IMG/VR virus record: IMGVR_UViG_3300025659_000002
Coordinates: 1-64,000 of that record
DNA length: 64,000 nucleotides
Source: a virus
Taxonomy: Duplodnaviria > Heunggongvirae > Uroviricota > Caudoviricetes
Reading direction: 5' to 3' (one strand)
In this document: positions 1 to 64,000 of the stretch, piece after piece
Layout: the number at the start of each line of letters is the position of its first letter
Numbering within the stretch: the stretch's first letter is position 1
The notes under the pieces: generated by a model
Told to the model about the DNA's origin: nothing
The model's database searches: none
The model's input: the letters and a program-made list of their open reading frames with translations, nothing else
Translations under genes and position numbers: made by a program

Positions 1-277
1 TCAGAGAGTCATACGCATACCCTTTTAAAAAGTCCCTATACACGGGAGTGAAATAATAACATTTCTTTTTTAAAAAAGTTGCTTCTGAATCAGTTAACCG
101 TAGTGATCCCATTGCGTTAATATTGCTTATCAATTTTGTAGCAAACGAGTCACTAAACTCAACTGGAGTTCTCAATATCCACTTGTATTCTACTTCCAGG
201 TTTGGAAATTGCTGACAAACAAACATTTGTTGTGTAAATTTATATATGTCGTTATCTAAAATTGAATTAATTAACAT
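1..277 (-). CDS. nicotinate phosphoribosyltransferase-like (PncB N-terminal part); 3' end truncated by window edge
   Basis: Minus-strand ORF not in the track, starting at ATG (rev-comp of 275-277) and running off coordinate 1 with no stop. N-terminus MLINSILDNDIYKFTQQMFVCQQF resembles the PncB N-terminal LLDTDxYKLxMxQ motif (from memory). Confidence 0.4.
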   Translation of the reverse strand, partial: MLINSILDNDIYKFTQQMFVCQQFPNLEVEYKWILRTPVEFSDSFATKLISNINAMGSLRLTDSEATFLKKKCYYFTPVYRDFLKGYAYDSL

Positions 278-570
278 TATTTGGTATCCTTTCCAGAGTG
301 TATTGTACGTAATACGGTTAGGCTGGAAGAACCGTCAACCACCTCTATTATACAACGCTCGATAGCATAGTCTTTCAATAAAAAGTGTCTTTCTGCTATC
401 TTTCTCCAACCGTAGTTATCGTATCCTTGAACGTCTATTTTAGTGGGACTAACTTTAGTTATTGCCCACCTACGTTGTGTCCAGTATGACGGAATGTGGT
501 CTTCGCCAGTACTAGCTCGTACCGTTATAACGTCATCTACTTTTAATTTAAACATCTGTTTCCTCTCCAT
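277..570 (-). CDS. hypothetical protein (97 aa)
   Basis: ORF track; TAA stop; co-directional with tightly packed neighbours (TAATG overlap with downstream gene). Confidence 0.45.
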   Translation of the reverse strand: MERKQMFKLKVDDVITVRASTGEDHIPSYWTQRRWAITKVSPTKIDVQGYDNYGWRKIAERHFLLKDYAIERCIIEVVDGSSSLTVLRTIHSGKDTK

Positions 571-736
571 TAAGTTTATCGAGTTTTCTACAAATTTGTA
601 ATAGAAGTATATCTGTAAGGGTTAGTCTGCCATTTCCAAATTTGGTTTCCAAAATAAGTTGTAAATCCTCATCTATGGTAGCTTCTAAAGGTAGTATAAC
701 CTCACTCATTAATAAACCTTCTCGAGTATTTCCCAA
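548..736 (-). CDS. hypothetical protein (62 aa)
   Basis: ORF track; fills gap in minus-strand operon; TAA stop. Confidence 0.35.
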   Translation of the reverse strand: MGNTREGLLMSEVILPLEATIDEDLQLILETKFGNGRLTLTDILLLQICRKLDKLNGEETDV

Positions 737-1044
737 CGTGCCTCGGGAATATTAATTACTTGAACTATTTCGCCATTGACAAAAAAAGTTAGTTTGTTGT
801 CACCTATTGACACACGATCCGCTAAGTATTCTTTGTCATATTTAATATTATAAGCTTTGTCATAAACTGTAAGAGTATAGGTAGTTCTAGAATCATTTCC
901 ATAACCTAATTCTGTTTTCGTACCATTCGCATCTATAACACCAGAATTAAAAAGCTTTGGTATTGCCACTGAGCCTATAATCCCTGCAATTACTAGAACA
1001 ATAATTAGTTCTATTATTGTAAATCCTTTTTTACTTCCATTCAT
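709..1044 (-). CDS. prepilin-type N-terminal domain protein (type IV pilin/pseudopilin-like)
   Basis: N-terminus MNGSKKGFTIIELIIVLVIAGIIG is the class-III signal / N-methylation motif (K-G-F-T-[LI]-I-E plus hydrophobic helix) of type IV pilins and ComGC-like pseudopilins. Confidence 0.55.
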   Translation of the reverse strand: MNGSKKGFTIIELIIVLVIAGIIGSVAIPKLFNSGVIDANGTKTELGYGNDSRTTYTLTVYDKAYNIKYDKEYLADRVSIGDNKLTFFVNGEIVQVINIPEARWEILEKVY

Positions 1045-1492
1045 TTTCTTTTAGTTCCTTTCTTACTTTCATTAATGCTTTTCCTAAAAGGTTTGTACCT
1101 TTACCATTTTTTCCGATGCCCCATATTGCGTCGTTCCATTCAGCCGCGTCTTCTATTAATTCTGCATCTTGTGTACATAGTAAAATCTTTTTGTAAAGAT
1201 CTATTTTGAATTTTTCTCTTAAGCACATAACCATAATGTCATATTTTACTTCTTCCCAATCTGGGCGAAGATTTACTTTATTACCCGCACGTTTAGATTT
1301 GCCAGGGGTTTTTAACTGTGCTATTTCTTTACGTATTGTGTTATTAAATGTTTTATGTGCTTGAAACGCATGCTCTACTGTTGGATATTCAATACCTTCT
1401 ATAGTAATAGGGGAATGTGCAAAATTAGAAAAATATTGATCATAGCCTGATGGCTTCTTTGCGGAGAAAATTATTTGGTTTGTGTTTTTCAT
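1031..1492 (-). CDS. NADAR / YbiA-like (DUF1768) domain protein
   Basis: YDQYFSNFAHSPITIEGIEYPTVEHAFQAHK matches the conserved NADAR core (SNF...G..Y.S.EH.fQa.K). Confidence 0.6.
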   Translation of the reverse strand: MKNTNQIIFSAKKPSGYDQYFSNFAHSPITIEGIEYPTVEHAFQAHKTFNNTIRKEIAQLKTPGKSKRAGNKVNLRPDWEEVKYDIMVMCLREKFKIDLYKKILLCTQDAELIEDAAEWNDAIWGIGKNGKGTNLLGKALMKVRKELKENEWK

Positions 1493-1523
1493 TTGTTAGT
1501 TTGATTTTTATTATTTAAAAGTG

Positions 1524-1606
1524 TGGGCAGAGAAGGATTCGAACCTCCGAACCCCGTAGGGACCAGATCTACAATCTGGCGCTTTTGACCGCTCGGCCAG
1601 CTGCCC
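1524..1606 (-). tRNA. tRNA-Tyr (anticodon GTA), type II with long variable arm
   Basis: Rev-comp reads GGGCAGCTGGCCGAGCGG...CCAGA-TTGTAGA-TCTGG...GGTTCGAATCC...CTGCCCA. Anticodon loop TTGTAGA; D-arm CCGAGCGG like tRNA-Tyr. Confidence 0.7.
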
Positions 1607-1613
1607 AACTTAA

Positions 1614-2321
1614 TTATCGTTCTCTTCCATGGTAGTCGTTCGGATATAAATCTTCTGATAAGTCTGATTGCCAGTACTCATGCGTATTTACATCCATGAT
1701 AGTAAGTTTTCCTTCCCAACCTGATCCGGTGTCTAACATCCATAGATTGGAAATATTTAAAGGTTTATCCGTTCCAAACATTCCTGTAGTTGTATGCCCA
1801 ACGAATACCTCTTTATAATCTTTAAATTCACGCTTTTGAGTTACGTAAATTTTTGCCACTTCAATGATGTGACGATTCCAATACAAATTATACGGATCCT
1901 GATCCCGGATAGGGACCTTTTGATCGAATCCTCCGTGTACGTAGATTTTGTTCTCATCATCGATGTGGTAAAATACTGTTTTGTTACGTAGATAATGTAG
2001 GTGCTTAGTTCTCCATTCTAGTGGGGCTGACACGTAGCTGGCAATTGTAGCCATACCACCTTGTCTAGTCCACAATGAGGGAGTTTGTCCATATTCTAAC
2101 CACCCAAGTAGCCATACGTCGTGATTACCTATAACCTATATTAAATTCTTAATCTTTAAAAGTTCTTCGAAACACTTTGCCGTATCTGGCCACCCGTCAT
2201 TTATATCGCCAAGAAAGACTAATGTATCCTCCTCATAATTGAAGTTAGAACGTTCGAAACATTGGAGCATGCCCTGGTAATTACCATGTACGTCTCCCAG
2301 TACAAATATTTTATTTTTCAT
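1614..2321 (-). CDS. calcineurin-like metallophosphatase (lambda Ser/Thr phosphatase-like), interrupted by one in-frame TAG at 2136-2138
   Basis: ORFs 2136..2321 (GDVHGN, GDINDGW motifs) and 1614..2075 (HGGF, GHT) are in the same frame. The 20 codons between them translate VIGNHDVW (the GNHD motif), so a single TAG splits an otherwise intact gene. Confidence 0.55.
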
Positions 2322-2557
2322 CCTTCATCCTTTGTAATGTGGTTTATACAGGCAGCTATTCTACTATCCTGGTAAAATGGATCCATTGCTGTAGCTCTAA
2401 TCTCTTCTGCTACTTCCGGATAAAGTATATAAAGTGCATTAAAAATACATTGCCCACGTCTCCAGAGGGGGTTGTTTAGTCCCATTTTATTTGTTGTTTG
2501 AAAGAGGGTTTTCATTTCCTCTTGAGTTAATTTATTCATTACCAACGTCTCCCGCAC
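2318..2557 (-). CDS. hypothetical protein (79 aa)
   Basis: ORF track; ends in TGA that overlaps the downstream ATG (ATGA), so TGA acts as a stop here. Confidence 0.45.
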   Translation of the reverse strand: MRETLVMNKLTQEEMKTLFQTTNKMGLNNPLWRRGQCIFNALYILYPEVAEEIRATAMDPFYQDSRIAACINHITKDEG

Positions 2558-2724
2558 TCACACTCCCAGCGTCCTTTATAAACTTTGGTTGCTAATAGTC
2601 CGCAACTATGGCATGTCATTTTTGGGGCTATACGGGTATTTATTCCGAATAGTACTCCTTTTAAAAAGGTGTCAATTACTTGGAAAAGCCCGGTAGTAAT
2701 TTTATCTTTAGTTTCTTGTTTCAT
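2539..2724 (-). CDS. small zinc-ribbon protein (start trimmed to MKQETKD)
   Basis: ORF track 2539..2787; the upstream part overlaps a tRNA-like element, so the internal ATG at about 2724 was chosen. CHSCG...CECG motif. Confidence 0.35.
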   Translation of the reverse strand: MKQETKDKITTGLFQVIDTFLKGVLFGINTRIAPKMTCHSCGLLATKVYKGRWECECGRRW

Positions 2725-2746
2725 AATTATTTCTCTTTTTTTTCTG

Positions 2747-2819
2747 TAGCACGAGTGGGCGTCGAACCCACCTTCCCAGGTTTCCAAAACCCAAGAGCCT
2801 CGCCCCCGGTCACCGCACT
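2747..2819 (-). tRNA. tRNA-like element with atypical D/anticodon arms (possible pseudo-tRNA)
   Basis: Rev-comp has acceptor AGTGCGG/TCGTGCT (7 bp with G-U pairs) and T-arm GTGGG-TTCGACG-CCCAC. The only hairpin in the middle is GGTTT-TGG-AAACC, a 3-nt loop; no 7-nt anticodon loop could be drawn. Confidence 0.35.
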
Positions 2820-2831
2820 AAACCTATTTAG

Positions 2832-3068
2832 CTACCTAACTTTCCTAGCTACCGCTATTATTTCATGTACAAATACATCTCCCAATTCATAGCTGCCATA
2901 AGTATAGGGAGACTTAACTCCGCAAAACCATCTAGCGCCTTCTTTGTTATCATCTATTTGCCATTTTTTTAAAACTTTCCATTCCCAAGACTGATCTAAA
3001 GTTCTCCATATTTCATATGGGTTGTCAAGAGGTCTGGTCTTTCCACATAAATTCTTCTGTCTTGTCAT
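2832..3068 (-). CDS. hypothetical protein (start trimmed to MTRQKNL)
   Basis: ORF track 2832..3152; the N-terminal 28 codons are the reverse complement of tRNA-Glu, so the internal ATG was used. Confidence 0.4.
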   Translation of the reverse strand: MTRQKNLCGKTRPLDNPYEIWRTLDQSWEWKVLKKWQIDDNKEGARWFCGVKSPYTYGSYELGDVFVHEIIAVARKVR

Positions 3069-3094
3069 TTTATTTTTCTGGTTTGTTACCTTCG

Positions 3095-3166
3095 TAGCGC
3101 ATAGGAGAATCGAACTCCTGTACCCAGACTGAAAACCTGGTGTCCTAGCCATTAGACGAATGCGCC
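3095..3166 (-). tRNA. tRNA-Glu (anticodon TTC) candidate
   Basis: GGCGCAT-TC-GTCTAATGGCTAGGAC-A-CCAGG-TTTTCAG-TCTGG-GTAC-AGGAG-TTCGATT-CTCCT-ATGCGCT-A; cloverleaf closes with G-U pairs. Confidence 0.5.
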
Positions 3167-3178
3167 GTTATTAATGAG

Positions 3179-3252
3179 TGGAGAAGAGGGGATTTGAACC
3201 CCTGACCCTCTGCGTGCAAAGCAGTTGCTCTCCCAGACTGAGCTACAACCCC
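3179..3252 (-). tRNA. tRNA-Ala (anticodon TGC) candidate
   Basis: GGGGTTG-TA-GCTCAGTCTGGGAGAGC-A-ACTGC-TTTGCAC-GCAGA-GGGTC-AGGGG-TTCAAAT-CCCCT-CTTCTCC-A. G3:U70 present; two acceptor-stem mismatches in my hand fold. Confidence 0.5.
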
Positions 3253-3258
3253 ATTAAT

Positions 3259-3495
3259 TTATTCTGTTTGTTCTGTTGCTTGTTTTTCTTCTTCTGCCAT
3301 GACTACTTCTGATTCGGCCCATGAAAGTATTAAAAGATACCACACGATTCCACAAATGGCATAACAAGCTAGTCCATATGTTTTTGCCCATCCGGCTTTC
3401 TTTGTATACTTTGGCATTAGCGACATTACTAGGAACATAGTTCCAAGCCCAAATATAATTCCCACTGGTATGAGAAGTACTATAATTCCCATCAT
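3259..3495 (-). CDS. small membrane protein (78 aa, two TM helices)
   Basis: ORF track; hydrophobic stretches; TAA stop. Confidence 0.45.
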   Translation of the reverse strand: MMGIIVLLIPVGIIFGLGTMFLVMSLMPKYTKKAGWAKTYGLACYAICGIVWYLLILSWAESEVVMAEEEKQATEQTE

Positions 3496-3520
3496 AACGT
3501 TGTCCTTTCTTTTTATTTCG

Positions 3521-3593
3521 CAGAGCGCACGGGGATCGAACCCGCAGTCTCCGGCGTGACAGGCCGGCGTGTTACCATTAACACTTCCACCCT
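3521..3593 (-). tRNA. tRNA-Asp (anticodon GTC)
   Basis: AGGGTGG-AA-GTGTTAATGGTAACAC-G-CCGGC-CTGTCAC-GCCGG-AGACT-GCGGG-TTCGATC-CCCGT-GCGCTCT-G. The CUGUCAC loop is classic tRNA-Asp. Confidence 0.65.
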
Positions 3594-3602
3594 ATAAATT
3601 AG

Positions 3603-3674
3603 AGCCTAGGGAAGGAGTTGAACCTCCATTTCTCTTAGCGGACTAAGAGCGTCTTACCATTAGACGACCACGGC
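3603..3674 (-). tRNA. tRNA-like element with 8-nt (or self-pairing) anticodon loop, anticodon region AGTCCGCT
   Basis: GCCGTGG-TC-GTCTAATGGTAAGAC-G-CTCTT-AGTCCGCT-AAGAG-AAAT-GGAGG-TTCAACT-CCTTC-CCTAGGC-T. The anticodon arm is an 18-nt perfect palindrome (7-bp stem plus 4-nt loop, or 5-bp stem plus 8-nt loop). Two acceptor-stem mismatches. Confidence 0.35.
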
Positions 3675-3676
3675 GT

Positions 3677-3749
3677 TGGTTGGGGGTGTGGGATTTGAAC
3701 CCACATTCGCCTGCCTCTGCAGACGTCCTTTACGTTGGATGAGCCCCCA
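3677..3749 (-). tRNA. tRNA-like element with encoded 3' CCA and shortened anticodon loop
   Basis: TGGGGGC...GTGGG-TTCAAAT-CCCAC-ACCCCCA-A-CCA. The middle hairpin GTCTG-CAGAGG-CAGGC has a 4-6 nt loop, not a 7-nt anticodon loop. Confidence 0.35.
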
Positions 3750-3786
3750 TTAATTTTTTCTCTCTATGTCAAAAAACTAGAATCTT

Positions 3787-4026
3787 CTATAGAAGGTTCT
3801 TTTGTTTTAAAATACGATTTACATGTAGTTTTGTAATTACAGGCTGTTTATTTTGACTAGCCATATGTAACGCAATTTTAACCTCTTTACCTTTGTGCCC
3901 TGGTTTGCTTGTTGCAAATTTTACAATTCGTCTTGCTATGTTCATTTCCCGTGTTTCACGCCCCAGGTATCGTTGGCATTTTATTTTGTCTCTACCCTGT
4001 TTGTTAGAGTTTGATTTTTGTGACAT
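3787..4026 (-). CDS. basic small protein (79 aa)
   Basis: ORF track; K/R-rich; lies between tRNA genes. Confidence 0.4.
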   Translation of the reverse strand: MSQKSNSNKQGRDKIKCQRYLGRETREMNIARRIVKFATSKPGHKGKEVKIALHMASQNKQPVITKLHVNRILKQKNLL

Positions 4027-4035
4027 TAGCTTTCC

Positions 4036-4431
4036 TTATTTTTTAAATCTTTTTTCCAATTGTTTATAAAGCTCAAAATCGTCTTTTTCTTTCTTATTCT
4101 TCCGTCTTGTCGCGTTTCGCTTTCTAGTTATTTCAGATTTTTTTGCTCTATCTTTTAATACATTCGTTCTAATAGTAAATTCCTCATCCGTCTCTTTTCG
4201 ACTCACGCTAACCTCTAATTCGTCGAGCTCTATCCTATCGTCCCACGAGTTGAACTGGCTACAAACTGCGGTAAACCTCACATCTGGGTTGTCTACCCCT
4301 GTCTGTTGTCTAGAAAGAGCTATGATGTGCCTTAGTACCTCTTGTACGTCTTCAAGTTTTCCTTCTAGATCATCATAATCATACGGGTGTGCTATTATTA
4401 TTTTAACTGTTTTCTTTTCATAACTTGCCAT
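4036..4431 (-). CDS. hypothetical protein (131 aa), acidic core with basic C-terminus
   Basis: ORF track; TAA stop. Confidence 0.5.
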   Translation of the reverse strand: MASYEKKTVKIIIAHPYDYDDLEGKLEDVQEVLRHIIALSRQQTGVDNPDVRFTAVCSQFNSWDDRIELDELEVSVSRKETDEEFTIRTNVLKDRAKKSEITRKRNATRRKNKKEKDDFELYKQLEKRFKK

Positions 4432-4453
4432 TGTTTTTTATTGGTTTTATTTG

Positions 4454-4524
4454 AGCAACTAGAGAGAATCGAACTCTCATCGTCTGAGTGGAAGTCAGAA
4501 GTCTTACCGTTGGACCATAGCCGC
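4454..4524 (-). tRNA. tRNA-Gly (anticodon TCC)
   Basis: GCGGCTA-TG-GTCCAACGGTAAGAC-T-TCTGA-CTTCCAC-TCAGA-CGAT-GAGAG-TTCGATT-CTCTC-TAGTTGC-T; all stems pair. Confidence 0.7.
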
Positions 4525-4773
4525 TTTAATTGGTAAAGCTGTGACAATTTCATTAGTTTTCTTATCATATACTACTTTGTATCTAATGCTATTTTGCTCA
4601 ATAATCATAACTAACCTGTGTCCTACTTTTTCTAGAACGCTTACTCCTTGGTCGTTATACTCGTTCCTAATTCTATTCAATAATTCTTTTCTTAGCTTTT
4701 TGGTCAACGTAATATCATAACGCTCTTCAAATCTTTTTACAGCGTGTTGTCGTTGATTGTGTTTATAACTCAT
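4504..4773 (-). CDS. hypothetical protein (start trimmed to MSYKHNQ)
   Basis: ORF track 4504..4851; upstream codons overlap tRNA-Gly(GCC), so the internal ATG was used. The last 6 codons overlap the 5' end of tRNA-Gly(TCC). Confidence 0.4.
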   Translation of the reverse strand: MSYKHNQRQHAVKRFEERYDITLTKKLRKELLNRIRNEYNDQGVSVLEKVGHRLVMIIEQNSIRYKVVYDKKTNEIVTALPIKAAMVQR

Positions 4774-4794
4774 GTTGCCCTTTCTATTTATTTG

Positions 4795-4865
4795 AGCAGC
4801 TAGACGGATTTGAACCGACATTCCAACCATGGCAAGGTTGTGTCCTACCATTAGACGATAGCCGC
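4795..4865 (-). tRNA. tRNA-Gly (anticodon GCC)
   Basis: GCGGCTA-TC-GTCTAATGGTAGGAC-A-CAACC-TTGCCAT-GGTTG-GAAT-GTCGG-TTCAAAT-CCGTC-TAGCTGC-T. Confidence 0.7.
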
Positions 4866-4866
4866 A

Positions 4867-5544
4867 TTACCAAGAAACTTTTCTTATTTTTAATAGAAAA
4901 TCATTTACTAATTTTGAGTTAGCTTCTTTTTTTGTAGACTTATTAAACGCGTCTTCTAGTTTTTCTTCCCAAGAGCTACAAGTTTTTATAACCTCTGGTA
5001 TAGTAGATTCGCCTTCCTTATATTTTCTGCAAAGAATGCCTACTTCTGTATCAGCTATTCTGGCTGTAAAATCGCCAGTTTGTAATAGTTCGTATCCATT
5101 ATATAACATTCTTAACCAGGCCGCTGATGATTTTCTTTTTCTAATGGTATCTAATTCTACATTTCCATTACTAAGGGCTTCATCATTTTCTAAAAGCTTT
5201 TTGCGTTGCGATTGAGCATAACCCCTGTACGAGTGGAAAACTAATTTAGAACTCCAAACGTCTGGAAATAGACTTCTTAACTCTTCACACCAGTTCTCGT
5301 TTTCTGTAGTAAATGTCGCTTTAAAAGTTTCCAGAATTGTAGGATTACTTCTTAATGCGAAATGTAGAAATCTAGCTAATTCCCAGGTATCTGCTGGATC
5401 CTTTGGATCGCTGGGCTGGTGCTCTGGTAAAGCTAAAATATTTGAAGTAGTCTCAATAAATACAGTTTTATAATCGAAATCACTTATAGGAGTATCTAAC
5501 CCATGCAATCTACTTCCTACTAACGCTCTCATTAATAATCTCAT
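4867..5544 (-). CDS. nucleotidyltransferase (Pol-beta superfamily, GS...SD[FI]D motif)
   Basis: N-terminal GSRLHGLDTPISDFDYK matches the minimal nucleotidyltransferase G[SG]x(9-13)Dh[DE] signature. Confidence 0.5.
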   Translation of the reverse strand: MRLLMRALVGSRLHGLDTPISDFDYKTVFIETTSNILALPEHQPSDPKDPADTWELARFLHFALRSNPTILETFKATFTTENENWCEELRSLFPDVWSSKLVFHSYRGYAQSQRKKLLENDEALSNGNVELDTIRKRKSSAAWLRMLYNGYELLQTGDFTARIADTEVGILCRKYKEGESTIPEVIKTCSSWEEKLEDAFNKSTKKEANSKLVNDFLLKIRKVSW

Positions 5545-5578
5545 TTATAATTCCCTATTGTTAATAATTGTTAAAAAA

Positions 5579-5612
5579 AAGACCCAGCGAGTGATCGCCG
5601 GGCCTAATTTCA
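5579..5612 (-). terminator. rho-independent terminator candidate
   Basis: On minus strand: GGCCCGGCGATCACTCGCTGGGTC hairpin followed by TTTTTTTT, immediately downstream of the Hsp20 gene. Confidence 0.45.
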
Positions 5613-5669
5613 AAGATATAAAGCGGTTAAGCTTTATAATGTCTTTTATTGACGATCTACATAGAAGCG

Positions 5670-6056
5670 CTAGCCTTCGCTAACTGTGAACTCCTGTGGA
5701 GTGAATTTCCCTTTTACAGGTATGGCGATGGTTAAAACACCACGAACTAGCGAACTAGTTAATTTTCCATAATTAAAATGTTCACCGTTCTGTAATGGAA
5801 ATTCGTTATAGAAACCTTTACAGAAAGTTCCTTTACCAATCTCTTTATCCGGTCCAGCTGTCACTAACAGGCGGTCATGAGTTGAAGGCGAATTGCCGAA
5901 CGCAGTTCCAGCCTTAGCTATTCTAATTTTAATGTTAGAAGCCTGATAACCTGGTACTAATAGCTCAACCATTACGTTTGGCTCGTTCCAGTACAGTACG
6001 AAGTCTACTGCATCATATTTTTTATCGTCACTTAATTTTGAGTATAAATTGCTCAT
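5670..6056 (-). CDS. small heat-shock protein (Hsp20 / alpha-crystallin family)
   Basis: 128 aa; C-terminal GVLTIAIPVKG is the sHSP I-x-I box; alpha-crystallin-like beta-strand region. Confidence 0.6.
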   Translation of the reverse strand: MSNLYSKLSDDKKYDAVDFVLYWNEPNVMVELLVPGYQASNIKIRIAKAGTAFGNSPSTHDRLLVTAGPDKEIGKGTFCKGFYNEFPLQNGEHFNYGKLTSSLVRGVLTIAIPVKGKFTPQEFTVSEG

Positions 6057-6068
6057 TTGTTGTCTTGA

Positions 6069-7760
6069 TTATTTCATTTTTAGTTGATACATCCGATTCA
6101 TTTCATAGAACCGAACAATATTGCCCTCGTGGGCCAGTGTCATCGACGACTTGATGGCAGAGTCTTTGTAGACCTGCACATCACTTGAAGCCTTAGCGCG
6201 AAACATTTCTAAAGCGCCATCTTCATGTATACTTATAGTTAATCCGTTAGGTAGGCAGATAAAATTCAACATATTATCTGCGTCCTTCAAGATTCTTATA
6301 TCATATTTTTTGAAATTTTCATCGAATACGATAATAAATTTATCATACTTGCTGCCTGATTGTCCTATTATCATACAAACCCTGTCTCGGCATTTTGCAT
6401 CAATTATCTTGTACTTATCTAGTTCAGGAATTGCTACAATTGCACATTTGTTGGGTGCGTATGGTAAATATAAATGAGTTTTACCTAAAATACTAGAACA
6501 TAATACTCCATCTAACATTTCTGTAGAATTATTGAATATTTCCCAAGTATTTAAAATATAAAACGTAGGCTTTGAGCCGGTATCTAATACATCTATTTCA
6601 AAAAATCTATCCTTGTTTACGCCATATAGCCTATTTTCGTATATCATAGTTTTTTCAACCTTAATATTTGTACTATGATAAGGAGATTGGCTATCTTCCA
6701 ATGATCTGTATACTAAAGATTCATCCTTAGTTTTCACAAGAAACGTCTTTTGAGACATACTGTGTGAAAAAACCTTGGAGGTGGTATCTTTAATATAACT
6801 ATTATTGTTATATATGACAACATCTTTTTTGGTATATATTATATACTGTCTACCAAAATAAGTGCAGTCAATTATGTCGCCAGGATAATCGTTTAATTGT
6901 TGTATTGTAAAATATTTGCTTCCGGTGTGTGTTGTTATTATAGGAGTTATTGGAAGTATAATGTACTGCCCTTTCATGTCTGGAGGAGTACTTCTATAAC
7001 CATTTTCAAATACTTCTTTAAACCAATCATAATAACTCTTAGGTATATTTGTAAAGTCCCTTACTGCGCCCGGAACACGCGTTTCAGGGTTAAAGATTGA
7101 TACGTTTGCTCTCATACGTTCTTCTAATGTAGCTCGTTTAAAGTGAGAATTCTTTCCCTTATATGGGTGAATTCCTATAAACAGTTGACAAGCTATTACA
7201 GCGAAGGAAAACCAATCTGAAATTTCTGTGAATTCTGTAGCATGCCAATCTCTAATAGAGGGCATAATTACTGTAGCTGGATAATTAGGAGTTTGCCATG
7301 AGTTTACATCTATACAATAAGCAGTAGTATGCTTTCTAGTTTCTATTAAATAATTTAATTCGTTACCATCGACCATTATTATGTCATGATCGTGCACATG
7401 ACTAATTGTATCCTTAATATTTGTAACTAATTTAGTAACGGTATCGTTATTTAAATTGTTTCTATTAAGATACGCAGATGTAAACATTCTTGGTAATGGA
7501 ATAGACTGAGGTACAGTCTGCATCATAAATCCTATTAACGTGTTTTTTGTAGTGTAAATTAAATTCTCAGGTTTTATAATGGTATTCTTAGTAAGAACTG
7601 ACAGTTCCCTAATTTTTTCTTCAGGTATCATAGTTTTTGGGTCATGAAATATTTTATAAGCTCTTCCACCTTTTACATATACTTTACCCTCTCCACCTTG
7701 AGCTACAAAATTAGAGTCTAATAATGATACTTGCCCCTTTCCTTGTACTAAAACCTTCAT
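6069..7760 (-). CDS. protein kinase-like protein (TerY-P triad kinase candidate)
   Basis: 563 aa. N-terminal AQGGEGKVYVKGGRAYK resembles a glycine-rich ATP loop with following Lys; HDHDIIMVDGNELN is catalytic-loop-like. ATGA overlap with the upstream PP2C gene. Confidence 0.45.
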   Translation of the reverse strand: MKVLVQGKGQVSLLDSNFVAQGGEGKVYVKGGRAYKIFHDPKTMIPEEKIRELSVLTKNTIIKPENLIYTTKNTLIGFMMQTVPQSIPLPRMFTSAYLNRNNLNNDTVTKLVTNIKDTISHVHDHDIIMVDGNELNYLIETRKHTTAYCIDVNSWQTPNYPATVIMPSIRDWHATEFTEISDWFSFAVIACQLFIGIHPYKGKNSHFKRATLEERMRANVSIFNPETRVPGAVRDFTNIPKSYYDWFKEVFENGYRSTPPDMKGQYIILPITPIITTHTGSKYFTIQQLNDYPGDIIDCTYFGRQYIIYTKKDVVIYNNNSYIKDTTSKVFSHSMSQKTFLVKTKDESLVYRSLEDSQSPYHSTNIKVEKTMIYENRLYGVNKDRFFEIDVLDTGSKPTFYILNTWEIFNNSTEMLDGVLCSSILGKTHLYLPYAPNKCAIVAIPELDKYKIIDAKCRDRVCMIIGQSGSKYDKFIIVFDENFKKYDIRILKDADNMLNFICLPNGLTISIHEDGALEMFRAKASSDVQVYKDSAIKSSMTLAHEGNIVRFYEMNRMYQLKMK

Positions 7761-8536
7761 AATATTATTCCAGCAATTCCAATATCGTCTGCGTTAGTAA
7801 TATAATTTCTATTCCAGGTTTTCTTAAGAAACCTTAGTTTTCTTACAGCGAATGCTCCTGCGGCACTTGGGAAATGAGTGATGATATCATCAATCACTAC
7901 TCTCTCTCCAGTATCCCTATCTATTACTTGGTCTATACCATCAGTAGTTAAAATTACCGAAGCTATCGGGTAATCAGGCTGAAATATAAAGGGCATTCCA
8001 GTTTCTAATGCTACATTGGTAGGATCCTCGTCACCATCATTCATGTGAACAACTGTTTGTCCTTTGTCCTTTAAACACTCTTTGTATTCTTCCTGATCTT
8101 TTCGAGTAATGTTATACGCAGGATAGTATGGAGTATTATGAGGTGATTGAATATCTATATGAAGCGGTCCTTCTTTTGAATCTAAGAAACAATGTCCATC
8201 TCCGGCCATAAGAATATAAAAGCTTTGTTTTTCTTTATTATAGATAGCTACCAACACAGTTGACAGCAGCATACGGCGGTCCAGGCCTTGGACATCAGTA
8301 TAACCTTTACATAATTGAAGTTGCCACTCTAATTTTTGACGAGTCAGCTCTCCAAATTCTCTAATGGCTTGTTCTACACTATGGGCTATTAATCTAGCTC
8401 CAAAATCTGTGTGAGGAGCGCTTGAACACCCATCACATACAATAATATAAGCTATCTCATCTGTTTCCCCATGAAGTGTATAATCTTCACAAACCCGATG
8501 AGTGGCCCCTTGAATAAAATGTGAATCTATGTTCAT
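7757..8536 (-). CDS. PP2C-family Ser/Thr phosphatase
   Basis: IVCDGCSS, LMAGDGH, LTTDGI metal-binding Asp/Gly motifs; 259 aa. TGA stop overlaps the kinase ATG. Confidence 0.6.
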   Translation of the reverse strand: MNIDSHFIQGATHRVCEDYTLHGETDEIAYIIVCDGCSSAPHTDFGARLIAHSVEQAIREFGELTRQKLEWQLQLCKGYTDVQGLDRRMLLSTVLVAIYNKEKQSFYILMAGDGHCFLDSKEGPLHIDIQSPHNTPYYPAYNITRKDQEEYKECLKDKGQTVVHMNDGDEDPTNVALETGMPFIFQPDYPIASVILTTDGIDQVIDRDTGERVVIDDIITHFPSAAGAFAVRKLRFLKKTWNRNYITNADDIGIAGIIL

Positions 8537-8565
8537 AGTTTTCCTTTTAATAAGAACGAACGTAA

Positions 8566-8633
8566 CAGCGCGGATTGGATTCGAACCAATGTCTAGGGTA
8601 TCCCCTAACTCTACCCTGCTGAGATACCGCCCC
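8566..8633 (-). tRNA. tRNA-like element (68 nt) with truncated anticodon arm
   Basis: GGGGCGG-TA-TCTCAGCAGGGTAGAG...ATTGG-TTCGAAT-CCAAT-CCGCGCT-G. The anticodon position holds TAGGG-GATA-CCCTA (4-nt loop). Lies between the vWA and PP2C genes. Confidence 0.35.
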
Positions 8634-8664
8634 GTTACGCCGTTTCTTACGTACGTTTTGTAAG

Positions 8665-9429
8665 TTAGAATTTCATACTAGCTTGAGCAGAAGGTCCGCC
8701 AGTGCCAAGTGAATGGCTCTGTGAACTAATGCTTTGGCTAATGAAATTCCCTAATTTTGCAAGAGTTTTAGCATTTGCATTGCCCGCATCAATATATTGC
8801 GTGAGGTCTGCATCATCTTTAAACTCTTTTAATAGTTGTGAAACCCTAGAGCCCCAACCATGGTTGCCGTCTGTGCCTATCCCGATTAATACGGAAATTA
8901 AAGATTCAATTGATTCTTCGGCACGTTTAATGGAGTGTATTCTGTCCTTTACATTAGTGGCTGTCATAGTCGAAGAATTATCATCTCCGTCTGTAATAAC
9001 ATACACGGCAGCATTTACACTGTATTCCTGGTCCGCTAGGGATTTACCATACTGTTCAATTGATCCGATCATATCATAAGTGGCATCAAACAGGTTAGTA
9101 GCTGCGTCAGGTACTAATTTCCCTGAATACTCACTTAAATCTATATCGTTTACAGGCTTAAATCCATGGATTTCCAAAATATCAGTCTGACTATTAAACA
9201 GTGTTACCCTAACAAGTAGATTTTCAGAACGTGCAGACATTTTACATGCCCCCACTATTTCTTCAATCATCTTTTGTAACATAGTTTCATAACCGCCCAC
9301 TGATCCGGTAATGTCAACGACTATACCTACTAAGGTATATTCGGAGGCTTCTAGTTCATCTAAGCCTATTGCTGAAAACTTAAAATTTCCAGCTCCTAAT
9401 AAGTCCACACTTTGCATGGTATCTACCAT
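8665..9429 (-). CDS. von Willebrand factor A domain protein (TerY-like)
   Basis: VVDITGSVGG MIDAS-like DxTGS motif; 254 aa; first gene of the vWA-PP2C-kinase triad. Confidence 0.6.
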   Translation of the reverse strand: MVDTMQSVDLLGAGNFKFSAIGLDELEASEYTLVGIVVDITGSVGGYETMLQKMIEEIVGACKMSARSENLLVRVTLFNSQTDILEIHGFKPVNDIDLSEYSGKLVPDAATNLFDATYDMIGSIEQYGKSLADQEYSVNAAVYVITDGDDNSSTMTATNVKDRIHSIKRAEESIESLISVLIGIGTDGNHGWGSRVSQLLKEFKDDADLTQYIDAGNANAKTLAKLGNFISQSISSQSHSLGTGGPSAQASMKF

Positions 9430-9459
9430 TGATAATCTCCTTTATCTTTGTGTGTTTGT

Positions 9460-10323
9460 TTATTTCAAAAAGTCTTCAGCTTTACAGATCTGCATACCGC
9501 GTGAAACCATTTCCGTTACAAAGTCGGTACCCAATTTCTCAAACCCAGTAACATTTGAAGAAGTGTCTTCAAGCAGTACTAGTTTTTTGATATTCTCTTC
9601 TCCGAAGTTGTCTGCAATATCTTTAACTGTATTAGCTACACAGTGTGATAGAGCCTGACCTGAAAGGGCAATTATGTCTGCGTCTTTTAAAAGTTTTAAA
9701 AGAGTGACGTTTAACTGCGTAGTAGGATCTTCATCGTCAGGTACATCAGCAATAACGCCAGAGTAATGTTCTGTCCAAGGGTTGTGTCCTTTTGTAACAT
9801 AGTTTATTCTGCGTTTTCTGCTTTCTTCCCAGGCTTCAAGTTCTGCGTTTACAACATCTACTACATTGTGGCCCCATGTGCCCACTTTACAATGTGGTGG
9901 CCATATACACAGAAGGTATCTGTCGTTGTCTTGGAGAGCTTGCAGGTAAGCTCTGGCTCTTGGAATTCGATCTGGGCTAGTCGGTGTCCAAACTGATCCG
10001 TTTAAGTCGTCTAGACTTATAAGTGTAAACGGGCCCGGATGTTCTCCAGCACTATTCATCCAAAATAATGGATGCGAAATATCCAACAATTGGTGGGTAT
10101 CTAGCGTCACGTGGATCCCAGTAATTTTACCTCTTAAGCGGTTAAGCACCATAGCTAACCTCTCAGAGTCCTCATAAGCCCCCGGTACCGGTAATTCTGG
10201 TTCTGGAAGTCGTAATCCTATATCCGCCAAATTTATGCCGGCTTTTTGAAGTAAGACTAAATCATTGTTTCGATCCATAAAAGAGTTTTGTGGATCAATT
10301 ATTAAGAAGTGCAATTTTTGCAT
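9460..10323 (-). CDS. isochorismatase-family amidohydrolase, nicotinamidase (PncA)-like
   Basis: LIIDPQNSF (catalytic Asp region), WPPHCKVGTWGH, and SGQALSHCV (nucleophile Cys) are typical of PncA/Pnc1-type nicotinamidases. Confidence 0.6.
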   Translation of the reverse strand: MQKLHFLIIDPQNSFMDRNNDLVLLQKAGINLADIGLRLPEPELPVPGAYEDSERLAMVLNRLRGKITGIHVTLDTHQLLDISHPLFWMNSAGEHPGPFTLISLDDLNGSVWTPTSPDRIPRARAYLQALQDNDRYLLCIWPPHCKVGTWGHNVVDVVNAELEAWEESRKRRINYVTKGHNPWTEHYSGVIADVPDDEDPTTQLNVTLLKLLKDADIIALSGQALSHCVANTVKDIADNFGEENIKKLVLLEDTSSNVTGFEKLGTDFVTEMVSRGMQICKAEDFLK

Positions 10324-10377
10324 TTTGTTTTTTTTCCTTTTCTAACTTGTATGTTATTATTTCGTCAGTTTATTAAT

Positions 10378-11292
10378 TTAGAAGTTTCCGTAGTTTACTT
10401 GGAAACATTGTAGACCTAAGTCTTTACGCCATAGACCAACTACTTGGTCTCTATCATCAAACACGCAAAATACGTTGTATTTATCTTTAACGTGTTCATC
10501 ATAAAGTTTGCGTTTAAGAATTGAATCTCTTATATTATGCTCAAACAATGGTCTCATGAACATCTTCCAATGAGGAAACGGAAGGTTTGCTTTCAAAAAC
10601 TGTCTAGTTTCTGAAAGGTATTTTTCCGATCTTCCAGATAAAAAGATTATTTGGTATCCCTGTTTGTCCATAACGTGAAGAATTTCCCCCAAAATCGCAT
10701 TGTAAGTATCGTTCTCACAAGTAGAGGCGTCATAAGGGTTACGGCCTTTAAGGAATGCCATCGTGCCGTCTAAGTCACAAATGATTGCCTTAGGTAAGCC
10801 GTCTACCAACTCAACCGTGCCTGGAGGCTCAGGATAGTCGTGAGGCTCATCTTTCTTTAGAAACCTACTGTACATATCATAAATAACTTTAGAGCCTACA
10901 TGGGCCGATCCTGTACGTAATGCGTCTCGATCAATGGCATCAAATACATCTGTAGGGAATTCTCTAACCACAACTAATACGTCGTGCTTAACTTCCCGTA
11001 AAATGTTATAGTCCGCCACTATTTTTCTAATATGCTCCTCATTTGAGCTGTGTAAGTTTGTATCATCTACGAATACTGATCTTCCGGCATCTAAGTATCT
11101 AAAGATTAAAGAGTCTCTAATTGCTTTAATTATTTTCTCATTTCCTTTAGAGTATACTCCACCATCAACCATGCTTCGTAGACTATCCCTATTTACACGT
11201 TTGTATGTATCTGGCATTTTATCCATCATATCTACGGCATACGAAGTCTTACCGCTTGCGGGTAACCCCCGTAGTATTATTACTTGTCTCAT
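10378..11292 (-). CDS. pnk: polynucleotide 5'-kinase / 3'-phosphatase (T4 Pnk-like)
   Basis: N-terminal P-loop GLPASGKTS plus C-terminal HAD motif I CDLDGTM; same two-domain architecture as T4 Pnk. Confidence 0.7.
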   Translation of the reverse strand: MRQVIILRGLPASGKTSYAVDMMDKMPDTYKRVNRDSLRSMVDGGVYSKGNEKIIKAIRDSLIFRYLDAGRSVFVDDTNLHSSNEEHIRKIVADYNILREVKHDVLVVVREFPTDVFDAIDRDALRTGSAHVGSKVIYDMYSRFLKKDEPHDYPEPPGTVELVDGLPKAIICDLDGTMAFLKGRNPYDASTCENDTYNAILGEILHVMDKQGYQIIFLSGRSEKYLSETRQFLKANLPFPHWKMFMRPLFEHNIRDSILKRKLYDEHVKDKYNVFCVFDDRDQVVGLWRKDLGLQCFQVNYGNF

Positions 11293-11316
11293 TTTGTATT
11301 TCCTTTTATTTATGGC

Positions 11317-11700
11317 TTAGTCTCTATCCCATAACTTTATAGAACTCTCCGCCGTACTCTGGGCGTGTTTGTACTCAACGTCAGAGTATTGGTATAAAGA
11401 TGCTTTCCACATATCTTTATTTCGTGCAAATTGTTCAAGATGCTCGGGAGCTATCACTTCTGTTATTGACAAACAGTTTCCAGCTGATTCACCTAACTGT
11501 GAACTATGTACGCGAGTATTTACATACAAAGTGTCAGAGTCAAAGTCTAACCAGTCGAAAGAGCGCCCCTCACCCTTTGGAATGAATTTAGTATTTTTGA
11601 GTTGGCATATCTCTAACACTGAAGGCTCATATAACCCAGGAAGCACCATTAATACTATATCGCCATCTTTCAGTGTTTTTAAAAGCTGGTTACTTTTCAT
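11317..11700 (-). CDS. hypothetical protein (127 aa)
   Basis: ORF track. Confidence 0.45.
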   Translation of the reverse strand: MKSNQLLKTLKDGDIVLMVLPGLYEPSVLEICQLKNTKFIPKGEGRSFDWLDFDSDTLYVNTRVHSSQLGESAGNCLSITEVIAPEHLEQFARNKDMWKASLYQYSDVEYKHAQSTAESSIKLWDRD

Positions 11701-12765
11701 TTATTCTCCAAACTTAATTAAGAAGTCAGGGTTAATTACTTTAAAACTAAAGCTACCATCTCTCGCTCTAATCACAATTCCCTCTCTTGGGATATCAGGA
11801 TTTAGAAGGCTTGGGCCTTTAGAAAGCTCTACTAATTCGTCTACTGTATGGTTTAACACCATCTTTGGATTAAGGACAGGTACAGTATTAAATATTCTAT
11901 CTAACCCTCGTACGCGAACTTCCCCCTCAGTTGTGTAGTCCCCAAATATAAGATTTAGAAAGCTCTCAATACTTCCAAAGCCACCATCTTGTATAGTAAA
12001 AGCGTTAAACATTTTTACTTCTGTAGCAGACAATTTGTATTTATTTTTCTGAATCCCTGGCCCCAGTAATTCTCCTTGGAAAATTACATTTATACCAAGT
12101 TTAGACATTTTCTCTTCTGCGTCAATATCTCTAGCGACTTTCCAGAAAGAATTTTTGTCATTCTCTATTAGGTCAAGCTTCCGACTGCATACTCCGAAAG
12201 GTGTTGCTTTTCGGTAGTTAGGTGCATAATAAAAGGTAGATGACGATCCATCTAATTTCTCTGTTATGTAGCACTCTGTTCCTGCCCATTCTTTTATTTC
12301 ATCTACAAGATTCTGTACACGTTCTTCATCCGTCTTAGGAATCCAGGAAGGTCTGTGGCCTTTAATCTGGCCACTTAAGCATGCTGGAATGGGTGCTTCA
12401 TATTTTACTACTTTCAAAAGTTCACTTACGTCTGTTCCCACTTCGGGGCCATCGGCGAGCTCTTCGAAAGTATCTAATGGCATGGCTAGCCCTTGACTAA
12501 TTTGCTTACGCAATTTTATAGTTCGTAAGCGATAACCTCTTGTGCCGTCATCTATTGTTTTGACACCGTTTTTCTTTAAGAATTCAAACGGCTCTATTTC
12601 TGGCAACAAAGAGTCCACTTCAAAGTAGACGCATTTATCACCTATTTGAAATTCCCCCTTCTTAACTACTAGATGCCAGCCTTTTACAGTTGCTTTTTCA
12701 ATTACATCTGCTCCAGAGATAGGCTCTAAATTAGCTATGAGTTGGATTGTTGCTAAATGTCTCAT
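11701..12765 (-). CDS. ATP-dependent RNA ligase (KxDG nucleotidyltransferase family)
   Basis: ITEKLDGSSSTFYY contains the ligase motif I K-x-D-G; 354 aa; adjacent to Pnk. Confidence 0.55.
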   Translation of the reverse strand: MRHLATIQLIANLEPISGADVIEKATVKGWHLVVKKGEFQIGDKCVYFEVDSLLPEIEPFEFLKKNGVKTIDDGTRGYRLRTIKLRKQISQGLAMPLDTFEELADGPEVGTDVSELLKVVKYEAPIPACLSGQIKGHRPSWIPKTDEERVQNLVDEIKEWAGTECYITEKLDGSSSTFYYAPNYRKATPFGVCSRKLDLIENDKNSFWKVARDIDAEEKMSKLGINVIFQGELLGPGIQKNKYKLSATEVKMFNAFTIQDGGFGSIESFLNLIFGDYTTEGEVRVRGLDRIFNTVPVLNPKMVLNHTVDELVELSKGPSLLNPDIPREGIVIRARDGSFSFKVINPDFLIKFGE

Positions 12766-12766
12766 T

Positions 12767-13288
12767 TTATAATTTCCATTCTTGTTTTAAAAAGTTTATT
12801 CTGGCTGTTATACTTTTATAATATTGCCAACCTGCTGGAGACTCCCAGCGATTGCCCGCCCTGTAGGATCTTACAGTTTTGGACCAGCTACCATTATGTC
12901 TCTCATTCTTCCAATAGGTTAGTTCAGTTATTGCTTCTCTACAACTAAGTATGTGACTATCTATGAGCCATTGGGCCACTACATTCCTATTAAAGGGTGT
13001 GTCCTCTATCTCATCTCTATGTCTACTCATATATGTGTTGATATTGATATGGTGAGCTCCTGCGGAAGGGTCTTGCAAATTTACAAGGTATTTACCTCCT
13101 GCAGATTCTTGCCACTCAATAGCAGCTAATGTCCACCCTAAATCAAAGGGCACCCCATATTCATAGGATGCCCGTATTGATTCTTGTTGATGGCTTGTTA
13201 AAGCTTTCCATTCCTCAGGTAAGGCTCCAACGCATAAACATATATTTGTGAGTAGTATTAGTAAATATCTAATCGAGCCAACTTGCAA
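12767..13288 (-). CDS. secreted protein, weak lytic-transglycosylase-like motif
   Basis: N-terminal hydrophobic signal-like segment; AAIEWQESAGG resembles an Slt catalytic ES motif (weak). Confidence 0.3.
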   Translation of the reverse strand: MQVGSIRYLLILLTNICLCVGALPEEWKALTSHQQESIRASYEYGVPFDLGWTLAAIEWQESAGGKYLVNLQDPSAGAHHININTYMSRHRDEIEDTPFNRNVVAQWLIDSHILSCREAITELTYWKNERHNGSWSKTVRSYRAGNRWESPAGWQYYKSITARINFLKQEWKL

Positions 13289-13469
13289 TTGCAGCTATAC
13301 CGCCTACAGCTAAAAATAATAAGACGAAGCCAAGCCACAGCGGGGCAGTTATCCACCACCAACTCCATGTAATGACTCCAACTAACTTTAGGACAAGTAA
13401 TACTATAAATAGTATGAATCCGGGATTTTTCATTTTTTCTCCGTTTGTTTTGGTTTTAAATATTTCCAA
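13269..13469 (-). CDS. small membrane protein (66 aa)
   Basis: ORF track; two hydrophobic helices. Confidence 0.4.
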   Translation of the reverse strand: MEIFKTKTNGEKMKNPGFILFIVLLVLKLVGVITWSWWWITAPLWLGFVLLFLAVGGIAAIASWLD

Positions 13470-14503
13470 ATTAAGGGCTTTATGTTTTTCCCTTGTAACA
13501 TTGTAAATACTAAAGAAATTATTTGTTTATTTCCAATATTTATGACTTTTTCTGCTACTGCTTTGGAAGTTCGTTTTTTCATATCAATTGATTCTGGGAA
13601 ACTAGTTATAAGGTGCATGTATTGTTTACAAGCAGTGTTTGCTAATATCACATAATTCTCTCTAAAGTTATCTATAGAGGTATGAAGCCATTTATAGTAT
13701 TCATCTGGTACAATATCAATTAACTCTTGTATATCTAATTCTGGATCTGATAAGTATTTCCATACCGTTTTATCATTGCAAAGCTGCAATATACGGTGAT
13801 GTCTTACATACCAGTCAAATTTTACTTTAACTCTGAACCCGTTATCATATGCTAACACAAATCCTTCTTTGTTTTCTTGATTTGGTACATTATATAACTC
13901 ACTTACATCGCAATCATGTTCATATAGCTCTGTTCTTGGTATACAAGTAGTAACAGCGTGCAACCCTATCTCTCTGCCAGTAAACGTATCGCGTACTGCC
14001 AATAGCCTTAGGTCGCTCTCTGGGTAGGTGATACAGGTCATCCCCCCTTTCTTAAGAGTAGGTGTTAAGAACTCATAGCAGTATGTGAAGTCCTCCCTTA
14101 TAGTAAGGTCAGGGTATTTTTCTTCTAAGACTACATTGGCCTCTGTAATATATTCATTATCAAAAGAGCCTCTTGTAGATTTAATTAAATGCCCCCTCCA
14201 CATAACCATTATAAATAGACATCCGTCTAGTTTATTAAAAATGCTGTAGTGGTCATCTGGGAGCTCGATACCTAGTCCTTCTAATTCTGTATAGTTGAAA
14301 AATTTTCTAAAAGGGTTGGCTACTACAGTTCCATATTCATCTAGTATAAGACCCCTACATCTAGTAGTGGTATCGTTCCAATTTCGAGCATACTGTGTGG
14401 CATGGGTATAATTATATATCCAAAGTGGAAACTCTGGATGTTTTCTTCGCTTTACCCACCCTTCCTTTATTTGGGTTTCTAAAACTGTTAGGACTGTATT
14501 CAT
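13430..14503 (-). CDS. second KxDG nucleotidyltransferase (RNA ligase 2-like)
   Basis: FNKLDGCLFIM motif I; 357 aa; a second ligase paralog as in the T4 rnlA/rnlB arrangement. Confidence 0.5.
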   Translation of the reverse strand: MNTVLTVLETQIKEGWVKRRKHPEFPLWIYNYTHATQYARNWNDTTTRCRGLILDEYGTVVANPFRKFFNYTELEGLGIELPDDHYSIFNKLDGCLFIMVMWRGHLIKSTRGSFDNEYITEANVVLEEKYPDLTIREDFTYCYEFLTPTLKKGGMTCITYPESDLRLLAVRDTFTGREIGLHAVTTCIPRTELYEHDCDVSELYNVPNQENKEGFVLAYDNGFRVKVKFDWYVRHHRILQLCNDKTVWKYLSDPELDIQELIDIVPDEYYKWLHTSIDNFRENYVILANTACKQYMHLITSFPESIDMKKRTSKAVAEKVINIGNKQIISLVFTMLQGKNIKPLIWKYLKPKQTEKK

Positions 14504-14506
14504 TAT

Positions 14507-15523
14507 TTACCTTTTTGTTTTAAAGCCTATATTATGAGAAGAAATTGCTACTTCAGACGTAGCTACCTCTTGCCTTAGTTTATTAATTCTGTCTATTGAT
14601 ACTTTATAATCTGTATCTAACATTATGACGCTTACTATGAGTTCTTTAATATGTGCGAAAGACCAGTTATTAGTATCTTTTACCCAAGTATTTAATTCTT
14701 TACCCTTTAAACTACTCTTTAATTGTAAATATTTTTTACGAGTAATTTCATCTGGGTAATCCTGGTGCATAACCCTGTCAAACCTCGAAGGTCTATTTTT
14801 TAAAGATGTAGGAAGCCGTTCTGGATAAGCAGTTGTAGCTAAAAATACAACATTATTTATTACTCCTATTCCATCTAGTAAATCCAGAATCTTTGCTTCA
14901 GCTACTGGATCCATTATAATTCTGTCAATGTCTTCAATTATAACAAGTATGGGCCTATTCCCCTCAATATCTCTTATTCTAGTAATACCTTCTGATACTA
15001 CAAAAGAGCTATCAAATACTAAATATCCTTTTTGAATACAATTTGACATTACTATTTTCATTGTACTATTTTTTCCTGAGCCGTCTCCACCATAAATTAG
15101 AATTCCTCTTTTATGGCTTTCTCCCCAAGCTTTATAAGCTGATCCAAGTTTCCAAAATTTTCCTAATTCTAATAATATTTCTTCAGCTATTGAATTACTA
15201 AATAAAATTAGGTCCGAGGCTTCTAGCTCAATATTTAAGAACTCTACGGCGGCTCCTCTAGATTCTAATACTTCATAATACCCTGCTGGTAAAATTTTTA
15301 CAAAAGCTGAAGCTGGTAAAAAAGTTCCTTGTTCATTGGTTAAATATCCAGAGGTTACGTTTTCAAGATTTAGGTTTTTATCTTCGGGGAGTAGGGCGCT
15401 ATTCTGGCTATCTTCGGATAAAAAAGTTTCAGGTTCACTATTATTATATAATTCTGAACTTGTAATCTCTTTTTTCCTAAATTTATCAATTTGTTTTTTA
15501 TCTACTTCTATTTTGCTAGTCAT
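14507..15523 (-). CDS. AAA-type ATPase
   Basis: Walker A ILIYGGDGSGKNST, Walker B PILVIIEDIDR. Confidence 0.55.
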   Translation of the reverse strand: MTSKIEVDKKQIDKFRKKEITSSELYNNSEPETFLSEDSQNSALLPEDKNLNLENVTSGYLTNEQGTFLPASAFVKILPAGYYEVLESRGAAVEFLNIELEASDLILFSNSIAEEILLELGKFWKLGSAYKAWGESHKRGILIYGGDGSGKNSTMKIVMSNCIQKGYLVFDSSFVVSEGITRIRDIEGNRPILVIIEDIDRIIMDPVAEAKILDLLDGIGVINNVVFLATTAYPERLPTSLKNRPSRFDRVMHQDYPDEITRKKYLQLKSSLKGKELNTWVKDTNNWSFAHIKELIVSVIMLDTDYKVSIDRINKLRQEVATSEVAISSHNIGFKTKR

Positions 15524-15537
15524 AAATCTCCATAAAG

Positions 15538-15566
15538 AAAAACGGGGCCGAAACCCCGTTTATATA
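15538..15566 (-). terminator. rho-independent terminator candidate
   Basis: AAACGGGGTTTCGGCCCCGTTT hairpin followed by TTCTTT on the minus strand, between the 15567..16418 stop and the 14507..15523 start. Confidence 0.5.
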
Positions 15567-16418
15567 TTAATATCTAGTTGTACACGCTGGACAACATATC
15601 CAGGTAGACTTTTTTCGTCTAAGTCCACATTTTTGGCAATAACGTTTCTCTAAATCATTTACCGTAATAGGTTTTAATGACATAGGTAATAATTTATAGG
15701 TTACTACATGAGAGGGAGTATGCTCAAATTTTTGATAGCTTCTTCCGAACTTTTGTTCTGAATGACTACCTTGTTTAATTCTACCCGTCTCTTTCATAGG
15801 CGCGCTTGCAAAGCATGCGGTTGTAAGTACTTCGCCACTATCTTCTATCATACCCATAGCCATTTGAGGCTCTGCTGGATTTGAGCATCTTGTGCCCCTA
15901 GCGCTATACATACTTGGCGCTGACATGCCGCTAATTCCCGTGAATTCGCCAGCAAGGTCGGTCCACCAAGTATTATCGTTGGTTAGTATATCACCTTCCC
16001 ATGTAAACGGTCTTGGGTAGACATTAGGATTAGTGTATGGGCTACAGTATTTATGCTCGATAGGAAATGACTCTCGATAAAACTCTATCTCTAGTAATCC
16101 GTTCTCGGCTATAGCTTTGTCTATTTCCTCAGTATCTTCTACGTTATATGTTGAAAATTCAAACTTTCGATCTACTTCGATATGTCGTTCCAGAAAATAA
16201 TGCTGTCCAGGGTCAAGCACAAGCCCGCCATTGGAAATATATTTTCCATTAAGTTTTATCCTCAATTTACAGGAAGAAGTTTCTAAGTTAGTAAGTTCGA
16301 TTTCAAATTCGTCTTTATCATTTAAGTAATAAGTTGCTTCTATGCCATTCCAGACATCTAATTGGCTATATACTTTTAAACGATTCTTTTGAATTGTAAG
16401 GTTGGTTTTTATATTCAT
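15567..16418 (-). CDS. hypothetical protein with C-terminal zinc ribbon
   Basis: 283 aa; C-terminal CQKCG...CCPAC. Confidence 0.45.
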   Translation of the reverse strand: MNIKTNLTIQKNRLKVYSQLDVWNGIEATYYLNDKDEFEIELTNLETSSCKLRIKLNGKYISNGGLVLDPGQHYFLERHIEVDRKFEFSTYNVEDTEEIDKAIAENGLLEIEFYRESFPIEHKYCSPYTNPNVYPRPFTWEGDILTNDNTWWTDLAGEFTGISGMSAPSMYSARGTRCSNPAEPQMAMGMIEDSGEVLTTACFASAPMKETGRIKQGSHSEQKFGRSYQKFEHTPSHVVTYKLLPMSLKPITVNDLEKRYCQKCGLRRKKSTWICCPACTTRY

Positions 16419-16554
16419 TATTGTTACCTTGTGTTTACGTCAAATTTGTGTGGAATTGCCACACTCAAATGCCACATATTTAATATGACACTCTGATACA
16501 ATTATCAGGTCTCTTAAATATAACTATTATTTTTAATATAACCAACTATTATAT

Positions 16555-16836
16555 TTATAGCGTAAGCATGTCTCCATGCCCACTATCTAGTTTGATACTA
16601 GTGCACCCTGCGTTGGGCATACCAAAATCGTCTAGTGGTTCAAATCCGTCGTATTCTCCGCAAATATATCCGGTGTAATATAATATATCATCATCGTCAT
16701 ACATTTCGAATTTTCTGCCGAATTCTGTAATTTCTTCTTCGGAATATACAGCCCCTCCTGGGCCTAATGTTCCTAATTCATCTTTTAAACTTTCAAGATG
16801 GCTTTCGGTTATAATCCAAGCATAAGCTCTACTCAT
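16555..16836 (-). CDS. hypothetical acidic protein (93 aa)
   Basis: ORF track. Confidence 0.45.
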   Translation of the reverse strand: MSRAYAWIITESHLESLKDELGTLGPGGAVYSEEEITEFGRKFEMYDDDDILYYTGYICGEYDGFEPLDDFGMPNAGCTSIKLDSGHGDMLTL

Positions 16837-16849
16837 AGTAGTTTATTGG

Positions 16850-17206
16850 TTAATTAAATAAATATCTCGGTATTATTATTAAGATAGCTGTAATTACCCA
16901 AAGAATCCCAGTACCCATAAATCCGGCTAACATACTTATTAACGCAGTTCCAAAAGTTATTATTATTAGTTCTTTAGAAGTGCAAAAATTTTCAGTAAAT
17001 TTTAACATCTCTGTTGACTTGGTATTTATATCTATAGCAGAAGAATCGTCCGTCGTCGCTAACTTTACTATATGTATAATAACTAATGTTATTAACGCTA
17101 TAGTAGTTAAAGTTATGAAAAAGAATATTAGTCCCTCTATGTGAAGTAAGAACATTATTGCAGGTATTAGTAGTAATAATGTCTTCTTATATTTCATATT
17201 AATCAT
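16850..17206 (-). CDS. membrane protein (118 aa, 3 TM)
   Basis: ORF track; hydrophobic helices. Confidence 0.45.
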   Translation of the reverse strand: MINMKYKKTLLLLIPAIMFLLHIEGLIFFFITLTTIALITLVIIHIVKLATTDDSSAIDINTKSTEMLKFTENFCTSKELIIITFGTALISMLAGFMGTGILWVITAILIIIPRYLFN

Positions 17207-17552
17207 CTTCTGTTTCCTTTTGTTTTTGTTTTTGTACTAGTTTACATACAGCTTCGTATTTTTTAGGCTCTTCTTTAGCCTCACTATAGTTACTATAAAC
17301 TCTTTCCATTTCTTCTTTTATTTCTTGTGCAGTTTGAATGTTGTTGAGAATTTTAATAGGGCCGTCATGCTCAATTCGAATTGAACCGATACAAGGTTCA
17401 CCCCAACCTTCATCCATATGTTCTTGATCTAGTTCAGCTAATTTTTCACTTTCCATTAATTGTGGATAAGCACTTCCATCCCCACCGTTTTGTACACTGT
17501 ACCATATTTTAGTTATCATTATTGTTTTTTTTTGATTTAGTTTAGTTGACAT
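17199..17552 (-). CDS. hypothetical protein (117 aa)
   Basis: ORF track. Confidence 0.45.
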   Translation of the reverse strand: MSTKLNQKKTIMITKIWYSVQNGGDGSAYPQLMESEKLAELDQEHMDEGWGEPCIGSIRIEHDGPIKILNNIQTAQEIKEEMERVYSNYSEAKEEPKKYEAVCKLVQKQKQKETEDD

Positions 17553-17841
17553 GCTCTCTAGTATTTAGAATAGCTTTTACATGTTTAACGAAGGCTTCCC
17601 AATCATCACTTAACTTCTTTAAAGCCTTAGCTTCTTCATCTGTTACATTTTTATAACTCGATGTAACAACTCCATCCTTGTCTTCATACCATAGAACTTC
17701 GCATCTGAATTCGCAACAGTAAAACATACAAGTTTTTCGTAGCTTATTTCGAATCGATTTATAGTAAGATAGTAGGCGTTTAGTATTCAATTTGTGCAGC
17801 TGTTTATCAGTCAGTATATTAATTTCGTCTTGTAATTCCAT
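17542..17841 (-). CDS. hypothetical protein (99 aa), Cys-containing
   Basis: ORF track. Confidence 0.45.
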   Translation of the reverse strand: MELQDEINILTDKQLHKLNTKRLLSYYKSIRNKLRKTCMFYCCEFRCEVLWYEDKDGVVTSSYKNVTDEEAKALKKLSDDWEAFVKHVKAILNTREHVN

Positions 17842-17860
17842 AGGTTTCCTTTTTTGATTG

Positions 17861-17933
17861 CTGTAACGACGAGACTCGAACTCGCAACCACTGCATTAAC
17901 AGTGCAGCGCTCCACCAATTGAGCTACGTTACA
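17861..17933 (-). tRNA. tRNA-Asn (anticodon GTT)
   Basis: TGTAACG-TA-GCTCAATTGGTGGAGC-G-CTGCA-CTGTTAA-TGCAG-TGGTT-GCGAG-TTCGAGT-CTCGT-CGTTACA-G; all stems pair. Confidence 0.7.
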
Positions 17934-17944
17934 GATTTAATTTA

Positions 17945-18196
17945 TTAGGTCATTTTTGGATAATCAATGGAAGAGGCGTGATACTTACCAGCTAAAACAT
18001 CCAGTTTTTCCATTTCAAAGCTTACTTTTAATACTTGATGAACTGGATAATAACTCATAATTCCATTTTCAACGTTACGCCATCCTTCTGTTATTATTCT
18101 ATGTGCATGCTCTCGAGCCACTGCTGAATCACTTACTTCATACTTGAATACTCTTCCGTCTTGCATATACACATTTATTGTAATTGACTTTTTCAT
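17945..18196 (-). CDS. hypothetical protein (83 aa)
   Basis: ORF track. Confidence 0.45.
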   Translation of the reverse strand: MKKSITINVYMQDGRVFKYEVSDSAVAREHAHRIITEGWRNVENGIMSYYPVHQVLKVSFEMEKLDVLAGKYHASSIDYPKMT

Positions 18197-18425
18197 TTTA
18201 TCTTTTATTGGTTGATTTTGCTAAATAAGCCTCTTCATCTTCTTTCCAGTTTCCTGTAAGCTCTGGATAAATTTCAAAAAACATTCCTGAATTTAATAGT
18301 TTATCATAACCTTCTCGAAGATTATCCATTAACTCTTCATATCTTTTGGCAACAGCGTCATCTACTGTATGCTCATGATTATAAACAATTATTTTTTTTC
18401 ATTTGGTTCCTTTTTAATGGGGGCG

Positions 18426-18496
18426 TGAAGGCGGTAGGAATCGAACCTACGTCGGCGGCTTAAAGGGCCGCTGCTAAACCACTCAGCTACGCCTCC
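18426..18496 (-). tRNA. tRNA-Lys (anticodon TTT)
   Basis: GGAGGCG-TA-GCTGAGTGGTTTAGCA-GCGGC-CCTTTAA-GCCGC-CGAC-GTAGG-TTCGATT-CCTAC-CGCCTTC-A. Confidence 0.7.
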
Positions 18497-18582
18497 ACAG
18501 TTTTTATATTATGAGTGTTAATATTAATAGTAGTGCTACAAAATGTAGGAACTGGTCAAAACCTATAGTATTAAACATAAAC

Positions 18583-18897
18583 CTAATTTTGTTTAAAGCA
18601 AATGCTTTTTTTTACTATTCTACTAGTAACAGCGTCTATCCATAAATGTGACATAAATAATAAAGACCAGCATAGCGCTGCATTTCCTAATGAAATAGTT
18701 ATTATTGTGCCAAGAGAGGGCGCTAGCATTATAAACGCCGTCAATACAGTGGCATATACTACACAATGTAAAATTAGAATGCCCCAGTGTTCATGTTTTT
18801 TTGAAGCCATTTCCTGTGTTTGAAACAAGAAATCTGCTACCCAATGAACTAGCAATACAACTAGTATTATGTGAACTGTAAATGTTGTAGTTAACAT
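18583..18897 (-). CDS. membrane protein (104 aa)
   Basis: ORF track; multiple TM helices. Confidence 0.45.
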   Translation of the reverse strand: MLTTTFTVHIILVVLLVHWVADFLFQTQEMASKKHEHWGILILHCVVYATVLTAFIMLAPSLGTIITISLGNAALCWSLLFMSHLWIDAVTSRIVKKSICFKQN

Positions 18898-19076
18898 TAG
18901 CAGCCTTTATAGTGGGAATCGTAACGTTCTATAAACGCGGCTAACCACCCTGCTAATAAAAGGCAGCCCGCTATCGTAATAGGAGTACTAGGTAGTATAA
19001 TTCCTCCAGCTATTACAAATACTCCTGTCAAGAAGTTCAGTAGTAATCTTAATGCTCCGAAAAATTTAAAATTCAT
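18897..19076 (-). CDS. small membrane protein (start trimmed to MNFKFFG)
   Basis: ORF track 18897..19178; the upstream part overlaps tRNA-Cys. Confidence 0.35.
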   Translation of the reverse strand: MNFKFFGALRLLLNFLTGVFVIAGGIILPSTPITIAGCLLLAGWLAAFIERYDSHYKGC

Positions 19077-19124
19077 TTTGTGTTCCTTATTATTTTTATT
19101 AATTAAAATACTTATCGTAAGTAT

Positions 19125-19201
19125 TGAGGGATGAGTCGGATTCGAACCGACACAGTCCAGGGTTGCAGCCTGTCGCATTAACCAATTTTGCTTACCATCC
19201 C
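19125..19201 (-). tRNA. tRNA-Cys (anticodon GCA)
   Basis: GGGATGG...CAGG-CTGCAAC-CCTG...GTCGG-TTCGAAT-CCGAC-TCATCCC-T. Confidence 0.65.
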
Positions 19202-19278
19202 TAATTTTTTATCTAAAAAGAAAGAGGGCGGATATTGCACCGCTCTCTTTCTAATCTTTTAAATGTGGCTTCTAGTAT

Positions 19279-20238
19279 CTATTCAAACAATACTTTTAAG
19301 ACACCATTTCTGCTGGTCATCATTATGTTGGTCGACGGTGTTACCGCTTTCTCCAACGTTTCCAACGATTTCACAAAATTATAAAAGTCTGGATCTGCGC
19401 CATAAGCTTCTGCGTAGATCTTGGTAGCTGTTGCATCAGCTGTACCTTTAATCATCTCAGACTCATTATAAGCCTCAGACATTAGATTTTTTATTTTGTT
19501 ATTTCGTCTTCCAGCTAATTCCTGTCTCTCTTTCTGCCCCTGGGCGCGATATTTCTGAGCAATTCGTGACTGCTCTGAAACCATTCTATCCTGTATCTTT
19601 TTCTTGACTACATTGGTAAAATTTACCCGTTTCAGCTGAACGTCTATAATTTCGATTCCTAATTTACGTTCGGCTAGTTTTGATTGAGCCATTGCCAGGA
19701 TTTTAGCCACAATTTCGTCTCGGATTCCTGGTTGCATGAAGCTGGACTCGGTGCCCTGATCTTCAGTATTTGTATCTGAGGTTTCCTGCGAACGTAACAC
19801 CATCTCCCGATTACTAGACCGTACAATTTGAGACATTACATGCTCAGCAATTATGTCACGTGAGCTACCATCTATTACATCATCAATTCGAGATTGTGCC
19901 TGGTTTTCACGACCACCTACAGCTTTATGATATTCCTGAGGATCACTAATTCTCCATCTGGCAAATACATCAATAAAGACATATTTATTATCTTTTGTAG
20001 GTAATTCTTCGGCATCCCCATCCCATTCCAGAATACGTTTGTCATAAACATGCTTATTCTGAATGTAAGGAATCTTCAGGTGAACCCCTGCGTCAGTAAT
20101 CGCTTCGCCGCGAATTTTACCAAACTGAGTAATCACCACTTGTTCTTTTTCATCGATAACGTATAAACCGCTAAAGAATCCAAAAAGCAGGAACATAAAG
20201 AGGAATATGAAAGCCCCTTTTTTAACTGTCAATTCCAT
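19279..20238 (-). CDS. hflC: HflC-like SPFH/band-7 membrane protein
   Basis: N-terminal TM helix then YVIDEKEQVVITQFGK...; SPFH domain; coiled-coil C-terminus; partner gene directly upstream. Confidence 0.65.
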   Translation of the reverse strand: MELTVKKGAFIFLFMFLLFGFFSGLYVIDEKEQVVITQFGKIRGEAITDAGVHLKIPYIQNKHVYDKRILEWDGDAEELPTKDNKYVFIDVFARWRISDPQEYHKAVGGRENQAQSRIDDVIDGSSRDIIAEHVMSQIVRSSNREMVLRSQETSDTNTEDQGTESSFMQPGIRDEIVAKILAMAQSKLAERKLGIEIIDVQLKRVNFTNVVKKKIQDRMVSEQSRIAQKYRAQGQKERQELAGRRNNKIKNLMSEAYNESEMIKGTADATATKIYAEAYGADPDFYNFVKSLETLEKAVTPSTNIMMTSRNGVLKVLFE

Positions 20239-20240
20239 AA

Positions 20241-21164
20241 CTAGTTGCCTCCCAAATTAAAGTGTGGTAGTGCTGAAATGTTTTCATCAATAAACCAAAC
20301 GTTTTCTGCTGTCGGTAGAATTTTCTGCATTGTTTCAAAATATAAACGGTCCTTAGTTACCTTAGGATTTACTTTATACTCATTATATACTGCAGTAAAC
20401 CAAGCTGTGTTACCTTTAGCTTCGTTAACTCTTTCGATAGCATAACCATTTGCTTCCTCAACCAGTCTTGCCGCTTCACCTTCAGTTTCTGTTACCTGCT
20501 TGGTGTAGTCTTCCCTGGCCTCATTAATAGTAGTCTCCTGCGTTTGCTCAGCAGAATTTACTTCTTTAAAGGCAGCCTGAACTAGCGGAGGTGGATCAAC
20601 AGTTTTCAACTGAACCAACTCTACGATAATGCCGCATTCATATAATGTTAGCATATCCTGCAGGTGAGTCTTGGCCGTATTGGCTATAGCTACACGATCT
20701 TTTTGTAATACTTCATAGAAGGAGCGATCCCCTACCATTAAACGCATTACACTTTCCGAACCGTCTCGCAAGAGCTCTTCAGGGTTTCTAGTGGCAAACA
20801 AATACTGATAAGGATCATTAATCTTATATTGTACAACCCATTGTAGGTACACAATATTTAAATCCCCTGTCAGCATTTCTGATTCTTCGACGAATCCGCT
20901 TTTGTTGTAGTTGGTATTTTTACCAGCAGATACAGTTCTAAATCCAAATTCGGCTTTATATTCATACTCAGTTCTCACTTTGTATGCTTCATCAATCCCG
21001 AACGGAATCTTAAATTGTAGTCCTCCAACAGCGGTAGTACTATTGTACTTCCCCAAACGGAGCACGACTGCTTGTTCATTAGCGTCTAGCGTGTATGCAG
21101 CTGAGAATGTACCCCAGAGCACTACAACGACTATAGCTATTAAAATGCCTAGCGCTTTGTTCAT
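20241..21164 (-). CDS. hflK: HflK-like SPFH/band-7 membrane protein
   Basis: N-terminal TM then YTLDANEQAVVLRLGKY; SPFH domain; E/Q-rich coiled coil. Confidence 0.65.
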   Translation of the reverse strand: MNKALGILIAIVVVVLWGTFSAAYTLDANEQAVVLRLGKYNSTTAVGGLQFKIPFGIDEAYKVRTEYEYKAEFGFRTVSAGKNTNYNKSGFVEESEMLTGDLNIVYLQWVVQYKINDPYQYLFATRNPEELLRDGSESVMRLMVGDRSFYEVLQKDRVAIANTAKTHLQDMLTLYECGIIVELVQLKTVDPPPLVQAAFKEVNSAEQTQETTINEAREDYTKQVTETEGEAARLVEEANGYAIERVNEAKGNTAWFTAVYNEYKVNPKVTKDRLYFETMQKILPTAENVWFIDENISALPHFNLGGN

Positions 21165-21167
21165 GCG

Positions 21168-21359
21168 TTATCCTTTTTCTTTTGTTATGGCGTCTTTGAG
21201 GCTAGCGATTTGTTCTTTCAGGCGGTTGCCTAATTGTAAATCCCCTAGTTCTCTTGTTAATTTATTTACTTTACGAACCTCTTTTGGTACTAAAGCATAA
21301 TATAACATTATGACTATCAGTAGTCCAATAATCCCTCGTAAAAATAGTAATCCGAACAT
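21168..21359 (-). CDS. small single-pass membrane protein (63 aa) upstream of hflK
   Basis: ORF track; one TM helix plus coiled-coil tail. Confidence 0.4.
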   Translation of the reverse strand: MFGLLFLRGIIGLLIVIMLYYALVPKEVRKVNKLTRELGDLQLGNRLKEQIASLKDAITKEKG

Positions 21360-21367
21360 GTATGTTA

Positions 21368-21895
21368 CTACTCCTTATCTAAATATCCCGGAAGGTTATA
21401 AGTCTTTATTAATTTTAGAAACGCTTCCAAATTACCCATAGCGTCATCGATAGAGCTATGTGTATGAGGAGTATCTCTCAGGTGTTTGAAGTTTTCAAAA
21501 GGAGTTTGAACCAACCCTTTAAAAAGACTTCCTAGGTTTGCACTTGAGTGCCCAAAGGGATTTATCCCTAAGTACTTATGACAGTAATAATTTATGAACT
21601 GCCAATCATGCCCATTGTTATCAGATATAAACATCGGCCTTCCTTTTGAAGTTTCTTTTACAAACTCTGCTAAAGTTTTTATAGCTTCTTCAGGATCTCC
21701 GTATCCAAGAGTTTCTTCCCTAGTTACCCCTATCTTTTCTAAAGCTTCAGGTTTCCATAGGTTAGTAATAGGCCTTAGGCGCTCGTGGACGGACTCGTCC
21801 TTCGCTTCCGTGACCCTTATTGCTGCAAACTCTACCATAGAGAATATTCCAGGGCATTCCCCGTCAGACTCTATGTCTATCATGAAATAACTCAT
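21368..21895 (-). CDS. DEDD-family 3'-5' exonuclease (DnaQ/oligoribonuclease-like)
   Basis: Exo I MIDIESDGE, Exo II FISDNNGHDWQF, Exo III HSSIDDAMGN. Confidence 0.6.
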   Translation of the reverse strand: MSYFMIDIESDGECPGIFSMVEFAAIRVTEAKDESVHERLRPITNLWKPEALEKIGVTREETLGYGDPEEAIKTLAEFVKETSKGRPMFISDNNGHDWQFINYYCHKYLGINPFGHSSANLGSLFKGLVQTPFENFKHLRDTPHTHSSIDDAMGNLEAFLKLIKTYNLPGYLDKE

Positions 21896-21901
21896 ACTAC
21901 A

Positions 21902-22198
21902 CTACTCCTTGTATTTTAACGTGTCTACTTCGTCTGGAATCCACCAATCGTAGTAATATTCATTATCAAACTGAACGTGATTGACCCACAAGTTGTACTC
22001 GCGTGCAGCCATCTCCGAACTGTTTTCCATTTTATGATGAACTAGGTCTCTAGATATCCATATACTGGCAAATAAACAGAATACTGCTATTAACTCCCAA
22101 TATATAGCTTCTGTTTTCCATCTTGGTAATCCAATTGCTTGAAAATACCACGGTACTAAAAAACATATAACTAGAAATCCTACTATCCATGATAACAT
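21902..22198 (-). CDS. membrane protein (98 aa)
   Basis: ORF track; 2-3 TM helices. Confidence 0.45.
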   Translation of the reverse strand: MLSWIVGFLVICFLVPWYFQAIGLPRWKTEAIYWELIAVFCLFASIWISRDLVHHKMENSSEMAAREYNLWVNHVQFDNEYYYDWWIPDEVDTLKYKE

Positions 22199-22219
22199 CT
22201 TAACCTCCTTCCATTTTTC

Positions 22220-22456
22220 TTAATTCTTTAAAGCTTCGCCTTTAATTATTTGTTCTATAATCATTCCAGAATATTCTTCATCCTGATTTACAACCCAATA
22301 ATTAGGTGCTGCTTCTCTTCCTGTTTTCTCTCTATATTTTTGTATTTTTATTATTATTGCCTGCAGAACTAAGCGTTCATCAGGCTCTAGACCTTTGTCA
22401 ATATCTTCAGTTTTCAGTATTAGGAATAAGTTGTCTTTTATGTTTACTGTACTCAT
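22220..22456 (-). CDS. hypothetical protein (78 aa)
   Basis: ORF track. Confidence 0.4.
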   Translation of the reverse strand: MSTVNIKDNLFLILKTEDIDKGLEPDERLVLQAIIIKIQKYREKTGREAAPNYWVVNQDEEYSGMIIEQIIKGEALKN

Positions 22457-22477
22457 CGGTCTAGATGGTTAGTTGTT

Positions 22478-22675
22478 TTATGCTTCTGCCTCTATTCCTG
22501 AGCTGGCAGTTGCTCGTTCGATACTAATTGTATCTATTGCTTCTCCGTCGTCTAAAGCTATAGCAGCCCTTACTAACGACTCAAGTTCGTACATGGTTAC
22601 CGGTAAACAGGCTCCCAATCGATCTTCTTGATTTTTATGATGCACTACTTTTAATAAGTTTTGCATTAACTTCAT
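22478..22675 (-). CDS. hypothetical protein (65 aa)
   Basis: ORF track. Confidence 0.35.
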   Translation of the reverse strand: MKLMQNLLKVVHHKNQEDRLGACLPVTMYELESLVRAAIALDDGEAIDTISIERATASSGIEAEA

Positions 22676-22697
22676 GTTATCTCCTTTTTCTTATACC

Positions 22698-22949
22698 TTA
22701 TTTATTGTTATATTTTTGGCGTTCGCTGTTAGCTAATGCCGAGTATCTACTGGCATAATCCATTGAAAGTTTTTCAGATACGAAACTAGCCATATTTAAA
22801 TGTTGAGAAAAGGAAACCATCTCTTCTCCAGGAGTAAACCAGAAAACTCTAACTTCTAAGATACCGTCTGCATTTTTTCTAAGAGAAAGCTCTACTCTAT
22901 CTGCCTTTGTAAGTTTAAGAATTTGTTGAAGAGGCTTTATGTCGTTCAT
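22698..22949 (-). CDS. hypothetical protein (83 aa)
   Basis: ORF track. Confidence 0.4.
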   Translation of the reverse strand: MNDIKPLQQILKLTKADRVELSLRKNADGILEVRVFWFTPGEEMVSFSQHLNMASFVSEKLSMDYASRYSALANSERQKYNNK

Positions 22950-23296
22950 AATTTTACATCTCTCAGGTTTTGTCGTAAGATATCTCCTAAAACTACAACA
23001 TAGTAAATAGTAGTATCCTCAAATAATATTTTAGTGTTTATCCACTTGCGAGTTACATAACTAGAGGCATCTTCTTTATAAGTAGCATAAGATACCCCCA
23101 TGTAGAACATCACCTCATCGAACTCTACCGGGATAGTGCCGGGTTCTAACTTCATAAGGACTTCTCCACATTTAGGGAGAAATTCTACCTTATATTCTAA
23201 GATTTCACCTTTTACTATTTTTCTTAATATTTCAGCATTAGTATAGATCATTAGGGTTTTGTTCATTCGTTTTACAAAAGTCATTGGGGTGCTCAT
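22946..23296 (-). CDS. hypothetical protein (116 aa)
   Basis: ORF track; 4-nt overlap with the upstream gene. Confidence 0.45.
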   Translation of the reverse strand: MSTPMTFVKRMNKTLMIYTNAEILRKIVKGEILEYKVEFLPKCGEVLMKLEPGTIPVEFDEVMFYMGVSYATYKEDASSYVTRKWINTKILFEDTTIYYVVVLGDILRQNLRDVKL

Positions 23297-23541
23297 TCGG
23301 AACGGATCCCTCCCATTTTGAAAAAGTCTACATTACTTAACCCGGTAAATTTGAAAGAATCTCTGTCTTTTTTCGAGTATTTATCGCAGACATAATGTTC
23401 CATTTCATCAACAAACTGGTTAAAATCCATTTTGTTGAAATAGTTTATAGTATCAATAGCTTCTTTTAATTCGTGAAAGTTATGTTTTATTTTTCTTATT
23501 GCACACCCGCCTTTAGTTGTGCGAACTATTTCAGTATTCAT
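23293..23541 (-). CDS. hypothetical protein (82 aa)
   Basis: ORF track. Confidence 0.4.
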   Translation of the reverse strand: MNTEIVRTTKGGCAIRKIKHNFHELKEAIDTINYFNKMDFNQFVDEMEHYVCDKYSKKDRDSFKFTGLSNVDFFKMGGIRSE

Positions 23542-23839
23542 GAGTTCTCCCCTTTTGCTTATTATATGGTTCTTTCAAGTAAAAAAAATCACCTAATTCT
23601 GAACATTTTCCTTTTTCTGATTCGGTATAGCAGCATGTCCTATGATATTTATGTTTTTGATATTTCGTATGACACACACATTCACAGCTTTCCCATTTTT
23701 CTTTTGGTTCTGGTATCTTATCCACCAACCATACCACGAAAGGAGTTTCCCAATAAAAATTACCAGATTCTCCGGCTTCATATTGAGCTCTTACATTTTC
23801 CTCTCTCAAATACTGTTCCATTAGTTTTGTTAATTTCAT
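23531..23839 (-). CDS. Cys/His-rich metal-binding protein (102 aa)
   Basis: CECVCHTKYQKHKYHRTCCY cluster. Confidence 0.45.
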   Translation of the reverse strand: MKLTKLMEQYLREENVRAQYEAGESGNFYWETPFVVWLVDKIPEPKEKWESCECVCHTKYQKHKYHRTCCYTESEKGKCSELGDFFYLKEPYNKQKGRTHEY

Positions 23840-24096
23840 TCTTTCTCCTTCGGCTTAATAGACTCAGCAAGCCTCTTGCCTAGATCTGTAGCGCATCTAA
23901 CTATGTCGTTAGCCATAATATCTAAATACTGTTGAGTATAATTCTCAGGAATATTAAAACAGAATGATTCGTCCTCTTCGTTAACAAAGGATATTGTACC
24001 TTCATATCTATCATGTCGTTTATGTTCTTTCTTTTCCCAACCATATCCTTGTTTAAACCTGATACTTATATTATCAAGTTTCCAATTATTTTCCAT
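23836..24096 (-). CDS. hypothetical protein (86 aa)
   Basis: ORF track. Confidence 0.4.
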   Translation of the reverse strand: MENNWKLDNISIRFKQGYGWEKKEHKRHDRYEGTISFVNEEDESFCFNIPENYTQQYLDIMANDIVRCATDLGKRLAESIKPKEKE

Positions 24097-24109
24097 TATT
24101 TCTCCTTAT

Positions 24110-24295
24110 TTAGGGTTTAATAGCAACATACAAATCTAAGGCTTTATATATTATTTCGCCTTCTTGTAAATTCGCCCTCACCTTTTCTTCAATATTGCCC
24201 CACTCCATAAGATTTTTATAATTGTATCTTTTGTCATGAAAGAAATTAATACTTTTTAGCAAATCTTTTTCAATCTGTGTTAAATCATTTTTCAT
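24110..24295 (-). CDS. hypothetical protein (61 aa)
   Basis: ORF track. Confidence 0.35.
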   Translation of the reverse strand: MKNDLTQIEKDLLKSINFFHDKRYNYKNLMEWGNIEEKVRANLQEGEIIYKALDLYVAIKP

Positions 24296-24478
24296 TTAGT
24301 CTCCTCCAGTTTCTCTGGTATACTGTTCATATAGGCAATCTAATTCACCTGCTGAAAACTCACAATCTAACTGAGTTGTCGGTCCATAATGACTTAGATG
24401 CCCTTCTTCTATTAACCATTCTATGAAGTCTTCCATTGTTGTTAGGTCCCCTTGATAAAATATGTTTCTTTGTGCCAA
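24296..24478 (-). CDS. hypothetical acidic protein (60 aa)
   Basis: ORF track. Confidence 0.35.
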   Translation of the reverse strand: MAQRNIFYQGDLTTMEDFIEWLIEEGHLSHYGPTTQLDCEFSAGELDCLYEQYTRETGGD

Positions 24479-24681
24479 TATGGGCTTTCTTTTACAACAC
24501 TTCGATTTTTTTGTTTCTTAAAACATTTTTCACATACCCTGTGCTTTTTTGTAGCCATTCCAAAAGTCCAATAGATCCAGCTATGCCAGCAAAACCACTT
24601 TTTTCGTTGCTTAGTATGTAAAATTAGGTCGAGCTCTTCTCTAGTTAGTCTGTAACTTGTTGGGGTGAAATCAATTACCAT
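24442..24681 (-). CDS. small zinc-finger protein (79 aa)
   Basis: CWHSW...HRVCEKCFKK. Confidence 0.4.
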   Translation of the reverse strand: MVIDFTPTSYRLTREELDLILHTKQRKKWFCWHSWIYWTFGMATKKHRVCEKCFKKQKNRSVVKESPYWHKETYFIKGT

Positions 24682-24817
24682 ACTATGCTCCTTTATAATA
24701 GTTTTTCATCTGTTTATCCATTTTCTGTAGGGTCGTGTATAATTATTGAGTTTCCTTCACTCTTTGTTTCAACTACCATTCCTACACTTAATTCTAATTT
24801 CATTTCTTTTTCACTCC

Positions 24818-25537
24818 TTAATTATTTTCTATTAAATATACATGTTTTTCAATGTAATCTTTACCCCTAGCTGAGGCAAACACTGGGATATTCATATCTG
24901 GGTGGTTATTGTCTATACAGTACCCTTGTCGTCTTAAACTAGAGAAGTCATCAAAATTAATTCCTATCTTTTTGGATAGAAGATGTTTTATATTCTCAAC
25001 ACTTCTCATGTGAAGTTCTTTCTGAGAGAAATGCTCTCTTCCTACCATCTGGACAGCGTTGCGTATAGCATCTTGTTGTCTCCAGATATAATAGTTTGTC
25101 ACTTCATCTTTTGCCAAATTAAAAGCTCTAGCATCAAACTGCACTTTTTCGCCAGTTATTGAATAAAAGTTAGTGCTTACGATAGCTGCTGTAATTGATA
25201 CTATTTTCTGTATGGAATTATTGAACCACGACTGTGTGTTATGAGTTTTATAATCCGTTAATAAAAAACTGATCTCATCAGATTGACCATAGCAAAACTT
25301 TGTTGACTGCATATCTTCCATAGAAGCCCTAGCAGTTTCCATCATATTTGCAGAGAATCCGGTAGACCATCCTCTTCCATATAATTTTCTTGTAAGAGTG
25401 TGAAACGCTCTACCGTCTACTCTTATTATTACTGGCATTCTTTTGTGAAGCTTGTATTTATAGGTAGCTTCATAATCTTTCATACGATCACCTAGTGGGG
25501 TTCCGTCTCCCATATTATTTAGTCTCCTCTTTTTCAT
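24818..25537 (-). CDS. Thg1-like 3'-5' nucleotidyltransferase (tRNA-His guanylyltransferase family)
   Basis: PVIIRVDGRAFHTLT (RxDGRxF motif) and YGQSDEISFLL (catalytic SDE); 239 aa. Confidence 0.65.
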   Translation of the reverse strand: MKKRRLNNMGDGTPLGDRMKDYEATYKYKLHKRMPVIIRVDGRAFHTLTRKLYGRGWSTGFSANMMETARASMEDMQSTKFCYGQSDEISFLLTDYKTHNTQSWFNNSIQKIVSITAAIVSTNFYSITGEKVQFDARAFNLAKDEVTNYYIWRQQDAIRNAVQMVGREHFSQKELHMRSVENIKHLLSKKIGINFDDFSSLRRQGYCIDNNHPDMNIPVFASARGKDYIEKHVYLIENN

Positions 25538-25724
25538 CTACGAACTTTACTTGAAAGTTTTTTCCTTCTACTTGTTTAGTGTGTTCATCACATACATAAA
25601 GGAAGCCTATTAAGTGGTTATCTTTATTACGATGCCCCACCATGTGGATGTCCTTTCTAGTTGAAGAGCATATACAACAACATAGAATATAATCTTTTCC
25701 GCTGTTGTTTCCTACTTTACTCAT
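25515..25724 (-). CDS. Cys-rich small protein (69 aa)
   Basis: CCCICSS...CDEH cluster. Confidence 0.4.
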   Translation of the reverse strand: MSKVGNNSGKDYILCCCICSSTRKDIHMVGHRNKDNHLIGFLYVCDEHTKQVEGKNFQVKFVDEKEETK

Positions 25725-25800
25725 TGTTTTTCATTGTTGTTTTCCTTTTTAGTTAAAAATAGAAAGAGGCGCACAGAATTATCTGGCGCCCCTAATTATT

Positions 25801-26424
25801 CTATAGTAATCCTTGTCTTTCTGCGATTGCTATAAGTGTTTCATTTGGTACTTTACGATTTCCTATACTCAATCCTGTGTCTTCAAAGACTATTACGTCG
25901 CCGTCAAGGAATATTAATGGAGTTGTTTTAACATCTAACACTCTGGAACAGAAGCCAGCTCTAAACAAATGACCTCCCTCTAATCCCGATTGTAATAACA
26001 CATCCATGGCGTTTATACCGCGGTAATAACGTGGACCCGACACCTCACATACCGTTGTAACAGTTTCTATATATTCGTCCATGTATCCATGCCAACTACG
26101 CCATTCTTTATCCGCATGAATACGTGCGAAATCGCCTTCTCTGAAAGCTACTCCATGAGGAGCTTCTGCTTTTATTCCATTTTGATTAAATAATCCCTGT
26201 AGTCCTGAATCAAGTTGTACTCCATATATAGTAATATTTTGGTCCTGGGGATTAATTGCTGAATCCATAATTATTCCCAAGTCACCATTAGCTCCTACTG
26301 AGTGGTATTCCTGGTATTTATCGAGACCAAGTTTTCTCGCCATTTCTTCATAGCCACTATATTGTTGCCCAACGTGGGTTATAGACACTAAAGTATTTTT
26401 AGGGATTATATTATAGTCAATCAT
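25801..26424 (-). CDS. paralog family A member 1 (C-terminus ...ERQGLL)
   Basis: Shares its C-terminal RQGLL tail with the next two genes. Confidence 0.5.
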   Translation of the reverse strand: MIDYNIIPKNTLVSITHVGQQYSGYEEMARKLGLDKYQEYHSVGANGDLGIIMDSAINPQDQNITIYGVQLDSGLQGLFNQNGIKAEAPHGVAFREGDFARIHADKEWRSWHGYMDEYIETVTTVCEVSGPRYYRGINAMDVLLQSGLEGGHLFRAGFCSRVLDVKTTPLIFLDGDVIVFEDTGLSIGNRKVPNETLIAIAERQGLL

Positions 26425-26832
26425 TTACAGTAAGCCTTGTCGTTCTAGTACAATTTTAATAGTATCATTATCGATACATTGGCATCCTACCTGGATATCA
26501 TCCTCACTAAAGACTACTTCATGTTCACCTATATACAAGGTTTCCTCTTCTATTTCTTCTGGCTCCACTCTCATAAGAACGAAGAAAGGATATGAATTAC
26601 CGTCTGATAACTCTATTCCTGTGTTAGAGTTTTTGCCTAGATTTGTTATTTTAAGGATATGCTCCTCTTCAACAGCCTCGGTCATCTCATGGATCCAGCT
26701 GTCTCCCCAACCCATTTCACCATCTTCAGCTGTTCTAACAACTTTAATAGATTCTCCTACTTCGAAGTCAGTGGCCTCGCTTAAAGTCATGTAGGCCATA
26801 CTTAGTTTTGCGCTTGTTTCGCTATTGTTCAT
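26425..26832 (-). CDS. paralog family A member 2 (VVRTAEDGEMGWGDSW, ...ERQGLL)
   Basis: Shares the RTAE-GEMGWG and RQGLL motifs. Confidence 0.5.
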   Translation of the reverse strand: MNNSETSAKLSMAYMTLSEATDFEVGESIKVVRTAEDGEMGWGDSWIHEMTEAVEEEHILKITNLGKNSNTGIELSDGNSYPFFVLMRVEPEEIEEETLYIGEHEVVFSEDDIQVGCQCIDNDTIKIVLERQGLL

Positions 26833-26861
26833 TGTTTGTTTCCTTTATTTTAAAAGATTTA

Positions 26862-27500
26862 TTAGTTTCTGGCAATGATGCCTTGTTTTTTGGCAACAGT
26901 TAATAATTGATCGTTGGATATAGTTAGGTTTCCAACCCTTACATACTCTTTGTGGAAGTGCATAATAGATCCATCAAAGACTAGGGCTACGTCTTCCACA
27001 AACTCTAAAACAAACCAAGGTACCCAGTACGGGTTATCTCCCTCTAGGTCTTCAATTTCATAACTATTGTGATCTTTATTAGTAATTCTATATAAATCGC
27101 CAACATCACAATCGTCTAATTCTTCAGGCCACTCCTCTGCCCATCCATATTCATCTTCTTCTGCAGTTCTGACTAATTTTACTAAATTGCCTGTTTTCAG
27201 CTCACACTTTGCGTGGTATTCCTCAAAAATTCCATATAATGAGTTAGTGTTTGTATCTGGTTCTAGTACAAACCATGGATACCATCTAGTTCCGGCTGGT
27301 GTATCTAACATAATTCCCTGTCTAGGGTCTACAGCTGTTACTGTATAAATATGGTCCACTGTACTGTTCATGTCCGTTGTCCAAACACAGCCGTACCCCA
27401 TTTCGCCAGTTTTAGCCGTTCTAATGACTCTTACTTTATCCCTGACTCTAATATTGCAGTTTTCAGTAAATCGTCTATATAATTCTCGTTCGTTAGTCAT
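26862..27500 (-). CDS. paralog family A member 3 (two VRTA-x-GEMGYG/EYGWA repeats)
   Basis: Internal duplication of the family domain; C-terminal KKQGII. Confidence 0.5.
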   Translation of the reverse strand: MTNERELYRRFTENCNIRVRDKVRVIRTAKTGEMGYGCVWTTDMNSTVDHIYTVTAVDPRQGIMLDTPAGTRWYPWFVLEPDTNTNSLYGIFEEYHAKCELKTGNLVKLVRTAEEDEYGWAEEWPEELDDCDVGDLYRITNKDHNSYEIEDLEGDNPYWVPWFVLEFVEDVALVFDGSIMHFHKEYVRVGNLTISNDQLLTVAKKQGIIARN

Positions 27501-27660
27501 TTGACTTTTCCTTATTTTTATTGTTTATAATAAATGTTGTTTATGTTTGATGTCATATATACTTATGGCTGTGTTTCGCGCTTCGGCGGTGGAAGATCCA
27601 TAGGTAATACACATTTTTGGTTAGAGACGGTTCCTCGGTTCCTAGACCCAGACTCCGTCA

Positions 27661-27706
27661 GGTTGATAGCTTGATAGCTTGATAGCTTGATAGCTTGATA
27701 GCTTAG
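27661..27706. repeat. tandem repeat (GCTTGATA)x6
   Basis: gcttgatagcttgatagcttgatagcttgatagcttgatagctt read directly from the sequence. Confidence 0.9.
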
Positions 27707-28665
27707 TCAGAAAATAGTTTAGATTCGCCATAGTTGTTATACGTATTATCTATACTGTCATTATGGTCATAGTAGTCATCAGCTGGCATTCCAACTGTTT
27801 TAATAAAAGCTTCAGATAGCTCAGCATGTGTAGGTATTTTAGGGTTTACTTCTAATGACCATAAGGGATATGACCACTTTACTAAACTTTCATCTGCAAA
27901 TATACTACGTTTGTCGGTAATGTCGAGATTAGGTTTTAACCATACACGAGCATTATGTATATCTACGCGATCTACAATAGCAAATCTACCAATTGCTTCA
28001 TCCATATTAGGAATCCAACAAGCTTTAGCTCCCAAATATTCATCTGGCACTTTAGTAACTATCTTTACTGAGTCACCAGCGTGTATATAAGACTCTAATA
28101 ATATTGAGTAAGCTTCTTTTATAGAAAGGTCTTGAAGTACGGCGCCAAATACGCTATCTTCCTCTTTACGTACGTCTTCTGCAATTACTTCAGAAATTAA
28201 CTTAGGAACTAATAAAGAAGTATAATTATTACTACTGCAGACGCTGGTAGTTTCTTCTAATTCTATCTTCTTTAAGCACCATATAGGGAAATAGCATTTA
28301 ACTGCTGCTAATATTGTTTCAGTTGTATGTGTAAATATGCCTCTTTCGGAATACCAAATTGGATCTTCGCATAAAGTTACGCCATTCACGTAGGAACGTC
28401 TGTGCCCGAAAGGAGCGTTTGATAGTGTTTCAGGCGAGTCTATTATATGTATACCTTCAACTATAAATCTATGCCCTATTGTTACATCCATTTCTGGTAT
28501 CCAGTCCGTTGACCAGCCTAGCTTTTTACTAATGTCGCTAGTGTCTGAGGGGCTGTTGATTGTGTATGGATTTAGGACTTCTACTATATCTCCTGGCTTT
28601 AGATACGAACTTTGTAAAGTTTCATAAGCCTTTCTTAATATGATATTTTTGGGGGTGTTATTCAT
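27703..28665 (-). CDS. paralog family B member 1 (YPLWSL motif protein, 320 aa)
   Basis: Shares the KPGD..V, W.PEMD..IGH.F.V and YPLWSL motifs with 28747..29343. Confidence 0.5.
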   Translation of the reverse strand: MNNTPKNIILRKAYETLQSSYLKPGDIVEVLNPYTINSPSDTSDISKKLGWSTDWIPEMDVTIGHRFIVEGIHIIDSPETLSNAPFGHRRSYVNGVTLCEDPIWYSERGIFTHTTETILAAVKCYFPIWCLKKIELEETTSVCSSNNYTSLLVPKLISEVIAEDVRKEEDSVFGAVLQDLSIKEAYSILLESYIHAGDSVKIVTKVPDEYLGAKACWIPNMDEAIGRFAIVDRVDIHNARVWLKPNLDITDKRSIFADESLVKWSYPLWSLEVNPKIPTHAELSEAFIKTVGMPADDYYDHNDSIDNTYNNYGESKLFSD

Positions 28666-28746
28666 ATTTGTGTTTCCTTTAATATGTTAAGTTAGTGTGT
28701 TGAATTAATATTGTTTATTATTCTGAAAGTATAATTTACTATATGT

Positions 28747-29343
28747 TTAAGTAAAGAGAGAAGGGGTTACCTCATATCCTTGTGATGGCTTGTTTAATGG
28801 TCCATCTTCTGGATAAGTGCAAGATACATCAGCTGGCTTTGGAGGAGCCAAGGTGCCATCTTTGTCAACAACAAAATTTAAGTCTATATATTCAATTGAT
28901 TGTCTCATTTGTATGCTTACATTTATAGAATCTATTTGTTCTATCATATTTTTATCTAATGTTGTACTTAGATTTCTACGAATTTCATTACTTACAGCTT
29001 TGAGTACATCTGGGTTTTTTGGATACATTGGATGTGGAGGTACTATCTTTTGTAGACTCCATAGCGGGTATAGATAGTTACTAGCGTAGTCAATTGCTTC
29101 GTACTCCTCAGTATCTACGGTATCTTTTAATATAATACTATATTTTGGATGCATCTTAAGAGATATACCGCTATATTCTAATTTGTTTACGATAAATACA
29201 TGACCTATTGCTGGGTGCATATAGTATTCCCAGGAATATGGGTTCCCTGCAAAGTGGCGTGATGTTCGGTGAGTAACTAGTACTACATCACCGGTTTTTA
29301 AATAGGAGTTATATAATGAAGTATATTCGGACGTGTGTGTCAT
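28747..29343 (-). CDS. paralog family B member 2 (start trimmed to MTHTSEY)
   Basis: ORF track 28747..29574; the N-terminal 77 codons are low-complexity translation of the iteron region, so the ATG at about 29343 was used. Confidence 0.45.
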   Translation of the reverse strand: MTHTSEYTSLYNSYLKTGDVVLVTHRTSRHFAGNPYSWEYYMHPAIGHVFIVNKLEYSGISLKMHPKYSIILKDTVDTEEYEAIDYASNYLYPLWSLQKIVPPHPMYPKNPDVLKAVSNEIRRNLSTTLDKNMIEQIDSINVSIQMRQSIEYIDLNFVVDKDGTLAPPKPADVSCTYPEDGPLNKPSQGYEVTPSLFT

Positions 29344-29399
29344 TTTAGTGAGTTCCTGGTTAATTTTGATTGTAATTTTTGTAATAATTTGTGTGTTTT

Positions 29400-30440
29400 G
29401 GGACAATTTATTGGTAAAAAGAGCGCAAAAGTGGTCAAAAGGTGGTTGAAAGTGGTAAGCAATTGGTCGAAAGTGGTAACGAAAGTGCTCAAAGTGGTAA
29501 AGAAAAGTGTAGTTTTGGTAAGACCTATATGTTGTGTAATGGGTATATAGCTTGTGTACGATATAGTTCTGCACAACATATGGGTAACCTATATAGCTGC
29601 TTGCTCTATCTAAAATAGAAATACACTGGCTTTTTTTGATGGTTTTTTTACCACTTTTGATGTTTTGCTTACCAGTTTGGGGCGTTCGCTTACCACTTTA
29701 GGGGGGTTGGCTTACCAGTTTGGGGGTTTTGCTTACCAGTGCCATTTTGGTCGAAATTGGGTGTAAGTATAGGTAAATAATAAAGATAAGAGAAAAGTAT
29801 AAAAAATCCAAACTACACTTTTGAATCCATTACTACACCATTACTACACATAGTAAAAAAATATATGTATATATAATAACAATAACTTATTTGGTCTAAA
29901 CTACGATTACTACGATTACTACGCTTTCTGGAAGGAGAGACACGTCAGCAAATATTTATAAATTGTCGATCTCTTTTTTTTCTGATTAAGGACCCTCTAG
30001 TTTTGGCCTAAAAGTGTAGTAATGTAGTTTAGTATTGATAAGTGTATGTAAATAAAGAATATATCCAAACTACACTTTTGAAAATAGGTGTAGTAACGTG
30101 TAGTAATGAAATTGGTAATTGCTATAAATGCTTAAAAATACTGATGTTATAGATAAAAAAAAGTGTAGTTTAGAATTTGGAAATATTTCCTTAATTAGGA
30201 TACGCTTGTCTTTTTAGTATATAAATGATGGTGTAAGTGATGGTGTAAATGGTGTTCCGTGCAGGCTACAAGCCTACTTTTTCCTAAAGTTAATTACAAG
30301 CGGTTTGCTAGCAACCAACTTGTGTTCTCCTTAGTACGCATTATTGATATATATGCTAACGGAACATTCAGGAAGTTTAATGGCCTTTCGAGAAGAAAAA
30401 GATAGCACGGCCAATTACGGCCAATTATTCTTCTTCAGGA
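29400..30440. repeat. non-coding iteron-rich region
   Basis: 29431-29512: about 7 phased copies of AAAGTGGTAA-like decamers. 29640-29745: about 5 inverted copies (GCTTACCAGTTTGGGG). Two copies of CCAAACTACACTTTTGAA (29808, 30065) and several GTGTAGTAA/TACTACGATTACTAC units. No plausible ORF. Confidence 0.8.
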
Positions 30441-30450
30441 TGTAGTAGTA

Positions 30451-31272
30451 TTATTTGGTTGTGGTGTCTGCTTTTGATACTAAATCTTCAGCACAAGGTA
30501 CATAGACTGACTCATAAGTTACTGAATCTTGTTTGTTAGCTATGTGAGCTAACCCACGCCAGGCTGCTTCAGGTAAGTTCATACATCCTAGTTTTCTGAT
30601 GGTACCGTTTTCTCTGTATCTTATGTTGTATCCGAAAAGCCTTTGAGGTTTTGGGTCTTGTAGGTGTTTGTAGTTGAACCCTGGATAGAAGAATGTGCTC
30701 TTACCCGGAATTAGGTGAGTCTCGTTCTCATACTCATCGCTGTAGTTTTTTAAGGAGTGTATTCGAAATATTGGCTCTAAATAAGAGTCCAGAGCGCTAT
30801 CGATTATTACACATAGCTCGTCATTTCCAACATTTCCAGGTATTTGAACAATATCACCTTCACAAGGAGTTGTAACTTTTGAGGGGTTGTATAGCTTTCT
30901 TATAAGATCTTTAGAAAACATAATTGATCGAGCATCTGTAGCAGAATATACTATAAATGCACCTTTCAACATTGCAAACACAAAGTCTTTAGAGCTGAAC
31001 AACACTTTAGGTACTAACTCTCTGGGGTAGTATATATTAAAGGCTGAGTGAGATAATTTAGCTCCTGAGCTATATAGTAATAGATGAGGAGTGTCTACAG
31101 ATACGCTGTCTTGTTGCATTACTGTTACAACATTATTATTGATATCAGTACATATTCGTAGATGACCTATTAACTCGTCAATGCTTTGCTGACTAGACAT
31201 AAGATAATAGAGCCTTGACATATAGTCTTCTACTGCTAGATTAGCTATTTGGGGATGGTCTTTGAGATTCAT
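30451..31272 (-). CDS. paralog family C member 1 (PCEGD motif protein, 273 aa)
   Basis: Shares the PCEGD[IV]V and RLFGYN motifs with the next two genes. Confidence 0.5.
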   Translation of the reverse strand: MNLKDHPQIANLAVEDYMSRLYYLMSSQQSIDELIGHLRICTDINNNVVTVMQQDSVSVDTPHLLLYSSGAKLSHSAFNIYYPRELVPKVLFSSKDFVFAMLKGAFIVYSATDARSIMFSKDLIRKLYNPSKVTTPCEGDIVQIPGNVGNDELCVIIDSALDSYLEPIFRIHSLKNYSDEYENETHLIPGKSTFFYPGFNYKHLQDPKPQRLFGYNIRYRENGTIRKLGCMNLPEAAWRGLAHIANKQDSVTYESVYVPCAEDLVSKADTTTK

Positions 31273-31273
31273 G

Positions 31274-31990
31274 TTATCCTTTCATTGCGTTTTTTAGAAG
31301 TAAGTCCCATAATTTGGGGTCAATATCTTGGCAACCTACATTTGATATAGCATTTCTTTCTTTATTGTAAGTTGTACAATTACTACCAAATAGAAATTTG
31401 GGAGTAGGGTCTTGTAAAAACTCACAATCTAATAGGTCTGTGTACTCTATGCCTATTTCATAATCATCTACTATTCTAGTACATCTCATCATTAGTTTAT
31501 TACCCGCTATGCAGGCGTCCAAGATCATAACCATCTCACCAGTTTTAGTTCTTACTACGTCACCTTCACAGGGTTGGTTGGTGTGGTCGCTTCGTCGTAT
31601 TTTTCTAATGAGGTTTTTTGTAAATACCCAGATTTCATCTCCGTGTAGTAATAAGTAGGCTTCTCCTATGTCGGCAACAATATAATCGTTTGTTCCATCC
31701 TTATCATAAATAATGTTAGGTATGAGGTGTTCAGGGTATGTGTAAGTTTTTAGCTTTTTGATGGGCGCGAGGTCCCCTATATGAGTTGAGTGCCAGGTTC
31801 TATAAGGCAGTTGTTGATTCATAGGGAAGCCGGGTTTAGAGAACCACATAAACACAGCACCCTCCTGAGTTCGCTGTATTGAGATGTCTTTAAGTTTAAA
31901 AGTGTTGTATCCGCTCAGAACTTCGTCATATAAATGCAGATAAGCTTGTACTAAGGATAGATGATATTTGTTAATAATATGTTGTAGCAT
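31274..31990 (-). CDS. paralog family C member 2 (238 aa)
   Basis: NQPCEGDVV, FLFGSN. Confidence 0.5.
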   Translation of the reverse strand: MLQHIINKYHLSLVQAYLHLYDEVLSGYNTFKLKDISIQRTQEGAVFMWFSKPGFPMNQQLPYRTWHSTHIGDLAPIKKLKTYTYPEHLIPNIIYDKDGTNDYIVADIGEAYLLLHGDEIWVFTKNLIRKIRRSDHTNQPCEGDVVRTKTGEMVMILDACIAGNKLMMRCTRIVDDYEIGIEYTDLLDCEFLQDPTPKFLFGSNCTTYNKERNAISNVGCQDIDPKLWDLLLKNAMKG

Positions 31991-32011
31991 ATTTATTCCT
32001 TTTTTAATAGT

Positions 32012-32698
32012 TTAAAAATAATCGTTGTTGGCGGATTCAAGTAACACGTCCCACAAGGATTTAGTGATCCTATGACATCCAATTTGAACAATCCGGGACT
32101 GAGAACCCTCATTAGTAAATCTGGCGTGATACCCGAACAATCGAGGTGGTCTTTTGGTTTGTAAAAATTCACAAGAATTTACAAAGCTCATAGATACCTC
32201 ACGATCGTAGCCCCGAGTGGTGGCTATAGAATAATTGAAAAGATTATTATTTTCTTGAAGAGTTACATAATTTATAGTATGTGGGGTATCTTCAAATAAT
32301 ATAACATCACCTTCGCAGGGTACCAGTACTTTAGTAGGAAGGCCTATCTTACGTATCAAGTTTTTGGAAATATATATATAATCGGAAAGTTCATGATGAT
32401 ACACTAAAAAATGATTTCTAAAAGCTGCGTAAATTGCTGTACCACTTTTACTTAACACTGTAGGCTTTAATTCTTCTGGAAACTCATAATGGTGAATCGT
32501 TTTGGTAGGAGGTAAGCCTGTATAGCTACGAGAATAAGCTGTGTATTTTCCTGTAGACAACACATACCCTATCGAAACATCGCCGAATATAGTTCTCTGT
32601 ATAATAACTGGAGTATGTATGTCCCCCATTCTATGTTGCAGGGACATATATTCTTTAGCAAGTTCATATGTTAATTTGTCTGTAATAGTTTTAAGCAT
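32012..32698 (-). CDS. paralog family C member 3 (228 aa)
   Basis: LVPCEGDVI, RLFGYHARF. Confidence 0.5.
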   Translation of the reverse strand: MLKTITDKLTYELAKEYMSLQHRMGDIHTPVIIQRTIFGDVSIGYVLSTGKYTAYSRSYTGLPPTKTIHHYEFPEELKPTVLSKSGTAIYAAFRNHFLVYHHELSDYIYISKNLIRKIGLPTKVLVPCEGDVILFEDTPHTINYVTLQENNNLFNYSIATTRGYDREVSMSFVNSCEFLQTKRPPRLFGYHARFTNEGSQSRIVQIGCHRITKSLWDVLLESANNDYF

Positions 32699-32717
32699 TA
32701 CTGCTCCTTTTTATTTG

Positions 32718-32903
32718 TTAATTAGTTTCGATAAGATATTTAGCAAAATCAGATAAGCTTACGTCTTTAGGTAATTGTTTCATGTATTTAGAGATAATAA
32801 CTTTTAGTTCTAGTTCTTTGTTTGATTTTGTAGAACGTAAGGCTTTATTAATTTTGAACACAACCTCTTTATCGAAGAGATTGTTTAAATCGAATTTAGT
32901 CAA
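32718..32903 (-). CDS. hypothetical protein (61 aa)
   Basis: ORF track. Confidence 0.35.
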   Translation of the reverse strand: MTKFDLNNLFDKEVVFKINKALRSTKSNKELELKVIISKYMKQLPKDVSLSDFAKYLIETN

Positions 32904-32982
32904 TGATGGGTCTCCTGTGTATTCCAGTATTCTTATACCGGTATTTATTAAATAATGTTATAGGGTTAAATATTGTCATAGG

Positions 32983-33014
32983 TCTTATACCTACAAATTT
33001 AAGGTAAAAAAAAG
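32983..33014 (-). promoter_or_regulatory. variant copy of the recurrent promoter-like motif
   Basis: gtcttatacctacaaatttaaggtaaaaaaaag, about 75 nt upstream of the 32903 start codon. Confidence 0.35.
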
Positions 33015-34114
33015 AATACGCTTGTAAGATGGCACAGAGTGCACGGGCGTAAGGCCAATTTTTCAGGTGGCTTTCCTGGTATTCTTTTTATGGAAGATGA
33101 GAGTGGCTGAGGGGTAAACTCTTCTTCCGAGGGATGCAACTCCCTTTGCGAGACTTATTAATCCCCGCACCACCTACGTTAAGTAGGAAGCCCTATCTTA
33201 AATTCTTTTCCAAATTGAAGGCTCTAGCCTTGCAACTCCTTCGGATAGACACCCAACGTTTTTATTACGTCTTTGGCCCAGTTTTATGAAGTTTGTACTT
33301 TTCCTGAGAATACAGTTAGTACGGTATATCTTTAAAGGGATCATTTCAATTCCCCTCGTTTCCACGCAGACTTACGTCGTCGTAATACACCAATCACAGC
33401 TCCAGGTATGGAGCCAGGTCTTTCCACTTACATTAACTCTACAATTTCACGACTATCTTAGCTGCCGCCAAGCTTAACCGCTTCCTTATAAATACTGCTG
33501 CAACCCTTGCGAGGCGCAGAGCTCGACGTTATACAGGCCGATATTAGTGATCTTTTATTATAAGCAGCCAGGAATCTAATTGCTTTCATTATAAATGACG
33601 AGAATCGAACTCGTGATCTACGGATTAATATTCCGTTGCTCTACCAACTGAGCTACATTATGGTTTTTCTGTGATTGGGAGGACGCGTTCCCGGTTGTGG
33701 TTACGTAGTTTTCAGCCACATAATGCCACTCGCCCTCGTAAGTCATTAGCCATGACAGCCTCCGATCCTTCATCATAGTAGTTGTCTCTTCTTGACTTAG
33801 AAGCCAATGAAGGCCTCAATATCTTGATCCCGACAAACTATATAATTGATAACCCGCTTGACAGACAGGATATCTTGCGATTACTATACAGACATTTCTG
33901 CCTACCCCTCAGGGGATACGTATCTCGACCTTCACGCCTCGCAGTTAGCCTGGAGTGTTGGACTATTTTTTACAAGATAAATAGAAGTTCGCAGTGTATA
34001 AATGTTTGCACTCCCGAAGGAGAACAACGCAATGCCAGGTATAATTTCACAGACCCGACTGCTTTTAGTCCCATTGCTGGGGTTATCTTTAACTGGATGT
34101 CATACCACCCAGGT
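33015..34114 (-). ncRNA. GC-enriched ORF-poor island, candidate large structured ncRNA with embedded tRNA-like element
   Basis: About 1.1 kb at roughly 45% GC against about 33% background, with no convincing ORF. Bounded by promoter-like motifs at 34146 (oriented toward it) and 32983. Confidence 0.35.
33590..33662 (-). tRNA. degenerate tRNA-like element (anticodon loop ATATTAA; acceptor stem does not pair)
   Basis: CATAATG-TA-GCTCAGTTGGTAGAGC-A-ACGGA-ATATTAA-TCCGT-AGATC-ACGAG-TTCGATT-CTCGT-CATTTAT. Canonical D-, anticodon- and T-arms but unpaired acceptor arms (both sides contain ATAATG as a direct repeat). Confidence 0.35.
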
Positions 34115-34155
34115 GCTAATTAAGGCTAAGCCTTGATTGCGAAATTCTTATACCA

Positions 34156-34190
34156 GAAAATATTGTTTTTTAAAAGACATTGGGTTATAT
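34156..34190 (+). promoter_or_regulatory. sigma70-like promoter candidate (TTGTTT-17-TATATT)
   Basis: ttgttt(tttaaaagacattgggt)tatatt ends 10 nt before the ATG at 34197. Confidence 0.3.
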
Positions 34191-34196
34191 TCAAGT

Positions 34197-35696
34197 ATGG
34201 AAAGAAATTATGAAGTATTTAGAGCTAGGGTAGTTTCAGTAGAGAGTCCTGATGTAAACGCCCTAGATAAAAAAGACATATATATTCAGGCAATAGATGA
34301 GACAGATCCTGAGAAGACGTATTTGGCGTTACCTCCGATATTTATACCAACTTCTGCATTTGGGTCGGGAGTAGTATCAGTGCCTCCTGAAAATCAGGAG
34401 TGTTTGGTGGCCTTGGACAAATGAAATAATGTTGCACAGATTCTTACTTATATCCCCTCAGGACTATCTTCGGCCTTCGGCGGTTTATCTGCAGAAGCTG
34501 TACCAGAGGGGGGAGTGTTATTAAAAATAGGTGGAAAGAACAAAACTAACTTCCTAATGGCTCCAGATGGATTCTTTAGTTGGTTTTCTAACGCCTTCGC
34601 TGAAATAACTTTGGATGGAGCTTATAAGAAACTAAATATTACAACTAAACGATATGAAAGACGAAGCGCAACTAATTTTGTTAGAGACTCATATCATCCT
34701 AAGAAATCTGCAGGAATAGATAAAGGAGCTACATCACATTTAGAAGTATATTCAAAGTTTGATGATACTACTGGGTATCTTGACCATATCTCAGAAAACA
34801 CTGAGACTCACCGCAGTATTCCTTTCAAGCACCAATTCACAGATCAAACTATTATAAAGTCTGGATACATACCTCATGTTAAGAATTTAAAAGGCACGCC
34901 TTATTCCCATTTGTATCAATTAGAGACTAGACAAGCTACTGGAGGTTCTAAACAGAAGAATACCTATACTAAGTTACATCTAGGGTATCAAGGGGCTACA
35001 GATCTATTTGATATAGGAGAAGAACACCCGGCAGGTTCTTTATTTCATTGGGTATTTAAACGAGCAGTAACAAATAATAATAGCTCAATGATAAATAGAT
35101 TTGGGAAATTAGAGTCCGGGAGTTTAGCGGGAGAGTTATATAGACATCAAATATATGATGGAACTTTTGATGCTACAGCCTGGAAAGCTGGGCAAGGTTA
35201 CGATTATACTTTTATCAACACCGGAATTAAACAGCAATATGTAAGTAGTTTTGGCAAGTTAAACACGGGTAGAATATGAGGAAGACACATCCATCAGCTA
35301 GAAACCACAACTAATGGTAAAATGTATACTAAAGAGTTTGGCGGTACAGATATATTAAAGACAACAGTGCAGTCCGGGGATGTTGCAACTCCAGAGTTGA
35401 AATTGACAAAGACGTTAAATAATGAGGCATACACTGTTAAACTGAATCTAGGAGATACTACTCTTACTATAACTTTGGATAGCAGCGGAATAACTCTTGA
35501 CGTGCCTGAAGGTAAAAATGTGTATCTCGGAGGCTCAGAGGGTCAGACGTTAGTTACTAAAGAGTTTGTTACAGAATTATACGCGGGACATACACATGGT
35601 ACAGGAGTGGGACCTTCGTCACCTCCAATAATTCAGCCAAGTATTTATGATCCTTTGGATGAGAATATTTATACTGTGAAGACTTTATCAGAATAA
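34197..35696 (+). CDS. baseplate central spike / VgrG-gp5-like protein (OB-fold N-terminus, beta-helix with HTH motif), containing in-frame TGA
   Basis: ORFs 34137..34424, 34515..35279 and 35322..35696 share one frame and are separated only by TGA at 34422 and 35277. Reading through gives ALDKWNNVAQ and TGRIWGRHIH. N-terminal FRARVVSV...GSGVVSVPPENQECLVAL resembles the gp5/VgrG OB fold; C-terminal YAGHTHGTGVGP is HxH-like. Ends TAA. Confidence 0.55.
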
Positions 35697-36238
35697 TGTT
35701 AAGTGAAACTAATTTAAAGACTGAGCTAATCGCGGAGTTTTATAAGTATTATTATTTAGAAGGCGATAACCGAATAGCTTATACAGTTGATGAAAAAAGC
35801 ATCAGGTTAGGGGAGATTATTAGTGAATATATGAGCGAGGCTGTAGTAGGAGTTACTGGAATCACTACAAACTTTTCTAATGTAGAAATAACTATACCCG
35901 AATGACCAGAGGTTGATGTATCTTTAACTTTTATATCTAACCCATTGGCGGAGATTTCAGGGTCTAGAGGTATATCTGATGAAGATTTACTAGCGGAAGC
36001 TACTACATTAGTACCTACAGCAGTAGGATTTATAACTTATACTCCTGTAGGACCAATAATACCCTTTATAACACCCACATGAGGTAGCAGCAATGCAGAG
36101 TTAATAGCCCAAACTGTGGAGATCTTTTGTGAAGACTTGGCAACTAGTATCCATAACTATGTAAAACAAATAAAGTTTCAAATGACAGGAACGTCGGCAA
36201 GTGGTGTAGTACTTACAGTAGTATGGACTATAACGTAG
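35696..36238 (+). CDS. hypothetical structural-module protein with two in-frame TGA
   Basis: ORF 35696..35905 continues in frame through TGA at 35903 and TGA at about 36080 to TAG at 36236-36238. Readthrough context ITIPEWPEVD, TPTWGSS. ATAATG overlap with the upstream gene. Confidence 0.45.
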
Positions 36239-36245
36239 ATAATAC

Positions 36246-36274
36246 TTGACTAAAAACCTAAGCTTAGTTATATT
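36246..36274 (+). promoter_or_regulatory. sigma70-like promoter candidate (TTGACT-17-TATATT)
   Basis: ttgact + 17 nt + tatatt, 32 nt upstream of the RBS/ATG at 36307. Confidence 0.4.
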
Positions 36275-36306
36275 GAAATGTTAGAAGAAACAAAGTTAGT
36301 GATTAA

Positions 36307-38496
36307 TTGGAGATAATAATGGACAACTTATTTATAAAGAACTCTTTTACTAAAACAGCGTCATACTCAGTGGATATGGACGCAACGAAGTGGGTTAGAA
36401 ATGTAATTACGTATTTTTACGAACAATATCCGTTCGCTCAAAATCAGCCTGCAGTGGTTCAGTGGAAGAAAAAAGATAGTACAAAGGGATATGCGGTAGG
36501 GGTATTAAAGATATCCGGGGCATCCATACCAGTAGTAATCAAAGATTGGAAATTATCTCCTTTAGACATAGTTATGGCAGGTGGAAGAACTTTACCACTT
36601 AATACTGAGGTGTTAAGAACTATGTTAACTTCGCCAGGAGCATTTGTAGGAGTAGCGTCGTCTCCTCCTAAATCAGGACTGGACATGTTCTCACAATTAC
36701 AGTATTCTCCTGATGGGAGTATAAACAATTCAGCTAGCGAGTCTAGTTCACAAGAACGACCTGCTAAAATAGCTTCATTTATTGACAAAATTGAGCATAT
36801 AGACAAAAAAGCCGTTGTTGAAATACTAAATACTGTTAAAAACAACCCAGAAATCCATAATAACTTCAAAAAGACCGGAAGATTAGACGTTTTAGACAAA
36901 CTAGCGTCAAAAACAGAGAGTCAAGAAGAAATCGTGGATTCTTTCATTAGGGACCTTGATATAGATAGACAGTTAGTTATTAAAGACTCTTTAGGTAATC
37001 ACACAGTTAAACAAGCTAATTCTAACATAGATTTTGTATGAGAACTCCCTATTAAGGCTTCAGAAGCTGAAGAATTTGAGATATTAACTGCTTCAAGTTT
37101 CCAAGAAAAGACTGCTGAGTCTGTAGATGCTAATTGCTACAAGATTTGGGACACTGATAGACACCTTATGGTAACATCGGACAAAGATTATCATGATTTT
37201 AGTAGAAATGATGTGAAAACGGCTGAAGCATTTACTTTAGAAGAAGACCAACCACAAGTTGGTGATCTTGGCGTTTGAAAATTTGGAGAATCAGTCTCTG
37301 AACCTTTTGAAGTACTAGGAATGGACAAAGTATCGTCATATTCTTCAAATCTTTATAAACTAGACGGAGGTCCAGGGTATCTTAGCATCAGTAAGAATAA
37401 AGATTGGGTTATTTTAGAGAAATTAGGACAAAAGTCTTCAGAAAATGTAGAAATAGACGGAGATTTTCCTAAAATAGGAGATTTCGGAGCGTGAGTTATG
37501 CCTGATGGCAGTGCCACTAAGCCTTTTGAGATTAGAGAACTATTACAAGACTTAGAAGCTTCTAGCAATAAACAAGTACAAGTAGCAGGTTGGGATGGAT
37601 TGCAGAAGATTGCGTATTACCTGACTGAAATGCCTGTTAAGAGTCTGATGGACTCAGAGAATGGCGGAAAGTTACTACCTAAAGAAGCAAAGTTTGTTAA
37701 ATTAGGCAAAGAATTAAGAAAAGTTTCTGAAGTTAGCGAGGATAATCAAGATACCCCATTAAAAGTTACAGGATGGGCCGGAAGAGAAAAAGTATCTTAT
37801 TACATCGACAACACAACTACTTCTGAAGCAAAATATGTAGAAAAAGAATCTAGTTGGTATTTATCTAAGGACGTGAGCTTCATTAAGCTAGGATCATACT
37901 TACAAAATGAAATACCACATACTGTTAAAGTAAATAAACACACAGTTGGAAAAGACTCTGTAGGCCTTTATTACTTAAAAGGTGCAGAGTTCTCTAAATA
38001 TGCAGAAAACAGCCATGAATTACGTGATTTAAGCCTCTCAGAGGCAGAATGATCATTAATTCATTGTGGAGCAACCAAGACTGATATAAATAAGGCGGCA
38101 ATGTTGCTGAAAGGCACTGAAATGCTAATTGCTTGTCCAATTGAAGCTCCTATACCTCCAAAAGTGTTTATTGATAAAATAGCAGAAACTTATGAAGATA
38201 GTACTAATGACATAGAGATGTTAAAAGTAGACTTAGTAAAAGAGGCTGCGGTTTTATCTGATAAAAGCACTGTAGATGCTGTATTGTCTCTTGGAGCTAT
38301 CAACAAACAGAATATTATAGAATACATAGCTCTATTACCTCAATATGAGATGATTATGAGTGAATTAGCCAAAATGCTGCTTATGACTAGGTTAGGTATG
38401 AGGCATCTTCCGGAGGAAGCCGTAAAGAACGCCATGGATTCAGTAACTAAAATAGTACTGTTGCTTATGGGCGTTAACAAACTGTACTCTAATTAG
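36307..38496 (+). CDS. large structural-module protein (about 729 aa) with four in-frame TGA
   Basis: ORFs 36307..37041, 37498..38052 and 38101..38496 are in one frame. In-frame TGAs at about 37039, 37276, 37492 and 38050 in the contexts NIDFVWELP, GDLGVWKFGE, GDFGAWVMPDG and SEAEWSLIH. Ends TAG at 38494. Strong RBS aattggagataataATG. Confidence 0.55.
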
Positions 38497-38504
38497 GAGA
38501 TACT

Positions 38505-38921
38505 ATGAGATCTTTAGGGGATATGGCGCGACAGATGACTTCATTGCAGAAATTAGTGGTTAGCCAGAATGATCAAGAAGGCGTAGACGAGGTTGTATAT
38601 GAAAAGGCGTACGAGTCTACTGCAGGGGCAGATTCTATAGGGCGAAGTATTTATAACGAAGAAGATGGATCAGTAATGATATTATCTTTGCCAGAAGGAA
38701 CAGAGTTTCCACCACATACTCACGAAAATCCAATAGTAGAGTATGGAATCATATTAAAGGGGAGTATAAGAATTACACAAGAAGGAGTAGATGACGTAAT
38801 CTATTCTTATCAAGACTGCGTAATTCTTAAAGATGAGGTTATGCATTCTGGAGTAGCTTTAGAAGATACGAAGATAATCGCAATAACAATCCCACAAGAG
38901 TTAGGATACCCTGGAGCTTAG
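38505..38921 (+). CDS. cupin-fold protein
   Basis: EFPPHTHENPIVEYGIILKG...VMHSG His/Glu pattern of cupins; RBS aggagatactATG; ends TAG. Confidence 0.45.
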   Translation: MRSLGDMARQMTSLQKLVVSQNDQEGVDEVVYEKAYESTAGADSIGRSIYNEEDGSVMILSLPEGTEFPPHTHENPIVEYGIILKGSIRITQEGVDDVIYSYQDCVILKDEVMHSGVALEDTKIIAITIPQELGYPGA

Positions 38922-38950
38922 TCTCCACATTATAAAATAGGAATATTAGA

Positions 38951-39418
38951 ATGACTGATAAAAAAGGACCAATGAGCTGAGAAGAGTTTTTCGTTAAAAT
39001 CGGAGACAAAGTGGATGAGCATGAAAAGACGTTAGTGACTTTTACTAACGGTAAGTTTAAATCATTAGAAGATAATGTAGATACTTTAAAAGAGACAGTT
39101 GGGGGCATTAAGAATGATATGTCTGAGATTAAAAGAAGACTTCTAGATCCTGAAACCGGCGTAATTCACAAAATGAATGAAGCTACGGTATATGTAGGCA
39201 AATTACAGAAAGAAGAAACGTTAGACCAGATCAAATTAGTCAAAAAAGCTAATACGAACGTTTCACGGTTATTCTGGCTAGTTATGACATTTGTTATAGG
39301 CTCTTTCTTATCTCAGGTCATACCAGACACTTGGTATCCATATTCAGATAAATATACACCAAAAATAGAAAATGTTCAGCCTGAACCAGTGATAATACCT
39401 GATACTATCGCTAATTAA
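38951..39418 (+). CDS. coiled-coil protein with C-terminal TM helix, in-frame TGA near N-terminus
   Basis: ORF track 39011..39418 (GTG start). The frame stays open upstream to ATG 38951/38972 through TGA at 38978-80 (MSWEEFFVKIGD). Hydrophobic LFWLVMTFVIGSFL segment. Confidence 0.4.
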
Positions 39419-39540
39419 TATTTGTATAATACCTAGAATCTAACTATATTAAAGAAAGGGGGTAATTCCAATGATAATACACTGGGGTCTCTCTATAAAA
39501 GACAATTTGAAGAATAAAGTATTAAATCAGTATAAAAATA

Positions 39541-39873
39541 ATGCACAATTCGCCTCTCTCGATTACAAAAGCAGCTGCAATACAGTTAGAAACTAAGAAA
39601 ATTAGCTTAAATCACCCAAAATCCCACATATTAAACATAAAGTTGGCGCCAAATTACGAAACTGAGATGGCACACTTCGATTTTACATATAAAGACATAA
39701 AAGATATTAAAAATATAGTGTATGATGATGACTATGCACACACCATGGATTCGGAAACTGCTATGTATCTTCTTGGCAGTACATTAGATTATAAGGATAA
39801 TAGACTTATATTCGATCATATGGAGCTAGATGGCTTAAATAACTTTAATAATATTGATAATAATAGCAATTAA
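39541..39873 (+). CDS. hypothetical protein (110 aa)
   Basis: ORF track. Confidence 0.4.
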   Translation: MHNSPLSITKAAAIQLETKKISLNHPKSHILNIKLAPNYETEMAHFDFTYKDIKDIKNIVYDDDYAHTMDSETAMYLLGSTLDYKDNRLIFDHMELDGLNNFNNIDNNSN

Positions 39874-39944
39874 TAGCTTTTTAAGGTAAAAAGAAGAGCT
39901 TTCACTCTCCTTTTGTGCAACTGACGTGTTACACAACGTAATTA

Positions 39945-40151
39945 CTAATCGATAGCAGATTCTTCCAAGGATGGAAGGTCTGTATTGCGATTATCATAGG
40001 CTCGTAATCCAAATGCCCCAGCTGCAACACTTAGGACTACTAATCCAGTGTTTTTCACTGCGGGTTTTGAGGCAACGGCTTTAATACCATTAACTGCTTT
40101 ACGAAAATAACCTACTTCTGGGGTCTCAACGACCTTAAGTTCATCAGACAT
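39945..40151 (-). CDS. small protein with C-terminal TM/Ala-Gly-rich helix (68 aa)
   Basis: ORF track. Confidence 0.4.
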   Translation of the reverse strand: MSDELKVVETPEVGYFRKAVNGIKAVASKPAVKNTGLVVLSVAAGAFGLRAYDNRNTDLPSLEESAID

Positions 40152-40232
40152 GTTATGTCTCCTTTTACGTTATTTAGTTGTTTAATTAACGCCAGACATG
40201 GATTTTTCTCATTGTATCCTCTGGCGCATCAT

Positions 40233-40262
40233 TCTTATACCCTATTTGGGGCCAAAATAGCC
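40233..40262 (-). promoter_or_regulatory. recurrent promoter-like motif copy (TTCTTATACCC...)
   Basis: attcttataccctatttgggg upstream of 39945..40151. Confidence 0.4.
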
Positions 40263-40440
40263 CATTTTTGACTAATATGAGCATCATACACTTAATTATT
40301 AACGTTTTAAACTCGATCTTGCGGATTAAGGTTCCATATCATGCCCCCTATCCAAATGCACAGAATAAAACTAAATTGAAGGGTTTAAAATTTTTCCTAT
40401 ATGAGATTTTTTATTTTAAAATTTTTTAATTTATTTTTTT

Positions 40441-40872
40441 TTATTTTAAAACTTTTTCCCCAGATTTCAACATTTTTTCCCGGTGCTTATGGCAGGCCCA
40501 TACTTCTTTTAAGTCACTTCTCTTAAGAGTCACGGTATTTATAATATCCCAACCATAGCCCTGAATAGCTACTTCAAGCCTAATCCGTAAGATTTTAGGC
40601 CCATAGGTTCCATGTAGGCGCATACGGGTTAAAATTCCTTCGGGAGATAATGTATAGGTATCCGTGCCCCCAGGCCATGCTAAACCTATCTTAATTCTCC
40701 CAAAAGGTGAATATTTCAATTTATCAAGCACTTGTTTTAAAACTGAGTATTTATATATATGACAACCAACCCTTAATCCTTCATGATGCGGTACAATATT
40801 CCTATTAATAACCTCATGATCGAGCGCTCCTATGCGTTCCTTGACTTTCCAAGGCCATTTATCATTCATCAC
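40441..40872 (-). CDS. paralog family D member (VGC...PFG...FKRSDLKEVW family)
   Basis: Conserved LRVGCHIYKYSVL..L.YSPFG..KIG and LKRSDLKEVW blocks shared with four other genes. Confidence 0.5.
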   Translation of the reverse strand: MMNDKWPWKVKERIGALDHEVINRNIVPHHEGLRVGCHIYKYSVLKQVLDKLKYSPFGRIKIGLAWPGGTDTYTLSPEGILTRMRLHGTYGPKILRIRLEVAIQGYGWDIINTVTLKRSDLKEVWACHKHREKMLKSGEKVLK

Positions 40873-41270
40873 AACTTCTCCATAATAGCTACTATACTCC
40901 GGTTATAAGCCCACATGTCCTTTAAAACTTTCCTTTTAAAATAGACGGTGTTTACAGGCCACCAAGAACCTTGCCAGCTGATCCCTTCAACAGCGACCCT
41001 TACAATTTTAGGCCCAAACCGAACATTTAATCGAGCGTTATATAGAACATTTTCGGAAAAATCATAAAGTTTTAAATCAACAACATCTTCTATAGCAAGC
41101 CTAAATTCCCCAAACGGTAAATATCTCATTGAGGAAACTATTTTATCCAAAATACTTATGCCGAAACATAGGCAACCTACCTTTACAACCTCAGTATCTA
41201 CGATAATACCTCTAGTAACCTGCATACTCTTTAACTGTTCATCTGCAGTCCATTTATATTCTTGCATCAT
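40869..41270 (-). CDS. paralog family D member
   Basis: VKVGCLCFGISIL...YLPFG...FKRKVLKDMW. Confidence 0.5.
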   Translation of the reverse strand: MMQEYKWTADEQLKSMQVTRGIIVDTEVVKVGCLCFGISILDKIVSSMRYLPFGEFRLAIEDVVDLKLYDFSENVLYNARLNVRFGPKIVRVAVEGISWQGSWWPVNTVYFKRKVLKDMWAYNRSIVAIMEKL

Positions 41271-41770
41271 AAAATTGTCTCCTTATCTTTTTGTAAATCC
41301 TCTTTGATATTATTAGCGGTTAACGTATCAGCTTTTAGCTGAAGCTTTGCAGCTTCCCGCTCTCTAACCAATAACTCTCTCCATAACTCTCTAAGATCTG
41401 ATTTTTTAAATACAAGATCCTGCAAAACTATGTCGTAGTTTATACCCCAGCCAGTAGTAACAATAATTTTTCTTATTCTTACCTTCCTAAGACCCCAACT
41501 CATTTTTAGAAGTGTGGCACTAACTCCAGGACTCGGGGTTTCACGGGTGCTAAGCCCAAAAATGCCACCACGATCGCGTATATACAAATCACCTCGGCCA
41601 AATGGCCACATAACTTTTCTTAGGGCGAGTTCTAATACAGACTTGTGAAAATTATTACAGCCTATATTTACAAGCATACCGTGTTTTTCAGACTCCCATA
41701 ACCTTATACCTAGCTTATGGGGTAGGCGGCTATTATAGTATTCTGCGTGTCTCATATTAACGCCTTCCAT
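41267..41770 (-). CDS. paralog family D member
   Basis: VNIGCNNFHKSVL...WPFG...FKKSDLRELW. Confidence 0.5.
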   Translation of the reverse strand: MEGVNMRHAEYYNSRLPHKLGIRLWESEKHGMLVNIGCNNFHKSVLELALRKVMWPFGRGDLYIRDRGGIFGLSTRETPSPGVSATLLKMSWGLRKVRIRKIIVTTGWGINYDIVLQDLVFKKSDLRELWRELLVREREAAKLQLKADTLTANNIKEDLQKDKETIL

Positions 41771-42138
41771 GCTTTTTTTAGGTCTGATTTATAGAATACA
41801 AGATCTTCTATCACAGAAGCTTCTGAAAATCCCCAACCTTGATAAATCTTTTGTATTCTTAGTTTTCTAGGACTATAACTAACCTTTAAATATGCACGAT
41901 GTGGAGCTGTGTTAACGCCTTCTACGTAAAAAATATCCGTATGGACTATTTCTATAGAGAACTTACCAAATAGCCCTTTAGAACGATGTATTATCTTTTC
42001 CAATAACTCTACCCCATACCTTTCACATCCTACTTTTAAATAAGATCCGCCACCCGCGTCGGTAAACCGCATAGAGTATACACTATAGTGAGCACACACG
42101 CTTCGACGGGCTTTCTTGTGCGGACGGGTCTCAAACAT
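41752..42138 (-). CDS. paralog family D member
   Basis: LKVGCERYGVELL...GLFG...FYKSDLKKAW. Confidence 0.5.
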   Translation of the reverse strand: MFETRPHKKARRSVCAHYSVYSMRFTDAGGGSYLKVGCERYGVELLEKIIHRSKGLFGKFSIEIVHTDIFYVEGVNTAPHRAYLKVSYSPRKLRIQKIYQGWGFSEASVIEDLVFYKSDLKKAWKALI

Positions 42139-42203
42139 AACTTCTTACTCCTCGGCTGATATGCGACATCTTGTTGCCTCCAATAATTTGAGTTTTCTTT
42201 TAA

Positions 42204-42674
42204 TTAGTAAATATTATTAGTAGATAAAACTTGTTTTATTTCTATACATTTTTGCATTTTTCCTATTAACATAAGAGCCTTACCCATCTCTGTGAGTAGT
42301 TCTTCATATATCATATTAGTATGAAATCTAAATAACTGTCCACCAAGTCCTTCAAATTCTAGACTTTTCCAGGTTGATCCGCTACCTTCGAAAGGAAATG
42401 GGTCCCTTGTTACGGGCCCTAATCCTAATGCAGTCCCAATTGACCTAATAGAATCAATATTTACGGTCATATAAGAGTCCTTGTTACCGTTCGTATTGGC
42501 CGGTATTGCGTCATAATGGGCCCAGTATCGCTGTTGTTGGGCAAAGGTCATGTTACACCCCTCCCAATCTTCTATACCCAAGTTTTTATCGAGGTCCCAC
42601 TGCTCTTGGGAACTTAGTTCAAAATAATTTTTAGGTCTTTTGAAGGACTCTTTGTACATTTGAAATTCAGTCAT
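42204..42674 (-). CDS. hypothetical protein (156 aa)
   Basis: ORF track. Confidence 0.45.
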   Translation of the reverse strand: MTEFQMYKESFKRPKNYFELSSQEQWDLDKNLGIEDWEGCNMTFAQQQRYWAHYDAIPANTNGNKDSYMTVNIDSIRSIGTALGLGPVTRDPFPFEGSGSTWKSLEFEGLGGQLFRFHTNMIYEELLTEMGKALMLIGKMQKCIEIKQVLSTNNIY

Positions 42675-42940
42675 TATAAGTCTCCTATATATGTGTTGCC
42701 ATCAGGCAAATCTTCTAGTAATTTTGGAAATCTTCCCATTTTATATAAATAGGAGTCATCTTCATCTGTAACTTCGTCAACGGTAATATCTTTTACTTTA
42801 AAATTGAAGCCTTCTGCTACTTTCATTAAATATAACCTAGAATCACCATCGCCAAGGGTATGTCCCTCGTCATGAAGCTCTCCATTAATATAGATACCTT
42901 CCCAATTCCCACTACCAGAGGTTAATATTAGTACTTGCAT
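42674..42940 (-). CDS. hypothetical acidic protein (88 aa)
   Basis: ORF track. Confidence 0.4.
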   Translation of the reverse strand: MQVLILTSGSGNWEGIYINGELHDEGHTLGDGDSRLYLMKVAEGFNFKVKDITVDEVTDEDDSYLYKMGRFPKLLEDLPDGNTYIGDL

Positions 42941-43345
42941 TTATTTCCTAAGCCCTTTAAGTTCATCTATAATTCCTACAAACTCGCGCCCTTCTGCAAA
43001 GTTAGCTTCACCGGCAGCCAACCCTCTTAAAACTTCATCTTTAGTTGCAAGTCTGAAAAGGCCGCTACTGTTTAAGTGTTCTGCAAATTTAGCTCTAGGA
43101 TGAACTGCAGCAACCATACCATCAGACATGGATATTAAACAGTAATCGCCTCGGCCACTAATGGCCACGTCGTCGTCATCTTCTTTACGATTTTTTATTG
43201 CAAGGTAGTCTACATGCCAGCCTATTTTGTATAACATACTAGTAATACTTCTGTTATCGTCAAGAGTTACTCTATCTGTATGCACAATATACAGCCCACC
43301 AGTAATATCGGCAGTCTCCCATATTGTTTTTATATATTGTCTCAT
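42941..43345 (-). CDS. hypothetical protein (134 aa)
   Basis: ORF track. Confidence 0.45.
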   Translation of the reverse strand: MRQYIKTIWETADITGGLYIVHTDRVTLDDNRSITSMLYKIGWHVDYLAIKNRKEDDDDVAISGRGDYCLISMSDGMVAAVHPRAKFAEHLNSSGLFRLATKDEVLRGLAAGEANFAEGREFVGIIDELKGLRK

Positions 43346-43380
43346 TATTTTTCTCCCATAATCATTTATATTTTAAAAGC

Positions 43381-43659
43381 CTACGGGACCTGTGTTATAG
43401 TAACAGTGCCGAAAAACTCTACGAAAGTTGTATGATCCCATACGTTTGTTATTAACCCATTTGTATATACTGTGCCGCCAAGTTCTTCCCCATAACTATA
43501 GTGTATACACATACCCAAAAGCTCCTTATTGCTGGTGTTGGCACAGCGAACCACTACCACTATATCACTGTGTATTCCGAGGTAGTACCTACCCTGGATA
43601 AATATCTTCTCTCTAGGGGTCGGCAGAACTGTATCTACCGTAGTAACTATTGTTGACAT
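43381..43659 (-). CDS. hypothetical protein (92 aa)
   Basis: ORF track. Confidence 0.4.
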   Translation of the reverse strand: MSTIVTTVDTVLPTPREKIFIQGRYYLGIHSDIVVVVRCANTSNKELLGMCIHYSYGEELGGTVYTNGLITNVWDHTTFVEFFGTVTITQVP

Positions 43660-43832
43660 TTTTCTTTCTCCTTATCTTTTAACACCCACTTTAGTATACC
43701 TATTTCGGACTCTAAGCCCAGCTGTATAAGTGCTAGTGGTGCATTTGCAAATACGGTAGCCGCTGGATACCCCAACCTTTCATCCCCTTTAAGCTCTTTT
43801 AACTTATCCTGGATCTCTTTTTTTGTTTTCAT
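43647..43832 (-). CDS. hypothetical protein (61 aa)
   Basis: ORF track. Confidence 0.35.
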   Translation of the reverse strand: MKTKKEIQDKLKELKGDERLGYPAATVFANAPLALIQLGLESEIGILKWVLKDKEKEKCQQ

Positions 43833-43835
43833 AGT

Positions 43836-44174
43836 CTACTCCTTGATCAATAATGGTAATTTCAACAATTCCGCCAAACACCAATCAGAGCGTTCATAGT
43901 TATGCCCCTCAGCCTGGATAGCCCAAGCATGTACTTGAGTTCTACCGTGAGTGAACTTATACACACTGTCGTAATCAGGGAACCTGTCAAAGAGCCAATC
44001 ATTAACTGCGTGTCTATCGTTCCCAACTAACGTATGGAACAAGAGGTGTTCACTTATATAATTACAAATTCCCCAAGTATTTCCAAGAGAATGCTTAGGT
44101 TTTAATCTAAACACCTTTTCTGCATCAAGAAGCATGTCCCTAATAACTATCAATAATCTTTGCGATGGTTCCAT
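43836..44174 (-). CDS. hypothetical protein (112 aa)
   Basis: ORF track. Confidence 0.45.
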   Translation of the reverse strand: MEPSQRLLIVIRDMLLDAEKVFRLKPKHSLGNTWGICNYISEHLLFHTLVGNDRHAVNDWLFDRFPDYDSVYKFTHGRTQVHAWAIQAEGHNYERSDWCLAELLKLPLLIKE

Positions 44175-44176
44175 AA

Positions 44177-44371
44177 TTAATCCTCCTCACAACAAGGTTC
44201 ATGAGGAAGTATACAATCTGTAACTCTATTGTACGAGCTTGTTATAGGTATCCCTCCAGCCCTAATACAGGCGTCTATAGCTTGTTGCTTGACGACCCAA
44301 ATCCTATCAGCCTCTTTACAACCAATAAATACAAATATACTCATTAGAAGTAATATCTTTATTTTTTTCAT
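44177..44371 (-). CDS. small lipoprotein (lipobox FIGC), QQAIDACI-GG-P motif
   Basis: Signal peptide plus Cys; paralog of 57023..57238. Confidence 0.5.
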   Translation of the reverse strand: MKKIKILLLMSIFVFIGCKEADRIWVVKQQAIDACIRAGGIPITSSYNRVTDCILPHEPCCEED

Positions 44372-44394
44372 TACTATTCCTTTATTTAAGTCTT

Positions 44395-44697
44395 TTAATA
44401 TCCACCTAGTTTTTTACCCGTTTTGTGCGACTCTACGGCAATCTCATCTTCTATAAGTATGAGGCTATCGTCTAGCGCAGATCTTGCTGCAGCTATTATA
44501 TCATTCAACAGCTCTGCAGAACTCTTTCGATTATATGAATGAACTACCTTCCCATCTGTGTCGTAAAACACTACCCTATATGTATCATCCTTTATTTTCC
44601 AAGATGCAGCTTCAAGTTTGGTATATTGTTCTTTTAATTTTTCTAGTTTTGTCATTGTTTTTCCAATTCTATAACTAATTCGTTTAAAGATCCCCAA
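44395..44697 (-). CDS. hypothetical protein (100 aa)
   Basis: ORF track. Confidence 0.4.
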   Translation of the reverse strand: MGIFKRISYRIGKTMTKLEKLKEQYTKLEAASWKIKDDTYRVVFYDTDGKVVHSYNRKSSAELLNDIIAAARSALDDSLILIEDEIAVESHKTGKKLGGY

Positions 44698-45254
44698 ATA
44701 TTCATTAACATTCGGTTCATTTCTGTGTCTACTTCTATAGTTTTCTCATTAACAACATTACACGTAGAACTCAAACGATCAGAAATTATAGGATATTCTT
44801 TTATATACATATTAAAACGGCGTTTACTATGAGACCCACTAAATACCATGTTAGCAAATCGATCACATAATTTTACATATAAAGACATTTTACTAATTAT
44901 GTCTGTCTGCTCTAAAGCTACATATACTGATTCTTTTCTTTTAGCTCTATTGTATCCTGGAGAATCTGATACGTTTCTTACTATTTGCGCTGCAGTTTCG
45001 CCAAACTCTTTTAATAACTGTTCATAAGTTATCTCAGAGTCCTCAATAACATCATGTAATATACAACCTAGCATTATATACCTTCGGAGATCGCTAGCAG
45101 TTTGCGTATACGCCGGTATAAAATTAGATTCAGCAACTATAACCACCTGTTTTAAATGAAATTTATAAGGGTATATGTCATAGCTTTGCCCACGATGAGC
45201 AGCTTCCGCAACCATCCAGGCGCGCTCATATATAGGAATTTCTTTCGGATACAT
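44652..45254 (-). CDS. HD-domain phosphohydrolase, (p)ppGpp hydrolase (SpoT/Mesh1/SAH)-like
   Basis: AEAAHRGQSYDIYPYKFHLKQV...LGCILHDVIEDSEITYEQLLKEFGETAAQIVRNVSD parallels the RelA/SpoT hydrolase-domain pattern AH.GQ.R..G.PY..HP...A.IL.....D...i.AALLHDvvED...t.eei...FG..Va.lV. Confidence 0.5.
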   Translation of the reverse strand: MYPKEIPIYERAWMVAEAAHRGQSYDIYPYKFHLKQVVIVAESNFIPAYTQTASDLRRYIMLGCILHDVIEDSEITYEQLLKEFGETAAQIVRNVSDSPGYNRAKRKESVYVALEQTDIISKMSLYVKLCDRFANMVFSGSHSKRRFNMYIKEYPIISDRLSSTCNVVNEKTIEVDTEMNRMLMNIWGSLNELVIELEKQ

Positions 45255-45283
45255 TTTATTTTTCTCCTAATTGTTATCGAACA

Positions 45284-45532
45284 TTATAGATCTTCTACTT
45301 CTTCTACTTTTACAGTTACCCTAATCACTAACCTTTTACAGTTCTTATCAACAGGGTTTAACCTGGTATGCCTATAACCACGTTTTATTTGGTCCTTTGC
45401 GGTATTGAAAATACCACCGGCATGCTCTCTTAGTGTTAAATTTCCATAATCATACACCATTTCTTGTAATCCCAACTCTACGGGGGCGGAAAGTGTCCTA
45501 CTTTTTATAGTGTCTTTACTCATGACACCCAC
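45284..45532 (-). CDS. hypothetical protein (82 aa)
   Basis: ORF track. Confidence 0.4.
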   Translation of the reverse strand: MGVMSKDTIKSRTLSAPVELGLQEMVYDYGNLTLREHAGGIFNTAKDQIKRGYRHTRLNPVDKNCKRLVIRVTVKVEEVEDL

Positions 45533-45773
45533 TCTCTACTTCAAAATAACCTATTTCGCCAAAGGGCTGCTCTCCCATTTCAGGGGTCCACGTTCCCAAA
45601 TGCCCTATGCAAGGTTCGTCTAACGGCTCGTTTAAAGACGGGTGTGAATCGTCGTCAAAACATTCACGACAAAACCCGGCAATTATTTGGTCTTCACCAC
45701 GACAAACATGCCCACTAAAACAAGTAGCGTCTTCTTTAAGGCAGGTTATACATTTTGCGGTTGCTAATGACAT
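45516..45773 (-). CDS. Cys-rich small protein (85 aa)
   Basis: CITC...C..HVC...CREC cluster. Confidence 0.4.
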   Translation of the reverse strand: MSLATAKCITCLKEDATCFSGHVCRGEDQIIAGFCRECFDDDSHPSLNEPLDEPCIGHLGTWTPEMGEQPFGEIGYFEVESGCHE

Positions 45774-45995
45774 TTTTCTTCCTTTTTGCTATTCATCATA
45801 ATTATTCGTTAACTTCAACTGGGTGGATACTAACAGGTCCATCATCGATAACTTCTTGCTTAGTCATACCTACCATCCCCCAAGGGATGTCATAAGAATA
45901 GACACTCATTACCCACCAGTCTCAAGCCTTAATAGTCATATTTATTTTTCGGCTATCCTCTAGCGTGTTTACCAATTTCACCACTTCTCCACATT

Positions 45996-46421
45996 TTATA
46001 GAGGCCAAGTACTCTCGTGAGTTTCTATAGCTTTTTTCATTTCTTTAAAAACTTTTCTTTTAAAATGAAAGTTTTCTTGAGTAACCCAACTAGGGTATGT
46101 GTGCCATTGGCACTTAGTTTGTAATAATATGTATACATTTACAAACCCATAACGAACTTTAAGCCTAGTTTCTCTTTCAGGTATAGACACATATCGTTTT
46201 TTATAGAAGTAATGCCCATTGCAGTCTCTCTTTATGAATACATTAAACCACCCAAAAGGGTATCTTCTTAGTTTGCTAATAACCTTCATTAGCACAGATT
46301 TATTAAATCTTCTACAACCTATGGCTACTCCGTCAGCATAAAGATTAATTCGACGTGAGTCTTCCATTAATCCCCGATCTACAGCTTCCCATTTATCTGA
46401 TATCAAGTATACAAAATTCAT
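45996..46421 (-). CDS. paralog family D member (5th copy, detached)
   Basis: VAIGCRRFNKSVL...RYPFG...FKRKVFKEMKKA. Confidence 0.5.
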   Translation of the reverse strand: MNFVYLISDKWEAVDRGLMEDSRRINLYADGVAIGCRRFNKSVLMKVISKLRRYPFGWFNVFIKRDCNGHYFYKKRYVSIPERETRLKVRYGFVNVYILLQTKCQWHTYPSWVTQENFHFKRKVFKEMKKAIETHESTWPL

Positions 46422-46422
46422 A

Positions 46423-46965
46423 TTATTTTCCCTCTATTATTTGCTCACTTACATTACTTTTTACCCGTCTTCGGCGAGCACTAATCTCCGCAGGAGTCAG
46501 TCTCTTACGGTTAGGGTTTTTCCATTCCGGATTCGGCGCGCTATTACAGCTTAAAAACTGTATAATATCTAACCACTCGTTTGGGTGAAAGCCGGCTTTG
46601 TCGTCCAGATATATGTCAAAATAAGGCTTGTTTTCATAATAGCCAAAGTCCTCGTATGAACGTACTTCTGGATTTTCGTTTATATAATCAAACTTAATAT
46701 GGTGCCCTTCCAATATCTTTAGGTATTCTAGTATTTGATCAGGATAAGAAGAAGTATATAATATTAATCTAGTATCGTCACGTAAAGTAAGCATCTGCAA
46801 ACAGGTACATGCGAATTTATTAACAAAATTCAACTCTAACTTATCTAAATCATAATTAGGATGGCAAATCACTCCATGAATATCAATCATCCAGTAACTT
46901 TCATACCAATGATATAGCATTTGCTTCTCATGTTGTCGGGCAAGTACATCAATTATTTTACCCAT
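46423..46965 (-). CDS. HAD-like hydrolase candidate
   Basis: WMIDIHGVI (degenerate DxDG motif I) and DIYLDDKAG (motif IV-like); weak. Confidence 0.3.
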   Translation of the reverse strand: MGKIIDVLARQHEKQMLYHWYESYWMIDIHGVICHPNYDLDKLELNFVNKFACTCLQMLTLRDDTRLILYTSSYPDQILEYLKILEGHHIKFDYINENPEVRSYEDFGYYENKPYFDIYLDDKAGFHPNEWLDIIQFLSCNSAPNPEWKNPNRKRLTPAEISARRRRVKSNVSEQIIEGK

Positions 46966-47104
46966 CAGCTATACTCCTCAAAGCCTGCTTCTCAAGCTCT
47001 CTGGAGATGTTTCCGATCGTTTCTGCATCTTGTGTATTCATCGATCATTCCTTTTTTTTAATTTAAAAAGAACGGCATTATACCGTTCTCTTTGTAGTTA
47101 TTAA

Positions 47105-47539
47105 TCAGTTTTTTTCATCCTGAGCAGCTTCAAAGATAAGCACTATATCGTCACTTACTAAAAGAGATACTATATCATAGTAAGGATTATATCCCCCTAT
47201 GAATACATTATCTTTATAATAAATCCAAGCGCCTCTATCAGCATCCCAGTGAATCGTATCAAACTCGAAGAGATCCACTGTGTCATTTAAACGATCACGT
47301 ACTATTAATATATGCTCTCCCTCAAAATAATGCCCATCTTCCAAGTCTACGAATATTGTAGCATATGAAGATTGGGTTTCAACGACGGTTGGATCGAAGG
47401 AAGTATAACTAACTGTATAGCTATAAAACGGACCAACTGTTACGCTTTGAGGGTGTATTCTATCTTTAGCCTGTACTTGGCAACCTATTCCAATGATTAT
47501 TATTAAATCAAATAGGGCAACCTTTATTAAGTTTTTCAT
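47105..47539 (-). CDS. secreted/lipoprotein-like protein (144 aa)
   Basis: N-terminal signal peptide with IGIGCQ. Confidence 0.45.
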   Translation of the reverse strand: MKNLIKVALFDLIIIIGIGCQVQAKDRIHPQSVTVGPFYSYTVSYTSFDPTVVETQSSYATIFVDLEDGHYFEGEHILIVRDRLNDTVDLFEFDTIHWDADRGAWIYYKDNVFIGGYNPYYDIVSLLVSDDIVLIFEAAQDEKN

Positions 47540-47582
47540 AATAGTTTCCTTTCATAATTTATGATTGACTTGTATCTATACT

Positions 47583-47612
47583 TCTTATACCCTTTTTAAG
47601 GTAAAAAAAAGA
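47583..47612 (-). promoter_or_regulatory. recurrent promoter-like motif copy
   Basis: cttcttataccctttttaaggtaaaaaaaag, 44 nt upstream of the 47539 start. Confidence 0.45.
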
Positions 47613-47892
47613 GTATATATTTAAGTTAAAAAAGCAGCTATATCCGTTAGGATACAATCATATACGCTACTTTTTTTATAAGACCTTCTACAGCTTCGAC
47701 CTTCTGTTTTCAGCTTGTGCGTTTTGTTAGGAGGAACGCTTCCTTTTTCAAAATTTAATTATTTTACGCAAGCTCCTATTTCTTTGAAGAAGGACTTGTA
47801 TGGCGAGATAATAATCCAATAATTTTAGTTTTTCAAGATTGCTAATTGCCATGATATACCTTTCGTTATTTTAGTTATTGTTTGCTCTATTA

Positions 47893-47922
47893 TTCTTATA
47901 CCCTTTTTAAGGTAAAAAAATA
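47893..47922 (-). promoter_or_regulatory. recurrent promoter-like motif copy
   Basis: ttcttataccctttttaaggtaaaaaaa. Confidence 0.45.
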
Positions 47923-47948
47923 CACCTCCCCCGGAGGGGAGGGTACAA
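47921..47948 (-). terminator. terminator-like hairpin
   Basis: CCTCCCCTCCGGGGGAGG palindrome followed by a T-run on the minus strand, just after the 47963 stop. Confidence 0.4.
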
Positions 47949-47962
47949 CTCTTTCTTTTATC

Positions 47963-48145
47963 TCAGGAACAGGAATTAACCTTGCCCCTGGACTGGAAAT
48001 ACAAATGACCTCTACAGCCTTTGTACTTACCGTTTTTGATATCTTGTTTCTGGTTCTTATTCTGTAGCTGGCGTAAAAAGCTTCTACGGCGAGCAACAGC
48101 TTCTGGGGATAAGACGTCAAACGCCTCATTATTTTGAGCAGCCAT
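47963..48145 (-). CDS. small basic protein (60 aa)
   Basis: Strong RBS aaaggaag 6 nt upstream; preferred over the overlapping 47896..48159 ORF. Confidence 0.4.
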   Translation of the reverse strand: MAAQNNEAFDVLSPEAVARRRSFLRQLQNKNQKQDIKNGKYKGCRGHLYFQSRGKVNSCS

Positions 48146-48184
48146 AATCTTCCTTTCATTTTTAGTTTATGTTTAACTCTAGTA

Positions 48185-48214
48185 TTCTTATACCCATTTT
48201 AAGATAAAAAAAGA
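48185..48214 (-). promoter_or_regulatory. recurrent promoter-like motif copy
   Basis: ttcttatacccattttaagataaaaaaag. Confidence 0.45.
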
Positions 48215-48292
48215 ACTAGCGGGTTGTTACACTAGCTCTTTTTTATAGTTTCTCACTTTATGCTACTGCATAAGCGGTTCCGCAGTAGAAAA

Positions 48293-48544
48293 TTAAAGAT
48301 TGTGCACTTCAAATTGATAATGACCTGGAATCGGTTTGACTCCTATAGTCACATCAATAGCGAAATCTCGAGCATCTTGCCATCGATCATTTTCTGTTAT
48401 ACCCTCATAATTCCATACAACTACGTATACTCTCCAGGCTGCCTTATGAGCGCATATATCCTGTCCCACATTAGGGACGTGATTGGTGGAAAAGGTTAGA
48501 TTCGTTTTCGAAGAATCGTCAAAAGCTATTCGCATCCTAACCAT
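48293..48544 (-). CDS. hypothetical protein (83 aa)
   Basis: ORF track. Confidence 0.4.
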   Translation of the reverse strand: MVRMRIAFDDSSKTNLTFSTNHVPNVGQDICAHKAAWRVYVVVWNYEGITENDRWQDARDFAIDVTIGVKPIPGHYQFEVHNL

Positions 48545-48556
48545 AATTTTATCTCC

Positions 48557-48742
48557 TTACCATAGGTTATCTTTGCTTCGAAACCATTTACAACTGCTAA
48601 TACAATTAACAGATTGTAAACAGCGTTTTAAACTGCAGTTATACCAGTAGCATTTTTTACACGGCTTTTCAAAATAGCCAGCGTATAAAACACTACCAGC
48701 AACTACACAACATCCAATGACTAGAGCAATAACTCCTGTCAT
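48557..48742 (-). CDS. Cys-rich small membrane protein (61 aa)
   Basis: ORF track. Confidence 0.35.
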   Translation of the reverse strand: MTGVIALVIGCCVVAGSVLYAGYFEKPCKKCYWYNCSLKRCLQSVNCISSCKWFRSKDNLW

Positions 48743-48927
48743 TTTTTACGACTCCTATTGGAGTTCCAGGCATAAACCCATTTCCATCCGTGATAGCCAA
48801 TGAAGACTATCCACACAATGATTACAATAGTTACTAGCATCCTACTTTCTCCACCAGATACTAAATGCGCGTTCCCAATCTTCGAGAACATCAGCTGTAT
48901 CCTTTCCATGTACAACCCAAACTCCAA
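48739..48927 (-). CDS. small membrane protein (62 aa)
   Basis: ORF track; overlaps the next ORF by 86 nt, so one of the two may be wrong. Confidence 0.3.
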   Translation of the reverse strand: MEFGLYMERIQLMFSKIGNAHLVSGGESRMLVTIVIIVWIVFIGYHGWKWVYAWNSNRSRKK

Positions 48928-49099
48928 TACCAGCTATCACTAGTAATACTACGATAGCTCCTATTAGTCCGAAAATGAGCCATAACACAGAGAAGGCTAT
49001 CTTAAGTACAAAGATTACAAAGTAACCAATGAGCAAGAGTACCAACCCTATGACTATTCTGGCCATAAACGGCGCTTCATATAATGATTTAAAATCCAT
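48842..49099 (-). CDS. membrane protein (85 aa, 2 TM)
   Basis: ORF track. Confidence 0.4.
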   Translation of the reverse strand: MDFKSLYEAPFMARIVIGLVLLLIGYFVIFVLKIAFSVLWLIFGLIGAIVVLLVIAGIGVWVVHGKDTADVLEDWERAFSIWWRK

Positions 49100-49120
49100 T
49101 ATTTTCCTTTTTGTTATTTA

Positions 49121-49603
49121 TTAAAATTTATCTCTATCCTCTACGCGGTCAGCACACTTACAATCCTCAATACAATGCTCATCAGCTTCATAAGGTACTT
49201 CCATATCCAAATCGGGCAGTAGTTTCTTAGTGGCGGCCTCAGGATTAGTTAAATACAGAGTCAAATTTTCTATAAAGTCAGTCAAGTCTGAAAATACTAA
49301 AAGTTGACAACCTACATGTACGATAACTCCATTATTTACTCTTTCTATCCTAATATCGTGAATTTGGTACCCTTCTTTACCAACACCCCAATAGCTATGC
49401 GACCCTCCAATTTCTTCCCTATCTAATATTAAGAAATTATATTTGGGAGGAAACTTAGCGCTATAGAAATAGCCGTTGTCGTCTAACCAAAGTACCACCT
49501 CGTTTGCAACATTATTAATGGTGTCTAGTAGCAGCGGACCCGTAAAGGTATGCATGATATACCCATTTTTTGCGTGACTAATAATTATTTTATTTTTGTC
49601 CAT
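49121..49603 (-). CDS. hypothetical protein (160 aa)
   Basis: ORF track. Confidence 0.45.
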   Translation of the reverse strand: MDKNKIIISHAKNGYIMHTFTGPLLLDTINNVANEVVLWLDDNGYFYSAKFPPKYNFLILDREEIGGSHSYWGVGKEGYQIHDIRIERVNNGVIVHVGCQLLVFSDLTDFIENLTLYLTNPEAATKKLLPDLDMEVPYEADEHCIEDCKCADRVEDRDKF

Positions 49604-49779
49604 TAGCCTTCCTCATTTACAAATGTTGCAAAATTTTGATCGCACGGAGGCAGACCTTCGGCCTCACACCAATTTTCAAAGTCATTATAAAATGCTAAAA
49701 GCTCCTCAAAATCGAAGCACGATAACACATCTTTTATTATCTCTGTATCCATATTCTCTCTATTTCTCCATTTCTTATA

Positions 49780-50283
49780 TTATTTGTTAAACCACACTAC
49801 ATGGCTAAAATCTGTTCTCACATTATCAGGTACATCACTAGGGTAAATGTGTATATCCGAAGCCCGGGTCGAAGTAGCATACACGCCATCTCCATCAGAA
49901 TCAAGAAATCCCCCACATTCACAATTTCCAATAAAATCGTCTAAAGAAAAAAGATCTCCAAACGTAGGCACATAATCTTCGTCTTGAAATACGCTCAAGT
50001 ATTGCTTTTCAGCTTCTGATACCGGGTATTTAATTGCAAGTATTCGACCCTCTAACCATAGGTTCTTTGGAGTCGGAGGTAGCACTGAATGATATACAAG
50101 AGTATCTACTTCGTCGGTGATGTAGACAACTTCAACGGATATCAATTGACTATTTACGGGCTCTTTATAACTGCTAAGCCCTTGGTTGAGCACTCCAGTA
50201 AAAATTGCTACCATAATGGATACGACAAATACTATAGCTATGGCATATCTCTTTTTAGTGAATTGTGATTTTGTGTGTAACAT
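49780..50283 (-). CDS. membrane-anchored protein (167 aa)
   Basis: N-terminal TM helix. Confidence 0.45.
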   Translation of the reverse strand: MLHTKSQFTKKRYAIAIVFVVSIMVAIFTGVLNQGLSSYKEPVNSQLISVEVVYITDEVDTLVYHSVLPPTPKNLWLEGRILAIKYPVSEAEKQYLSVFQDEDYVPTFGDLFSLDDFIGNCECGGFLDSDGDGVYATSTRASDIHIYPSDVPDNVRTDFSHVVWFNK

Positions 50284-50301
50284 TATTTTCCTTTTCTTTT
50301 A

Positions 50302-50688
50302 TTAATTGTAAAATTTTTGTACTAATTCATCAAGCTCACTACGAGCTAAACTAAATGTAAGAATCACATCCTTACAAGGTTTATAGCTATTAGTGCTATT
50401 TTTCTTTAATTTCATAGTTTGTGTTAATTGAATTACAATGCTTCCATCCCTTAGATACTGTGCCTGAAGATTTCCGGAGACTATAGTATCACCAAAACCT
50501 CTAGACATTAGCCAGAATCTCAAATCAGGATTAAAGTGCACAGGAACAATGTGAATATGGTCAGGATTACCTGTTAAAATCTTTAACACTACTTCTTTAA
50601 AAGCTCTAGTGCTTATATCAATGTATGGACGCGTGTCCATCCTTAAGAATTGCCCATTATCTATCCAAGCGACCCAGCGAGCTATCAT
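50302..50688 (-). CDS. hypothetical protein (128 aa)
   Basis: ORF track. Confidence 0.45.
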   Translation of the reverse strand: MIARWVAWIDNGQFLRMDTRPYIDISTRAFKEVVLKILTGNPDHIHIVPVHFNPDLRFWLMSRGFGDTIVSGNLQAQYLRDGSIVIQLTQTMKLKKNSTNSYKPCKDVILTFSLARSELDELVQKFYN

Positions 50689-50723
50689 ATGCTTCCTTTC
50701 ATTTAATTAGTTTGGTATTGAAA

Positions 50724-51068
50724 TTACTTGCTCAGCAAAAATTCCATTAGTTGTTTATACTTCTTTTGTATATTAGTGTCTTTATCAACGGCAAAACGTA
50801 TGTTATGATGAACACAAGTAACAGCCGTATTTGCTAAATTGGCAAGCGCCTGCATAGCATATATAACGTCTATAATTCCCCCAGAATAACTCTTACTTAT
50901 TTGAACAGGTATCACTGTAGAAGCAGTGTATATTTCTTTATTAAGTATTATATCACGTTGAATTAAGGCTTTTTTAATGGCCAGTTTATTAGCTTCAATT
51001 TCTTTAGCTCTTGTCTCTAATTTACGTTCGTACCAGTATTCCAATTCCCACATCGGCTTCCATGACAT
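50724..51068 (-). CDS. hypothetical protein (114 aa)
   Basis: ORF track. Confidence 0.45.
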   Translation of the reverse strand: MSWKPMWELEYWYERKLETRAKEIEANKLAIKKALIQRDIILNKEIYTASTVIPVQISKSYSGGIIDVIYAMQALANLANTAVTCVHHNIRFAVDKDTNIQKKYKQLMEFLLSK

Positions 51069-51116
51069 ACTACTGACTCCTTTCTATTATTTATAAATAT
51101 TGATTGTCTTCTATAC

Positions 51117-51146
51117 TTCTTATACCCTTTTTAAGGTAAAAAAAGG
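51117..51146 (-). promoter_or_regulatory. recurrent promoter-like motif copy
   Basis: cttcttataccctttttaaggtaaaaaaagg, 49 nt upstream of the 51068 start. Confidence 0.45.
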
Positions 51147-51148
51147 AG

Positions 51149-51880
51149 CTACCCTTTTTCCGAACAAAACTTAGTTTCATAAGCTAGTATCGCTCTCATT
51201 ATTAACCATTCATAATATCCACATTTATCTTCACCAGAGGACTGTGTGCCGTCTGGAAGACTTTTTTGTTTAGCTCCTAACGCTAATGGGGACGAATTAT
51301 TAGAATTACCTTTCATAATAATAACTACACTTTTCGGGAATAACTCTTCAAGCTTACTACGTAAGCGGGGGGATATGTCTCCCCTAGAGTATTTATTCTC
51401 ACCAACTATTATATACTTCGGCTGTAGGTTATAGTTATTATACCATCCAGGAACGTGGTGTTCCATAGGGGTATCAACTAAATGTTCCGGCCGAACTATG
51501 TTTTTTCTGGGAGTTTCATACTGCAGTATTCCGTGACGTATTACCTCTTCAGGATCAAATAAAAAGACTATCGGACGTAAAAGGTCTGCCTGTTTCTCAA
51601 ACTTATATGACTTGAGATAATTCCATGCAGCATTAACTACGACACTTGCGAACTTAGTAGTTCGTGATAGCCATATATTGGTCCAACAATCGGTGCCCTT
51701 AAAGCCAACCTTTTCATCTTCTTTAGTAATCATAAGATTTCTAAATTGTCCGAAAAGTGTACAAGCTAAGTGGGCGAATCCCCAGTATGGGAATTCTTCC
51801 ATCTGTTTCTGAACTGTCTTACGAGATACAGGTAGTTTCATCCTGTTAGTGTATCTTTCCTCAAAGATATGACACTTCAT
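51149..51880 (-). CDS. hypothetical protein (243 aa)
   Basis: ORF track; motif copy (aTCTTATACCC) 43 nt upstream at 51923. Confidence 0.5.
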   Translation of the reverse strand: MKCHIFEERYTNRMKLPVSRKTVQKQMEEFPYWGFAHLACTLFGQFRNLMITKEDEKVGFKGTDCWTNIWLSRTTKFASVVVNAAWNYLKSYKFEKQADLLRPIVFLFDPEEVIRHGILQYETPRKNIVRPEHLVDTPMEHHVPGWYNNYNLQPKYIIVGENKYSRGDISPRLRSKLEELFPKSVVIIMKGNSNNSSPLALGAKQKSLPDGTQSSGEDKCGYYEWLIMRAILAYETKFCSEKG

Positions 51881-52041
51881 GATTTTCCTTTCATTTTTTT
51901 AGTGTTATGACATTCTCTATATATCTTATACCCATATATAATACTAATTCCTTCGTAAAAAGAACAATCAATGGGAACTAATATTTGACTCTACCCCAAA
52001 AACATATCTATATTTAAGAAAGAGATATAACCACATTTAAT

Positions 52042-52233
52042 ATGAAAACTAAACAAGAATTAATAGACGAAATAGAGAGACTAGAAAGTCTAACATGTCA
52101 GCGCGCCGGCGACTTATTAGGTCGTCCAAATATTGCTATAAATAGAGAAATTGTATCAGAGAATATTTTTCGAATGACATGTAGAATATCTGCTCTGAAA
52201 TGGGCACTGGAAGAAACCGAGATTGTAATATAA
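52042..52233 (+). CDS. small coiled-coil protein (63 aa) on opposite strand
   Basis: ORF track; part of a plus-strand island inside the minus-strand block. Confidence 0.35.
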   Translation: MKTKQELIDEIERLESLTCQRAGDLLGRPNIAINREIVSENIFRMTCRISALKWALEETEIVI

Positions 52234-52508
52234 TGAGGCCAAGAGAAAGGAAATTAGCGACGATAGTAAAACTATTTGCCAAGGCAATGTTTCATGGCAA
52301 TTGGGTATGGGAAACTCCAAACGAAAGGGTAATAGAGATGCTAATGAGGGATATTGGTATGTATCCTTTTGAAGATGAGAACGATATGATTAGCAAAACA
52401 AGGGTAAGTGAAGGACTCTACTTAAAGGCCAAAGAGGTGATACCTACGAGAAAACCTATTGCTCGGCAGGGCCTGGTGAACCCCCGTACTAGCAAGATAT
52501 CAATTTAA
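52233..52508 (+). CDS. hypothetical protein (about 91 aa; start ATG in ATAATG overlap)
   Basis: ORF track 52200..52508, trimmed to the ATG overlapping the upstream TAA. Confidence 0.35.
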   Translation: MRPRERKLATIVKLFAKAMFHGNWVWETPNERVIEMLMRDIGMYPFEDENDMISKTRVSEGLYLKAKEVIPTRKPIARQGLVNPRTSKISI

Positions 52509-52557
52509 GATAAAAAAAATAAGGTAGAGAAAAGCGTTAGCTTCTCTCGGTTATCCG

Positions 52558-52866
52558 TCATATAGCCTGCACCAAAACATCAACAGGCATGCTCTCGGTG
52601 TGGGTGTCTATAAAAGTATCATTATCATCTTCTAGTCTATAGCTATATATCACATCTATCACTCTAAAAGAATCTCCAGCCCCAACAATAGTGCTTTTGT
52701 ACTTTTTAAGTGAATCAGGTATATGTAACTCAATAACACCGGTAAGGTAGATTCGTTCACCTATTCTAGGGACGATGTTAGTGGTTAGACTTCCTATAGT
52801 AAACTCATGTCCTTCAGGTAAGCCCATTTTAAAGCACACCTCTACGGACGTCTGTGGTGTATACAT
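52558..52866 (-). CDS. hypothetical protein (start trimmed to MYTPQTS)
   Basis: ORF track 52558..52923; the motif copy at 52910-52920 would lie inside the ORF if the longer start were used. Confidence 0.4.
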   Translation of the reverse strand: MYTPQTSVEVCFKMGLPEGHEFTIGSLTTNIVPRIGERIYLTGVIELHIPDSLKKYKSTIVGAGDSFRVIDVIYSYRLEDDNDTFIDTHTESMPVDVLVQAI

Positions 52867-52937
52867 TGTTTCTTCCTTTATTTTAATTAATTTAATCGAT
52901 ACACTATCATTCTTATACCCCATTTTATTAATATTTA

Positions 52938-52978
52938 AGATAAAAAAAAGGGAAATGTGCTTTCACACACTCCCTTTT
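52938..52978 (-). terminator. rho-independent terminator candidate
   Basis: Minus strand: AAAGGGAGTGTGTGAAAGCACATTTCCCTTT hairpin followed by TTTTTTTT. Confidence 0.5.
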
Positions 52979-53106
52979 TCAATCGCATTCCTGGAGATTT
53001 TTTCAAATATGTATGGGTTCTCTATGTGAGATCTAATTCTTCATGATAGCTCCTAGTTAAAATTAAGTAATTTTTAATTGCTACTTGTCATCGTTATTCT
53101 TATACC

Positions 53107-53319
53107 CTAAAAATTGCCAGACCTCGTAATTTTTACAAAGCGTCTAGGTACTGTGATATAGGAGTCTCTCATATTTTTTTCTTCATGAAAGTCTTCCATC
53201 TCTGCAAAAGTGTGGCCAGGGCCGCCAGGACTTCCGCCAGATACCTTTAATTTTCCATTGTGCTTAATTAGTGCATCTACACGTTCTTCAACTGTTAATG
53301 TAATTTTTTTGCGTATCAT
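53107..53319 (-). CDS. hypothetical protein (70 aa)
   Basis: ORF track; motif copy immediately after the stop (53097). Confidence 0.4.
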   Translation of the reverse strand: MIRKKITLTVEERVDALIKHNGKLKVSGGSPGGPGHTFAEMEDFHEEKNMRDSYITVPRRFVKITRSGNF

Positions 53320-53337
53320 AAATACACTCCTTTCTGT

Positions 53338-53637
53338 TTATTCAAATCCTAGCGCTAAAAGGCGTTGATCCTTTTCTGGAGCTACATAATTAGCTTCAGG
53401 TAGAAGCTCCACCAAAACATCTACAAAAGCGTGAATGGTTTGGTCAGCAGCGGCGACGCCGCGTTCGAGCCAGGCATCAAGCACCTCTTGTCGATATTTA
53501 TATTCTGAATTTTGTAAGCATATAGCTGTGATCTCATGCCAGACTTTCCCACCGATGTGCTTTTCTCGTCTATATCCCAGCCGTACTGTGATTACAAAAT
53601 CATATCCTTTATAGTGAAAGTCTTTCACCATATCCAT
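53338..53637 (-). CDS. hypothetical protein (99 aa)
   Basis: ORF track. Confidence 0.45.
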   Translation of the reverse strand: MDMVKDFHYKGYDFVITVRLGYRREKHIGGKVWHEITAICLQNSEYKYRQEVLDAWLERGVAAADQTIHAFVDVLVELLPEANYVAPEKDQRLLALGFE

Positions 53638-53639
53638 AG

Positions 53640-54077
53640 TTAATTGCTCCTCATAAGTTTGTTGTTAAAAATTGCTATTGCCTTACACGATAACCCATCT
53701 GCAAACAGTATCGCCACCGCCCACACCTCGGGCAATCTCCTGGGACGGCCAGGTCACTCTCAGACTGTGTTGTCGGGGGTATAATTACCATAAGCCGGCT
53801 GAGTCCTCGCTGCGTCCCATGTTTAAATTTGTGCGAGAGAGGGTCGTGTGATGACAAAATCACCGCCCGTATCCCGCATTTTTGTTGGCCCCTACCGTAG
53901 AGTAGGTTTGCCGCCAACGGCTCGTGTTTTATATTAGCTTAGCTTTCTCCGTGCAGAGTGCCTACGTTACTAATATTAGAGAAGACATTCTGTCAAGAAT
54001 GCCCAGCAGTCCACATTAACCCCTCTCTATGACGCCATAGGAGCGGCCTCTCCTGCATTAAGGTCTCTCTATTAGAC
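53640..54077 (-). ncRNA. GC-rich intergenic island, candidate structured RNA
   Basis: About 440 nt at roughly 50% GC between two minus-strand genes. The only ORF (53675..53917) has an atypical composition (GC-rich, few Lys) for this genome. Confidence 0.3.
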
Positions 54078-54575
54078 CTATTTTGCTGTAAATTGAAATG
54101 GTTCAAATGGTGATCCAATAACCATGTTTGCTTTATCTAAAGGTAGAGTTTCCGTTAACTCATGAGTAAGGTCGCCTTCATTCTTATAAATAAAGGAGTA
54201 CTCGAGTTCTCCAAATTCTTCATGAGAATATAAAGTGACTAAGAAAACCTTATCACCTGTTGGAGGAAAAGTCATCCAAGTTCCTACGCCTCTGCATACT
54301 CCATCAACGACTGCGGCTAACTTACCACCCTCGGCTATATTAAAATCTTCTTCAGACAGTTCGGCCATCAAAGCGTGATTGTACTCATAGGCATGCTTGT
54401 TGACTATAAATAATGGATTAATTTCTTCTGGGGCAACTATAGGTTGTATTTTTTTTAGAGAAGCTTTTCTCTTTCTATTAGCAGCCTGCTTAGCTTTAGC
54501 CCTAGCTATTCTGTCTTGTAAACTTACGTTTCTTTTTCTAGAAGAAGCCGTTTTTATTGGTTTACTGGGTTTCAT
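54078..54575 (-). CDS. hypothetical protein with basic N-terminus (165 aa)
   Basis: ORF track; KR-rich N-terminal 45 residues. Confidence 0.45.
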   Translation of the reverse strand: MKPSKPIKTASSRKRNVSLQDRIARAKAKQAANRKRKASLKKIQPIVAPEEINPLFIVNKHAYEYNHALMAELSEEDFNIAEGGKLAAVVDGVCRGVGTWMTFPPTGDKVFLVTLYSHEEFGELEYSFIYKNEGDLTHELTETLPLDKANMVIGSPFEPFQFTAK

Positions 54576-54893
54576 ATATTTATGTGATTTATTAATTAAT
54601 TAAAAAAGGAAGCCCCCGTCCTCAAATTGAGACAAATCACGGGGGCCGCATGGCTTAAATTGCGTTCAGCTTTTCGGTGTGGCGCTGAAGGTCCTGACTT
54701 TACATAACAAAGTCTAAGTGGTACCAGTTAGCCGTGGAGCTTTGTTAAACAACCAAAACGAAAGGAATGGCCTTATTTACACTGGTAAGGTAAACAGCCG
54801 GGTGTATCATGGTAGCTAGGTCCTCAAAATTCCCAAGGACTGTCGCTACAAAATTATCGTAATTATTATCGCTTGCGTATACTTCTTATACCC
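54576..54893 (-). promoter_or_regulatory. long structured 5' leader with promoter motif (54883) and terminator-like hairpin (54603-54637) directly before the start codon
   Basis: GCCCCCGTGATTTGTCTCAATTTGAGGACGGGGGC followed by TTCCTTTTTT, 25 nt before the ATG at 54575. About 240 nt GC-rich leader downstream of the TTCTTATACCC motif. Confidence 0.4.
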
Positions 54894-54917
54894 TATTTCA
54901 TTGCAATTTTAATTACG

Positions 54918-55127
54918 TTATTTCTTGTCGGATTCTTCTATGAATCTAGGGAATCTACTTCTTTTTAATATGACAGCATCAAGCCGTTTATTAGTATTAA
55001 TAAATTCACTAGCGTCTTCTATAGAGTCTCCACTGAAGAATGCGAAGTCTGCTTTAGCTTCAATCCTGCGAATTAACGAGAGTTGTTGGCTGGTTGCTTC
55101 CTGCATTCGGTGTATTGCTGGTGTCAT
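54918..55127 (-). CDS. hypothetical protein (69 aa)
   Basis: ORF track; overlaps the next ORF. Confidence 0.3.
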   Translation of the reverse strand: MTPAIHRMQEATSQQLSLIRRIEAKADFAFFSGDSIEDASEFINTNKRLDAVILKRSRFPRFIEESDKK

Positions 55128-55329
55128 TTTCTTTTTTTTGATTAAGTTTTCGGTTATAGTTAGTTTTCCATATTTGGGTAATTAGCTCTGGAGAGTGCCG
55201 TTTAAAGTCAACGTGGCACTCAGCGCATTGCATCTCACCGTCATCTCCGTATAGGGCATGAAAGTCGTGGCCATGATTAATCCAAAGAAGTTCTCTTAAT
55301 TCTTTGTTTTCTAATAGTAGTTGTGACAT
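55060..55329 (-). CDS. zinc-finger-like small protein (89 aa)
   Basis: CAECHVDFKRH motif. Confidence 0.35.
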   Translation of the reverse strand: MSQLLLENKELRELLWINHGHDFHALYGDDGEMQCAECHVDFKRHSPELITQIWKTNYNRKLNQKKENDTSNTPNAGSNQPTTLVNSQD

Positions 55330-55330
55330 T

Positions 55331-55597
55331 TTATTTTCCTGTTTGAAGTACTATGGTTTCAGTACATTTAGTTCCGTCGAAGTAGCATAAGTTCTTTTGA
55401 GCCTCTTCTAAGGTACCAAAACTATCGGTACAGTTAGCGCCGCTAGAACTATTGAGCCAAGCATCACACCACCACCATCTAAATAAGTGATGAGGTTGCT
55501 GGATAACCCAAGATGTGCTAGGGCCGGGACCTGTACGTTTAATGATTCTTGCTTTAGTTTTAAATAATTCTTTTAATTTAATTAATATGGTATTCAT
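55331..55597 (-). CDS. hypothetical protein (88 aa)
   Basis: ORF track. Confidence 0.4.
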   Translation of the reverse strand: MNTILIKLKELFKTKARIIKRTGPGPSTSWVIQQPHHLFRWWWCDAWLNSSSGANCTDSFGTLEEAQKNLCYFDGTKCTETIVLQTGK

Positions 55598-55669
55598 TAT
55601 AATCCATTCATTATATTAACCCCCCAATAATACTACATTCTGAAGAATAATTGGAGGGGAGTTAAGGGT

Positions 55670-55942
55670 TTAGTTTTTGCTGTATACTTTTAAATCTTTA
55701 GTTAACATAGCATCCTCTATAACTGAGTCTCGTTTTTTTCTCTCTATTGTTATATCTTTATTATCAAGTTCGGACATTACTTTACTAATTATATCTTTTT
55801 CTCCATAGTAATGCTTGCTTTCCCCGCATAAGTTTGGAAGGAGCGCGCGAGATCTGGTAGAATATACTATCATATATGGGCGATAAATTGTAGGTGGACG
55901 GTCCACTACTATAGTGAAGCCGTTGTGTTCTTTTCTTGTCAT
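55670..55942 (-). CDS. hypothetical protein (90 aa)
   Basis: ORF track. Confidence 0.4.
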   Translation of the reverse strand: MTRKEHNGFTIVVDRPPTIYRPYMIVYSTRSRALLPNLCGESKHYYGEKDIISKVMSELDNKDITIERKKRDSVIEDAMLTKDLKVYSKN

Positions 55943-55946
55943 TAGT

Positions 55947-56528
55947 TTAAGTGATTATTGGTGGCGATAATGCGCTTCCCGTTGAAGAGTCAGATAGATT
56001 TCCAAGCCAAGCAAGGTCATCTTTTACTCCGCTAGCTATTACAAAATCAGAAGATGCTCCAACGCCCATTCTCCTAAGAGAGTTGTCGTCAGTGAAAGGG
56101 TCTTCCATAGCCATGGTTAATTCACGTTGAATTTTATGTCGTTCGGTGACCATTAGTGAAAAGGCTAAATGTCTGTTTTCATATCGTTGGTGTGAGGGGG
56201 TACACCACCAACAAGCTTCGTGAAATTCGGGATGCCAGCTTTTACAGCAAAGACAATACCATCCCTTTAATTTTGTAGCTTCAATATCTTCTTCGGAGAA
56301 TTGAGACATGGGTTTATAATAAGGTTTTCGAAGCCCCTTGGCGTAGTTAATTCCATAATATTTTCGATTTCTGGAGCTAATTACACCTTCAGGTTTCTGA
56401 TGTCGAAATTCTTTGAAGGGGAGTCTTTTGGTTTTTTTGCGTTCTCTTGCGTGGTAGTTATATAATTCATCTGTCACATCTTGAGGCGAACGATTAGCTC
56501 TCCCAAACGCTTGCAAAACACCCGCCAT
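55947..56528 (-). CDS. zinc-finger protein (193 aa)
   Basis: WYCLCCKSWHPEFHEACWWCTPSH. Confidence 0.45.
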   Translation of the reverse strand: MAGVLQAFGRANRSPQDVTDELYNYHARERKKTKRLPFKEFRHQKPEGVISSRNRKYYGINYAKGLRKPYYKPMSQFSEEDIEATKLKGWYCLCCKSWHPEFHEACWWCTPSHQRYENRHLAFSLMVTERHKIQRELTMAMEDPFTDDNSLRRMGVGASSDFVIASGVKDDLAWLGNLSDSSTGSALSPPIIT

Positions 56529-56772
56529 AGAAATCCCTCCCTAATTGCATTACGTGTGTAAACTCGTAGTCAATATCAGACATACATACATTTTCTAAAT
56601 ATTCTTCCCGTTCTTCTTTATCAAATCCATCATAATTACCGTTAGCAAAAATATAGAAATAAAGAGGGTCTTGACCACCTAGCTGTTGAATGTCATAACA
56701 AATACCCTTAGTTCCAGTATCGTTTCCCAACATAGGAAGTCTTAACTTAACTATTGTTCCTTTCATTACCAC
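56494..56772 (-). CDS. hypothetical protein (92 aa)
   Basis: ORF track. Confidence 0.4.
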   Translation of the reverse strand: MVMKGTIVKLRLPMLGNDTGTKGICYDIQQLGGQDPLYFYIFANGNYDGFDKEEREEYLENVCMSDIDYEFTHVMQLGRDFYGGCFASVWES

Positions 56773-57053
56773 TTCTGGCCCCTTCTAATTGCACTAATAT
56801 CGTTTAAAAATGTAATATGTTCTTGAGCGGATGTAGCATCCCTTTCCATTTTTCCTATAACACACCCTACGGTGGCTATAAGTTGTTCTTTATTCATGTC
56901 CTTAATGGGCTGGCCAAAAATAAAAGTTTCCATGCCCTTCTTTAGATATCTATCCATAAAAGTCCCGGGCAATCGTACTTCTATAGGTTTCGTTGAGGTT
57001 TCTTTACTCATGTTTGTTTTGGTTATCTGTTGTTTTCTGGAGGAAATACACAA
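56766..57053 (-). CDS. hypothetical protein (95 aa)
   Basis: ORF track. Confidence 0.4.
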   Translation of the reverse strand: MCISSRKQQITKTNMSKETSTKPIEVRLPGTFMDRYLKKGMETFIFGQPIKDMNKEQLIATVGCVIGKMERDATSAQEHITFLNDISAIRRGQKW

Positions 57054-57238
57054 TCTTTCATGGTATTATGCCAGCCATCTATTGTTGGAACTCCTCCCTG
57101 AGCTATACAAGCATCAATAGCTTGTTGTGATTTAGTAGGACGTCTTTCGTCATTTTTATAAAAAACCATTCCGATCATTATTATTATAAAGGTTGCTGTC
57201 CATATTATATTTCTCTTAATTCGATAATCTTTAGCCAT
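57023..57238 (-). CDS. small membrane/lipoprotein paralog (QQAIDACIAQGGVP)
   Basis: Shares the QQAIDACI-GG-P...DC motif with 44177..44371. Confidence 0.45.
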   Translation of the reverse strand: MAKDYRIKRNIIWTATFIIIMIGMVFYKNDERRPTKSQQAIDACIAQGGVPTIDGWHNTMKDCVFPPENNR

Positions 57239-57260
57239 ATGTGCTCTCCATTGTTAGGTG

Positions 57261-57332
57261 CAGGGACGGCAGGACTCGAACCCGCATTGCCGGTTTTGGA
57301 GACCGGAGCTCTACCAATTGAACTACGCCCCT
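57261..57332 (-). tRNA. tRNA-Trp (anticodon CCA)
   Basis: AGGGGCG-TA-GTTCAATTGGTAGAGC-T-CCGGT-CTCCAAA-ACCGG-CAAT-GCGGG-TTCGAGT-CCTGC-CGTCCCT-G; all stems pair; U11-G24 in the D stem. Confidence 0.7.
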
Positions 57333-57390
57333 ATTAATTTAGTCTTAAGTTAAAAAAATTCGTTCTGAAAGTATAAGCTACTTCATACTG

Positions 57391-57420
57391 TTCTTATACC
57401 CAAATACTGAAAAATTTCGG
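57391..57420 (-). promoter_or_regulatory. recurrent promoter-like motif copy
   Basis: ttcttatacccaaatactgaaaaa upstream of tRNA-Trp. Confidence 0.4.
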
Positions 57421-57524
57421 AGCCGCGCTGCGCTTATTACAAAAGGAAATATGTCGCTTAGTATATAATTTTGGAGATAAAAAGAAAGGCCAAATGGACC
57501 TCTCTTTTTGACAGCGTGGGTAGG

Positions 57525-57701
57525 TTACTTAGTGGTTTCGGCAAGTTCTGAGAGGGTTTTTCCGCAATAATGACAGCGGGGGTCTTCTTTAATATTTTTA
57601 ACTTCATCAGGATGAAACCCATGTATACAGGGTCCGTCCGGATCTGGATCTTCGTCTGGACCAAAAATCCACTCTTTCAAATTAAATGGCCATAGGCTCA
57701 T
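57525..57701 (-). CDS. small zinc-ribbon protein (58 aa, below the ORF-track threshold)
   Basis: MSLWPFNLKEW...CIHGFHPDEV...CHYCGK. RBS aaaaaggagaaacc upstream; ATGA overlap with the upstream 57698..57892 gene. Preferred over the 57458..57664 ORF in another frame. Confidence 0.45.
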   Translation of the reverse strand: MSLWPFNLKEWIFGPDEDPDPDGPCIHGFHPDEVKNIKEDPRCHYCGKTLSELAETTK

Positions 57702-57892
57702 AAGGTTTCTCCTTTTTTAGCTAATTGCCATATTCCGGTTTCTGCATGAGCAGCACACCATATAGCATACAACCGTTTGTAAGTCATTTTAGCATACTTT
57801 GAAGGCGGATCATTAGGCCAGCGTTTCTGAGCCCAAGCCGCCAATTCGTATTGATGTTTGTAGGGACACTGAACCCCAGTAGACCATACCAT
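57698..57892 (-). CDS. hypothetical protein (64 aa)
   Basis: ORF track; TGA stop overlaps the downstream ATG. Confidence 0.4.
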   Translation of the reverse strand: MVWSTGVQCPYKHQYELAAWAQKRWPNDPPSKYAKMTYKRLYAIWCAAHAETGIWQLAKKGETL

Positions 57893-57919
57893 AATATAGA
57901 TCTCCTTAGTTATTACATA

Positions 57920-57949
57920 GTTCTTATACCTTTATTGCATAAATTATAA
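57920..57949 (-). promoter_or_regulatory. recurrent promoter-like motif copy (variant TTCTTATACCT)
   Basis: 28 nt upstream of the 57892 start. Confidence 0.4.
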
Positions 57950-57956
57950 AAAAAAC

Positions 57957-57985
57957 CTTTACAAATAAATTCGTAACACTTATAT
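57957..57985 (+). promoter_or_regulatory. sigma70-like promoter candidate (TTTACA-17-TATATT)
   Basis: tttaca + aataaattcgtaacact + tatatt, 41 nt upstream of ATG 58027. Confidence 0.4.
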
Positions 57986-58026
57986 TGAGATATCAATTGA
58001 TAATTATTTTTAAGGACATAAAATAC

Positions 58027-58371
58027 ATGGATAAAGCACAACACGTGTTTATGAAATACGCTGAGCGTAATAAACGTAAACCTAATCGTCTATTATTAGA
58101 TTTAGCCCCAGGAGCATTATCTGGGACTGTTACCAGTTTATTGCTTCACCCCTTAGATACCCTACAAGTTCGTCGTCAGACGGCTCCTCCCTCTCAAAAT
58201 GTTGACTTTAATAAACCTCCTAAACTTACGAAACCAATAGGTAAATTAAAGGCTTTTAAATCTTTGTATAAAGGTTTAGGATTAAAATTGTTACGTAACA
58301 TTCCAACGTTAGCTATAGGATTTGGTACCTACGGAGTTACTAAAGACTATCTAGACAAAAAATATAAATAG
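58027..58371 (+). CDS. MDKA-motif protein 1 (114 aa)
   Basis: Starts MDKAQHVFMKYAE (ORF track 57985..58371 trimmed to the ATG with RBS aagga). Confidence 0.5.
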   Translation: MDKAQHVFMKYAERNKRKPNRLLLDLAPGALSGTVTSLLLHPLDTLQVRRQTAPPSQNVDFNKPPKLTKPIGKLKAFKSLYKGLGLKLLRNIPTLAIGFGTYGVTKDYLDKKYK

Positions 58372-58379
58372 GAGTTAAA

Positions 58380-60419
58380 ATGGATATTCAATCACCATTA
58401 GGAACTGTAGTAGGGTTAGGAGCCTCAGCAGTCCCGTCGATTCCACAACCAAAAAGGCGTACTAAATTTAGAAAACTTATGAACGCCTCTTTAGTAGGAG
58501 CATCAAGTGCTATTTCTACGTTGGTGCCTGGCGCGCCCTTACAAAGTGCAGCAGCGGCGTCATTAGCTCCGGAAGGGAGAAAGGTGCAAGCAGCTCAAGC
58601 AGCCCTTACTGGGTCTATGTTAGGGTCTTTACCTGGGGCGGCACTGTTTACTAGACAATTTTTTGCAAGTAATAAAAAAAACATAGAAGATTTAAAAGGA
58701 AAAACATTCAACGACATAAGCGATGTTACAAAGGCCTATTTAAAAAATCAAAAGCAGTTAGCTAAAAATTTTATAAAACAACCAGATTTACCATCAAAAG
58801 CTTTTCAATTATTTACTAATAAAATAAAAGGCACCTTAACAAAATTTAAAACATTCAAAGTACCAGCAGCCGCGTTATTAGCAGGAAGTGCTATAGGTTC
58901 TGGCATAGGATACCATAGGAGTACAAATATGAAGAAACAAGGAGAGTTTTCTAAAGCAGAACTATTATTTAATAAAACTGCAGGACCGACTGCTGCAAGC
59001 GTGGCTGAGACAGGGCAGAAGGTATTAAAAAGAACTAAAGAGTTATTTTCTGGCAATAAGATGAAGTCTAAGATAGATGCAGCTAAAAAGAGCGGGAAAG
59101 AGCTTGACGCTAACGAGGCTGGTAAAGAAATTGTAAAAGTATACGCTACACGAGGTGCGGCGGGTACAGGCGCAGCAGCTGTATTAGCAGACGCAGTTAT
59201 AGATAAAAAAGCGGAATATGTATTTTTAAAAGTTGCAATTAATGCGAAGGCATTAAAATTAAAGGCCATAACAATTGCCCAGGAAGCGAAAGCAACCTCA
59301 GATGCGGTTGTTAAAGGAACTTCAAAAAGAGTAGTGAAAAATAAAAGTCTGGCACCCGTAGATGCCCGATGGACCTCTTCTGGAGGTAAAGGAACCGCTG
59401 CGAATACTTCGAAATCTTCGAAAGCGTCAGCAGCTTCAACTACTTCGAAATCTACAAAATCTACAAAGGCTACAACTTCAACTGCTCCGGCAAAAACTGA
59501 GCAACCTGCGGCAAAGAAAGGAATAAGTTTAAATGCTAAACTTCTAGGGTTTGGCGCAGGAACAACTCTCGCAGGAATAGGGATAGGGCGCGCTAGTAAA
59601 ACTGGATCGGTATCTGCTAGATATTTGGAACTAGTAAAAGGTAGCCGTCTAAAGGGCCTTAAACAAAGTAAAGCAGATTATATAAATAAATTAAAAACTG
59701 TGACCTCTAAACTTCATAAGGATCATCCTAAGTATACGGAACTATTAAAAAATGTAGAAAAAGAGATTAAAATCGAAACAGCTAAAGTAGTAGGAACAGT
59801 AGTAGGAACTCCTACAGCAGCAGCTACCTTAGTAGGCGGAGCTATGTCTTTAAATAAAAAAGCAGAAGCTGTAATGAGTAAATTAGGTAAAAAGTATCCT
59901 TATATAGATTTAGCACATGATCTAGAGTTGTCTAGAATAAGAGAAGAGCTACAAGCGCGAGCGCATGCTAGAGCCTTACAGGAAAGTCCTTCTGGCAAAT
60001 GGAATAAAGAAAACGCTCCAGAGTATTCGGCGAGCTCAAAAAAGGAAAGAAGTAAACAATATAGGACTGCCACAATACCTAAAACAACGGGGGTCGGAGC
60101 AGCATTAGGAGCTTGATCAGGTACAAAATGGTTAGGTAAAAATCCTCCTAGTAATTATTGAGCTGTAAACCCAGAACCGCTTTCAGTATTAAGAAAAATG
60201 AAAGGTTTAGGAAAAAATGTTGCAGTAGGAGCTGTAGCGGGTGCAGCGTTTGGAACAATGATAGCAGCTGCCGTAGGGAGCGATAAAGCTCAGCGAAAAT
60301 ATTTGAAAGTTAAAGGATTAAGAGGCGGTCAAGATCTTACCAGTAAACAGCTAAAAAAATATGTACCAGAGGCTTTAACAACGTCTAGATTAATTAATGA
60401 TATAGACTACGCATCTTAA
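58380..60419 (+). CDS. Ala/Lys/Gly-rich large protein (about 679 aa) with two in-frame TGA; candidate virion internal protein
   Basis: ORFs 58380..60116 and 60198..60419 are in one frame, joined through TGA at 60117 and TGA at 60159 (GAALGAWSGTKWLGKNPPSNYWAVNPEP). RBS taggagttaaaATG. Confidence 0.55.
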
Positions 60420-60436
60420 AGAGTGGGAAATAATTA

Positions 60437-60598
60437 AATGAAAAAACAAGCAGTAAAAGACTTAGTTACCGAAGTAAAACATCTGACTCACATGATTGAG
60501 GGTAAAAAGGGTTTTAATGTAATGAGAGGTCTCTACGGACCCAACGCAATTGCAAATTTTGCTAAATGAAAAAAAAGCAAATCCTGGAAAGAAATATA
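60437..60598 (+). CDS. small ORF (uncertain)
   Basis: ATG with an aattaaATG context; length and possible internal TGA are uncertain from my hand reading. Confidence 0.2.
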
Positions 60599-60652
60599 AA
60601 GATTATGCTCAGTTATACAAAAAAGCAGAATACATTTTCTCAAAAATAGTCA

Positions 60653-61195
60653 ATGCCTAAATTCTTTCCAGTACCAAAATTTAAGATAGATCGAGGATTC
60701 GATCCAACCCTCATTCAACAAAAAGCTGGATGAGACAATATCTTTTTGCAGGGACGAAAGAACAAAGCTAAATATAGAGCCTTAATAGCTAATAAATCTA
60801 TACCATTTATGAGTAGAGAAGTGTTTACTAGGAAACCCCTCCCTAACGTTACTAGGGAAGGTTATAATGGGATCTTAACCTCTTTTAAGAAGGTAGCTCA
60901 GGTATTTGAGAAGTATGCTAAATATACCTCTTGTAAAATCAAGTTTAAGAAACTTCAAAAACATAAAAAACCTCTAACTCCAGAAGAGCGCGCGTTAGTG
61001 ATGAAAAGCAAAGCAGTTTGGAATTTTCATTTTGGTAGAGATGGCAAACGCCAAGCAACTCCGGCTGTATGGAAATCGGTACAACCTGATGGTAGAACTA
61101 TATATGTAACTAATACTCATCGAGCCTTTAATACAGCTCCTACAGTAAAAGGCGCAATTAACAGATATCACACATTTATAAAAGGAACAGCATAA
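60653..61195 (+). CDS. basic protein with in-frame TGA (extends ORF 60746..61195 upstream)
   Basis: ORF track starts at TTG 60746. The same frame is open back to ATG at about 60653 through TGA at about 60731 (QQKAGWDNIFLQGRK). Confidence 0.4.
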
Positions 61196-61917
61196 TGAAT
61201 AAAGCACAATACATATTTGAAAAATGAGCTTCAACTGCGATGATAAGAGCGGTTAAGGCTAGAAAGATCTCTGCAGAAGCAGCGGGAAAAGCTACTCAAA
61301 CTTTAGGACTTAAGTCTAGATATTTAAAAGATTTGGGCCAGGGAGTTGAAGGGTTGGCACAGTTAAGGACTTCCGCAAAACACCAACTTCAAGTTGCTAA
61401 ACTCTATGACCCTAAGGGAGGGCTTTCGAGTAAAGAGGTATTAAAAGAAAAAGTTCGTACTTTTAAAACAATGTCAGGCAAAGGCAATTTTGCCAAGTAT
61501 TATGGAAAAGATCCTAAACGACCCATCACTTTCCACGAGTATAGTCCAGGAACTGCCGGAATTGGGAGCTCTATAAAACAAACTCTTCTAACAAAGGCAC
61601 AAGCTACACTGAGAGGTGTACCTATGGCCGACGTAGTTAGAAACCCAGGAAACATTCAGGGTGGAAAAATAATTGACTTCCTTCCCGCAGGTAGAAGGGG
61701 GCGCAAAGCTCTACAAACAACCACTGTCGGGAAACAGACTGAGGGATTTAAAAAAGCGGTTAAGAGTGAAGTGTGGAAGGCTCTGTCTTTAAAGAAAAAA
61801 CCAGCTGCAGCTATAGAAGGTATTAAGTACCAAGCTATAGATTTTGGAAGTAAGTTATTAGAGAGCGGTATGACCCGAAATTCTAATATACCTAAAGCAA
61901 TATACGGTAAGAAATAA
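61195..61917 (+). CDS. MDKA-motif protein 2 (MNKAQYIFEKW..., basic, 240 aa) with in-frame TGA
   Basis: ATG at 61195 (TAATG overlap). TGA at 61225 is in frame (MNKAQYIFEK-W-ASTAMIRAV); the ORF track begins only at the internal Met at 61240. Confidence 0.5.
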
Positions 61918-61918
61918 A

Positions 61919-63319
61919 ATGGATAAAGCCCTACACGTATTTAATAAGTATGCTGCCGATCAGCCCCACCAAGCTAGAGTATTAAAGAAGCTTGAGAAGA
62001 CTGATCAAATGTTGTTATATCACGGCTTAGGTTCTGGTAAAACCTATACGGCATTACGTGCAGGTGAAAAGTTTAAGAAACCTGTAACAGTTATAGGCCC
62101 TGCAGCTTTAAAACATAATTTTCCTAAAGAGAGGCTTAAGCATAAAATAAAAGGGGAAGGTTCTTATTATTCTTATAATAAACCTCCAACAAAAAATGTT
62201 TCAAAAGACGTAGTTGTATTCGATGAAGCCCACAGAATGGGTAGAACAGAGTCCCAACGTTCACACTATCCAGATAAAATAAAGGGTAAGAAAACCCTGC
62301 TTCTATCAGGAACTCCTATTAGAAATGAACCTGCAGAATTAATACCGCTTTTACGGGGTTTAAATATTAATATAGGTAGAGATAAAAAAAGATTTAACCA
62401 GGCGTTTATTCAAGAGACTAAACAAAAACCTGGATTTTTTGCACGAGTATTTAAGGGTATTAAGCCTGGAACGGTAAAACGTGGGAAAAATTTAGGAGTT
62501 CTTAGAAAAGCTCTACGAGGCAAAGTAGATTATCATGCCCCAACTAAAGATAAAAATTATCCTTCAGTTATAAATGAGCGTATAGAAACTACAATGTCTA
62601 AAAAACAACAAGCAGCTTATAAAATGGTTATGAAAGAAGATCCTGATTTAAAGTATAAAATTAGGCATGGAATAGCTCCTTCTAAAACAGAATCATCTCG
62701 AATGAATGCATTCTTAGGAGCGGCACGCCAAGTATCTAATCGTCCGGGCAAATACAATTTAAGCGCTACAGAGGCCGATGCTCCTAAACTAAATAGAGCG
62801 ATGTCAGAAATTTCTAAGAGGCATAAAGCTAATAAAAAATATCGTGGAGTAACTTACTCTACATACTTAGGTCACGGAGTGGACCCAATGGCCAAAAGAC
62901 TTAAGAGAACTAAGATACCTTTTGGCACCTTTACAGGAAGACAGACTGACCTAGAAAAAGCTGATGTAGTAAAGAAATATAATTCTGGCAAGATTAAACA
63001 CTTACTTATATCTGGAGCGGGAGCAGAAGGGCTTGATTTAAAAGGAACAAGGCTTCTTCAAATATTAGAGCCTCATTGGAATGAACCTACTCTAAAACAA
63101 GTAAAAGGTAGAGTAAATAGATTCAAGTCTCATGAACATTTAAAAAAACAAAATCGAAATATAACGATTCAAACATATATTAATAAGCCACGTAAAACTA
63201 GATTCTTACGTAGACAACATGCGGGAACTGATGAGTATCTAGAATTGCTATCAAAAAATAAACAAAATCTTGTAAATGATTTTACTAAAGTATTAAAGGA
63301 AGTAGGAAGTGATGGATAA
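61919..63319 (+). CDS. SNF2/DEAD-like superfamily-2 helicase with MDKA N-terminal motif
   Basis: MDKALHVFNKYAAD; Walker A GLGSGKT, DEAH box VVFDEAHR, LLSGTPIRN (SNF2 motif III-like); 466 aa. Confidence 0.55.
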   Translation: MDKALHVFNKYAADQPHQARVLKKLEKTDQMLLYHGLGSGKTYTALRAGEKFKKPVTVIGPAALKHNFPKERLKHKIKGEGSYYSYNKPPTKNVSKDVVVFDEAHRMGRTESQRSHYPDKIKGKKTLLLSGTPIRNEPAELIPLLRGLNINIGRDKKRFNQAFIQETKQKPGFFARVFKGIKPGTVKRGKNLGVLRKALRGKVDYHAPTKDKNYPSVINERIETTMSKKQQAAYKMVMKEDPDLKYKIRHGIAPSKTESSRMNAFLGAARQVSNRPGKYNLSATEADAPKLNRAMSEISKRHKANKKYRGVTYSTYLGHGVDPMAKRLKRTKIPFGTFTGRQTDLEKADVVKKYNSGKIKHLLISGAGAEGLDLKGTRLLQILEPHWNEPTLKQVKGRVNRFKSHEHLKKQNRNITIQTYINKPRKTRFLRRQHAGTDEYLELLSKNKQNLVNDFTKVLKEVGSDG

Positions 63320-63764
63320 AGCTGCGCAAGTATATAATAAATATTTTTATAAGTTTGGAATGGCGAGAGTACCCTCGTTACAAAGTTGGGATGACGTTAT
63401 TAGCCAGGTAAAGAGCCATACCCGCCTTAAACCAAAATTGGACCGCGTAACACGAATGAAGTCAGTTACGTCTAATAGGAATGAAGGAAAAGATATAATA
63501 GAGAAAGTATTACCAGAAATAGATATAGTCAAAACTAAAATGAATATTGGAGATAAAGGGGTGGTACAAACTAAAAACCATCAACTTATATTTCACAGAG
63601 CTAATCCGGATTGGGGAGAAAGCGGTGATATGCATATGTCAACATATTATACAAAAGACATGCCCATTCAAAAAAGGTTTGGTGAAAAACTAATTAATTT
63701 TACTGATGCTAGTTTAAAAAAGAAAATAAAAGACAAATATCCAGAATTAGAGATGAATTGGTAA
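63312..63764 (+). CDS. MDKA-motif protein 4 (150 aa)
   Basis: MDKAAQVYNKYFYK; ATG 63312 overlaps the end of the helicase gene. Confidence 0.5.
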   Translation: MDKAAQVYNKYFYKFGMARVPSLQSWDDVISQVKSHTRLKPKLDRVTRMKSVTSNRNEGKDIIEKVLPEIDIVKTKMNIGDKGVVQTKNHQLIFHRANPDWGESGDMHMSTYYTKDMPIQKRFGEKLINFTDASLKKKIKDKYPELEMNW

Positions 63765-63767
63765 ACT

Positions 63768-64000
63768 AGTGCAAAATAAACCCTCTATATCAGACCACTA
63801 TCAATATGGTAAACGTCTTCTTAGGCATAAGGCCTTTATGATTAGGCCCGGCAGGACTATAGGAGCCCCATACGGGACGCTTTTAGCTCATGACCTCTCT
63901 AAGTTCCGCCCAAGCGAGTGGAAGCCTTATGTAGCCTATTGGCAGGGCCCTAAAGGTATTACTGGTACGAAGGATCCAGAAGTAACTAGAAAATTTAGAG
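63768..64000 (+). CDS. partial ORF running off the window end
   Basis: Open frame from GTG 63768 (or ATG 63837) to the window edge; VQNKPSISDHYQYGKRLL...; not in the track. Confidence 0.25.

Follow-up and report, generated by a model that had tools for sequence, protein, structure and literature searches.

A predicted divergent GOLLD-family RNA with a tRNA-like element in its variable linker, from a phage

Introduction

What is specified by 1.1 kb of phage DNA that stands out from its surroundings by its high GC content and that has room for no credible gene? Such an island lies at 33015-34114 of the window (by which we mean the whole stretch of DNA that was analysed, 64,000 nucleotides in length), and the gene content of the window, with its RNA ligases, a helicase and at least 13 tRNA genes, suggests that it is part of a large uncultured phage. 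A first reading of the sequence, referred to below as the original prediction, had suggested that the island specifies a large structured non-coding RNA of the GOLLD or ROOL type, arranged around a degenerate tRNA. GOLLD is among the largest and most elaborate RNAs of bacteria and phages. Here, we propose that the island specifies a divergent member of the GOLLD family, and we weigh this proposal against the other readings that the locus allows.

Results

Composition and coding content of the island

The GC content of the island is 44.0%, compared with 32.9% in the 1.1 kb to its left, 36.9% in the 1.1 kb to its right and 36.9% as the mean of the window, which makes it the highest-GC stretch of 1100 nt in the entire 64 kb (standard deviation 2.3 points). 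The shift from about 33% to about 45% GC that first drew attention to the locus is thus confirmed by measurement. The accompanying claim that it contains no credible ORF holds as well: the longest ORF inside it (113 amino acids, 33782-34123, plus strand) runs antisense to the RNA proposed here and had no match in a Pfam search, and reading TGA as a sense codon adds one extra frame only, of 108 amino acids.

Could the island still be a protein-coding region, or a replication origin, that has been mistaken for an RNA? Short ORFs of up to 113 amino acids are the only ones that exist, and they lack Pfam matches. An origin is opposed by the composition of the island, where GC goes up and not down and where there are neither iterons nor AT-rich repeats. 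Against both stands the strong match to an RNA family described in the next section. We give next to no credence to this possibility and treat the island as an RNA gene.

Elsewhere in the window there is a second GC peak (53200-54450) that at 43.8% comes close to the GOLLD island; its only ORFs are small ones on the minus strand (70-165 amino acids), and an Rfam search of it at E-values of up to 1 gave no match.

Homology to the GOLLD 3' domain

When searched by E-value, the Rfam model of GOLLD (RF02032) aligns over model positions 1-416 of 416 to 33301-33738 on the minus strand, with a score of 124.8 bits and an E-value of 4.9e-34 in a local search of 1.7 kb, or 1.8e-32 in a search of the whole window on both strands with all 4227 families. 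This portion of the island, which makes up about 440 nt of its central and 3' parts, is homologous to the conserved 3' domain of GOLLD, and we consider the assignment of the island RNA to the GOLLD family to be well supported. Since the score falls below the curated gathering cut-off of Rfam for this family (150 bits, an operational threshold for annotation and not a structural feature), a routine scan misses the match, and in gathering mode Rfam shows the tRNA only. Such a default scan would seem to deliver the missing Rfam hit that the original prediction had named as evidence against itself, but the search by E-value returns GOLLD.

The screen with large-RNA models that had been suggested as a check was therefore positive for GOLLD and negative for ROOL and the rest. 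The ROOL model gave no match at E-values of up to 10 in 32700-34400, nor at up to 0.05 in the whole window, so that the island RNA is not a ROOL; besides GOLLD and tRNA, all other Rfam families were without a match in the island in a local search at E-values of up to 10. Of the two types of large RNA envisaged around a tRNA, it is thus GOLLD that is borne out, both by the full-length match and by the hit with a second model described below. The accession that had been quoted for GOLLD, RF01998, is wrong and should read RF02032.

How much of the GOLLD structure has been kept? Parsing the Rfam alignment pair by pair showed that 12 of the 98 model pairs are deleted and that 74 of the 86 retained ones are standard pairs, with 32 of the retained pairs differing from the consensus on both sides and still pairing. 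The deletions include one whole hairpin of 4 bp, and two further hairpins are weak. Within the central multi-helix domain (Table 1), the 10-bp closing helix keeps 9 of its 10 pairs, with 6 doubly changed relative to the consensus, and one of the small hairpins that the consensus has at its internal three-way junction, with the loop GCAA, is deleted. None of the conserved unpaired motifs is missing, and they follow one another in the expected order and in register: AAAGCAA, CUAAU, CUCGCAAGG, GAGU, GUGGA.A, the loop GGGGAA...AU.AUCCC, then AAAG and, at the end, the loop UGUAUUCUCAG. In addition, the alignment and a motif check place the A-rich first loop, the GNRA tetraloop and the UGUA.UCUCA loop in register. 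By analogy with their use in GOLLD, these motifs and loops are putative tertiary-contact elements of the island RNA. Helix names follow the published numbering, which was mapped onto the island by inference from text only (the first hairpin, for example, being P13/P14).

Table 1. Features of the island and its boundaries, in the 5' to 3' direction of the proposed RNA
Feature	Position	Strand	Description
Promoter motif GGTATAAGA	34146-34154	-	-10-like TATAAG inside; predicted RNA start near 34140
5' part of RNA, ~400 nt	33739..34140	-	43.5% GC; position and size of the GOLLD 5' domain
First long hairpin of GOLLD 3' domain	33678..33738	-	Rfam alignment; A-rich loop UGAAAA; 18/21 retained pairs standard, 5 changed on both sides
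Variable linker J13/15	33567..33677	-	Rfam alignment; houses the tRNA-like element, with conserved AAAGCAA at its end
tRNA-like element (pseudo-tRNA)	33590..33661	-	Rfam tRNA 58.7 bits; within linker J13/15
Central multi-helix domain	33425..33566	-	Closed by 10-bp helix, 33557-33566 with 33425-33434; holds CUAAU and CUCGCAAGG
3'-terminal helices P22 to P27	33301..33424	-	GUAA tetraloop; motifs GUGGAAA, GGGGAA..AUGAUCCC, UAAAGA, UGUAUUCUCAG
GC-rich 3' extension, ~210 nt	33090..33300	-	44.1% GC
Terminator-like element	33006..33089	-	11-bp stem, 33079-33089 with 33009-33019, closing 59 nt, then U8 (33006-33013)

The second model, R1, is a covariance model of the ~127 nt at the 3' end of 35 GOLLDs, a diverse set from public contigs from which the sequence of the window was excluded. 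It has a single hit in the 64-kb window, at 33300-33432 on the minus strand (42.5 bits, E = 3.9e-7). In the 41-sequence R1 alignment, the proportion of cells that pair is 94.9%, and changes on both sides are seen in 23 of the 28 pairs; the observed covariation values were matched by none of 500 shuffles, and slid structures also remained far below them. The island sequence itself keeps 23 of the 28 R1 pairs, and other divergent members keep 22-23. A covariation analysis had likewise been put forward with the original prediction, and its outcome is that the GOLLD 3' helices covary, in the 3'-terminal region and in an alignment that includes no close relatives.

The predicted transcription unit

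The motif GGTATAAGA occurs in 15 exact copies in the window, all of them on the minus strand, against a chance expectation of ~0.5 (128,000 positions / 4^9), and most copies sit upstream of minus-strand genes. One of the 15 is the promoter-like motif that the original prediction had located at 34146 and read as oriented towards the minus strand, and that observation stands. The minus-strand sites include 22689, 32931, 32983, 34146, 40233, 47583, 47894, 48186, 51118 and 57922. At the opposite end of the island, the terminator-like element has a fold z-score of -2.75 and is directly followed by a promoter cassette, ACCTTAAA...GGTATAAGA, at 32983-32991. From the promoter motif at 34146 and the terminator-like hairpin, we predict a unit of ~1.13 kb that runs from ~34140 to ~33006.

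The arrangement of T-run, ACCTTAAA and promoter recurs at 47583, 47894 and 51118. More generally, a hairpin, a T-run and ACCTTAAA often stand before GGTATAAGA, and together they probably represent a terminator-promoter cassette of the minus-strand (early-looking) genes.

Upstream of the 3' domain, the 5' part has a fold z-score of -2.16, with none of 100 shuffles being as stable, and a GC excess of ~+6.6 points, alongside a mean of +6.9 in 82 other GOLLD loci. Searched with a profile of 85 lake-type 5' domains, the 5' part gave no hit. Nine other divergent GOLLDs are likewise without a match to the lake-type 5' profile, which agrees with the lower conservation that has been published for the GOLLD 5' domain (P1-P12) relative to the 3' domain.

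Downstream of the 3' domain, the GC-rich 3' extension has no homologue in Rfam (E up to 10) or with a profile of the downstream region of other GOLLDs. The equivalent 290 nt past 82 other GOLLDs are at background GC, and only 10% of them reach +6 points. Its folding is of ordinary stability (z-score -0.92 for 33000-33300, a stretch that includes the terminator-like hairpin). Two candidates for long-range pairing between the 5' part and the extension were rejected. Perfect 10-nt complements do occur, and by our estimate ~1 perfect 10-mer is expected by chance in 1.35 kb; the 9-bp helix that joins the two regions in the minimum-energy fold has one arm that is a UUCG hairpin on its own.

Does the extension belong to the same RNA? 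One option is that there are two elements, namely a GOLLD of ~840 nt (34140-33301) and, in 33006-33300, a separate element consisting of decayed tRNA genes or an unrelated small RNA. In support of this, 28 of 129 other motif-matched loci (~118 of which are true GOLLDs) have a tRNA, mostly tRNA-Met, 12-66 nt past the 3' end, ARAGORN at a relaxed threshold draws a poor cloverleaf at 33120-33190 on the minus strand, and a GAGUUGCA-type motif occurs twice in the extension. However, the stretch from 33301 to 33090 contains neither a promoter motif nor a terminator, the extension has no tRNA or other Rfam match at E-values of up to 10, and the cloverleaf, a very poor call that we did not accept as a degenerate second tRNA, is mismatched in every stem. 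We regard a two-element arrangement as unlikely, if worth some weight, and retain a single unit of ~1.13 kb as our preferred reading.

The tRNA-like element in the linker

ARAGORN makes no call on the tRNA-like element, the relaxed threshold included. It has perfect D, anticodon and T arms and standard elbow nucleotides; the original prediction had described the arms of its degenerate tRNA in the same way. The further description of the acceptor ends as unpaired was close to right: the acceptor stem is slipped, with 4 of its 7 pairs in register, or 6 if one U is bulged, nearly all of them A-U, and one position is missing in the Rfam alignment. The stem is not formed when the element is folded alone. 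The anticodon loop, AUAUUAA, yields the anticodon AUU; the discriminator is A73 and there is no CCA.

Where might the element have come from? It is 72% identical to the tRNA-Asn(GUU) of the phage, compared with 51-62% to the other tRNAs of the phage, and its hits among GenBank phages are mostly tRNA-Asn. Asparaginyl-tRNA synthetase requires G34 and G73, and to our knowledge an A34 anticodon is almost unknown outside tRNA-Arg in bacteria. For these reasons, we read the element as a pseudo-tRNA derived from tRNA-Asn. The L-shaped fold, and not the ability to decode, appears to be what is maintained in it. With its slipped acceptor, its AUU anticodon, A73 and no CCA, the element is presumably not a decoding tRNA. 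Given that every elbow feature is nonetheless kept, it would most likely serve as a folded module or cargo in the cage that GOLLDs form, or as a handle by which a tRNA-binding factor takes hold, and not as a tRNA for release into translation.

The position of the element within the RNA also has precedents. It lies 77 nt into the GOLLD match, and the embedded tRNAs of two other GOLLDs, L166 and L117, lie at 85 nt and 67 nt respectively, which points to the same insertion site in all three. Across the 129 motif-matched loci, ARAGORN called a tRNA within the linker in just one. Phage tRNAs have been reported to occur sometimes in the GOLLD linker, which faces the interior of the cage (PMC12286853, PMC12990946).

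Might the element instead be cut out of the RNA? Excision by RNase P and 3' processing could free an unusual tRNA(AUU) for the frequent codon AAU, or could split the RNA into two pieces that remain assembled. This would accord with the Rfam tRNA score of 58.7 bits and with a T arm, a D arm and elbow nucleotides that are all intact. It would also accord with the codon usage of the phage, in which AAU is the preferred Asn codon (204 vs 105), and with published speculation on an "inhibited storage" of linker tRNAs (PMC12990946). The acceptor stem argues against it, since no more than 4 of its 7 pairs form in register (6 if a bulge is allowed), nearly all of them are A-U, and the stem is absent when the element is folded by itself. 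So do the nucleotides at positions 34 and 73, which are both A in the element and which the synthetase for Asn needs to be G, and the fact that the phage already owns a normal tRNA-Asn(GUU). A further argument comes from the GOLLD of M. aubagnense, where an embedded pseudo-tRNA gave no detected separate product (PMC6582537). On balance, we think excision quite unlikely, and favour a pseudo-tRNA that stays within the RNA.

Divergence and relatives

Scored with the Rfam GOLLD model, typical GOLLDs of the lake and marine type, taken from IMG/VR and JGI metagenomes, reach 240-338 bits, the mycobacterial copy L166 reaches 221 bits, and L117, a copy from IMG/VR with an embedded tRNA-Leu, reaches 191 bits. 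The island follows at 124.8 bits, and below it comes L184, a reduced copy in a Saprospiraceae MAG, at 102 bits and thus also under the cut-off of 150. With a profile of 89 GOLLD 3' domains, the island scores 24 bits, other full-length divergent lineages 59-96 bits and typical members ~340 bits. Hence the island is among the most divergent GOLLD copies seen, yet within a continuum.

Searches of IMG/VR, JGI metagenomes, GTDB genomes, GenBank phages and the protein collection brought up nothing closely related to the phage or to the RNA, and a comparison of the neighbouring proteins with IMG/VR returned nothing. A protein without a family match, which from its sequence we take to be baseplate hub- or spike-like, has three hits only among 5.8 billion proteins, at 21-32% identity, and no GOLLD occupies the corresponding junction in the contigs of these hits. 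When viral, metagenome and genome collections were scanned for DNA motifs, the scans recovered ~120 other GOLLDs, together with chance matches, and none of these ~120 is similar to the island sequence beyond short motifs. GenBank phages match the island at its tRNA part only and do not match the flanking 10 kb; the nearest helicase matches, in Pseudanabaena phage PA-SR01 and Salmonella phage Arash, are ~35% identical. With no close relative at hand, comparative support is confined to the 3' domain.

A different kind of intergenic region was seen in L011 (9207-10000; also in L012-L014), contigs with the nearest, if distant, relatives of the baseplate-hub-like gene. There, the corresponding divergent junction holds an AT-rich, ORF-free gap of 794 nt with repeated GTGACCAC and GGTGGTCCAG, which is not a GOLLD.

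Is the island, then, the remnant of a GOLLD, a once-functional gene that is eroding along with its linker tRNA and is no longer active? The score below the cut-off would fit such decay, as would the loss of one hairpin and the weakening of two, the tRNA devoid of acceptor pairing and of a normal anticodon, and the lack of special stability in the 3' extension. Set against this, 86% of the retained pairs still pair, many by way of double changes relative to the consensus, the conserved loops and junction motifs are all intact, and three tRNA arms are perfect in spite of an identity of only 72% to the nearest paralogue. Moreover, the GC content stays 7 points over background across the whole 1.1 kb, the gene has its own promoter motif, and a comparable degree of divergence or reduction is seen in other accepted GOLLD lineages (191 bits for L117 and 102 bits for L184). 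Finally, it is rare for a phage genome to retain as much as 1.1 kb of functionless DNA. Decay is therefore very improbable in our view, and we interpret the low score as that of a divergent GOLLD.

Other observations on the phage

Two RNA ligase genes are present on the minus strand, at 11701-12765 and 13430-14503, one belonging to phrog_968 (an RNA-ligase family) and one to a family annotated as "RNA ligase and tail fiber protein attachment catalyst". Two RNA ligases and at least 13 tRNA genes suggest that the phage is under pressure from host defences that cleave tRNAs. Among its tRNA-related sequences are two unusual ones on the minus strand. The first, at 8566-8633, was recognised by a sensitive Rfam scan only (tRNA, 37.6 bits), being missed by ARAGORN and the default Rfam scan, and folds as a cloverleaf with a 4-nt GAUA loop in place of the 7-nt anticodon loop. 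The second, a tRNA at 3602-3674, has a 6-nt anticodon loop, for which ARAGORN gives the anticodon "cc" and assigns no amino acid, and an Rfam tRNA score of 38.3 bits.

On the plus strand, within 34197-35696 and 36307-38496, neighbouring late-gene ORFs lie in frame with nothing but TGA between them. The baseplate-hub-like gene contains two TGAs, and a homologue of 645 amino acids aligns straight through both; the next large gene contains four, and two of these take up an identical place within an internal repeat (GDLGV*K and GDFGA*V). Treating TGA as a sense codon joins no genes on the minus strand, and no tRNA(UCA) was found in the window by ARAGORN or the Rfam scan. This looks like a recoding of TGA that is limited to the late genes.

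Just downstream of the RNA, the minus strand carries three tandem paralogues (30451-31272, 31274-31990 and 32012-32698) with LIRK(I/L) and PCEGD motifs in common; the copy tested had no Pfam or PHROG match.

Discussion

What form might the RNA of this island take? We propose that the island would be expressed as one non-coding RNA of ~1.13 kb from the minus strand, a divergent member of GOLLD with a phage-type promoter motif and a terminator-like end; a tRNA-derived element is inserted in its variable linker. Cryo-EM of other members has established that GOLLDs form closed homo-oligomeric cages (PMC12286853, PMC12990946). If the island RNA resembles these, it would fold into a 5' "cap" and a 3' "ring" domain, and 10 to 14 copies would self-assemble into a closed cage by means of loop-loop and A-minor contacts, with the linker directed into the lumen. 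By analogy with the other members, the island RNA should therefore be found in a multi-copy cage with the pseudo-tRNA inside it.

A bolder reading takes the island as the first example of an extended subclass of GOLLD, ~1.13 kb in length, in which a new 5' cap and an added structured 3' domain accompany a phage with apparently TGA-recoded late genes. The lumen would then hold 10-14 non-decoding tRNA mimics, perhaps as a decoy or sponge for a host factor that targets tRNAs, such as an anticodon nuclease. The decoy or sponge would fit the two RNA ligases and the large tRNA set of the phage. Taken as a whole, this reading seems doubtful to us, and we return to the plainer one of a divergent GOLLD.

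What does a divergent GOLLD add to our understanding of the family? As this copy lies under the standard annotation threshold, family surveys that apply the Rfam cut-off undercount lineages of its kind. A 3' ring domain that is kept beside an apparently unrelated 5' part fits the published view of domains that evolve separately. In turn, a linker tRNA with a preserved elbow and with an altered acceptor and anticodon argues for retention on account of its fold and not of its decoding, which bears on the idea of tRNA storage. The existing picture of the GOLLD family is left unchanged by this copy.

Comparison with known systems

ROOL is, like the island RNA, a large phage RNA that forms cages and is found near tRNA genes, and differs in that its model has no match in the island at E-values of up to 10. 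The closer comparisons are within GOLLD itself. With the lake and marine members (RF02032; env-38, a 14-mer cage by cryo-EM), the island shares the full set of 3'-domain helices and junction motifs, whose order is unchanged, as well as a variable linker that follows the first hairpin, some 400 nt of 5' sequence, a GC excess over the surroundings, and its origin in a phage with a genome rich in tRNA genes. In contrast to them, it lacks primary-sequence similarity beyond short motifs, its 5' part has no detectable relation to their well-conserved 5' domain, and it is without one branch of the three-way junction. Their tRNA stands just downstream, whereas that of the island is inside the linker, and the island alone of the two has an extra GC-rich 3' extension of ~210 nt (~295 nt with the terminator hairpin).

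The GOLLD of Streptococcus agalactiae, with a length of 700 nt, assembles into a 12-mer cage, or into a 10-mer when the 3' domain is taken alone. Compared by published description only, it has a single arm on the junction helix P21 instead of two (PMC12990946), and the island is likewise without one small hairpin.

Mycobacterial GOLLDs (M. aubagnense, M. abscessus; L166) resemble the island in having a tRNA or pseudo-tRNA at the same linker site (PMC6582537, PMC12990946) and in being without the lake-type 5' domain. They differ in their higher score (221 bits), in being GC-rich, and in their chromosomal or plasmid-borne location inside arrays of at least 30 tRNA genes, whereas the nearest other tRNA gene to the island is 14 kb off. 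Thus, since elements of this kind have been described before, as have tRNAs and indeed a pseudo-tRNA in the linker, the island copy is a new divergent member of a known family.

Follow-up and report, generated by a model that had tools for sequence, protein, structure and literature searches.

Genes of the plus-strand module

The window (the 64,000-nucleotide stretch of DNA analysed here) belongs to an environmental phage, known from metagenome assemblies, whose genome appears to measure ~212 kb; the longest public contig carrying this phage's genes measures 211,738 bp. At 34197-39418, on the plus strand, lie four genes (A, B, C and D) that contain nine in-frame TGA codons, together with one gene without any. 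The module as such has no match in INPHARED or PHROGs. Directly upstream, the divergent intergenic region carries on the minus strand a GOLLD-like large structured RNA (33301-33738; Rfam RF02032, a covariance model of the conserved 3' domain, model positions 1-416 of 416, E-value 1.8e-32), which scores 124.8 bits, under the gathering score of 150. A tRNA-like element (33590-33661; 58.7 bits, anticodon loop AUAUUAA) is embedded in this RNA, as is seen in some GOLLD RNAs. GOLLD RNAs are associated with phages and with tRNA genes (PMC12286853), as is the case at this locus.

Gene A (34197-35696, 499 aa) has TGAs at 34422-34424 (codon 76) and 35277-35279 (codon 361). Its homologues are uninterrupted proteins of 550-670 aa, and a public database entry (P0147) corresponds to a 240-aa standard-code fragment of it. 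The protein ends in a C-terminal region with an HTHGTG motif. An AlphaFold model of the homologue P0148 (pLDDT 79) gave high-probability Foldseek matches, with weak E-values, to phi92 gp138, the PhiTE baseplate and the VgrG spikes of type VI secretion systems (T6SS). Judging from these predicted folds, gene A probably encodes the baseplate central spike (cell-puncturing protein). The preliminary description of this DNA proposed recoding of late genes in a structural module; the word structural is reasonable, but its support is no more than moderate.

The ATG of gene B (35696-36238, 180 aa) overlaps the TAA of gene A. TGAs occur at 35903-35905 (codon 70) and 36080-36082 (codon 129), and we found no homologue or family match for the product. 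In a relative (L007), the same slot is occupied by an 84-aa gene and a gene with a CIS_spike_tip domain (PF19267).

Gene C (36319-38496, 725 aa) encodes a conserved multi-domain protein and has four TGAs, at 37039, 37276, 37492 and 38050 (codons 241, 320, 392 and 578). Its start had been placed at a TTG (36307), but the ATG at 36319 is the likelier one, with a GGAG ~10 nt upstream. The protein contains repeated small beta domains that bear a GD[LF]G[VA]W motif, and the two repeats in which TGA was said to follow GD[LF]G[VA] are indeed present. There are 25 homologues, down to an E-value of 2e-34; the closest are 697-730 aa long, versus fragments of at most 254 aa when gene C is called in code 11. 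The homologous genes in the relatives L007, L008 and L009 have 8-11 TGG codons and no TGA. A predicted model of the homologue P0002 (pLDDT 75.5) had no match in the PDB.

A cupin-domain protein (38505-38921, 138 aa; PF07883 Cupin_2, E-value 3.8e-7) is encoded next, with no TGA. Gene D (38951-39418, 155 aa), which follows it, encodes a coiled coil and a C-terminal transmembrane helix and has a TGA at 38978-38980. This was reported to follow codon 2, which is right if translation starts at the ATG at 38972 (codon 3); from the ATG at 38951 it is codon 10. We found no Pfam match and no homologue for gene D, and its match to PHROG 937 ('hemolysin') is weak (E-value 9.5e-4); the product is possibly XhlA-like and lysis-associated. 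The TGA of gene D is the least secure of the nine: homologues are lacking, and translation might in truth begin at a GTG, codon 21. For the three TGAs of genes B and D, the support is frame continuity alone.

All nine TGAs are located as first reported, the quoted junction peptides read as given, and every junction keeps the frame. Off-frame, TAA and TAG together occur at ~8% per codon in these genes, and none occurs in frame, in agreement with the argument that chance pseudogenisation is not involved. At that rate, the 725-codon frame of gene C, with four TGAs and no TAA or TAG, is not random.

A second block of interrupted genes

The preliminary description confined recoding to this module. 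Recoding is present there, but mid-gene TGAs also occur in plus-strand genes from 58380 on. The second plus-strand block occupies 58380-63764 of the window and runs past it to at least 73.6 kb, where genes for the ribosomal protein bS21 and the large terminase are found. From 58380 to at least ~72 kb it holds ~26 further in-frame TGAs. Inside the window, TGAs interrupt the ORFs at 58380-60419 (TGAs at 60114 and 60159), 60653-61195 (60731) and 61195-61917 (61225). They are absent from a SNF2 helicase gene (61919-63319) and from the ORF at 63312-63764, as they are from the cupin gene. Pfam matches in this block are SNF2, GpA_ATPase and Ribosomal_S21.

The large terminase gene, just beyond the window, has TGAs at codons 208, 238 and 384, and the same three are present in four assemblies (L001, L005, L006 and L012). 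In public gene calls (up to 40 contigs) the protein is split into pieces of 207, 134 and 118 aa, and on a few public contigs called in code 4 it is a single protein of 512 aa. In-frame TGAs (1-9 each, 38 in total) are also present at nine further terminase loci from this family in IMG/VR, and 32 of the 38 align to conserved Trp positions (190, 208, 238, 265, 268, 384 and 427). Recoding thus recurs patchily among the relatives.

TGA encodes tryptophan on the plus strand

Treating TGA as a sense codon raises coding density in the first module from 0.82 to 0.98. ORF length increases too, and the second plus-strand block behaves in the same way (0.80 to 0.99). The minus-strand blocks barely change (0.87 in both codes for one, 0.79 to 0.81 for the other), and a control in which TAG was made sense gave no gain in coding density. 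Across 22 plus-strand genes we counted 36 in-frame TGAs (one of which lies upstream of the true start of gene A) versus 45 TGG codons, and the TGAs are distributed evenly over gene length (KS p = 0.22). TGG alone makes up 0.70% of plus-strand codons and TGG plus TGA 1.26%, with Trp at 1.68% on the minus strand.

Nine of the TGA sites can be aligned with homologues (four in gene C, two in gene A and three in the terminase), and eight of these fall in columns of Trp or other aromatic residues. The three terminase columns have W in 29/31, 31/31 and 29/31 homologues. In gene C, the columns at codons 241, 320, 392 and 578 contain W11/Y2/F1/I1, W3/F3/L2/I1/V1 with 5 gaps, W5/F9/Y1 and W15/15, respectively, so that at four sites overall W is found in at least 29/31 or in 15/15 homologues. 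The column at codon 361 of gene A is aromatic (Y13, W7 and F1 of 31). That at codon 76 of the same gene is uninformative, being a variable loop (G11, N6, S3, D3 and others, 31 homologues). Standard-code homologues are full-length single proteins that use TGG only, not short ones that stop at each TGA.

TGA is therefore a sense codon in the plus-strand genes and its meaning is Trp: coding density, uninterrupted homologues and Trp/aromatic columns all agree on the reassignment that had been proposed. The plus-strand genes (tail-spike, packaging and others) are intact only when TGA is read in this way.

TGA terminates minus-strand genes

That the true stops are TAA or TAG is correct for the plus-strand genes only. 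Of the 84 minus-strand genes, 60 stop at TAA, 14 at TGA and 10 at TAG, and since about one in six ends at TGA, the codon has two uses in one genome. One example is a PP2C phosphatase gene (7757-8536, minus strand, 259 aa; PF13672, E-value 5e-13) with a genuine TGA stop at 7757-7759, for which the gene call on the source scaffold has the same length; an Rnl1-like ligase gene (13430-14503, minus strand) is a second. In 14,147 minus-strand codons there are 237 TGG versus 16 in-frame TGAs. Fourteen of the 16 lie within the last 14 codons, and the TGAs cluster at the ORF ends (KS p = 4.6e-9). The standard code fits the minus-strand genes, and the split in the reading of TGA tracks strand and module structure.

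The minus strand encodes RNA repair enzymes, a kinase and phosphatase pair, SPFH proteins and many small genes. We presume that these are early or middle genes; the labels late and early as used here are drawn from gene content and strand. From the minus-strand TGA stops alone, we infer that the host uses the standard code.

Decoding machinery and a proposed switch

A search for tRNA-Sup(UCA), trpS and release-factor genes, suggested with the preliminary description, yielded none in 82.7 kb (the window plus 10 kb on each side) of the ~212-kb genome. ARAGORN, at default and relaxed settings, called 20 tRNA genes in the 82.7 kb, none with a UCA anticodon, and an Rfam scan of the window gave none either. 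None of the ~50 proteins scanned matched a Pfam family for a release factor or tryptophanyl-tRNA synthetase (TrpRS), and the 82.7 kb contained no TrpRS/RF1 'code change operon'. The sole Trp-related translation component found is a tRNA-Trp with a CCA anticodon (57260-57332, minus strand), just upstream of the second recoded block. Its sequence has A1-U72, G73 and G24, and with G24 it lacks the G24A D-arm change of the Hirsh UGA suppressor (E. coli tRNA-Trp).

As a UCA tRNA, a release factor and TrpRS are all missing from the 82.7 kb, the mechanism of the switch has to be deduced, and for the host code, the timing and the UGA-decoding steps we follow published models. In a standard-code host, UGA would terminate translation early in infection, and the plus-strand mRNAs would yield truncated products only. 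A UGA-decoding activity would appear later, allowing synthesis of full-length virion, packaging and lysis proteins, so that recoding may act as a timing lock on late genes. The activity would most likely come from a UCA-anticodon tRNA of the phage that the host TrpRS charges and that is encoded in the ~60% of the genome outside the 82.7 kb. After the switch, translation of early genes that end at TGA would run on only briefly (a median of 7 codons before the next TAA or TAG). We consider a dual reading of TGA with a stage-specific switch to Trp in late genes to be very probably the correct explanation. Points against it are the decoding genes missing from the 82.7 kb, the variable loop at codon 76 of gene A and the plus-strand genes that contain no TGA.

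The strongest competitor, which we nevertheless judge improbable, is that late-gene TGAs are read as Trp without a dedicated UCA suppressor, with RF2 impaired by the phage and the abundant phage tRNA-Trp(CCA) reading UGA as a near-cognate codon, or with C34 of that tRNA modified or edited. It accords with the lack of a tRNA(UCA) throughout the 82.7 kb, tRNA islands included, with the position of tRNA-Trp(CCA) beside the second recoded block, and with a gene set that includes bS21 and enzymes of RNA modification and repair: a SpoU methylase, a Thg1-like protein, PNKP and two RNA ligases. Sup-TCA tRNAs were, moreover, found in just 35% (bioRxiv 10.1101/2021.08.26.457843) or 15% (PMC11210395) of code-4 phages in published surveys. 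On the other hand, the 82.7 kb covers only ~40% of the genome, and ~61% of recoded jumbo phages do carry suppressor tRNAs (PMC13037316). The tRNA-Trp has no known suppressor-type change, we identified no protein that targets release factors, and a CCA anticodon would have to read at least 35 UGAs efficiently, for which there is no known precedent. It is similarly doubtful that this phage, and perhaps all of its family of large environmental phages, switches TGA to Trp in this manner by disabling RF2, altering tRNA-Trp(CCA) or acting on the ribosome via bS21. If it did, this would bear on how the majority of code-4 phages, in which no suppressor is detectable, manage recoding.

Less probable still is a code-4 host whose code the phage shares, as Mycoplasma and Spiroplasma phages do, with TGA meaning Trp in all genes at all times and no stage switch. 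Such a host would explain the alignment of TGAs with Trp and the missing suppressor machinery in 82.7 kb, and such code sharing is the case for most code-4 phages in INPHARED (PMC11210395). TGA should then be scattered through all genes, but Trp on the minus strand is written as TGG, the 16 TGAs there are placed like stops, and the phage's own tRNA-Trp has a CCA anticodon rather than UCA.

A reading of TGA as glycine (code 25) or selenocysteine has next to no probability. Gly is the commonest residue at codon 76 of gene A (11/31) and is absent from the eight Trp or aromatic columns, so code 25, against which the Trp reading was also to be compared, is rejected. Cys occurs in none of the nine alignable columns, Rfam scans of the window detected no SECIS family, and minus-strand genes stop at TGA. 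Pseudogenes or assembly and sequencing errors, favoured by nothing beyond the presence of the stop codons, can be set aside: TGA is the sole codon to break these genes, with no TAA or TAG and no loss of frame, four assemblies share the same terminase TGAs, the phage's proteins occur on 35-40 contigs, and TGAs occupy conserved Trp positions across several related lineages.

Comparison with known recoded phages

Gut phages with standard-code hosts are known to recode TGA to Trp, mainly in their structural and lysis genes (Borges et al., bioRxiv 10.1101/2021.08.26.457843), and the phage described here is a further clean case of such code-4 late-gene recoding. In those phages a tRNA-Sup(UCA), sometimes with RF1 and TrpRS, is frequent and not universal. 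As in the Agate and Jade code-4 gut phages of that study, the TGAs align to Trp and are concentrated in genes for structure, packaging and lysis, with the remaining genes readable in the standard code. In both cases there are close relatives with the standard code, which makes recoding patchy inside a clade, and a suppressor tRNA often goes undetected in the Agate and Jade clades as well. Unlike them, our phage appears to have a genome of ~212 kb and 14 of its 84 non-recoded genes demonstrably end at TGA; it is unrelated to them in sequence.

The crAss-like and Lak phages that reassign TAG to Gln (code 15; PMC9523058) recode a stop in late genes within a standard-code host, the logic proposed here as well. 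They differ in codon and amino acid, often encode Sup-CTA tRNAs and sometimes RF2, and have been validated by metaproteomics, whereas our phage is known from sequence alone. TGA also means Trp in Mycoplasma and Spiroplasma phages (PMC11210395), but there genome-wide and through the host code, whereas here the minus-strand TGAs are stops. In-frame TGAs also occur in phages that infect Absconditabacteria and Gracilibacteria and use code 25; these are read as Gly under the host's code, unlike the TGAs described here, which fall in Trp/aromatic columns.

Extent of recoding in the plus-strand genes

The preliminary description had placed nine in-frame TGA codons in a structural module at 34197-39418. 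All lie where it put them, the junction peptides are correct as quoted, and the GD[LF]G[VA]-TGA motif is present twice, as claimed. With TGA read as Trp, gene A (34197-35696, +) carries TGAs at 34422 and 35277, gene B (35696-36238, +) at 35903 and 36080, gene C (36319-38496, +) at 37039, 37276, 37492 and 38050, and gene D (38951-39418, +) at 38978; the cupin-domain gene lying between genes C and D (38505-38921, +) is free of TGA. The more probable start of gene C is the ATG at 36319, preceded by GGAG, and not the proposed TTG (36307). The gene D TGA, said to follow codon 2, is codon 10 counted from the ATG at 38951 and codon 3 from the ATG at 38972. Of all nine sites this one is the weakest, since translation could in fact begin at a GTG further downstream. 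Among plus-strand genes, TAA and TAG together have an off-frame frequency of ~8% per codon; therefore, the long frames free of both and interrupted by TGA alone are not accidental, as had been argued.

ORFs were rebuilt with TGA as a sense codon on the window plus ~10 kb on either side (82.7 kb in all; positions past the window ends are given in extended coordinates). The source scaffold (ENA ERZ23491642 scaffold_55, 138,951 bp) was identified by exact protein match, and coding density was computed per block by simple ORF tiling. In the module at 34197-39418, density rose from 0.82 under the standard code (code 11) to 0.98 with TGA as sense, and the longest ORF grew from 254 to 729 codons. The predicted gain is thus present, but it is not restricted to this module, since density in a second plus-strand block (58380-73647, extended coordinates) rose from 0.80 to 0.99. 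The minus-strand blocks gave 0.87 under both readings (block A) and 0.79 and 0.81 (block B), and a control with TAG as sense yielded essentially zero gain. Recoding of the flagged module is real, but it reaches well past 34197-39418.

In the 22 plus-strand genes (6,411 codons) there are 45 TGG codons and 36 in-frame TGAs, a count that takes in one upstream of the true start of gene A, and the TGAs are evenly distributed along genes (KS against uniform, p = 0.22). On the minus strand (84 genes, 14,147 codons), 237 TGGs stand against only 16 in-frame TGAs. Of the 16, 14 fall in the final 14 codons of the frame bounded by TAA or TAG (KS p = 4.6e-9); TGA on this strand therefore acts simply as a stop. 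These genes end in TAA (60), TGA (14) or TAG (10), and the earlier statement limiting true stops to TAA and TAG is correct for the plus-strand genes but not for them. Recoding tracks the division of the genome into strands and modules.

Amino acid at the TGA positions

A search with gene C, with X placed at each of its four TGAs, returned 25 homologues, the closest of which are 697-730 aa and span the whole protein. The aligned columns hold W11, Y2, F1 and I1 at codon 241; W3, F3, L2, I1, V1 and five gaps at codon 320; W5, F9 and Y1 at codon 392; and W in 15 of 15 at codon 578. Trp occupies three of the four positions in each of the three closest homologues (P0001-P0003), and in two of these the remaining one as well. 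Homologous genes checked at the DNA level in three loci (L007, L008 and L009) have 8-11 TGG codons and no in-frame TGA. Standard-code relatives of gene C are single long proteins, not the strings of short proteins that the preliminary description had set against its own reading.

The large terminase (PF05876; extended coordinates 70531-72069), encoded just outside the window, has three TGA columns with Trp in 29, 31 and 29 of 31 homologues. In gene A (31 homologues), the column at codon 361 is aromatic (Y13, W7, F1). The suggested alignment check thus favors Trp or an aromatic residue at eight of nine alignable sites, the exception being gene A codon 76, which lies in an uninformative variable loop (G11, N6, S3, D3, others). 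Gly appears in none of those eight columns and Cys in none of the nine, which excludes both TGA as Gly (code 25) and selenocysteine. Genes B and D returned no homologues, so frame continuity is the sole basis for reading their three TGAs as sense.

Gene content of the two strands

A DNA search of INPHARED phages with 34000-40000 found no match, and genes A, B and D have no Pfam match. Among five module proteins searched against PHROGs, the single hit was a weak match of gene D, a coiled-coil and transmembrane protein, to an XhlA-type 'hemolysin'. A chimeric query (genes A, B and D plus two flanking proteins) gave one weak match; the word filter was probably diluted by the length of the query. 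The model of a gene A homologue (pLDDT 79, pTM 0.69) had high-probability Foldseek matches, with weak E-values, to the cell-puncturing spikes phi92 gp138, PhiTE baseplate and T6SS VgrG. Together with a C-terminal HTHGTG motif and the PF19267 'CIS_spike_tip' gene between the gene A and gene C orthologues in the relative L007, these make 'spike-like', as gene A had been called, a reasonable predicted label. Gene C is conserved beside gene A in relatives; the model of its homologue (pLDDT 75.5, pTM only 0.33) had no meaningful PDB match by Foldseek.

The second plus-strand block encodes a series of paralogues together with an SNF2 helicase, a DUF5662 protein, a homologue of ribosomal protein bS21 and the terminase. 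From gene content we infer that the plus-strand blocks are late. A simple 9-mer comparison found no shared promoter-like motif upstream of plus-strand genes. The bS21 gene (PF01165; contig L001 17009-17236, extended 70319-70546, +) lies directly upstream of the terminase gene and carries its own in-frame TGA at codon 50; bS21 occupies the same position in L011, a relative with the standard code. Seven plus-strand proteins (61195-63764 and, on L001, extended 65052-67729), the SNF2 helicase among them, have a common N-terminal motif, MDKAxYIFEK, with variants including MDKALHVFNKYA and MDKATIVFEKLA. Similar motifs are also internal in two neighboring ORFs, and the motif might mark virion-packaged proteins for targeting or processing.

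Minus-strand genes encode exonuclease and HD proteins and many tRNAs, and a dense RNA/tRNA-repair set sits beside the tRNA islands (4867-16418 and 24818-25537, -). The set comprises RlaP, PNKP (kinase and HAD phosphatase), two RNA ligases (Rnl2-type and Rnl1-type), an AAA ATPase, a Thg1-like tRNA-His guanylyltransferase, and a kinase-like protein (weak, sub-threshold Pkinase match) adjoining a PP2C phosphatase; it suggests a counter to host anticodon nucleases. Also on this strand are two adjacent SPFH/Band 7 (HflK/HflC-like) membrane proteins (19279-21164, -) and tandem paralogue sets (30451-32698; 25801-27500; 40441-41770 with 45996-46421; -), for example three consecutive proteins of ~230-270 aa with a common NLIRK...PCEGD[IV]V motif. 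Just left of the window (L002 11216-16421, extended about -6,000 to -1,000), eight more tRNA genes are interleaved with a SpoU-family RNA methylase gene and a NAD salvage/synthesis cluster encoding NAPRTase, NAD synthase, NUDIX, cytidylyltransferase-family (PF01467) and nucleoside deoxyribosyltransferase-like proteins.

The divergent intergenic region directly 5' of the recoded module is filled by a sequence matching the whole length of the GOLLD RNA model RF02032 (33301-33738, -; E 1.8e-32; 124.8 bits, under the gathering score of 150). GOLLD RNAs occur in phages near tRNA islands, sometimes with tRNAs in the linker (PMC12286853). Inside the GOLLD-like RNA described here is a tRNA-like element (33590-33661, -; 58.7 bits against the tRNA model), uncalled by ARAGORN, whose acceptor stem has 6 bp.

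Search for UGA-decoding machinery

The proposed search for tRNA-Sup(TCA), trpS and release-factor genes came back empty: neither ARAGORN on the 82.7 kb (default and relaxed settings) nor Rfam on the 64-kb window (gathering and E-value modes) found a UCA-anticodon tRNA, and no release factor or TrpRS was found among ~50 scanned proteins. The scans gave 20 ordinary tRNAs and three tRNA-like genes with abnormal anticodon loops. The canonical tRNA-Trp(CCA) at 57260-57332 has G24 and hence is not a Hirsh-type suppressor, judged against E. coli tRNA-Trp. The three tRNA-like genes were rejected as UGA decoders, none having a UCA anticodon: the element embedded in the GOLLD-like RNA has the loop AUAUUAA, the gene at 3602-3674 (-) a 6-nt loop (GUCCGC) and that at 8566-8633 (-) a 4-nt loop (GAUA). 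The latter two score above the Rfam tRNA threshold and lack a normal 7-nt anticodon loop; in 3602-3674 the loop sits on an extended stem, and the acceptor stem has two mismatches.

IMG/VR contigs from the same phage are all <10 kb, cover the terminase end and have no tRNAs, and scans of metagenome and genome contig collections for the rest of the genome gave no match. Relatives of the SpoU methylase in IMG/VR (38 loci with tRNA islands, from other phages) have no UCA tRNA. An unrelated large phage with a SpoU homologue, L119 (IMGVR_UViG_3300031566_005149), encodes an amber-suppressor tRNA (CTA anticodon) at 14458-14532 and may be TAG-recoded. The Trp-derived anticodon arm of a guessed suppressor, CCGGTCTTCAAAACCGG, matched ten stretches on nine IMG/VR contigs, four of which have UCA tRNAs; none of these contigs has protein similarity to the phage or to its terminase-family loci.

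Sup-TCA tRNAs are found in only 15-35% of code-4 (TGA as Trp) phages (PMC11210395; bioRxiv 10.1101/2021.08.26.457843) and suppressor tRNAs in ~61% of recoded jumbo phages (PMC13037316). The lack of a UGA-decoding tRNA in 39% of a roughly 212-kb genome is therefore weak evidence. A TGA-to-Trp switch without any dedicated suppressor tRNA, although consistent with the absence of a UCA tRNA from the 82.7 kb, is unlikely. The switch most likely follows the model of Borges et al. On a host with the standard code, early genes would be translated normally, and a Trp-charged UGA reader from the phage would then unlock the late genes. After the switch, TGA-terminated early genes would be lengthened by a median of 7 codons. 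The next in-frame TAA or TAG comes slightly sooner after TGA stops (median 7 codons) than after other stops (11.5); with p only 0.048, we do not argue that backup stops are under selection.

Recurrence in relatives and public records

The terminase TGAs are identical across four assemblies (L001, L005, L006 and L012). In the public protein collection this terminase is recorded as 207-, 134- and 118-aa pieces on 35-40 contigs, the longest contig with such fragments being 211,738 bp, and as a 512-aa protein only where the gene caller applied code 4; gene A is on record as a 240-aa standard-code fragment. Virion and packaging genes of this widespread phage, like those of nine or more related loci in IMG/VR, are therefore wrongly annotated wherever code 4 is not used for the right genes.

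Across the terminase family (78 loci in IMG/VR), in-frame TGAs (1-9) occur in nine lineages other than the present phage, and two of these are almost without TGG (9 TGAs versus 0 or 1 TGG). In the nine, 32 of 38 TGAs align to conserved Trp positions. The remaining loci use the standard code, including relatives at 54-58% terminase identity, so recoding is recurrent and patchy within the family.

Comparison with known recoded phages

The finding is solid, helps annotation and offers a test case, but would not surprise a specialist. Late-gene TGA-to-Trp recoding is best documented in gut phages (bioRxiv 10.1101/2021.08.26.457843) and is extended here to a family of large phages from metagenome assemblies that is unrelated to them in sequence. 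The phage shows the tested defining traits of TGA-to-Trp, late-gene-biased recoded phages, machinery excepted; code-change machinery is often absent in the known class and was likewise not found in the examined part of this genome. The patchiness within the terminase family is the pattern reported for gut phage clades (bioRxiv 10.1101/2021.08.26.457843). In contrast to described code-4 phages, the present phage is unrelated to them in sequence (INPHARED, PHROGs), comes from metagenome assemblies and belongs to a large-phage family with repeated recoding. It differs further in that 14 other genes in its genome demonstrably end at TGA. With that codon also demonstrably Trp at ~35 positions, this is an unusually clean case of dual use, well suited to asking how recoding operates without an obvious suppressor tRNA and a good test case for recoding as a timer of late gene expression.

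What the first reader, a model, noticed from the sequence alone, without database searches (positions are those of the whole stretch)
58027..63764. Second TGA-recoded module (58-64 kb)
The large Ala/Lys-rich protein 58380-60419 contains in-frame TGAs at 60117 and 60159; 60653-61195 has one at about 60731; and 61195-61917 has one in codon 11 (MNKAQYIFEK-W-AS). Like the 34-39 kb module, this block is on the plus strand, has strong GGAG-type RBSs, and is preceded by a sigma70-like promoter.
Basis: seen in the sequence. Interest (0 to 1): 0.75.

Follow-up and report, generated by a model that had tools for sequence, protein, structure and literature searches.

The report
TGA-as-tryptophan late genes in jumbo phage
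This stretch belongs to the late, plus-strand genes of an uncultured ~212-kb phage that read the stop codon TGA as tryptophan while its early genes still use TGA as a stop; this kind of phage code switch is already known, but here no matching suppressor tRNA was found in the 62% of the genome examined.

Summary
In-frame TGAs sit at 60117 and 60159 (ORF 58380-60419), 60731 (ORF 60653-61195) and 61225 (codon 11 of ORF 61195-61917). A fifth lies at 60567.

Codon usage stays in frame across every TGA. The TGA at 60731 is conserved in the closest relative and aligns with Trp in two of three standard-code homologues. All three TGAs in this phage's terminase align with Trp in cultured standard-code phages.

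Plus-strand late ORFs hold 50 in-frame TGA against 60 TGG. The 116 minus-strand ORFs tolerate no TGA read-through, and 15 of them end in TGA. The recoded block does not stop at 64 kb. It runs past the window through the terminase to at least 80 kb.

This matches published late-gene TGA-to-Trp recoding in phages, so it is a new member of a known kind.

Unresolved: about 131 kb of the 211.7-kb genome holds about 29 tRNAs, a tmRNA and an amber suppressor tRNA(CUA). It holds no tRNA(UCA).

More unusual is the content. At least eight consecutive fast-evolving genes share an N-terminal leader, MDKAxx[VI]FxK[YIL]A. They include an SNF2 helicase and a single-repeat mitochondrial-carrier-like protein, and they resemble T4-style capsid-targeted cargo.

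The parts
57261..57332 (-). Phage tRNA-Trp(CCA), on the opposite strand about 700 nt upstream of the start of the recoded block
   Evidence: ARAGORN and Rfam at 62.3 bits. It has a normal 5-bp anticodon stem and keeps U11-G24, so it lacks the Hirsh G24A change (read). It is not an opal suppressor by sequence.
57958..58024 (+). Two sigma-70-like hexamer pairs in the intergenic region
   Evidence: Each matches 10 of 12 positions. Promoter-like hits are not enriched over shuffles, so this is weak evidence only.
58027..58371 (+). Leader (MDKAQHVFMKYA) followed by a single mitochondrial-carrier repeat; 114 aa, no TGA, TAG stop
   Evidence: Pfam Mito_carr E=1.2e-14, 54.3 bits against a cut-off of 22.3, covering profile positions 5-95 of 96. 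The L001 orthologue is 48% identical. Single-repeat relatives P0128 and P0243 carry the same leader.
58380..60419 (+). 679-aa Ala/Lys-rich protein with repeated Gly/Ala-rich hydrophobic segments. Several of these are followed by a leader-like KKAExxFxK motif. In-frame TGAs at 60117 and 60159.
   Evidence: Coding log-odds across the TGAs is 0.46 bits per codon in frame and negative off frame. There is no Shine-Dalgarno sequence before the ATG at 60198.
60117..60119 (+). In-frame TGA, codon 580
60159..60161 (+). In-frame TGA, codon 594
60438..60650 (+). Small ORF with a TGA at 60567, immediately followed by a run of eight A (60569-60576). With one A fewer, it becomes a 73-aa ORF ending in the leader-like KKAEYIFSKIVNA and stopping 3 nt before the next gene.
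   Evidence: Three-frame translation and the A7 variant; motif hit at 60622 in the +1 frame.
60653..61195 (+). 180-aa protein with a TGA at 60731 (codon 27). The C-terminal ~85 aa form a widespread conserved domain (..TNTHRA..KGAI.RYH.FIKGTA).
   Evidence: The TGA is conserved in L001. It aligns with W or Y in homologues. 98 homologues were found. The AF2 model has pLDDT 83, with no significant PDB match.
60731..60733 (+). In-frame TGA, conserved as TGA in relative L001
61195..61917 (+). 240-aa protein starting with the leader MNKAQYIFEK-TGA-A; the TGA is codon 11. Its start overlaps the preceding TAA (TAATG).
61225..61227 (+). In-frame TGA at leader position 11, which is L, I, Y, V or W in all 25 copies
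61919..63319 (+). Leader (MDKALHVFNKYA) followed by an SNF2-family helicase; 466 aa, no TGA
   Evidence: Pfam SNF2-rel_dom 4e-17 and Helicase_C 3e-10; phrog_62 1.4e-35. It is 80% identical in L001. The 33.5%-identical Arash Gp217 is abundant in virions.
63312..63764 (+). Leader (MDKAAQVYNKYF) followed by a 150-aa protein of unknown function
63838..64000 (+). Start of the next recoded late ORF (DUF5662 region), which runs off the window. Past the window the block continues with four more leader-tagged ORFs (65052-67729). Recoded ORFs then run through the terminase to at least 80 kb in window coordinates.
   Evidence: L011 and L058 are identical to the window over 12,082 nt.

Best explanation
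The region is the first part of a large plus-strand late-gene block of an uncultured jumbo phage of about 211.7 kb. In this block TGA encodes tryptophan. The minus-strand genes (RNA-repair, NAD-salvage, tRNA and other accessory genes, presumed early or middle) are written in the standard code and still use TGA as a terminator.

What is shown:
- TGA is a sense codon here.
- It stands for Trp.
- Its sense use is confined to the plus-strand blocks.

What is inferred, by analogy with published alternatively coded phages:
- Early in infection the in-frame TGAs keep these genes from being fully translated.
- Once a phage-made opal-decoding activity accumulates, full-length virion, packaging and cargo proteins are made.

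My commitment on the decoder is as follows:
- Most likely (about 50%) it is a tRNA(UCA), charged by the host TrpRS, encoded in the ~80 kb of the genome I could not read.
- Next (about 25%) it is near-cognate reading by the phage's own tRNA-Trp(CCA), whose gene sits on the opposite strand about 700 nt upstream of this block, helped by some interference with RF2.

I infer that the proteins of 58-67.8 kb are capsid-packaged, injected cargo, tagged by a shared N-terminal leader.
For: In-frame TGAs.

Frame-specific coding signal across them.

ORF coverage when TGA is read as sense:
- It rises from 76% to 95% in the 34-39.9 kb block.
- It rises from 85% to 89% in 58-63.8 kb.
- It barely changes on the minus strand.

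Codon counts:
- 38 late ORFs (9,122 codons) hold 50 in-frame TGA against 60 TGG.
- 116 early ORFs (17,684 codons) hold 304 TGG, and 15 of them end in TGA.
- Reading TGA as sense fuses no pair of early ORFs.
- Trp content is 1.72% in early ORFs. In late ORFs it is 0.66% from TGG alone and 1.21% with TGA added.

TGA = Trp:
- Terminase alignments.
- Conserved TGA in L001, and W in homologues.
- Leader position 11.

Sequence reliability: the DNA is identical in an independent 138,951-nt ENA scaffold, and the proteins recur on dozens of contigs.

Late character of the block: it holds the terminase (GpA_ATPase) and a protein that I read as baseplate-spike-like.

Published pattern: late-gene TGA-to-Trp recoding has been described. 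A suppressor tRNA was detected in only 35% of code-4 phage genomes (bioRxiv 10.1101/2021.08.26.457843).
Against: - No tRNA(UCA), RF1 or TrpRS was seen in the window or in about 67 kb of flanks. That is about 131 of 211.7 kb (plus the Pfam labels).
- The one suppressor tRNA present reads TAG, not TGA. Yet late genes have no in-frame TAG, and 10 of 38 end in TAG.
- The timing (early versus late) is inferred from gene content and strand, not measured.
- For the two TGAs of ORF 58380-60419 there is no comparative support. No homologue of that C-terminus was found.
- The host and its genetic code are unknown.
Confidence: 0.85

Rival explanations
1. The host natively uses code 4 (TGA = Trp, as in Mycoplasma or Spiroplasma). 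The phage simply follows its host, and there is no phage-driven switch.
For: No opal suppressor tRNA was found in 62% of the genome. The phage carries an ordinary tRNA-Trp(CCA).
Against: 116 minus-strand ORFs with 304 TGG codons contain no TGA whose read-through joins ORFs. 15 of them end in TGA, several in ATGA start-stop overlaps. A code-4 host would allow TGA-Trp everywhere in an AT-rich genome of 37% GC.
Confidence: 0.06
2. The TGAs are leaky terminators used on purpose. Most ribosomes stop, and a minority read through with a near-cognate tRNA-Trp(CCA). This gives short and long isoforms rather than a true reassignment.
For: - No dedicated tRNA(UCA) was found.
- The tRNA-Trp(CCA) gene lies next to the block.
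- The two TGAs of the 679-aa protein lie near its C-terminus, so a 579-aa form would be nearly complete.
- In-frame TGAs are followed by G or A in 41 of 50 cases.
Against: Essential single-copy genes carry several TGAs spread evenly along their length. The terminase has 3, and neighbouring ORFs have up to 5. Low-efficiency read-through would compound to almost no full-length product. TGA and TGG also interchange freely between relatives at conserved Trp sites.
Confidence: 0.1
3. The TGAs are genuine stops. The ORFs are split genes, pseudogenes or assembly errors, and the upstream and downstream pieces are independent.
For: Public gene calls treat them as separate ORFs of 578, 73, 43, 128 and 225 aa.
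Against: - The sequence is identical in independent assemblies.
- Coding signal is in frame across the TGAs.
- The downstream pieces at 60198 and 61240 lack ribosome-binding sites.
- The TGA is conserved in L001.
- The leader motif would be cut off from its protein at 61225.
- The terminase would be broken into three pieces.
Confidence: 0.02
4. TGA encodes selenocysteine, or glycine (code 25), rather than tryptophan.
For: Rfam scored one tRNA just above the tRNA-Sec threshold, at 50.3 against 47 bits.
Against: That tRNA has anticodon UGA (Ser), not UCA. TGA columns align with W or Y, never with C or G, in five-way terminase alignments. With 50 in-frame TGAs in 38 ORFs, the frequency is far too high for Sec.
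Confidence: 0.02

Closest known systems
Alternatively coded (code 4, TGA->Trp) phages with recoded late, structural and lysis genes (Borges et al., bioRxiv 10.1101/2021.08.26.457843; earlier Ivanova et al. 2014, from my own knowledge)
   Same: - TGA aligns with Trp in the terminase.
- Early and replication-type genes are compatible with the standard code.
- Late genes carry in-frame TGAs.
- A suppressor tRNA is often not detectable; only 35% of code-4 genomes had one.
   Different: - This is an uncultured ~212-kb phage with multisubunit RNA polymerase genes. It has no close relative among 50,697 GenBank phage records.
- Recoding follows strand blocks.
- Only about 45% of late Trp codons are TGA.
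- An amber suppressor is present without any TAG recoding.
Jade-phage 'code change module' (suppressor tRNA + TrpRS + RF1 directly upstream of the recoded lysis cassette; same paper)
   Same: A translation-related gene (a tRNA-Trp) lies about 700 nt upstream of the recoded block, written in the standard-code part of the genome.
   Different: The tRNA here has anticodon CCA, not UCA. No TrpRS or RF1 is nearby: ten neighbouring ORFs have no Pfam hit.
T4 internal proteins and Alt with the capsid targeting sequence (CTS); P1 Dar proteins
   Same: A block of diverse, fast-evolving proteins shares only a short conserved N-terminal leader. [quoted passage not shown] P1 packages a helicase-containing anti-restriction protein (DarB; my own knowledge).
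   Different: There is no sequence similarity to the T4 CTS. No conserved Glu cleavage site follows the leader. Leader copies also occur inside and at the C-termini of proteins. Packaging is not shown.
Salmonella phage Arash (closest cultured relative)
   Same: - The SNF2 helicase is 33.5% identical and the terminase 26%.
- The helicase lies among structural genes and next to RNA polymerase subunits.
- Gp217 helicase was found in virions with 38 peptides and 1,148 spectra (PMC10585845).
   Different: Arash uses the standard code. Its neighbouring proteins show no shared leader.
Mitochondrial carrier family (SLC25, Pfam PF00153)
   Same: ORF 58027-58371 matches one full carrier repeat at E=1.2e-14, with the P-x-D-x-x-x-x-R motif (PLDTLQVR).
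   Different: It has one repeat of ~90 aa instead of three. It is encoded by a phage and preceded by the leader. Only three other single-repeat relatives appear among the best 150 hits from 1.84 billion representatives.

Membership tests
Phage late-gene stop-codon recoding, code 4 (TGA->Trp) | Genes are fragmented under code 11 and restored when TGA is read as sense | tested here: met
   ORF coverage rises from 76% to 95% (34-39.9 kb) and from 85% to 89% (58-63.8 kb). Coding log-odds stays in frame across the TGAs.
Phage late-gene stop-codon recoding, code 4 (TGA->Trp) | In-frame TGA aligns with Trp in homologues that use the standard code | tested here: met
   In the terminase, 3 of 3 TGAs align with W in Arash, and with W, W and Y in Vibrio D181. 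For g60653, TGA aligns with W in P0004 and P0024.
Phage late-gene stop-codon recoding, code 4 (TGA->Trp) | Recoding is biased to late, structural and packaging genes, while the other genes stay compatible with the standard code and use TGA as a stop | tested here: met
   50 in-frame TGAs in 38 plus-strand ORFs, including the terminase. No fusions arise among 116 minus-strand ORFs, and 15 of those end in TGA. The 'late' timing is inferred from gene content.
Phage late-gene stop-codon recoding, code 4 (TGA->Trp) | Phage-encoded opal suppressor tRNA(UCA) | tested here: inconclusive
   None was found among about 29 tRNAs in about 131 of 211.7 kb. About 80 kb could not be read. Published detection rate is only 35%.
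Phage late-gene stop-codon recoding, code 4 (TGA->Trp) | The host uses the standard code | not testable with these tools
   The host is unknown. This is inferred only from TGA stops and the absence of sense TGA in the minus-strand genes.
Selenocysteine decoding | tRNA-Sec(UCA), a SECIS element, and TGA aligned with Cys or Sec | tested here: not met
   The tRNA that matched the Sec model has anticodon UGA. TGA aligns with W or Y.
T4-type capsid-targeted internal (cargo) proteins | A short conserved N-terminal leader shared by clustered proteins that are otherwise unrelated and evolve fast | tested here: met
   The leader regex has 12 copies on the plus strand between 58033 and 67133, and a thirteenth leader-like copy lies inside g60653. 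Only 5 chance hits occur elsewhere in 131 kb read in six frames. The consensus comes from 25 sequences. The neighbouring genes are undetectable in L001 even though the helicase is 80% identical.
T4-type capsid-targeted internal (cargo) proteins | The leader directs the protein into the prohead and is removed by the prohead protease; the proteins are present in virions | not testable with these tools
   The only support is indirect: the Arash helicase homologue is abundant in virions.
Mitochondrial carrier family (SLC25) | Three tandem ~100-aa repeats forming six transmembrane helices | tested here: not met
   There is one repeat, in a protein of 114 aa. It therefore has a carrier-like repeat but is not a canonical carrier.
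Mitochondrial carrier family (SLC25) | Match to the Pfam Mito_carr repeat above the curated threshold | tested here: met
   54.3 bits against a cut-off of 22.3, E=1.2e-14.

The most novel reading that the evidence does not exclude
The phage switches its late genes to TGA = Trp without any opal suppressor tRNA. One possible route is its own tRNA-Trp(CCA) at the head of the block together with an unknown antagonist of RF2, while it carries an amber suppressor for some other purpose. The first 10 kb of the recoded block would then be a cassette of leader-tagged proteins that are packed into the capsid and injected. These would include an SNF2 helicase and a one-repeat mitochondrial-carrier-like membrane protein that would have to oligomerise to form a carrier-like pore.
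Probability: 0.15. Interest if true: 0.75.

Novelty: new member of a known kind. Interest (0 to 1): 0.4.

Why it matters
In practice, public gene calls for this phage cut at least 23 late genes into pieces. The phage recurs on dozens of contigs, and the affected genes include the terminase. Any annotation, protein clustering or structure prediction of this lineage needs code 4 for the plus-strand blocks only.

Biologically, this extends late-gene TGA-to-Trp recoding, surveyed so far in gut phages, to a jumbo-phage lineage with its own multisubunit RNA polymerase. It also gives a case with a nearly complete tRNA set and an amber suppressor, but no visible opal suppressor. That sharpens the open question of how such phages actually change the code.

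The leader-tagged gene cassette, if it is a packaging signal, would be a ready-made handle for finding injected anti-defence proteins in uncultured phages.

Tried and rejected
- Megablast of 58-64 kb against GenBank phages found no match. An exact 49-mer search in IMG/VR also found nothing.
- I searched IMG/VR for a tRNA-Trp-like anticodon arm carrying UCA (CCGGTCTTCAAAACCGG). It gave 10 hits, none on the contigs of relatives L001 or L002.
- A metagenome scan with the helicase found no relative closer than L001, so there is no near-identical strain for TGA/TGG polymorphism analysis.
- A homologue search with the C-terminal 157 aa of the 679-aa protein gave no hit, so its two TGAs have no comparative test.
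No tRNA(UCA) was found.
- The odd tRNAs cannot read UGA by sequence. These are 3602-3674 with a 6- or 8-nt anticodon loop, and the tRNA embedded in the GOLLD RNA with anticodon AUU.
- The tRNA-Sec hit is really tRNA-Ser(UGA).
- I looked for Hirsh-type or short-anticodon-stem features in tRNA-Trp(CCA) and found none.
- Promoter scan: hits are not above shuffles. A search for shared DNA motifs upstream of the two recoded blocks found nothing.
- Pfam on ten ORFs next to the tRNA-Trp gave no hits, so there is no RF or aaRS there.
- TAG recoding was considered because of the tRNA(CUA) and rejected for the parts seen, since there is no in-frame TAG in late ORFs.


Full report
**1. Observation**

The plus strand from 58027 to 63764 carries a tight array of ORFs. 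Reading only TAA and TAG as stops gives these ORFs:
- 58027-58371;
- 58380-60419, with TGAs at 60117 and 60159;
- 60653-61195, with a TGA at 60731;
- 61195-61917, with a TGA at 61225, which is codon 11;
- 61919-63319;
- 63312-63764.

A fifth TGA at 60567 lies in the small ORF that starts at 60438. The 679-aa product is 14.7% Ala and 13.5% Lys. The coordinates and descriptions in the finding are therefore right.

The side claims are weaker:
- Only 58380 has a GGAG-containing (TAGGAG) ribosome-binding site.
- The two sigma-70-like matches at 57958-58024 are not more than shuffled sequence gives: 13 hits against 17.3 +/- 4.0 expected.

**2. Is it more than chance?**

- Only 2.4% of plus-strand TGA triplets are followed by at least 100 codons free of TAA and TAG.
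- I trained a codon-usage log-odds model on other late ORFs. It gives 0.40-0.59 bits per codon in frame for the scorable segments (10-26 codons) before, between and after the TGAs. That equals the 0.42-0.66 of undisputed coding parts. Both other frames score negative in those segments. Two 4-codon segments are too short to discriminate.
- Neither the ATG at 60198 nor the one at 61240, which gene callers use under code 11, has a ribosome-binding site.

**3. Genome-wide pattern**

The window is identical to ENA scaffold ERZ23491642 scaffold_55 (138,951 nt). That is the same phage as a 211,738-nt contig. I read about 67 kb of flanks.

Plus-strand ORFs (34.0-39.9 kb and 58.0-80.5 kb in window coordinates):
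- There are 38 ORFs with 9,122 codons.
- They contain 50 in-frame TGA against 60 TGG.
- They end in TAA (28) or TAG (10).

Minus-strand ORFs:
- There are 116 ORFs with 17,684 codons and 304 TGG.
- None is fused to a neighbour when TGA is read as sense.
- 15 end in TGA, several as ATGA overlaps.

Counting TGA as Trp lifts late-gene Trp content from 0.66% to 1.21%, closer to the 1.72% of the other genes. Reading TGA as sense raises ORF coverage from 76% to 95% in the 34-39.9 kb block and from 85% to 89% here.

The recoded block runs on past the window through four more leader-tagged ORFs, the terminase and further structural genes.

**4. Which amino acid?**

The terminase of this genome (L011 18607-20151) has three in-frame TGAs. 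I aligned it with the closest relative L001, the standard-code relative L003, Salmonella phage Arash and Vibrio phage D181.
- All three TGAs align with W in Arash.
- In D181 they align with W, W and Y.
- In L003 they align with W at one site and Y at two.
- TGA and TGG swap between this phage and L001 at four further conserved Trp columns.

Inside the finding:
- The TGA at 60731 is kept as TGA in L001 (PG-TGA-DN.LLQGRK) although the surrounding sequence is only 38% identical.
- It aligns with W in P0004 and P0024, and with Y in P0063.
- The TGA at 61225 is position 11 of a shared leader, where the 25 known copies have L, I, Y, V or W.

TGA is therefore Trp, that is code 4. Sec and Gly are excluded.

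**5. How the switch may work**

The pattern matches published alternatively coded phages. In these, early genes are standard-code compatible and late, structural or lysis genes carry recoded stops. A suppressor tRNA is proposed to turn them on. Only 35% of code-4 phage genomes had a detectable opal suppressor (bioRxiv 10.1101/2021.08.26.457843).

In about 131 of 211.7 kb I found:
- about 29 tRNAs and a tmRNA;
- an amber suppressor tRNA(CUA) (L057 11220-11296, 58.9 bits);
- no tRNA(UCA), RF1 or TrpRS.

The amber suppressor is unexplained. Late ORFs have no in-frame TAG, and 10 of them end in TAG.

A normal-looking tRNA-Trp(CCA) lies at 57261-57332 on the opposite strand, about 700 nt upstream of this block. 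It has none of the known UGA-reading changes. I consider an unseen tRNA(UCA) the most likely decoder. Near-cognate reading by tRNA-Trp(CCA) is second.

**6. What the block encodes**

Eight ORFs start with M-[DN]-K-A-x-x-[VI]-[FY]-x-K-[YWIL]-A, two of them after a few preceding residues. Their starts are at 58027, 61195, 61919, 63312, 65052, 65786, 66507 and 67127. Further copies lie inside the 679-aa protein (58953, 59208, 59859), inside g60653, and at 60622 in the +1 frame.

The motif regex finds 12 plus-strand copies within 9 kb, and the g60653 copy makes thirteen. Only five chance matches occur elsewhere in 131 kb read in six frames.

- L001 has the same leader on its own set of proteins. 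L002 uses MSKFFKxA, and L003 uses AF[IV]xELEKIS.
- The tagged proteins evolve fast. With the helicase 80% identical in L001, only three of the neighbours are still detectable.
- Tagged proteins include an SNF2 helicase. Its 33.5%-identical homologue Gp217 is abundant in Arash virions.
- They also include a 114-aa protein made of the leader plus one mitochondrial-carrier repeat (Pfam 1.2e-14). Single-repeat relatives P0128 and P0243 carry the same leader.

This is the architecture of T4 internal proteins: diverse cargo sharing only a capsid targeting sequence (PMC3012670). I therefore infer, but have not shown, that 58-67.8 kb encodes capsid-packaged, injected cargo.

The conserved C-terminal domain of g60653 has 98 homologues, some fused to cupin, HD or 2H-phosphoesterase domains. 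It folds confidently (pLDDT 83) but has no significant PDB match.

**7. Verdict**

The phenomenon is known, so this is a new member of a known kind in an uncultured jumbo-phage lineage. The closest cultured relatives share only 26-35% identity.

The open points are the missing decoder and the nature of the leader-tagged cargo.

Noticed in passing
window 58033-63318, continuing to about 67133 in window coordinates (L011 and L058): A 12-residue leader, consensus MDKAEY[VI]FEK[LIY]A, starts at least eight consecutive late ORFs. It also recurs inside proteins and at their C-termini. Relatives carry lineage-specific versions: L002 has MSKFFKxA and L003 has AF[IV]xELEKIS. It looks like a capsid-targeting or docking peptide.
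   Followed up: partly
window 58027-58371: A phage protein made of the leader plus a single mitochondrial-carrier repeat (Pfam Mito_carr, 1.2e-14). Almost all of the 3,867 library hits are three-repeat, eukaryote-type carriers. Only P0128, P0243 and P0185 are single-repeat.
   Followed up: partly
window 60567-60650: A TGA is followed directly by a run of eight A. With seven A, the small ORF from 60438 would read through to a leader-like KKAEYIFSKIVNA and stop 3 nt before the next gene. This could be transcriptional slippage, a +1 frameshift or a homopolymer error.
   Followed up: partly
window 33301-33738 (-): A GOLLD RNA (Rfam RF02032, 124.8 bits, E=4e-34, full model; below the gathering score of 150). 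It carries an embedded tRNA-like element at 33590-33661 with anticodon AUU and a bulged acceptor stem. It lies in the 1.3-kb gap divergent from the first TGA-recoded block.
   Followed up: partly
L057 11220-11296 (about 11.4 kb left of window position 1, window minus strand): An amber suppressor tRNA(CUA) (Rfam 58.9 bits) in a phage whose late genes recode TGA, not TAG. No in-frame TAG was seen in 38 late ORFs, and 10 of them end in TAG.
   Followed up: partly
L057 19421-19792; also L002 14859-15261: Phage-encoded tmRNA genes (Rfam 85.3 bits; tag peptide GRPAVKLAA) in this phage and in a relative.
   Followed up: no
window 3602-3674 (-): A tRNA-like gene with an abnormal anticodon loop. ARAGORN reports a 2-base 'cc' anticodon, so the loop is 6 or 8 nt. 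It scores 38.3 bits in Rfam.
   Followed up: no
L001 about 16366-17474: The terminase gene of the closest relative has an insertion of about 370 aa with LAGLIDADG-like motifs (intein or homing endonuclease). The insertion itself holds eight in-frame TGAs.
   Followed up: no
[not shown]
   Followed up: partly
L060 12590-19342 and L062 10418-16492 (left flank): In window orientation, another plus-strand block holds a PhoH gene called as two adjacent fragments (consistent with TGA splitting) and multisubunit RNA polymerase beta and beta' genes. Beyond it, on the window minus strand, lie a reverse transcriptase (RVT_1) and an intein-containing 779-aa ORF.
   Followed up: no
window 1-4: The first four bases of the window (TCAG) differ from the otherwise identical ENA scaffold. 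The remaining 11,488 overlapping bases match exactly.
   Followed up: no
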